Virus record (IMG/VR): IMGVR_UViG_3300018080_007205
From: an uncultured virus (IMG/VR IMGVR_UViG_3300018080_007205)
Lineage: Duplodnaviria; Heunggongvirae; Uroviricota; Caudoviricetes
DNA length: 20,000 nt
Direction: 5' to 3' (one strand)
The notes under the pieces were generated by a model that was given only the letters and a program-made list of their open reading frames with translations, was not told the DNA's origin and made no database searches. The position numbers were made by a program, and so were the translations under genes. This document shows, piece after piece, positions 1-20,000 of the stretch. Numbering within the stretch: the stretch's first letter is position 1; each line of letters begins with the position of its first letter.

Positions 1-450
1 GCTGATCTTGGCTGCCAGCTCCGGCTTGCGCGTGACTACCCACAGCACATCGCCCGGATGCTTCTCGACCATGACGTTGATGACGGTCACGGCCTTCGGA
101 AACAGGTCGCCCACGCCGTTCCACCGCAGGAAATCCATCTTGCGCCTTACATATTCCCCGTGTATCTTGTCAGCCACTTCCTCCGGGTCCGCTTCCAGGA
201 AATACCTGTGCACCCGCACCATTTTGCGCAGCGAGGCGCTCCAGGTGATCGGTCTTCCCCTCATCCTGCCATAGCATACCTTCACACATGCCGGCGTAGG
301 CCTGCAGGTTTTCCACGCGGGAAAGTTGAGGCTGAATCCGGTCTTCGAATTCGAACTACATATCGGGTCCTTGGGACCGATCGGAGGTATCTCGCTTTCG
401 TCCCCCAGAAACTCCTCCGCCCTTTTTCTCAGGTTTATGGTTTTTCTCAC
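1..450 (-). CDS. GP88-like (radical-SAM-related) Fe-S phage protein, 3' end runs off the window
   Basis: Not in the ORF track; translated by hand from a GTG at 450: ...SSNSKTGFSLNFPAWKTCRPTPACVKVCYGR...FLRWNGVGDLF...LWVVTRK. The C-x5-C-x3-C-Y cluster, RW-x3-GD and W-x2-TR motifs match the phage gene-product-88 family as I recall it. Start uncertain; in-frame upstream stop at 475-477. Confidence 0.65.
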   Translation of the reverse strand, partial: MRKTINLRKRAEEFLGDESEIPPIGPKDPICSSNSKTGFSLNFPAWKTCRPTPACVKVCYGRMRGRPITWSASLRKMVRVHRYFLEADPEEVADKIHGEYVRRKMDFLRWNGVGDLFPKAVTVINVMVEKHPGDVLWVVTRKPELAAKIS

Positions 451-670
451 TAGAGTTTGCCATTCCGAGCCGCTTCAACGCCCAGTCGTTGATCAGGATT
501 CCAATTCCCGATAGCACGGCTCCGTGCGCCGCCAGGAACACAATCTCCCCAGGCATGCCGGTGGCTAGCAGTATGACTGCCACGGCGGCGAGAGCGGCGA
601 AAAGCGCCGCAAACAATTTAAAAGCCAGCCTGAAGGCACCGCCCTCAAGCAAAAAACGACTTATCCTCAT
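356..670 (-). CDS. Hypothetical membrane protein (two predicted TM helices)
   Basis: Two hydrophobic segments (LAFKLFAALFAALAAVAVILLA; IVFLAAHGAVLSGIGILI); start overlaps the end of the upstream gene. Confidence 0.6.
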   Translation of the reverse strand: MRISRFLLEGGAFRLAFKLFAALFAALAAVAVILLATGMPGEIVFLAAHGAVLSGIGILINDWALKRLGMANSSEKNHKPEKKGGGVSGGRKRDTSDRSQGPDM

Positions 671-971
671 CGTCAGGTATCTTTCCAGAATCGACGGTGT
701 CCCATGCGGAGTCGCCGATCACCTTCATTCCGCGCATAGCGCTCATGATATCCTGGCAGTCGCTAACAAGCTCCATCACCTTCGGCCATTTTTTCGGGTC
801 GCTCTCAAGAGCGCAGGTCATTCTCCTAACCCTGTCGACCTTATCTCCCAGTTCGCCAAACACCCTTAGAGCATCCTGCTTTGCAAGTTCAAGGCTCAGC
901 ACCAGCTGAGCCACCTGCTTTGTAAGCGCTTTGGCTACGAGTTCTTCGGTGATCCTGTCGTCATGGCACAT
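645..971 (-). CDS. Hypothetical protein
   Basis: 108 aa ORF, strong SD (AGGAGGAG) just upstream, fits the gene tiling. Confidence 0.7.
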   Translation of the reverse strand: MCHDDRITEELVAKALTKQVAQLVLSLELAKQDALRVFGELGDKVDRVRRMTCALESDPKKWPKVMELVSDCQDIMSAMRGMKVIGDSAWDTVDSGKIPDDEDKSFFA

Positions 972-1182
972 TGCTCCTCCTGTACTCCTCCGCTTTTTCG
1001 GCTTCTACATAGCATCGCGAGCACAGACCCACCTCCCTTTTTATCTCCCATCCGCTCACGACCCCGATCCTCTTGCCCTCCTTGTCAAGAAGCTCGTAAG
1101 CTCGTTCGCGCTTTTCAACAACCCAAGGTCTTCTTCTTTCCCCAGGCTTCGACGCCTCAAAGCATGCTTCGCATACAAACAT
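961..1182 (-). CDS. Small putative Zn-binding protein
   Basis: CEAC...CSRC cysteine pairs; GGAG upstream; tiles with neighbours. Confidence 0.65.
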   Translation of the reverse strand: MFVCEACFEASKPGERRRPWVVEKRERAYELLDKEGKRIGVVSGWEIKREVGLCSRCYVEAEKAEEYRRSNVP

Positions 1183-1183
1183 C

Positions 1184-1444
1184 CTAATCTCCTTCCGTTA
1201 TGAAAAGATATGTCGGCACAACCGGAGCTGGCGGCTTCGATGGGACCTTCCGCTCCCATACAGTCCTGCCGCACCTCTTATTGCGGCATTTCCACGACAG
1301 CTGTCCGGCAGAGCCGGACGCCCCGCGCGGTCTCAATATTCCCCCGCAGTGCTTACAGAGGATGGCGTTCGGATTCTTTTTCTTCCTCCTTGCCTCCCTG
1401 CTCCTGCGCTTGTTCTGTTTCTTGTCGTACTTTCCTTTTCCCAT
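1184..1444 (-). CDS. Basic Zn-ribbon protein
   Basis: Lys/Arg-rich N-terminus; CKHCGG...WKCRNKRCG Zn-ribbon pattern. Confidence 0.65.
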   Translation of the reverse strand: MGKGKYDKKQNKRRSREARRKKKNPNAILCKHCGGILRPRGASGSAGQLSWKCRNKRCGRTVWERKVPSKPPAPVVPTYLFITEGD

Positions 1445-2204
1445 TTTCTAATCTCTTTCCGATTTTGATTTTTTCGCGCACCAGCGCGTCCGCCATCCAC
1501 TGCCTATTCATTAATGAACGCATCTCCCCTATCACCGGCACGAGTGTGCCAGCCGCCATGCCCACCGCAAACCTCCATGCCTTGTGCTTCTTCGGATCGC
1601 ACTCGCATGCGTCCAGGATTTCCAGAAGATGCCTGGCAAGCTCCTCCGGTCTTTCTCCGAATGTCACCGAGCCCTTTTCGTGGAACTCGTCCAGCGCCGA
1701 TACGATCCTGTTCTCGGACACCGGCGCAAACCCCCACTGGTCCACGCCGACATTCAGGTTCTTTCCGTTCGTGAGCCATTTCTCATGCACATGACCGCAC
1801 AGGACGAAATCGTGCTTTTTGAACTCATTATCCAGGTCCAGCCCCTTGTACTGGCGCGGATTGCCCACCCCGACCGGGATGTGCGTCAGAATACATTTCC
1901 ATTTGCCAACCTTTATGCTGATCCAGTCGTGGACCTCAGCATAAAGGTAGTCGAACTTCCTGTGGTCGTGGTTCCCGCGCACGAGGATAATCCTGCCGTT
2001 CAGGTGATGAACATGCCTGTTCGGGCGGAACGATGTGTCGCCCAGATTGTACACCGTATCTTCCGGCGCAACCCTGCTGTTCCACAGCCTGGTCATGTCC
2101 TTGTTCATCTCATGCGTGCTGGCATACGGCCGGTCGCAGTAGTCTGGGCGTATGATATTCTTATGACCGAAATGCGGGTCAGCTATGAACCATTTCCTAG
2201 ACAT
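1353..2204 (-). CDS. Calcineurin-like metallophosphoesterase (phage-type) with C-terminal extension
   Basis: Motifs ADPHFGH, LGD, GNHD, THIP, GHVH, NVGVD; SD GAGGT upstream of ATG. Confidence 0.9.
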   Translation of the reverse strand: MSRKWFIADPHFGHKNIIRPDYCDRPYASTHEMNKDMTRLWNSRVAPEDTVYNLGDTSFRPNRHVHHLNGRIILVRGNHDHRKFDYLYAEVHDWISIKVGKWKCILTHIPVGVGNPRQYKGLDLDNEFKKHDFVLCGHVHEKWLTNGKNLNVGVDQWGFAPVSENRIVSALDEFHEKGSVTFGERPEELARHLLEILDACECDPKKHKAWRFAVGMAAGTLVPVIGEMRSLMNRQWMADALVREKIKIGKRLENGKRKVRQETEQAQEQGGKEEEKESERHPL

Positions 2205-2261
2205 GCGACCTCAAAGAATTCTGTATTAATTGAAAGTGGCGCTCCGCCTCATTTCTGTGGC

Positions 2262-2678
2262 TCATGAGTAGTCCTCCGATTTCGTCGGCCAGAAATATGG
2301 GAGGTCGTCCGCTTCCATCCATCCAAACTCTGAATAGTGTTCTGGTTTTTTCCTGAGCAGATTCGATCTGTGACTGGCATGTAACCGTTCATCGCCCAGC
2401 CATGGTGGCATTTCGGGATCATCTGCCAAGTCTGGTCTATAGGTCTCATGCCGGTACCCGCGCTTTTCCCACTCCGCTATGATGGCTGCCAAATACACCT
2501 TAAGCGCCCCCTCATATCCCTTCCACATGAGAACAGCAGGATGGCGGCTATAGCCGCCGGTTCCTTTGGCAAGGATAGTCAGTATAGCCTTGCACTCGCC
2601 TCTCTGATTTCCAAGCCTCCTGCGATCAAGCACCGCTGCCGACCTGGCAAAATCCTTGTACGGAAGAAATGTTTGCAA
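2262..2678 (-). CDS. Pyrimidine-dimer DNA glycosylase / endonuclease V-like (MSMEG_6728-type)
   Basis: (M)QTFLPY..F..SA.VLDRRRLGNQRGE...HPAVLMWKGYE...PPWLGDERLHASHRSNLLRK...LPYFWP is the family signature. Start set at the TTG at 2678 so the protein begins MQTFLPY, rather than the ORF-track start at 2723. Confidence 0.88.
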   Translation of the reverse strand: MQTFLPYKDFARSAAVLDRRRLGNQRGECKAILTILAKGTGGYSRHPAVLMWKGYEGALKVYLAAIIAEWEKRGYRHETYRPDLADDPEMPPWLGDERLHASHRSNLLRKKPEHYSEFGWMEADDLPYFWPTKSEDYS

Positions 2679-2755
2679 AGTTATCCATGCCCCTAAGTTT
2701 TTTGATGCTTCTCCAGATAGCACAACATCCTACTTATTGAACTCGTGTTGAGCCA

Positions 2756-5119
2756 TCAGCTTGGGGAACTACGGTCGTCCACCAAACATGTCTGTGTCTC
2801 GCAAGCCTGGGTGGCGTGCGCACTGAGAAGCATGATGTCCAACGCAGCTTTCACATCATCCACCTTGTGAATCGTGATGTTCCTGAGTGCCTCCTCAGGA
2901 ATGTCCTTGAGATCGTGCTCATTGTCACGCGGAATGACGACTTCCGCGATTCCCGCGCGATGGGCTGCCAGGATTTTTTCTCTAACCCCGCCTATGGGCA
3001 TGACCCTTCCGCGCAGGCTGATTTCCCCGGTAGCCGCAACATCGTTTCTGACCGGCTCTCCGGACAGCAGTGACACTATAGAGGCGGCTATCGCAACCCC
3101 TGCGCTTGGACCGTCTTTGGGAGTTGCCCCGGACGGCACATGTACATGAATGTCCAGCTTGTCCATTTCCTCAGCGCTAATAGACAGCGCCTTACAATTG
3201 GACCTGATCCACGATTTCACAATCGATGCCGACTCTTCCATGACTTTGCCGAGATTCCCCGTGAGCTTGATTCTTCCTTTTCCACCATCCTTGGACACGG
3301 ACTCTATGAACAAAATCGTGCCCCCCGAAGGGGTCCAGGCTAGACCAGTGCTCAAACCAACAGCGGGGGCGTCAGCCTTCTTCTCAGAGAAAATACGGGG
3401 GGCACCGAGAAGTTCACCAACCATACCTTCTGATACTGTTGAAGGGATGTTTTTACCAGCCGCCACCTTGACAGCCAATTTGCGCATGACATTTCCGCAT
3501 TCGCGTTCAAGAGATCTTACGCCAGCCTCACTAGTGTACTCTTCCACAATCTTTCCGATCGCCCTGTCGGAAATAGTGACCTCCTCGTTTACCAAACCGT
3601 TTTCAGACTTTTGTTTAGGAACGAGATAGTGTTTGGCTATCTTTATCTTGTCGAATGGAGAATAGCCAACAACCTGTACAATGTCCAGCCTATCGCGCAA
3701 CGCAGGGTGGAGTTTTGTAATGTCGTTTGCTGTAATAATAAACATAACACTCGACAGATCAAACCCAACCGCAAGATAGTTGTCCATAAAGGCAAAGTTT
3801 TGCTCAGGATCAAGTACCTCAAGCATTGCGGCTGATGGATCACCCCCGTGACCGCGCCCCATTTTATCCATCTCGTCAATCATGAACACCGGATTTTTTA
3901 CTCCAGTTTGCTTGATAAGCTGTATTACCCTACCAGGAAGCGCTCCAATATATGTGCGCCTGTGTCCGCGAACTTCTGCCTCGTCGGAGATCCCGCCCAC
4001 CGACATGCGTATAAACCTGCGGTTCATGGCACGCGCAATGCTTTTGCCTAAGGATGTTTTTCCCACGCCAGGAGGTCCGGAAAAACACAATATGGATCCT
4101 TTTTTGCTGGCGCACAGCTTGCGCACTGCAAGGAACTCCAAAATGCGATCTTTGGGCTTGTCCAGACCGTAATGGTCCTCATTCAGGACATTTCGCGCTT
4201 CGTCGATATCGATCCTGTCTTCAGTCTCCTTTTTCCACGGCAACGAAACCAGCGTGTCCAAGTAATTTATGGATACTGCGAAATCCGCCATGTGCGGCGG
4301 CATGAGCTTCATGCGATGTAACTCCGCTTCCGCCACGCGCCCTGCTTCGTCAGTCATGTCGGCTGCCGCTATGGCACGGCGCAGTCGTTCTATTTCGCGC
4401 TCCTTAGGATCAGTCGGAAGAGGGGTTTTGCCGCCAGACCCTGCCAACGACTGTGACCCGGATGCCTCCTTCTCTATGAGCCGCTCGCCCTCCTCTTCCG
4501 CAGCTTTCTTCAGGGCGACATGTAGCATCTCTATGCGCTTTTCCGGGTCGGCTTCGTCAAGCAGCTCGATGCTGCTTTTCATGTCAATCGGAGAGTAGTA
4601 CGCAATCCGGTCTACAAACAGGGAAAGCTGCTTGGAATTTTTCGGCTGCCTCATCGGTTTAAACGACGATGTGTTCTCCAAGTTGATTGCCATTCCCTGC
4701 AAAGACATCGCCAGAGCACTCAGATGCTCCGATATGTCGCCGCCTTTCGGCTCAACCATGTGTTCGCACTCGCCCATAAGGTACGAATTATCTTTTGACA
4801 ACAGGCTTTTCCGTATATTAACGCGGCTTTCCCCGGACACTATGACCTTTATCCGTTCCGCCCCATTGACGGACGGCAAAGGTTCTGTCTTGAGAATGAC
4901 GCCCTCCACGGCAGCCGTCCATACCACGGCTTTGGAAGGGTCGGACTCCTCCCTGTCCTGCTGTGTCGCGAACACAGCCCTCCCCTTGTAATCTTGTAGA
5001 GCCGCCTTAACGGCGGCCACCGACATTTTTCTGCCGATCTCATACTTTGCCGAAACACCTGGAAAAAGGGCTGACCGCGAACTTCGCAGCGATATCATGG
5101 GCAGGGAAACAAGCTCCAT
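2756..5119 (-). CDS. lon: ATP-dependent Lon protease (LonA), 787 aa
   Basis: Lon N-domain (LPMISLRS..LFPG); DHYGLDKPKDRILEFLAV; Walker A GPPGVGKTS; pore loop GHRRTYIGALPG; Walker B FMIDEMDK; LLEVLDPEQN-like MLEVLDPEQN; catalytic PKDGPSAG (Ser) and PIGGVREK (Lys). Start at ATG 5119 with SD AAGGAG. Confidence 0.97.
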   Translation of the reverse strand: MELVSLPMISLRSSRSALFPGVSAKYEIGRKMSVAAVKAALQDYKGRAVFATQQDREESDPSKAVVWTAAVEGVILKTEPLPSVNGAERIKVIVSGESRVNIRKSLLSKDNSYLMGECEHMVEPKGGDISEHLSALAMSLQGMAINLENTSSFKPMRQPKNSKQLSLFVDRIAYYSPIDMKSSIELLDEADPEKRIEMLHVALKKAAEEEGERLIEKEASGSQSLAGSGGKTPLPTDPKEREIERLRRAIAAADMTDEAGRVAEAELHRMKLMPPHMADFAVSINYLDTLVSLPWKKETEDRIDIDEARNVLNEDHYGLDKPKDRILEFLAVRKLCASKKGSILCFSGPPGVGKTSLGKSIARAMNRRFIRMSVGGISDEAEVRGHRRTYIGALPGRVIQLIKQTGVKNPVFMIDEMDKMGRGHGGDPSAAMLEVLDPEQNFAFMDNYLAVGFDLSSVMFIITANDITKLHPALRDRLDIVQVVGYSPFDKIKIAKHYLVPKQKSENGLVNEEVTISDRAIGKIVEEYTSEAGVRSLERECGNVMRKLAVKVAAGKNIPSTVSEGMVGELLGAPRIFSEKKADAPAVGLSTGLAWTPSGGTILFIESVSKDGGKGRIKLTGNLGKVMEESASIVKSWIRSNCKALSISAEEMDKLDIHVHVPSGATPKDGPSAGVAIAASIVSLLSGEPVRNDVAATGEISLRGRVMPIGGVREKILAAHRAGIAEVVIPRDNEHDLKDIPEEALRNITIHKVDDVKAALDIMLLSAHATQACETQTCLVDDRSSPS

Positions 5120-5135
5120 CTCAAACACTCCTTTT

Positions 5136-6488
5136 CTATAAAACGCGGTCTCTGCTGGACCGCTTCTTTGCGTCGGCGCGCAATTTGGACCGCGTTTTTG
5201 CCTTGATGTCCGACATTTCAGCCACACGGCGCATCTGTTTGATCTGAGACGGCAGCGGATCAAATCCTATCACGGATACGCGTTTGACTATTTCCTTCAA
5301 ATAGGCACCTGTCATTCCATCAGTAAGGGTTGACAGGTCTTCCATCTGGTCTTTGGTTAATTCAACATCCAGATGTTTAGCATAGGCTTCTAGGATTTTT
5401 TTACGCAGCCTCTTGTTCGGAGCCTTGAACTCAACAATTTCGTCGAACCTACCCGGTCTTCTGAGCGCCTTTGGAACATCCTCGACATCGTTAACCGTAG
5501 CTATGATCAGGCGGTTCCTGTTGTTTCTGACGCGTCTATTCAACTGCTCGATTTCGTTTAGCATATCTTCGGGACGCCACACCCTGTCCATATCGTCGAA
5601 TAGGACAACCGCCGGATCAACCATTTCGATGATGTTCTCTAGCGCATTGAACTTCAGTTGATCCAGGCTTTTTGGGCTGACAACCAAGAGCTTCCCCTCC
5701 ATGCGACCGGCTATTCTGGCGGCTAGCGTTGTTTTCCCAGAACCTGGCGGACCGAAGAACAGCAACGACCTGTTGATGTTGAGCATATAGAACTTGTTGA
5801 TATTTTGTACAAGCTCGCTTTCGTCAATGTGACTGACATACACCTCACTGCCGAGGTCCAGGTCCGTCAGGTATGGAGAGTTATCCCAGTTCTTCACCAT
5901 GGTTTCGATGGATATCACGGATCCCATGTGTTCCTCTACGAGCTGGGAAAATGCATTGACAAAGCGCTTCTTGTTCAAGACCCACGGTCCGCGCACGCGT
6001 TCGTAATCTTCATCGTTCTTCTGTAGGCAGAAATATACCTTTTCTCCGTGAATTTCGTACTCTTCGATTTTTTCCGGATCTTCCCCGTCCTTATGCTCCT
6101 CCTCCTCCCACAATTTCCTACATGGTATGTCAAGGTTCTTGAATGTCAGGTGCGTAAATCCGCTCATGGACGGGAATACAAGCGATGCGCCAAGCTCCTT
6201 CATCTTGTCCTGGCTGGACTCACCCTCGCCTTCGAAGATGTCGGCAACTATGCCGTAGGTCGAAAGTGCCCCCAGACCGATCGATATGGGATCCTTCCGC
6301 TTTACAGCCCAATACACATACAGTGCTTCCCTAGCCGCTGCGGCTATCTTGCTGATGGTCTTGTGGACTTTGCGCTGCTTTGACTTGGATGTTGCGCGTC
6401 TGATAAAGGGAGACTTCTCAACAACCTGTTCGACCCCTTCCAACTCTTTCCTTCCGGCTATGTACGACACAAGACTGAAGTCAGTCAT
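5136..6488 (-). CDS. Single-module AAA+ ATPase (classical AAA clade, BCS1-like layout)
   Basis: Walker A GPPGSGKTT; Walker B VVLFDDMD; SRH with Arg finger ATVND..PKALRRPGRFD; GMTGAYLKEIV lid. Start at ATG 6488 with GGAGG SD. Confidence 0.9.
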   Translation of the reverse strand: MTDFSLVSYIAGRKELEGVEQVVEKSPFIRRATSKSKQRKVHKTISKIAAAAREALYVYWAVKRKDPISIGLGALSTYGIVADIFEGEGESSQDKMKELGASLVFPSMSGFTHLTFKNLDIPCRKLWEEEEHKDGEDPEKIEEYEIHGEKVYFCLQKNDEDYERVRGPWVLNKKRFVNAFSQLVEEHMGSVISIETMVKNWDNSPYLTDLDLGSEVYVSHIDESELVQNINKFYMLNINRSLLFFGPPGSGKTTLAARIAGRMEGKLLVVSPKSLDQLKFNALENIIEMVDPAVVLFDDMDRVWRPEDMLNEIEQLNRRVRNNRNRLIIATVNDVEDVPKALRRPGRFDEIVEFKAPNKRLRKKILEAYAKHLDVELTKDQMEDLSTLTDGMTGAYLKEIVKRVSVIGFDPLPSQIKQMRRVAEMSDIKAKTRSKLRADAKKRSSRDRVL

Positions 6489-7719
6489 CACGCCTCCGTT
6501 CATCTCTCACAAGTTTCCGCACGAGCGCTTTGAGGCGGTCCCACTTGCTGTCGTATATGAGGAACATCATCGTCTTGATAACCGAATGCTGGCGCACGGC
6601 AATGGCTGCGAAGCCTTTGCGATGCTCCTTGGTCCCTGGAAGAGGCGGATCCTTCTTGCGCGCAACTGCCGCAAACATAACGTCCGCCGACGCCTCGCCG
6701 GCCTTTTTGCCAGCCTCGCACATCCATGCCCTGGCATCTTCGACAGCGGCTGTGTACCTGGCATACAGCTCTTTGGCCGACTCGATGATTTCCCAGTCAT
6801 AGTCACATTTTTTCAAGTACTCAGCCAGATCATCCTCGGAACCGATGTTCGACATCTCCGCAAACTCTGTAATCGTGGAGTACTTCATGTTGGACTTCAG
6901 CCTGTGGTGCGCCAAGTACCAGGCGCTCTTAACCTTAACTAGGATCGTGTTTCCGCGCTCGTCGAAGCATCTTGTAACCACACCCTCCGTCTTCCAGTCG
7001 CGCACCTCCGACATCAGCTCCGCCGGGTTCCTGGGAAGTTCCTCGCGCCTAACCAGGTTGAGACCGCCGGACTTGGCTGCCATCTCCAAATAACTCCAGT
7101 CAGCAAGCTTAGGGGTCGGGTGCTTCATTTCGTAGCTGTCCGGAATCATGTTCTTAGGGTATGTCAGGACTGCGCCGACGAGCACCAGGTCCGGCTCGCC
7201 GTACCTCACCACTATCGTATTGTCGGGAGCGACATACTCGAAAAGGAGCGAGTCCATGCGCCAGCATGTCGGATCCAGCAGTTTAGGGTACTTCTTCTCC
7301 GCCACGGCGCGGAAGCGCTCTGAGAACGTCGGTCCCCTGTCATCCATGGATGACTCTCCGAACAGAGTTCCGCGAGTGCGCATGACAACCTTGCCATCGA
7401 TCACCGACCGTATACAGAGAGTTCCGTCCTCTTTGTGCGTGAACAGGACGCGCCCTTCAGAGAGTGCTCTGTTCAGGATCTCCGTGTCCTCTTGAAATTC
7501 CCCATAATTGCCGAACTTGGGAAACGAGCAGGACACCACGATTCCCTTGTGGTTCACCATCACGGACCTGAGCCAGCGCTCCTCCGGCACCCAGTCCCAC
7601 TTGTTCTTTTTCGGACAAACCAGCGTCAGCAGGCTGTCGTCATCCTTGACTATCTTGAATTCGCTCGTGCTGATCTTATTCAGATCAAGCCTGAGGTCGT
7701 CGTCAGTCCTGTGCCACAT
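6481..7719 (-). CDS. T4 Rnl1-family RNA ligase
   Basis: SFPKFGNYGE, motif I KEDGTL, FEYVAPDNTIVVRY, motif IV EGVV, motif V VKVKSAWYLAHH. Start probably ATG 7719 (GGAGG SD); 7737 is an alternative. Confidence 0.88.
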   Translation of the reverse strand: MWHRTDDDLRLDLNKISTSEFKIVKDDDSLLTLVCPKKNKWDWVPEERWLRSVMVNHKGIVVSCSFPKFGNYGEFQEDTEILNRALSEGRVLFTHKEDGTLCIRSVIDGKVVMRTRGTLFGESSMDDRGPTFSERFRAVAEKKYPKLLDPTCWRMDSLLFEYVAPDNTIVVRYGEPDLVLVGAVLTYPKNMIPDSYEMKHPTPKLADWSYLEMAAKSGGLNLVRREELPRNPAELMSEVRDWKTEGVVTRCFDERGNTILVKVKSAWYLAHHRLKSNMKYSTITEFAEMSNIGSEDDLAEYLKKCDYDWEIIESAKELYARYTAAVEDARAWMCEAGKKAGEASADVMFAAVARKKDPPLPGTKEHRKGFAAIAVRQHSVIKTMMFLIYDSKWDRLKALVRKLVRDERRRDD

Positions 7720-7930
7720 ATTTACTTGCCTCCCCATTCGGTACAGCCGAAAGCTTACGGGACAGCCTCCTCCTTGTATCCCTCAAGGAACTCTCGGACT
7801 TCCGCAGGCTTTCGCGCGTGTGCTTGTGCTCCTTGCGCTCCCTGACGAGTTCCTCTGCCAGCATGGTTTCGTCTGAAAATCTGGACATCGCAATCACCAG
7901 GTCTTTATGTGTCCATGATATTCCAGCCAC
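7703..7930 (-). CDS. Hypothetical coiled-coil protein
   Basis: Charged helical sequence filling the gap between genes; start may be the ATG at 7888. Confidence 0.55.
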   Translation of the reverse strand: MAGISWTHKDLVIAMSRFSDETMLAEELVRERKEHKHTRESLRKSESSLRDTRRRLSRKLSAVPNGEASKYVAQD

Positions 7931-8187
7931 CTAAATACCACCTCGGCCGCTATTTGGCATTCCTCATGGCTGCCCAAGCACAAGGCGGGGACTTTCTGCT
8001 CCAGGTGGTATGCTAGGTCCGCTGCTAGCTCCTGCGGCTCTACCTTGTGTACCAGCGCCCTACAATCCGGACACTCGCCCCACGGCATTATCTCCCCCGC
8101 CAACACGCGCTCAAGGATCCCCTTTTCCCTCAGCTCCACGAGATCGACTTCCCGCAAAAGCTTCTTACAGTTCTGGCATTCAAACAT
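7894..8187 (-). CDS. Hypothetical Zn-finger protein
   Basis: CQNC...GEIMPWGECPDCRAL; SD AGGAG upstream. Confidence 0.7.
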   Translation of the reverse strand: MFECQNCKKLLREVDLVELREKGILERVLAGEIMPWGECPDCRALVHKVEPQELAADLAYHLEQKVPALCLGSHEECQIAAEVVFRWLEYHGHIKTW

Positions 8188-8206
8188 CTTGTTCTCCTAG
8201 ACTTGG

Positions 8207-8407
8207 TCAGAGGGCCTTTTTTACCAGGATATAAAGCATTATGACTGGCCAAAAGGGGGATAAAAGCGTCATTCTTGCCGCCGTTCTCTGGGGGTCCACT
8301 TTAGCTTGACCTGTTTCAAGGTCTGCTGACAACCAGAAATATAAAACAAATTGGACGAGCCCAAGCACATATATCAAACCAGCAATAGATAGAACCACCA
8401 TATCCAT
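8207..8407 (-). CDS. Small membrane protein
   Basis: Two hydrophobic segments, with an SPFWP motif before the second; coupled to the upstream stop. Confidence 0.65.
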   Translation of the reverse strand: MDMVVLSIAGLIYVLGLVQFVLYFWLSADLETGQAKVDPQRTAARMTLLSPFWPVIMLYILVKKAL

Positions 8408-8982
8408 CAGTTATTCTCTATTGCCTGGACCAGACCCTTCATTCCCTCGTCCATCTGACCTTCGGGCAGATCGTACACATACACATCCCACTCAAAAAGC
8501 ATGGTGCGAATAATGAACTCGATCATATCCCAGTCGCCGCCCCCAATTCCGCACCCGATCCTCGGCATGTGAATCGTAGTATCCTCAAGCTCGTCAGGAA
8601 CCAACATGTCCACTTTGTGGCTCTCATAGTTCCTGATCCATTGCGCAAGGTTGTGTAGACAGATGTGAACCGAGTCATATGACACGGGCACAGGGTTGTC
8701 AGGCGTCTTGTACCCTGCTTGTGCGATCATGTTGACGACCGCCACCCTCGGGGCAACGGGCACCACCTGGATCCTGCCATGGTGCTCATGAAGCATCTCT
8801 CTCTTCGCCCACAGGCGGTAACGCTCCTCTGGCTGCTTCCACTTCTTGCTTAGCGCAAGGACATATCCTGATCCCCATCCCCCCACATCGTTACAAATAT
8901 GGGGAAGTAGCCGCAAGCCATAACCAACCACTGGCTCAGTGGCGTCGCCCCTGAGGTATGTGATGTTGCTTGTTCTGCTCAT
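8407..8982 (-). CDS. Macrodomain ADP-ribosyl hydrolase (Poa1p/TARG1/SCO6735-like)
   Basis: ITYLRGDAT, HICNDVGGWGSG, VNMIAQ, IHMPRIGCGIGGGDW, VYVYDL. Start taken at ATG 8982. Confidence 0.92.
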   Translation of the reverse strand: MSRTSNITYLRGDATEPVVGYGLRLLPHICNDVGGWGSGYVLALSKKWKQPEERYRLWAKREMLHEHHGRIQVVPVAPRVAVVNMIAQAGYKTPDNPVPVSYDSVHICLHNLAQWIRNYESHKVDMLVPDELEDTTIHMPRIGCGIGGGDWDMIEFIIRTMLFEWDVYVYDLPEGQMDEGMKGLVQAIENN

Positions 8983-8996
8983 GACACCCAAGCCCC

Positions 8997-9392
8997 TCAC
9001 ATATCTACTTCCAGCGCCCGGCCGTACGACTTGCCGCTGTCAGCAGCGGCGATATAGGCGCTGTTTGTGACCGAGAACTGCTGCTTCCAGTGCCACCTGT
9101 CCATGACGAACTGGGAGAACTCGCCTGCGGTCAGCTTAACCTCATCCTCCACGCTCATCTCCAGCATGCGGATCGCCTGGTCGTATTCTGGAGTCTGGTT
9201 CATTGGGAACACGAGACCATGGCCTCTCGGAACGCGCTCGCCCTTCCTGGCACGATCCAGCTGATCCTCCAGCTCTTCGATCACCTTCTGCTTGAAAACC
9301 CCCAGCGCATCCTCGAACACCTCCAGGTGGTTCTTGCGGTTCTCTCTCAGGACTTTCAGGAGTTCTTCCTTCTTGACTTTCACAGACTCCAT
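8997..9392 (-). CDS. Hypothetical helical protein
   Basis: ATG 9392 with AGGAG SD; protein-like sequence (YDQAIRMLEMSV...EFSQFVMDRWHWK). Confidence 0.75.
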   Translation of the reverse strand: MESVKVKKEELLKVLRENRKNHLEVFEDALGVFKQKVIEELEDQLDRARKGERVPRGHGLVFPMNQTPEYDQAIRMLEMSVEDEVKLTAGEFSQFVMDRWHWKQQFSVTNSAYIAAADSGKSYGRALEVDM

Positions 9393-9402
9393 TCGCCTTC
9401 TC

Positions 9403-9951
9403 CTATTTCGCCACATCCGCCAGGTTCCTAGGAAACCTGCGGCGCGTTATCATTTTGAACAGTTTGTTGTTCTTCTCGGTCCACGCTCTCTTGTACGCCT
9501 TGGTGAGCCACAGGATCTTCAGGTGGTACTTCCCGTTCCCGCCATACCAGTTGTAGTGGCGCATCCAGTGAAAATTTTTGCTGCGGTGGGTGTGCGACGA
9601 CAGGCACGAGTCTCTGATCACCTTCATCAGCTTCGTGCCGTGGTTGACATTACATTCCAGTTTCAGCAGGTCGCACTTGCGAAGACCGAACCGCTTTTGC
9701 GCCATCCTGGACGGGGAATGGATCTGCATCAGCCCATAGTCACCGGTCGCCCCCCGAAGCCACGGCGTCATGTTGGACTCGTGCTTTGCGACCGCCAGCA
9801 CCATAACGGGGTCCAAGGATCTCATGGCTGCATATTTGCAGATGACCTTAGACATCCTGTACAGTCGTGCAAGCCTGTTAATCCTGTGCTCGAACGGTGT
9901 GGAGCACAGCGCCATGCCGGTTATCATTGCCGCGCACGCCGAGGCGCCCAT
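9403..9951 (-). CDS. Lytic transglycosylase, SLT-like domain
   Basis: LAVAKHES (catalytic Glu-Ser), GDYGLMQI, NV.HG and HYN motifs; hydrophobic N-terminus. Confidence 0.85.
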   Translation of the reverse strand: MGASACAAMITGMALCSTPFEHRINRLARLYRMSKVICKYAAMRSLDPVMVLAVAKHESNMTPWLRGATGDYGLMQIHSPSRMAQKRFGLRKCDLLKLECNVNHGTKLMKVIRDSCLSSHTHRSKNFHWMRHYNWYGGNGKYHLKILWLTKAYKRAWTEKNNKLFKMITRRRFPRNLADVAK

Positions 9952-10278
9952 CTACTTACACAGCCTTTCCACCTCCGACACCATCTGTAGCAGCGCCAGG
10001 TGGTAGGATATCAGGAAAAAATAGAAGCCGCAATAAGCGCCCACCAGCACCTTGGCTGCCCTCCTCTTCCAGAGCGACAGCGCCATCCAGCCCAGAAGCA
10101 TTGCCAGCAGGAGTTTTGGCAGCCACCACAGGCGACCGAAGGCGTTCATGAGCTTTAGCACCAGGAGATTGGATTCCTCCCCTATGCTGCTATTGACGAT
10201 CATCTCAGTCGTCACAATGTCCCCGACGGTCAGAAGAATAATAAATGCGTAAAGAAACACGGCTTTGATGCGTGTCAA
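9952..10278 (-). CDS. DUF5658-like membrane protein
   Basis: D-x2-TT...G-x-E-x-N pattern with three hydrophobic helices; TTG start with GGAGG SD. Confidence 0.7.
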   Translation of the reverse strand: MTRIKAVFLYAFIILLTVGDIVTTEMIVNSSIGEESNLLVLKLMNAFGRLWWLPKLLLAMLLGWMALSLWKRRAAKVLVGAYCGFYFFLISYHLALLQMVSEVERLCK

Positions 10279-10550
10279 TTGAACTCCTCCCTCGATCGCC
10301 CAGTCGCAATCAACATGGTCGACACCTCTTCCAAATGCGACAGGTCCTGGAACGGCACGGGCGGACTGGCGTGCTTTGTTCCGTCTTCAAACCCCATTGC
10401 GTACAAGTCGTCCGCCGTCTTGAGAAGAAACTCCCTGACGAGATCATGGTTCCCGCTCATACAGGCATCAAGGAATGTTTTGCTGCGCGCCAGCGCCTGT
10501 GCCAATCCGTCAACCCTTCCATCGTATCTCCAGCGGTTATGCATCGCCAA
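10275..10550 (-). CDS. Hypothetical protein
   Basis: ORF coupled to neighbours; start at 10550 (TTG) or 10544 (ATG). Confidence 0.65.
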   Translation of the reverse strand: MAMHNRWRYDGRVDGLAQALARSKTFLDACMSGNHDLVREFLLKTADDLYAMGFEDGTKHASPPVPFQDLSHLEEVSTMLIATGRSREEFN

Positions 10551-10866
10551 TGTCCTTCAAGAGCGCAACATACTCCAGCACAGCCAAACCGTGCCTCTCG
10601 TCGAACCCTGCTTCGACTGCCGCCTTGGCATACAGGCGGCGCATGTCGCTGACAAGGCACTCGTCGACGATGGACTCCAGCTCATCCTTCTCCACCATCT
10701 CGTCGCCCAACGAGGCGAGCACGCGCTTGCGCAGCTCGTTTCTGTCGGGGCATCTTACCGATGCTGTAGACCGAAGTAGTTCAACGCACTTGTCCGCCGG
10801 CAGGCTCCAGATTGCCTGGCTCGCCCACAGTGCGCGCGACACAGCGCGCTTTGTTTCAGGCCACAT
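10537..10866 (-). CDS. Hypothetical protein
   Basis: 109 aa ORF tiling between neighbours. Confidence 0.65.
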   Translation of the reverse strand: MWPETKRAVSRALWASQAIWSLPADKCVELLRSTASVRCPDRNELRKRVLASLGDEMVEKDELESIVDECLVSDMRRLYAKAAVEAGFDERHGLAVLEYVALLKDIGDA

Positions 10867-10996
10867 CTCCGCTGTTCGATCCGTCTTTCGGAAAGTGTTC
10901 TTTCATCCAATTCCGACCTTTTTTCGTGCGCTTGAAAAATGTAGCGAACGGCTTGTCCACCAGCGGCTTGTCCTCGTGCTTCTTTCCCTTCTTCAT
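10856..10996 (-). CDS. Small basic protein (46 aa), below the ORF-track cutoff
   Basis: MKKGKKHEDKPLVDKPFATFFKRTKKGRNWMKEHFPKDGSNSGDVA; ATGA overlap with the upstream stop; GGAGG SD; fills the gap exactly. Confidence 0.65.
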   Translation of the reverse strand: MKKGKKHEDKPLVDKPFATFFKRTKKGRNWMKEHFPKDGSNSGDVA

Positions 10997-11835
10997 ACAG
11001 TTTCCTCCAGCTCCGTATCGATAGCCTCGTCATTGAGTTTCGGATACCCGTAAATGGCAGGTCCGGTAAGTACGCGCAGGTTGTCCCTCATCTTCACCTC
11101 GCCCCCCCCATGCGTATGACCGCACAGTACCAGGAGGCTTTTGTCGGGACGCTCGTCCATCACCTCAAGCATGGCGTCGCCCATGGCTTTGGAAGAGAAG
11201 TACGGGAGCCATTCCAGGCTCGACATTTTGCCGTCGTACCAGGCGGCCTCGGGGAACGGCGGCACATGGGTTGCCACTATTGCCCTGTCGTGCTTGTCCA
11301 GCGCCGAGTTAAGCCTCGCCTTGACAGCCTCGGCAGCCTCGACCGACAGCTCCTCGAACTTGATGTGCATCAGCTGTTCCGAACCTCTGCTGCCATAGGG
11401 ATCGCTGTACGGACCCACAATTGCAATTTCCTGTATAAGCCTGAAATCATTCAGAGCGATACGACTTATCCTGCCGAACTTCGCATCGTACCAGCCGTCA
11501 TGCCCGATGAGAGCAGTGCCCCCAGGCAGAACCACCATATCCACGGCGGTCAGGTATGTGAGGTTGTCATTCTTGAGCATAATGTCAGTGGCAACCTCTC
11601 GCTCCTTTTTTATGGACGACCCGTAGAAGTCGTGGTTGCCCAGCACGAAATAAACGGTCGCGCCCGTCTTGGCGATTGCCTCAAGATGCCCTCTCAGCTT
11701 AGTGCCGTTGCTGATATCGCCGCAGACGACAACAGTGGAACCTTCCGGCAGTTCCTTCAGCGATTTCAGGAAGGCTTTCTTTCGGGTCCGAATCGCATGG
11801 TCAAGGTGTATGTCGTTGCACCAATACAGCTTCAT
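10993..11835 (-). CDS. Metallophosphoesterase (Icc/CpdA-like)
   Basis: NDIHLD, CGDIS, LGNHDFY, THVPP, CGHTH motifs. Confidence 0.9.
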   Translation of the reverse strand: MKLYWCNDIHLDHAIRTRKKAFLKSLKELPEGSTVVVCGDISNGTKLRGHLEAIAKTGATVYFVLGNHDFYGSSIKKEREVATDIMLKNDNLTYLTAVDMVVLPGGTALIGHDGWYDAKFGRISRIALNDFRLIQEIAIVGPYSDPYGSRGSEQLMHIKFEELSVEAAEAVKARLNSALDKHDRAIVATHVPPFPEAAWYDGKMSSLEWLPYFSSKAMGDAMLEVMDERPDKSLLVLCGHTHGGGEVKMRDNLRVLTGPAIYGYPKLNDEAIDTELEETV

Positions 11836-12221
11836 TGCTTTCCCGGCAGACGATAGGTTTCCGTCTCAAGGTCGTAACGCTTGCTCCTGATCATCTCGCA
11901 GACCTTTTTTGAAAGCCCGAGCTGCTGGAAGGCGGCACTCCAGTTGCCGTTTCTAACCTGCACATAGTCATAGGATCCGGATACATGGATCAGGTTTCCG
12001 GACTCGCTGTCCTTCCAGTAGATGCCGTCCGAATGTTCCTCGCTCGTGATCGTCGTACCGCGCAATTCCCAGCAGCGGTACGGCTTCGCCCCTGCCTCGG
12101 TAAGCTCCACTACAACCCAGTCAGCCCCTAGGGCCGTGGCGCTGCATGACGAGCAGCCCCGGTCCAGGTATGCGCATCCTCCCAGCATGATTACAAACAG
12201 CGCCATGTGACTTTTTTTCAT
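11832..12221 (-). CDS. Putative lipoprotein
   Basis: MKKSHMALFVIMLGG-C lipobox; ATG 12221 with AAGGAG SD. Confidence 0.7.
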   Translation of the reverse strand: MKKSHMALFVIMLGGCAYLDRGCSSCSATALGADWVVVELTEAGAKPYRCWELRGTTITSEEHSDGIYWKDSESGNLIHVSGSYDYVQVRNGNWSAAFQQLGLSKKVCEMIRSKRYDLETETYRLPGKQ

Positions 12222-12238
12222 AAATGTCTTCTCCTTTA

Positions 12239-13303
12239 TCATAAGGCTTTTGATGTAAAGGACTCTGCCGCCGGCAAGTCAAACAGAGTCCTTAGCATTT
12301 TCATCAGCTGCCTAGGATCAAGCGGCGGGCATGTATACCCGCCCTCTCCAGGTTTTTCCGGGCAAAGATCGCATGCGTCTCCCCACAAGTCGCCGTCCAT
12401 ATTTTTCTGGTCCGCATTTTTCTCGAACGGACAATTGTCATGCGCATCAGGTACGCTGTCGCCATCCATGTCAGCAGTAGAGTAGCAATATTTCTCTCCG
12501 CCTCCCCATGACACATATGTCGACATCGGATCGACCTGGTATGCCGTTGCTGCGAATCCGCATTTGTCGCCGCCATCAAACACCATCTTCCAGAGCTGCT
12601 TCTCGCCATGGCTGTTTTTCACCAAAAACGCCCCTCCGCGATTCCTGTACCCCACAATCAGGACGGCATGAGCCCCCGTTTGCTTGTTGTTGGTACAGTA
12701 GAGAATGTCTCCACTTTTCAGCCATCCACCCCAATTGCGCACGCCGACTATCACAGGACCGTACTGTAGCGCTTCAACAAGAAGTGGTTTTTTGGACAAG
12801 TAATCCATGCTTGTGGGATAGATCTCCCTGAAGCCGCCAGTGCGGTAGTACATAACCTGGTCTGGAAACACCGGTCCAGAATCAGACAGGAACACTGACA
12901 GACAGTTGCGGCACGGTCCCCACGACCCTGTTGGAGCCAGTTGCTCGGGCAAGATGCCGAAGTCCCTGATGTGCTCAAGAACGCCCGCTGGGTCCCCCCC
13001 CTCGTCGCACGGATGCCTGCGGCAATTGTGTATGTTCTGTTCCGACAGGTCCAGCATAATATTCACTCCGCGGTCTATGCCGAACTGTATTTCGTACGCT
13101 GCCGTGGCAGCATATAAAAAGCAATCTCCGCACGGCTGTCTTTTTATGGTTGTCATGTAGTTCTCAGGAACCCCATCCCCATCCAAGTCGACGGACGCCC
13201 AGGAGAAATGCTTGGGAAACTCATTAATGTCAGGAACACAGGTGCCGCCATCGCAGCAACCCCATGCGAACGCCATCATTACGACGACAAGTAAGATCCT
13301 CAT
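12239..13303 (-). CDS. Papain-family (C1A) cysteine peptidase, putative lipoprotein, with thrombospondin type-3 repeats
   Basis: Signal/lipobox [14 protein letters not shown] (Gln, catalytic Cys); [13 protein letters not shown] (His); VKNSHG (Asn); C-terminal [32 protein letters not shown]. Confidence 0.88.
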
Positions 13304-14496
13304 CTGCCCTCCATCAAAAGCGCCTTCTCAACCATATCGATACACAGCCTGTCTATCGCTTTCCTGTTCGGCTTGTACGGAACCACATATGTCTTGTTTT
13401 CATATATCTCGTCCAGCTCCTTGTGCTGCTTCTCCGACCACTCCATCATCTCGTCGAAGCTCCAGGCTCCATTCCGTATAGCAAGAAGCTCGTCGGCATC
13501 CGGGCGTTTCACGACCACTTTGCCTTCCTTCAGGATTTCTGACGACATTTTTAAAAGCCTGACGAGATGCATGGCATTTTTCGAATCGAATCCGTACTTG
13601 GCTTCCAGCTCCGCACGGGCAGGATTCCTGGTCTTCTTCCAGTTCTGATACTGCTTGTATTCCCTGAGCCGCGCCTTGTACCTGCGCTCCCTGTCCAGGT
13701 ATTCCAGGAAGTTGTCGCTGAACCCCAGGAGCCTGCCGGCAGCATCCGACAGGCGACCGACGTCCATGTCCTCGTCGACCGTCAGCGGCACGGGCGCTTC
13801 CCCCTGTAGACCAGCCCACATGTCACAAATCGACATGACGGTTTTCCTGCGCACCGCGTCCAGCACTGCGCGCGGAAGCTCCTCGTCCAGAAACAGCCAT
13901 TCCCCCACCTTCTTCTTGATCAGGCTCTCGGCCGCCAGCATCTGGTCCTTGGGTATGACCGTCCTGTGCGACAGCCCGTATTCCTCCCTGTTTGGCTTGC
14001 GCGCCGGAGGATTGAGCAACCAGCGCCTGTGGGTTCTGATCCTCTTGAGCTGGGACTGGGCATAGCCGCAGAAAGTGTACTTGGCCTTTGCGGACAGGAA
14101 CAGGTCCCTGCTGGCCAGCAGCTCTTCCATCAGCGGCTCCACCAGCACCTGGCACGAGTCTGAAAACAGGATCTCGATAATGTTAGGGTTACAGTCCGCC
14201 GCCAGCTTCATGAACTTTCGCAGCCCGAAAACGGTGGAGTCGATTTTCTCATCCTGCGGTATGCCGCGCCCGACCATCGATGCCAGCCTATCCACCAGAC
14301 CCTGACCGCCCACGCTGGCATCGCGCGGATACTCTCCCTCGAACTGCTCGAAATTCTTTTCGAACCCAAGGAAATACTCGCGCGGTGGAATACAGATGCC
14401 GCGCATGTCCACATCGGAATCCGGTCTGGAGGTTCCGTATGCATGACTGCCGGCCAGAACTATGTAGATCGTATGGTCATGGATGTTCCACTCCAC
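13300..14496 (-). CDS. Pol-beta-superfamily nucleotidyltransferase (RlaP/YcgL-like)
   Basis: [50 protein letters not shown] motifs. Confidence 0.9.
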
Positions 14497-14497
14497 G

Positions 14498-14983
14498 CTA
14501 CTTCTCCCTGTTCATTTCCACATTTCCGTGTTCATTCTCCCCCTCATTTCGCAGGTCATCGCGGATTTTCATAAGGAGCTTGCCAAGGTTGTTCTGCCCC
14601 TCCCACTCGCCTTTGTCGCTGCGGCACATTCCCCAGAAGCGATCGCCCCAATAGTTGCCTTCAATCAGCTTCTCGTCCCCCGTTGCCAACAGCCTCTTGC
14701 GCAGGTGCGGGATGGCGAACTTCTGCACCAGCAGACTGTACATGATGTCCTTCTTGACGGCGTCCCAGTCGGGACGCATCTGGACCCTTCTCCCCAGGTG
14801 CTTCGCCTTGCCCGCAGTCTGCGCCTTGCGGATTCTCTCGCGCTCCTCCCCGTTCTCAGCGACCTTGGCAGCCTGGTACGCGTGCTCGACGGTGGCGTAC
14901 CTCTCGCCATCAAGCTCCACGCATGATGCGTAAAAGTTGCTCAGGAAAGCGTTTTGACCTGTGAATATGTCGATTTCAGCCAT
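14498..14983 (-). CDS. NADAR (YbiA-like) N-glycosidase / ADP-ribose hydrolase
   Basis: FLSNFY, TVEHAYQAAK, AKHLGR, DWDAVK..IM, LLATGD..LIEGNYWGDRFWG, GQNNLGKLLMKIR. Confidence 0.95.
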   Translation of the reverse strand: MAEIDIFTGQNAFLSNFYASCVELDGERYATVEHAYQAAKVAENGEERERIRKAQTAGKAKHLGRRVQMRPDWDAVKKDIMYSLLVQKFAIPHLRKRLLATGDEKLIEGNYWGDRFWGMCRSDKGEWEGQNNLGKLLMKIRDDLRNEGENEHGNVEMNREK

Positions 14984-14990
14984 TCCTCAC

Positions 14991-15191
14991 CTATTCGGCG
15001 TAAAAATCCGGCGAGCAGCTGGCAGCATCGAGCCGAGGATCCCACCATTCCCGCATGGCGCGCCTGATCGCATCAGCCCTGCTGACAGCCAGGAACTCCC
15101 AGCGGTTCAGCGGATAGGTCATGTCATACTCGTCCTGGTAGTTTGCCACAACCATCCATCGCTTTAAACTTGCTGGTCCGCGTCCGCTCAT
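14991..15191 (-). CDS. Hypothetical protein
   Basis: ATGA overlap with upstream gene; GGAAAAGGA upstream. Confidence 0.65.
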   Translation of the reverse strand: MSGRGPASLKRWMVVANYQDEYDMTYPLNRWEFLAVSRADAIRRAMREWWDPRLDAASCSPDFYAE

Positions 15192-15739
15192 TCCTTTTCC
15201 TCTTTTTCGTATTGCCGCTGTTGCTCGTCCGCGAGCCTTGCGTATTCCTCCAGGTCGATCTCCTCGTCGGCATCGTCATTCTCAAAGTCTGCGGCATCCC
15301 CGAATTCCACCTCGACAACCTGGGTCCGGTTGCGCATATCCTCCAGCAGCTCGGACATCTCGCGCTCCGCATCCTCTATCTGCTTCAGGATGACGGGAAC
15401 CGTCATCGCTCTCTTCATCTGCGTGGCGTTCTCCTCGATGTCGTCAAGTTCGCGCTTCAGTCTTCCGATCCTGCCGCCGATCCGGTTTATCTTCTCAGAC
15501 TCGGTCGACGATGCCTCCCTGCGCTGCCGCTTAATCTCGCGCTTCTCCTTGCCGCGCACCACGATAGGGGGTCGAGATAGGCGGTCGCCATAAATACCAA
15601 ATTTAAACAGCCGCTCCATGCGCCGTTCGGCAGCTATGATGGTGCGCGCGGCGCGACCGCTCCGCTTTCCACCCTTGATTTTTATCTGGTGCCCGAATGT
15701 CCTAGCCCCGCGCGCCCACTTGGTTTTATCGTCAGACAT
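15188..15739 (-). CDS. Hypothetical protein with basic N-terminus, coiled-coil and acidic tail
   Basis: 183 aa ORF, GGGAG SD. Confidence 0.7.
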   Translation of the reverse strand: MSDDKTKWARGARTFGHQIKIKGGKRSGRAARTIIAAERRMERLFKFGIYGDRLSRPPIVVRGKEKREIKRQRREASSTESEKINRIGGRIGRLKRELDDIEENATQMKRAMTVPVILKQIEDAEREMSELLEDMRNRTQVVEVEFGDAADFENDDADEEIDLEEYARLADEQQRQYEKEEKE

Positions 15740-15818
15740 GAAGTTCTCCCGGAAGCATGGAGAAACAAACGATTTCTTTGCAAATTGGATGCATCAACGC
15801 GCGCGCGAATCCTTCGGA

Positions 15819-16064
15819 TTATCCGGTCGGCACAGGCGGTCCGCTCCACTTCGGACAGAGGCCCGAAACCTCGGCAAGGGAGAACAGCGCATGCTTCTCA
15901 GTCGGCGTACACGCTTCGGCGTCAACGACCACTTTGCCGCCCTTCGTTTTCATTTTCGGCATGGAACCGCCGTAATTTTGCTGCAGGATGTTTGTGTACA
16001 TGATGAGCCGCGATGTAGCCGCCAGCTCTGCCATGGCATTGTACTTTGTAATTTTCTTGCCCAT
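15819..16064 (-). CDS. Hypothetical protein
   Basis: ATG 16064 overlaps the upstream stop (TAATG); MGKKITKYNAM..., 81 aa. Confidence 0.6.
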   Translation of the reverse strand: MGKKITKYNAMAELAATSRLIMYTNILQQNYGGSMPKMKTKGGKVVVDAEACTPTEKHALFSLAEVSGLCPKWSGPPVPTG

Positions 16065-16525
16065 TAGTCGCGTCCCACAATGAGAGGCCACTCGCTTCTG
16101 GGAACTTTCCTGAGCACCAGGAGTTGCCTACACCTGATTTTGATTTTTTGCCCACCAAGTTGGTTGAGCGGAACAACTATGTCTCCCGGTCTTACCGCAA
16201 CTTCGACGATCCTGTCTGCACGGCCGGACCATGTTCCCTTGCTTCTGTTTACAACCCATCCAACCGCATTTTTTAGGGGGGCTACATGTAGACCGGCACC
16301 ACACGAGACAGCCCTATGTTCGTCCATCACCCTCACCCTCACTAGCGTTCCAGGCTTGTAGGGGGCTTTCTTGCCATGGGGTCTATGACGGATGCTCCAT
16401 GGTTTGTAGAGCGGACCATACACAGCCTTGTAGAACAGCAGATGTTTCTCTTTGCCGATAGTCTTGGTTCTGATGCCATGCTTTTTAACAAAACTGCGCA
16501 GCCCGTTCGGCCATCTCTTTGCCAT
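16064..16525 (-). CDS. rIIB C-terminal-like / DUF7666-like domain protein
   Basis: FYKAV...YKPG...D...SCGAGLHV...RIVEVAVRPGDIVVP...KIRCR pattern, recalled from T4 rIIB C-terminus and DUF7666. Confidence 0.6.
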   Translation of the reverse strand: MAKRWPNGLRSFVKKHGIRTKTIGKEKHLLFYKAVYGPLYKPWSIRHRPHGKKAPYKPGTLVRVRVMDEHRAVSCGAGLHVAPLKNAVGWVVNRSKGTWSGRADRIVEVAVRPGDIVVPLNQLGGQKIKIRCRQLLVLRKVPRSEWPLIVGRD

Positions 16526-16537
16526 GTCTTGCCCCTT

Positions 16538-17401
16538 TCACCATTCGCGCCCGTCGGGATCCTTGCCATGGTTTTCCATGTATCCCTCGACCACGAAGTA
16601 TTTGCACGAACATGTTCCATCCGTGAAAAAGTTCAGCGAGTTGACGGATGTCTTGACAGTTCTCCAGAACACCACCTCGTGCCCGTAGATCTCGAACGCC
16701 TCGGCGTCCTCCACGAACCTTCTCTTCGGCGGTCCGAAGATCTGCGACACCTTCGTGTACGTGCGCTCGTAGGCCGCGATGTCCGGAGCCAGCAGCTCCG
16801 CCCTGGTGTCGGTGGACGGTCTTCGTATCTGTACGTACCGCACGTTGTCGAACTTGCAGACATACCTCAGTATGTCGAAGAACTTCCACTCGTTGCACCT
16901 GTTGAGCACGATCGACACGCGCGGCCTCTCGGTAGCCGGTATGACATAGTCCCAGTCAGGCATGTCCGACCTTCCGAGTATCATCCTAGTCGTAACAGGA
17001 TCGACCGAATGTATGCTGTACCCTGTCGACAGGTCGCACTGGTTGATGGTCTCCATGTGCTTGTGAGCCAGGTAGCCGTTCGTTCTCAGCCCGACGCCGA
17101 ACCCCCTGACTTTCAGGGAATCCACCAACTCCGCCAGGTACTTGTACAGCAGAGAATCAGTGTTCTGTCCCGTGATGTAGACCTTCCTGACACCTTCGCG
17201 CTTCACCCTTGCCAGGAAGCGGTCGAAGTTCTTCCATTCGCTGAAGTGCGTGCGTAGCTGGTTGTGCTTGTTCAGCAGCTCGCCGATGTCCTTGCCCAGG
17301 CAAAAGAAGCAGTCGACGTTGCATTTTCCCAGCAGGTTGATGTTCGCGAACGAATATGCGTCGCGTTTGCGGTTCTTGGATGCGCTGGCGCAAGTAATCA
17401 T
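16538..17401 (-). CDS. Radical SAM protein
   Basis: CNVDCFFC (CxxxCxxC), then YITGQ and LRTNG; ATG 17401 overlaps the upstream TGA. Confidence 0.88.
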   Translation of the reverse strand: MITCASASKNRKRDAYSFANINLLGKCNVDCFFCLGKDIGELLNKHNQLRTHFSEWKNFDRFLARVKREGVRKVYITGQNTDSLLYKYLAELVDSLKVRGFGVGLRTNGYLAHKHMETINQCDLSTGYSIHSVDPVTTRMILGRSDMPDWDYVIPATERPRVSIVLNRCNEWKFFDILRYVCKFDNVRYVQIRRPSTDTRAELLAPDIAAYERTYTKVSQIFGPPKRRFVEDAEAFEIYGHEVVFWRTVKTSVNSLNFFTDGTCSCKYFVVEGYMENHGKDPDGREW

Positions 17402-17658
17402 GATCCCAGCCACAGAGAAAGGTAGTACACTCCAAAGCTCAGCGCCAGTACAATCGCCACAACTAGCGCGATAAGAAAAAAGAAGACAAAGCCTAGCGCG
17501 CCGGACCCAGAGTTCTCCTGTTTTGCTATCATGTAGAACAGAAGCATCGCCACAAGCGACAGTCCCGCGCCCACCAGCGCCGGAATCGCGTTTCCAACCA
17601 GGAAGCAGATGCCGCCGAAGAACAGTATTGGAATAAGTATCATTAATGCGACAATCAT
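17398..17658 (-). CDS. Small membrane protein (three TM)
   Basis: Highly hydrophobic; GGAGG SD. Confidence 0.7.
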   Translation of the reverse strand: MIVALMILIPILFFGGICFLVGNAIPALVGAGLSLVAMLLFYMIAKQENSGSGALGFVFFFLIALVVAIVLALSFGVYYLSLWLGS

Positions 17659-17736
17659 TTTCTATCCTCCATGTCTCCAGATTGGTCCAAGGTCGTGTTC
17701 CAGCCTGTGTAACTCACGGTCGCACGGTCCGTAAAT

Positions 17737-17982
17737 TCACCCGCCTCCCCAGAAGTCCTCGCCCAGATCCGGCAGGTCGCCGGAGCCGGCATCCGGCACC
17801 AAGTCGGGCAGCGGCGCGGCGTCCGGCGGCGAAACCGTGTCCGGAGACAAGGTGTCGGGCACCAAGGAATCCGGAGCAGCCGCATCCGGATGTGCGAACA
17901 TGTCCGGGCAGTCTACCCACTCGTCCGCGGCGCAGGCGGCCATTACCAGTGCGCATGCGACCATTACAGCTGCCTTTGCCAT
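17737..17982 (-). CDS. Putative lipoprotein with Pro-Asp-rich repeats
   Basis: ATG 17982 with GAGGAG SD; LVMAA-C lipobox; repeated PDxxx units. Confidence 0.7.
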   Translation of the reverse strand: MAKAAVMVACALVMAACAADEWVDCPDMFAHPDAAAPDSLVPDTLSPDTVSPPDAAPLPDLVPDAGSGDLPDLGEDFWGGG

Positions 17983-18548
17983 ATTCTCCTCATCAGTTCC
18001 CCCTCTTTTCTTGCCGCACGGGCTATATACGGGCAAGCCCTCTCTTCCATGTGCGTAAGCATAAATCGGCACACATGCTCCGCATTTCCGTGCGCGTCGC
18101 GTTCGAACTTTCGCCAGATGTCAGACGGCCAGATGTTCTCGTCACACAGCAGGCGGTACCTGTCCCCACGCAGATATGACACCATCTGAATGGCAAGCAC
18201 AGCGCAAACTTTGCCTTCATCAATGAAGTTCGGGAGAGACTTTGGCGACATTCCAAACGCGGCATACATGCTGTTGAAATAGAACGACTCCCTTTCTCCG
18301 GATTTATCGACCGGAATCATCAGCGCCCTCAGGCTGTCAAACTGTCTGAAATGCACCTTCATCAGCATTTCGAACAGCCTCATCAGCTTTACGCCCTGAC
18401 CGGCCGGAATGAACAGTTTCCTGCCGATATCCAGGAACAGCCTACCAAGATAGAGGCACGACTCTGCCTGGCGCTTGACATAGTTTCCCTCATCCAACTT
18501 CTCTGCCCATACTTTCGGAGAAGGGATCAGGCTGGCGTGGCACCTCAT
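17964..18548 (-). CDS. Hypothetical protein
   Basis: 194 aa ORF tiling between neighbours. Confidence 0.7.
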   Translation of the reverse strand: MRCHASLIPSPKVWAEKLDEGNYVKRQAESCLYLGRLFLDIGRKLFIPAGQGVKLMRLFEMLMKVHFRQFDSLRALMIPVDKSGERESFYFNSMYAAFGMSPKSLPNFIDEGKVCAVLAIQMVSYLRGDRYRLLCDENIWPSDIWRKFERDAHGNAEHVCRFMLTHMEERACPYIARAARKEGELMRRIWQRQL

Positions 18549-18564
18549 TGTCAGATCCCGTCTG

Positions 18565-18786
18565 TCATTTAGATTCTTCCGCTGCCTTCTGTACCTTTTC
18601 CTTGGCGCAGCAGTTGCCAGACAAGTAGGCGAACCCTCCAGCCATTGCCGCTATCGCGATCGCCAAGGCAATTAAGCAGATGAAAGTGCGCTCTCTCAGA
18701 TCGACCATGAGGTACAAAAGAAAAATGCCGCAGCTTCCGTAAAAAATGACTGTCAGAAAAGCCTCGATTGGAGTTTCAAATCCCAT
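18565..18786 (-). CDS. Small membrane protein
   Basis: Start taken at ATG 18786 (MGFETPIE), overlapping the upstream gene end; two TM segments. Confidence 0.6.
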   Translation of the reverse strand: MGFETPIEAFLTVIFYGSCGIFLLYLMVDLRERTFICLIALAIAIAAMAGGFAYLSGNCCAKEKVQKAAEESK

Positions 18787-19798
18787 CTTCAATCTCCGAT
18801 TCAAGCGGGAGCGTCCCCACAAATCTCCTCGCTGTCAGAATGTCCTCTTTGGAATCGTCGTACACTTCTATGGACGGCACGCTCACACGCTCCATCTCCG
18901 GGTACCTGAGGGCGGTCAGATGACCGCCAAAGACGCACGCGGTGTCGATGTTGATCGTCTTATGTAGTGCCCTGGGGGCGTATACCGGCTGGTGACCATA
19001 GATAATCAGGGGCGAATCCCGGTCCACCCTGCGCTCCATCGCCCAGTCAATCCTGTCCGGGAAACCGTTTTCAAGAACCTTGCCCGTAGTGGGTCCGTAT
19101 ATGCAGTAGGCTTTCACCCTCCTGCTTGGATCCCCTATGCCTCGAAACTCGTCCTTCCACGCGGCATGCACGACCACGAGCCTGCCGTCGTCCAGCTCCA
19201 GGAAATAGTTCAGGTTGGACATGAAATCGAACAGCTCCCCCTTGTCCACCTTCGCCTCGCACAGCTGGTCGAGCGTCTTGTCGAGCCCGTTATTCTCCTT
19301 TACCTTGTTCCCCTTCGCCCAGCGCATCAGCTTGTCGCAGTGGTTCCCCATGATCCAGCGCGCCCTTTGGGCGCGGCACATGCGCATCGCATACAGTATG
19401 ACCTCGTCCGACTGCGGTCCCCTGTCTGCCAGGTCCCCTAGGAATATCAGCTTGCGGTCGCCCACGTCGTGAAGAATGCCGTCGTCCCCGTCCTCCACCT
19501 TGTGTCCAAGAGCGCGCATCAGGATCAGCAGCTCGTGCCAGCATCCGTGTATGTCCCCTATGATATCGTACTTGGGAACATTTTTCCTTGGCTTGATTGA
19601 TACGACAGCATCCTCCTTTTCCAGCGGACACGATATGTGCCTCCATGTTCGGCACTCCTCCTTGCTTGGAGACCAAGCCGGGTGGTTGCCCGGCCAGTCA
19701 TCCAGGTGGGCACCTAGGAGTTCGCACCCCCCAAGCACATCTTCATACATGTAAAAGGAAAAAGGGCAGCTCGAACATCCGTCGTATTTACGCCTCAT
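18776..19798 (-). CDS. PrpE/Pnkp-phosphatase-like metallophosphoesterase with N-terminal Cys-rich domain
   Basis: YDIIGDIHGC, FLGDLADRGP, GNHCDKL, LDDGRLVVVHA, YGPTTG...GFPDRIDWA, YGHQP, NIDTACVFGGHLTALRYPE; these match the bacterial Pnkp phosphatase domain and B. subtilis PrpE. SD AGGAG at 19806-19810. Confidence 0.9.
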   Translation of the reverse strand: MRRKYDGCSSCPFSFYMYEDVLGGCELLGAHLDDWPGNHPAWSPSKEECRTWRHISCPLEKEDAVVSIKPRKNVPKYDIIGDIHGCWHELLILMRALGHKVEDGDDGILHDVGDRKLIFLGDLADRGPQSDEVILYAMRMCRAQRARWIMGNHCDKLMRWAKGNKVKENNGLDKTLDQLCEAKVDKGELFDFMSNLNYFLELDDGRLVVVHAAWKDEFRGIGDPSRRVKAYCIYGPTTGKVLENGFPDRIDWAMERRVDRDSPLIIYGHQPVYAPRALHKTINIDTACVFGGHLTALRYPEMERVSVPSIEVYDDSKEDILTARRFVGTLPLESEIEDGI

Positions 19799-19810
19799 AA
19801 CAGAACTCCT

Positions 19811-19903
19811 TGGTTGATCGGGCGGGGTTCGAACCCGCGTCTTTCATCCTGACGGCTGATCAGGCCGACACCGATGAATGTCCTTCCGCTAGACGACCGA
19901 CCG
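19811..19903 (-). tRNA. Atypical tRNA-like gene with 19-nt-extended anticodon arm and encoded CCA
   Basis: Minus-strand sequence CGGTCGG TC GTCT AGCGGAA GGAC A TTCATCGGTGTCGGC CTGATCA GCCGTCAGGATGAA AGAC GCGGG TTCGAAC CCCGC CCGATCA A CCA. It has an acceptor stem (6 of 7 paired), U8, a D arm with A14/G15/GG, a perfect T arm with TTCGA, A73 and CCA. Confidence 0.85.
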
Positions 19904-19936
19904 TGACCGCCTGCTAGCCGACGGTCATCTCCGCGC

Positions 19937-20000
19937 TCATTGATCGTCATCCTCCTGGCTTCCCAGGAGTTCTTCCACGATGCCCGACACGTCGATGCCG
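19937..20000 (-). CDS. 3' end of a gene entering from the right edge
   Basis: Open frame ...GIDVSGIVEELLGSQEDDDQ ending at TGA 19937-19939. Confidence 0.55.
   Translation of the reverse strand, partial: GIDVSGIVEELLGSQEDDDQ

What the first reader, a model, noticed from the sequence alone, without database searches (positions are those of the whole stretch)
19811..19903. tRNA-like RNA with a doubled-length anticodon arm
Seen in sequence: the acceptor, D and T arms and CCA are canonical, but the anticodon arm (19843-19878) is 36 nt instead of 17. It folds as TTCATC/GATGAA (6 bp), a 2x1 internal loop, TG/CA, a T-T mismatch, CGGC/GCCG, and a 7-nt loop CU-GAU-CA. The loop keeps C32/U33-like residues and an Ile-like GAU triplet but has a pyrimidine at position 37. 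The extra sequence is base-paired, which argues against random decay. Inference: the arm is too long to decode in the ribosome. It could be (a) a non-decoding tRNA mimic or decoy against anticodon nucleases or tRNA-sensing defences, (b) a precursor whose 19-nt insert is excised and religated by the co-encoded Rnl1 ligase and phosphatase, or (c) a structural ncRNA. I know of no described family with this architecture.
Basis: partly seen in the sequence, partly recalled or inferred. Interest (0 to 1): 0.85.

Follow-up and report, generated by a model that had tools for sequence, protein, structure and literature searches.

The report
Phage tRNA look-alike with palindromic loop
This phage gene makes an RNA shaped like a tRNA whose codon-reading arm is twice the normal length and ends in a conserved self-pairing loop; unrelated-looking phages keep the same design, so it is a working RNA that cannot translate, and its job is still unknown.

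Summary
On the minus strand (19903 to 19811) lies a 93-nt RNA gene with tRNA acceptor, D and T arms, an encoded CCA and a 36-nt anticodon arm. Rfam tRNA scores it 40 bits with a 25-nt insert. It is neither a unique decayed gene nor a spliced precursor. At least two other deep phage lineages in IMG/VR (four contigs: L214, L239, L205, L215) carry the same design. They share a glutamate-type tRNA core and a 35-37-nt arm made of a basal helix, a purine internal loop and an upper helix. The cap is an identical loop, CUGAUCA, closed by C-G. Nine of the 13 arm pairs show changes on both sides. No single excision gives a loop with U33. Phages L214 and L239 also carry normal tRNA-Ile(GAU) and tRNA-Glu genes. 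The loop holds the 6-nt palindrome UGAUCA, and C at position 37 is what makes it a palindrome. The same capped hairpin recurs on other tRNA-like scaffolds in phages. It is almost absent from 120 chance matches in bacterial genomes. The RNA-repair neighbourhood is particular to this phage, not to the family. Function is unknown. My best guess is a non-decoding tRNA mimic that acts through loop pairing or protein titration. The closest known examples are phage T5 RNA1 and RNA2.

The parts
19811..19903 (-). Whole tRNA-like RNA gene, 93 nt including the encoded CCA (19811-19813) and discriminator A (19814)
   Evidence: Rfam RF00005 scores 40 bits, E 2.7e-7, over 19814-19903. The MFE fold is a cloverleaf. 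CM R2 built from it finds homologs.
19897..19903 (-). Acceptor stem, 5' strand; it pairs with 19815-19821. C1.A72 is mismatched and G3.U70 is a wobble pair.
   Evidence: In the family the two outermost pairs are often unpaired: 2 of 5 sequences at 1:72 and 3 of 5 at 2:71. RNAalifold predicts only 5 acceptor pairs.
19880..19894 (-). D arm: stem GUCU/GGAC with U13.G22, and a 7-nt loop carrying GG
   Evidence: All 4 D-stem pairs are invariant in 5 of 5 family sequences.
19843..19878 (-). Extended anticodon arm, 36 nt. Parts: basal helix 19873-19878 with 19843-19848; internal loop GG (19871-19872) opposite G (19849); upper helix 19864-19870 with 19850-19856, including one U.U.
   Evidence: Of 13 pairs, 9 have changes on both sides and 91.9% of cells are paired. 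Arm length is 35-37 nt in 5 members.
19857..19863 (-). Apical 7-nt loop CUGAUCA closed by C-G. It contains the 6-nt palindrome UGAUCA (8 nt, CUGAUCAG, if the closing G is counted).
   Evidence: Read from the sequence and matched by TGATCA at 19857-19862. The loop is identical in L214, L239, L205 and L215.
19839..19842 (-). 4-nt variable region AGAC (no nucleotide 47)
   Evidence: It is shared with tRNA-Glu-type bodies recovered.
19822..19838 (-). T arm: GCGGG, loop UUCGAAC, CCCGC
   Evidence: Three of 5 T-stem pairs show changes on both sides in the family.
19815..19821 (-). Acceptor stem, 3' strand. Base 19817 (tRNA position 70) is the only difference from the near-identical contig L007: U here, C there.
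   Evidence: 1 mismatch in 10,177 aligned bases. The window's own variant is present in the contigs of run X1.
19796..19811 (-). Shine-Dalgarno AAGGAG (19806-19811, overlapping the last A of CCA) and the ATG (19796-19798) of the downstream 340-aa metallophosphoesterase gene (18776-19798)
   Evidence: Sequence, ORF list, Pfam Metallophos 1.3e-12.
19904..19939 (-). 33-nt spacer and the TGA stop (19937-19939) of the upstream 137-aa gene. The RNA gene fills almost the whole intergenic gap.
   Evidence: ORF 10114-10527 of L007 mapped onto the window. No promoter-like or terminator-like site lies next to the gene on its own strand.

Best explanation
This is a member of a conserved, so far uncatalogued family of phage RNAs that are tRNA mimics and do not decode.

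Shown here:
- The RNA keeps an intact tRNA core of the glutamate type: U11:A24, U13.G22, A46, no nucleotide 47, G18G19, and a T loop.
- In place of a 17-nt anticodon stem-loop it carries a rod 35-37 nt long.
- The rod has a basal helix of 5-6 bp, a small purine-rich internal loop and an upper helix of 6-7 bp.
- It is capped by an invariant 7-nt loop, CUGAUCA, closed by C-G.
- The helix sequences differ between lineages, but pairing and length are kept.

Inferred:
- The RNA is transcribed with its neighbours and cut out by RNase P and 3' trimming, like a tRNA.
- It folds into an L shape.
- Its loop sits about 8-9 base-pair layers (roughly 25 Angstrom) beyond where an anticodon would be, so it cannot reach the decoding centre.
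- The frayed top of the acceptor stem, and the absence of the GluRS, IleRS and AlaRS identity sets, make charging unlikely.

The working end is the conserved loop. My preferred mechanism has a probability of about 0.35. The loop is self-complementary, so two molecules could pair loop to loop through GAUC or UGAUCA. That would give a tail-to-tail dimer with a tRNA body at each end. Such a dimer could act as a decoy or sponge for proteins that bind tRNAs in the phage-host contest over tRNA. Here it sits beside the phage's own RNA-repair kit. Whether the loop pairs with itself, pairs with a GAU anticodon or binds a protein was not tested.
For: Reality as a tRNA-like gene:
- Rfam tRNA scores 40 bits.
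- The cloverleaf is the MFE fold.

Homologs:
- A scan for Glu-type bodies with long spacers placed no constraint on the loop. It returned 22 viral loci.
- Two of them, L013 and L016, have the identical loop and different stems.
- A CM built from the window and L007 only (R2) ranks L013 (62.7 bits), L205 (51.8) and L016 (49.1) above all other matches in 53 sources totalling 129 kb.

Covariation on the R2 alignment of 5 sequences:
- 93% of cells are paired, against 36-52% when partners are slid.
- 16 of 29 pairs have changes on both sides, including 9 of the 13 arm pairs.
- 0 of 500 shuffles reach the observed score.
- RNAalifold independently predicts the two-part arm and the 7-nt loop; 14 of its 25 pairs are compensatory.
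- Arm length is 35-37 nt in 5 members.

Not the phage's Ile or Glu decoder:
- L033 and L035 hold 20 and 19 tRNAs, including tRNA-Ile(gat) and tRNA-Glu(ttc).

The capped hairpin is phage-specific:
- A hairpin of at least 4 bp plus a T stem of at least 5 bp occurs in 8 of 19 viral matches but in 1 of 120 bacterial or archaeal matches to the same pattern.
- With a wider T-loop pattern, 15 of 90 viral matches are structured, about 12 lineages.
- The Rfam tRNA model places the insert in the anticodon arm for L204, L200, L270, L213, L255 and L254.

C37 matters:
- I scanned with the same pattern but the canonical A37 loop. By eye from the folds, most of the 17 loci have an ordinary-size anticodon hairpin followed by a long variable arm, not an extended anticodon arm. 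The stem is exactly 5 bp in 10 of 17.

Self-complementary loops recur beside it:
- UGCGCA in L038 and L270, on covarying stems.
- Two copies of CCUGUGCACAGG in a second tRNA-like gene of L041.

G.U pairs in the arm fit selection on this RNA strand.
Against: - No RNA data exist for this gene, so expression and ends are unknown.
- The family alignment has only 5 sequences from 3 deep lineages, and it was fitted to the model's structure.
- L205 and L215 were found through the loop sequence itself, so their loop identity is ascertainment. Only L013 and L016 are independent on that point.
- The nearest body relative, L004 (47.2 bits with R2), has a shorter arm with a different, non-palindromic cap. 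The cap is therefore not universal.
- Across 20 distinct Glu-type extended arms, palindromes at loop apexes are not significantly enriched: 3 observed against 1.1 expected, and 15 of 200 shuffles reach 3.
- A simple UGAUCA duplex is weak, at -5.0 kcal/mol.
- The RNA-repair context that suggests a tRNA-conflict role is absent from the other family records.
- The window's arm alone is no more stable than 26% of shuffles.
Confidence: 0.5

Rival explanations
1. A monomeric anticodon-stem-loop mimic. The top 17 nt (a 5-layer stem plus the loop with C32, U33, GAU, C37 and A38) imitate the anticodon arm of tRNA-Ile(GAU). The pedestal keeps the mimic out of the ribosome. The RNA titrates or blocks a protein that reads that loop, such as an anticodon nuclease, a modification enzyme or a defence sensor.
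For: The loop is 7 nt with C32, U33 and A38, closed by C-G. It is one change (A37 to C) from the CUGAUAA loop carried by the 17 tRNA-shaped loci of the control scan. In all structured viral matches it appears as a 7-nt loop on a helix of at least 4 bp. In this phage the gene lies among RNA-repair genes. t6A37 is given as a strong determinant for bacterial-type IleRS (PMC9976931, passages read), so C37 would prevent charging and decoding.
Against: A decoy should copy its model, yet position 37 is invariably the wrong base. Companion loops in related RNAs (UGCGCA, GUGCAC) do not resemble anticodon loops. Phages L214 and L239 carry their own tRNA-Ile(GAU). I know of no tRNA-Ile-specific defence nuclease; the one paper I read uses tRNA-Ile only as a general substrate (PMC11724271, passages read).
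Confidence: 0.2
2. A codon mimic. The loop presents AUC(A) in an anticodon-loop-like stack and pairs with the GAU anticodon of tRNA-Ile. This would sequester, shield or mark that tRNA.
For: The loop contains AUCA, which is complementary to U33-G34-A35-U36 of a GAU anticodon loop (read from the sequence). From recalled knowledge, complexes between complementary anticodon loops are unusually stable; no call supports this point.
Against: This cannot be told apart from self-pairing, because any palindrome contains a triplet and its complement. There are no data. Phages that bring their own tRNA-Ile(GAU) also keep the RNA.
Confidence: 0.1
3. A processing signal only. The tRNA-shaped body recruits RNase P and 3' nucleases to cut the operon transcript between the two genes and to stabilise the downstream mRNA. 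The arm is lengthened merely to keep the by-product out of translation.
For: The gene fills the gap between two same-strand genes. The Shine-Dalgarno sequence starts at the last base of CCA. No promoter-like or terminator-like site lies beside it on its strand. L004 has the same layout.
Against: This does not explain an invariant loop or a length-conserved arm across lineages. It also does not explain why most family members sit inside tRNA arrays, not between protein genes.
Confidence: 0.1
4. An intron-containing pre-tRNA. About 19 nt are cut out and the halves are joined by the phage Rnl1 and phosphoesterases, giving a decoding tRNA.
For: Rnl1, an Rnl2-like ligase, three metallophosphoesterases and a CCA-adding enzyme are encoded nearby. 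Lak megaphage tRNA genes with 'introns' have been reported (PMC6784885).
Against: Every contiguous excision that leaves a 5-bp stem and a 7-nt loop gives G at position 33, in the window and in L214 (read from the sequences). There is no bulge-helix-bulge motif. The insert is too short for a group I intron, and no intron family matched. Helices inside the 'insert' covary as a permanent structure. None of the 5 homolog records has Rnl1, PolyA_pol or RlaP.
Confidence: 0.03
5. A decaying tRNA pseudogene or an assembly artefact.
For: Single-sequence folding energy is not exceptional. The acceptor stem has a mismatch.
Against: The same sequence occurs in two independent assemblies. The design is conserved with compensatory changes in other phages. 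All core tertiary-pair nucleotides are intact (read).
Confidence: 0.02

Closest known systems
Phage T5 RNA1 and RNA2 (NC_005859 30501-30644 and 32959-33083, annotated 'tRNA-like stable RNA with unknown functions')
   Same: They are phage-encoded. They have a tRNA acceptor, D and T arms and a much lengthened anticodon arm in the MFE folds. Their function is unknown.
   Different: They are longer (144 and 125 nt), have other bodies and other arm tops, and lack a CUGAUCA cap. Neither matched model R1 at E <= 0.01 when the T5 locus was searched, so no sequence homology is shown. They lie in a tRNA cluster, whereas the window's gene stands alone among protein genes.
tRNA genes with 'enigmatic introns' in Lak megaphages (Devoto et al. 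2019, PMC6784885; passages read)
   Same: They are phage tRNA-shaped genes that are too long for a tRNA and carry conserved inserted sequence of unknown meaning.
   Different: Those were interpreted as introns from eukaryote-mode tRNAscan output. One insert was proposed to hold a tRNA itself. I did not compare their sequences with this one, and I did not read that paper's supplementary tables.
Canonical bacterial or phage tRNA-Glu (Rfam RF00005)
   Same: The core matches. The D arm and 4-nt variable region are identical to tRNA-Glu genes recovered (L005 and L006; ARAGORN Glu). It has a T loop, G18G19 and an encoded CCA.
   Different: The anticodon arm is 36 nt, not 17 nt. There is no UUC or CUC anticodon. 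The 1:72 pair is mismatched.
Retroviral dimerisation initiation site and other kissing hairpins (review PMC7357161, search listing only; details recalled)
   Same: A hairpin loop carries a 6-nt self-complementary sequence.
   Different: This is an analogy only, and no dimer is shown here. The loop has 7 nt with a single unpaired flanking base, and the predicted duplex is weaker (-5.0 against -10.9 kcal/mol for GCGCGC).
tmRNA and bacterial Y-RNA-like YrlA (tRNA-like modules joined to a long helix)
   Same: A tRNA-like acceptor and T-arm module is combined with a long helix where the anticodon arm would be.
   Different: ARAGORN finds no tmRNA. Neither family appears among the matches at E <= 10 in the local Rfam scan. 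There is no tag reading frame. The ends of the RNA are at the acceptor stem, not at the long helix.

Membership tests
tRNA (Rfam RF00005), structural membership | Cloverleaf with acceptor, D and T arms that scores above the family's gathering threshold | tested here: met
   40 bits against a gathering score of 29, full model 1-71, in the local scan. It was missed by the filtered whole-window scan.
Decoding tRNA | 5-bp (at most 6-bp) anticodon stem with a 7-nt loop at the canonical distance from the core | tested here: not met
   The arm is 36 nt with about 13 stacked layers. A review gives 5 bp as the rule and 6 bp for the known exceptions (PMC7609411).
Decoding tRNA | U33 and a purine at position 37 flanking the anticodon | tested here: not met
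   The apical loop has U33 but C37. C37 is invariant in all homologs.
tRNA-Ile(GAU) | Body and identity set of tRNA-Ile (A37/t6A37; anticodon in a normal arm) | tested here: not met
   The body is of Glu type. Position 37 is C. t6A37 is a strong determinant for bacterial-type IleRS (PMC9976931). L033 and L035 carry separate normal tRNA-Ile(gat) genes.
tRNA-Ala or alanine-accepting mimic | G3.U70 with A73, G2-C71 and G4-C69 (bacterial set, PMC9976931) | tested here: not met
   The window has G3.U70, G2-C71 and A73, but U4-A69. L007 has G3-C70, and 4 of 5 family sequences have G-C at 3:70.
tRNA gene with an archaeal-type (bulge-helix-bulge) or group I intron | Two 3-nt bulges flanking a 4-bp helix at the splice sites, or a group I ribozyme core; excision restores a canonical loop | tested here: not met
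   The internal loop is 2x1 nt. The insert is 25 nt and no intron family matched. All single excisions leave G33 (sequence).
tmRNA | tRNA-like domain plus a tag reading frame and pseudoknots | tested here: not met
   ARAGORN reports no tmRNA in the window. RF00023 is not among the matches in the local scan.
Phage tRNA-like stable RNAs of the T5 RNA1/RNA2 kind | Phage-encoded; tRNA body with an over-long anticodon arm | tested here: met
   The architecture is shared, as shown by the folds of T5 RNA1 and RNA2 and of the window RNA.
Phage tRNA-like stable RNAs of the T5 RNA1/RNA2 kind | Accumulates as a stable RNA in infected cells | not testable with these tools
   No run on record as RNA holds the region.
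CUGAUCA-capped Glu-type tRNA look-alikes (family defined here) | Glu-type core, a 35-37-nt two-helix arm, and a C-CUGAUCA-G cap | tested here: met
   Window, L007, L214, L239, L205 and L215. Covariation is reported.

The most novel reading that the evidence does not exclude
Phages make tRNA-shaped RNAs that join tail to tail through palindromic kissing loops. With one such loop they would form dimers. With two different palindromic loops, as in L038/L270, L204 and the second RNA of L041, they could form chains or rings. Either way they would build multivalent displays of tRNA bodies. These would soak up or mis-assemble host proteins that attack tRNAs during infection. This would be an RNA-based anti-defence principle resting on self-assembly, not on decoding.
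Probability: 0.2. Interest if true: 0.85.

Novelty: new variant of a known kind. Interest (0 to 1): 0.62.

Why it matters
Phage tRNA genes are now read mainly as a way to replace host tRNAs destroyed by defence nucleases. Non-decoding tRNA look-alikes have been known since the T4 and T5 stable RNAs but remain unexplained.

This case gives such RNAs a defined, testable anatomy. It has a glutamate-type core, a pedestal of fixed length and an invariant self-complementary loop. The same cap recurs on several scaffolds in many uncultured phages, and it is rare in bacterial genomes.

That turns a vague class into specific experiments: dimerisation, binding partners, and the effect of a single C37 change. 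It also warns annotators that ARAGORN labels this gene tRNA-Ile. It should not be counted as a decoder when inferring phage codon supply or host range.

Tried and rejected
- **Own genome.** None is held for this window. The 106-kb metagenome record behind L007 could not be searched as a whole, so I do not know whether the phage has other tRNAs beyond the 30 kb I saw (1 tRNA-like gene).
- **Close relatives.** blastn of 701 bases against GenBank phages found nothing. An exact 58-nt pattern and the neighbouring protein found nothing in IMG/VR. The first D-arm/T-arm pattern gave 0 in IMG/VR.
- **tblastn with neighbouring genes.** The neighbouring phosphoesterase, the CCA enzyme and RlaP gave only hits at 41% identity or less. 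The best of these, LR745208, shares only RlaP and one more gene and has no tRNA near them.
- **blastn of the RNA itself.** Searches with the window RNA and with L214 against GenBank phages gave only T-arm-sized matches.
- **Sequencing runs.** One DNA holder was listed and no RNA holder. Laying its contigs showed the window's own sequence with no variants or joints.
- **L004.** It has the same body and a shorter arm with a different cap. Rfam does not call it a tRNA. Its flanks show no protein similarity to the window, and its context is DUF932/DUF6573.
- **Palindromic loop apexes as a general rule for Glu-type extended arms.** Not significant.
- **TGATCA avoidance or enrichment in the window.** None: 6 observed against 6.6 expected.
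- **A GP88-family gene next to L039 and also in the window.** It lies 19 kb from the RNA here, so I judged it coincidence.
- **Pairing of the loop with GAUCA in the window's own acceptor 3' strand.** Rejected, because L007 and the homologs lack that sequence.
- **Literature.** Searches for extended or elongated anticodon stems, for phage tRNA-like RNAs with kissing or self-complementary loops, and for tRNA decoys found no description of this design. I went by the search listings, and read passages only where cited.
Full report
**1. What is there**

The finding lies on the minus strand. Read from 19903 down to 19811, the sequence gives a 93-nt RNA. Its parts, in order:
- a 7-position acceptor stem, with C1.A72 mismatched and G3.U70 a wobble;
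- U8 and C9;
- a D arm GUCU/GGAC with a 7-nt loop carrying GG;
- A26;
- a 36-nt arm (19878-19843);
- a 4-nt variable region, AGAC;
- a T arm, GCGGG-UUCGAAC-CCCGC;
- discriminator A and an encoded CCA.

The arm has a 6-bp basal helix, GG opposite G, and a 7-layer upper helix with one U.U. It ends in the loop CUGAUCA.

Rfam's tRNA model matches end to end at 40 bits (gathering score 29) with 25 inserted bases at the anticodon loop. This appeared only in a local, permissively filtered scan; the default scan of the window found nothing. ARAGORN labels it tRNA-Ile(gat) with a shifted, poorer fold, and its intron mode gives the same result.

Folding energy alone is unremarkable. The z-score is -0.9. 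Of 5000 shuffles of the insert, 1296 fold the arm as well.

**2. Setting**

All genes in the window run on the minus strand. The RNA gene fills a 138-nt gap. The upstream 137-aa gene stops at 19937-19939. The Shine-Dalgarno sequence of the downstream 340-aa metallophosphoesterase starts at the last A of CCA. No promoter-like or terminator-like site lies beside it on its strand, so co-transcription and excision by tRNA-processing enzymes is the likely route. This is an inference.

A metagenome contig of 106 kb (L007) is identical to the window over 10,177 bases except for one base. That base is window 19817, tRNA position 70, which is U here and C there; pairing is kept. The window's own variant is in the contigs of one public DNA run.

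L007 extends the view 9.9 kb upstream. Together, the roughly 30 kb encode:
- Rnl1-type RNA ligase;
- RlaP nucleotidyltransferase;
- a NADAR protein;
- three metallophosphoesterases;
- a radical-SAM protein;
- Lon protease and an AAA ATPase;
- a CCA-adding enzyme with an HD domain;
- an Rnl2-like ligase with a weak N-terminal tRNA_bind match (E 5.6e-4, below Pfam's cut-off).

No other tRNA gene was found in these 30 kb. The phage has no close relative in GenBank phages or IMG/VR.

**3. Homologs**

The D arm and the 4-nt variable region are those of tRNA-Glu-type bodies. A pattern joining this D arm to a T arm found normal tRNA-Glu genes with the same words in other metagenome contigs (L005 and L006).

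[quoted passage not shown] I name that from memory. The identity review mentions an augmented D stem and deletion of 47 as GluRS recognition features, and it lists the Sekine 1996 paper (PMC9976931, passages read).

I then scanned IMG/VR for Glu-type D arms followed by an over-long spacer and a T arm, with no condition on the spacer. This gave 22 loci. All fold as tRNA bodies with extended anticodon arms of many kinds.

Two of them have the same loop, CUGAUCA, closed by C-G. They also share the AGAC variable region and the same arm plan, but with different helix sequences. They are L013 and L016, the same contigs as L033/L041/L214 and L035/L048/L239.

Scans anchored on the loop plus a T arm added two more. 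L205 lies on a 157-kb contig that is 90% complete, and L215 (= L042) lies on a 41.7-kb contig.

A covariance model built only from the window and L007 (R2) was run over 53 sources totalling 129 kb. It ranked:
- L013 at 62.7 bits;
- L205 at 51.8 bits;
- L016 at 49.1 bits;
- next, L004 at 47.2 and L002 at 46.1 bits.

**4. Covariation**

On the R2-based alignment of five sequences from three deep lineages, 93% of cells pair, against 36-52% when partners are slid by 1-3 columns. Sixteen of 29 pairs have changes on both sides. No shuffle out of 500 reaches the observed score.

In the arm, 9 of 13 pairs change on both sides and one never varies; that one is the closing C-G. RNAalifold, given the same alignment without my structure, predicts a 5-bp basal and a 6-bp upper helix, the 7-nt loop, and only five acceptor pairs. 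Fourteen of its 25 pairs are compensatory.

The arm is 35-37 nt long in all five members despite unrelated helix sequences.

Caveats:
- There are few sequences.
- The alignment was fitted to the model.
- L205 and L215 were found through the loop itself, so only L013 and L016 speak independently for loop conservation.

The two outermost acceptor pairs are unpaired in 2 of 5 and 3 of 5 sequences. Only the window encodes CCA.

**5. Not a decoder, not a precursor**

A review of non-canonical tRNAs gives 5 bp as the rule for anticodon stems and 6 bp for tRNA-Pyl, tRNA-Sec-like species and mt-tRNA-Ser (PMC7609411). This arm stacks about 13 layers.

Any contiguous 19-nt excision that keeps the basal 5-bp stem leaves a loop with G at position 33. 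I read this from the sequence for the window and for L214. There is no bulge-helix-bulge motif, and no intron family matched.

The L013 and L016 phages carry this RNA inside arrays of 20 and 19 tRNA genes. Those arrays also contain ordinary tRNA-Ile(gat) and tRNA-Glu(ttc).

The five records holding homologs have no Rnl1, no CCA-enzyme head domain and no RlaP (0 of 5 each). Four of these records are fragments and one is 90% complete. The RNA-repair neighbourhood therefore belongs to this phage, not to the family.

**6. The loop**

CUGAUCA contains the palindrome UGAUCA, or CUGAUCAG if the closing G is counted. The canonical Ile-type loop, CUGAUAA, differs only at position 37.

Three comparisons bear on this.

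(i) I ran the same pattern (cap plus T arm) against both collections.
- It matched 19 IMG/VR loci. In 8 of them the cap closes a hairpin of at least 4 bp next to a T stem of at least 5 bp.
- In bacterial and archaeal genomes, 1 of 120 matches does so: L063, probably part of a tmRNA.

(ii) With a looser T loop, 15 of 90 IMG/VR matches are structured, about 12 lineages.
- Rfam's tRNA model aligns full length, with the insert in the anticodon arm, for L204 (40.9 bits), L200 (37.3), L270 (42.0), L213 (44.8) and L255 (32.4).
- It aligns nearly full length for L254 (29.3 bits).
- The cap therefore sits on several different tRNA bodies.
- L208, L218, L230, L195, L268 and L272 did not score as tRNA at E <= 0.1.

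(iii) I ran a control with the canonical A37 loop at the same extended spacing.
- It gave 17 loci. The stem is exactly 5 bp in 10 of them, 8 bp in one, 4 bp in two and 2 bp or less in four.
- By eye from the folds, the extra length is a long variable arm after an ordinary anticodon hairpin.

Other palindromic loops accompany the cap in related RNAs:
- UGCGCA on covarying stems in L038 and L270;
- UCUAGA in L204;
- two copies of CCUGUGCACAGG in a second tRNA-like gene of L041.

Several results cut against a general rule:
- Among 20 distinct Glu-type extended arms, only 3 have a hexamer palindrome centred on a hairpin loop, against 1.1 expected; 15 of 200 shuffles reach 3.
- L004, the closest body relative, has a different cap.
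- A bare UGAUCA duplex is worth only -5.0 kcal/mol.
- TGATCA is neither avoided nor enriched in the window.

**7. How it most likely works**

Shown: this is a conserved RNA with an intact tRNA core, a pedestal of fixed length and an invariant cap.

Inferred:
- It is processed and folded like a tRNA.
- It is excluded from decoding by geometry.
- It is probably not charged, because the GluRS anticodon, the IleRS A37 and the AlaRS set are all missing or not conserved.

The cap is the business end. I favour RNA-RNA pairing through the palindrome, at a probability of about 0.35. Self-complementarity is the only property shared by the different companion loops. Pairing would give a dimer with a tRNA body at each end, able to occupy tRNA-binding proteins in the conflict over host tRNAs.

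Rivals are a monomeric anticodon-arm decoy (0.2), a codon mimic for tRNA-Ile (0.1), a mere processing signal (0.1), a spliced precursor (0.03) and a pseudogene (0.02).

**8. Comparison with what is known**

Phage T5 RNA1 and RNA2 are annotated as tRNA-like stable RNAs of unknown function. They fold as tRNA bodies with long anticodon arms, but they did not match model R1.

Lak megaphage tRNA genes with 'enigmatic introns' are the other published parallel (PMC6784885). I did not read that paper's supplementary tables, which hold the sequences.

Rfam has no family for this RNA. My literature searches found no description of it.

Earlier notes of this scan describe similar look-alikes, some with palindromic loops. 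I used them as leads only.

**9. Verdict**

The RNA is a new, well-defined variant of a known but unexplained kind of phage RNA.

Noticed in passing
window 19817 (L007 9994): The only difference in 10,177 aligned bases between the window and contig L007 lies inside the RNA gene, at tRNA position 70 (U versus C). It converts G3.U70 to G3-C70 and keeps the pair.
   Followed up: partly
window 1353-19798 and L007 10114-18378: There is a dense set of RNA-end enzymes. It includes Rnl1 (6481-7737), RlaP (13300-14496), NADAR (14498-14983) and three metallophosphoesterases (1353-2204, 10993-11835, 18776-19798). Upstream in L007 lie a CCA-adding enzyme with an HD domain (L007 11780-13291) and an Rnl2-like ligase with a weak N-terminal tRNA_bind match (L007 17011-18378).
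   Followed up: partly
window 2756-6503: The phage encodes a full-length LonA-type protease (835 aa, with substrate-binding, AAA and S16 domains), followed by a separate 455-aa AAA ATPase.
   Followed up: no
window 12239-13303: A 354-aa protein has a papain-family cysteine protease domain and a thrombospondin type 3 repeat.
   Followed up: no
window 2262-2723: A pyrimidine-dimer DNA glycosylase (Pyr_excise, 4.4e-22) is encoded here.
   Followed up: no
L004 2198-2284: A metagenome contig carries a relative with the same D arm, variable region and T arm, and an SD plus ATG right behind it. Its arm is shorter (29 nt) and capped by a 4-bp hairpin with loop GACG, and its acceptor stem is poor. Rfam does not call it a tRNA.
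   Followed up: partly
L041 3844-3954: The phage that holds homolog L214 has a second tRNA-like gene of 111 nt (Rfam tRNA 34.7 bits). Its insert contains the 12-nt palindrome CCUGUGCACAGG twice.
   Followed up: no
L038 2990-3114 and L270 232-355: These tRNA-like RNAs of about 125 nt have an anticodon domain with two hairpins. One carries the palindromic loop UGCGCA on covarying stems (GCGG/CCGC versus CCUG/CAGG). The other carries the CUGAUCA cap.
   Followed up: partly
L039 2930-3053 (= L204, L032): A 124-nt tRNA-like RNA has a class-II-type D loop, a promoter-like sequence before it and a U-run after it. It carries a hairpin whose loop contains UCUAGA and a second hairpin with the CUGAUCA cap. 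A GP88-family gene lies 430 bases upstream.
   Followed up: partly
L176, L177, L180, L187, L191: These viral contigs hold tRNA genes with a class II shape (long variable arm, long D loop) but a GAU anticodon in a normal CUGAUAA loop. That is an unusual body for an isoleucine anticodon.
   Followed up: no
L208 593-643: A Pistol ribozyme match (44.9 bits against a gathering score of 34.5) is cut off by the end of the locus. It lies about 250 bases downstream of a CUGAUCA-capped hairpin.
   Followed up: no
L001 4775-4846 and L003 885-956: Phage tRNA arrays hold Glu-type bodies with shortened anticodon loops (about 5 nt by eye), next to normal tRNAs.
   Followed up: no
L008 6960-7084 (phage T5 RNA2): In the MFE fold, the long anticodon arm of T5 RNA2 ends in a hairpin whose 7-nt loop, UUCGAUU, looks like a T loop.
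   Followed up: no
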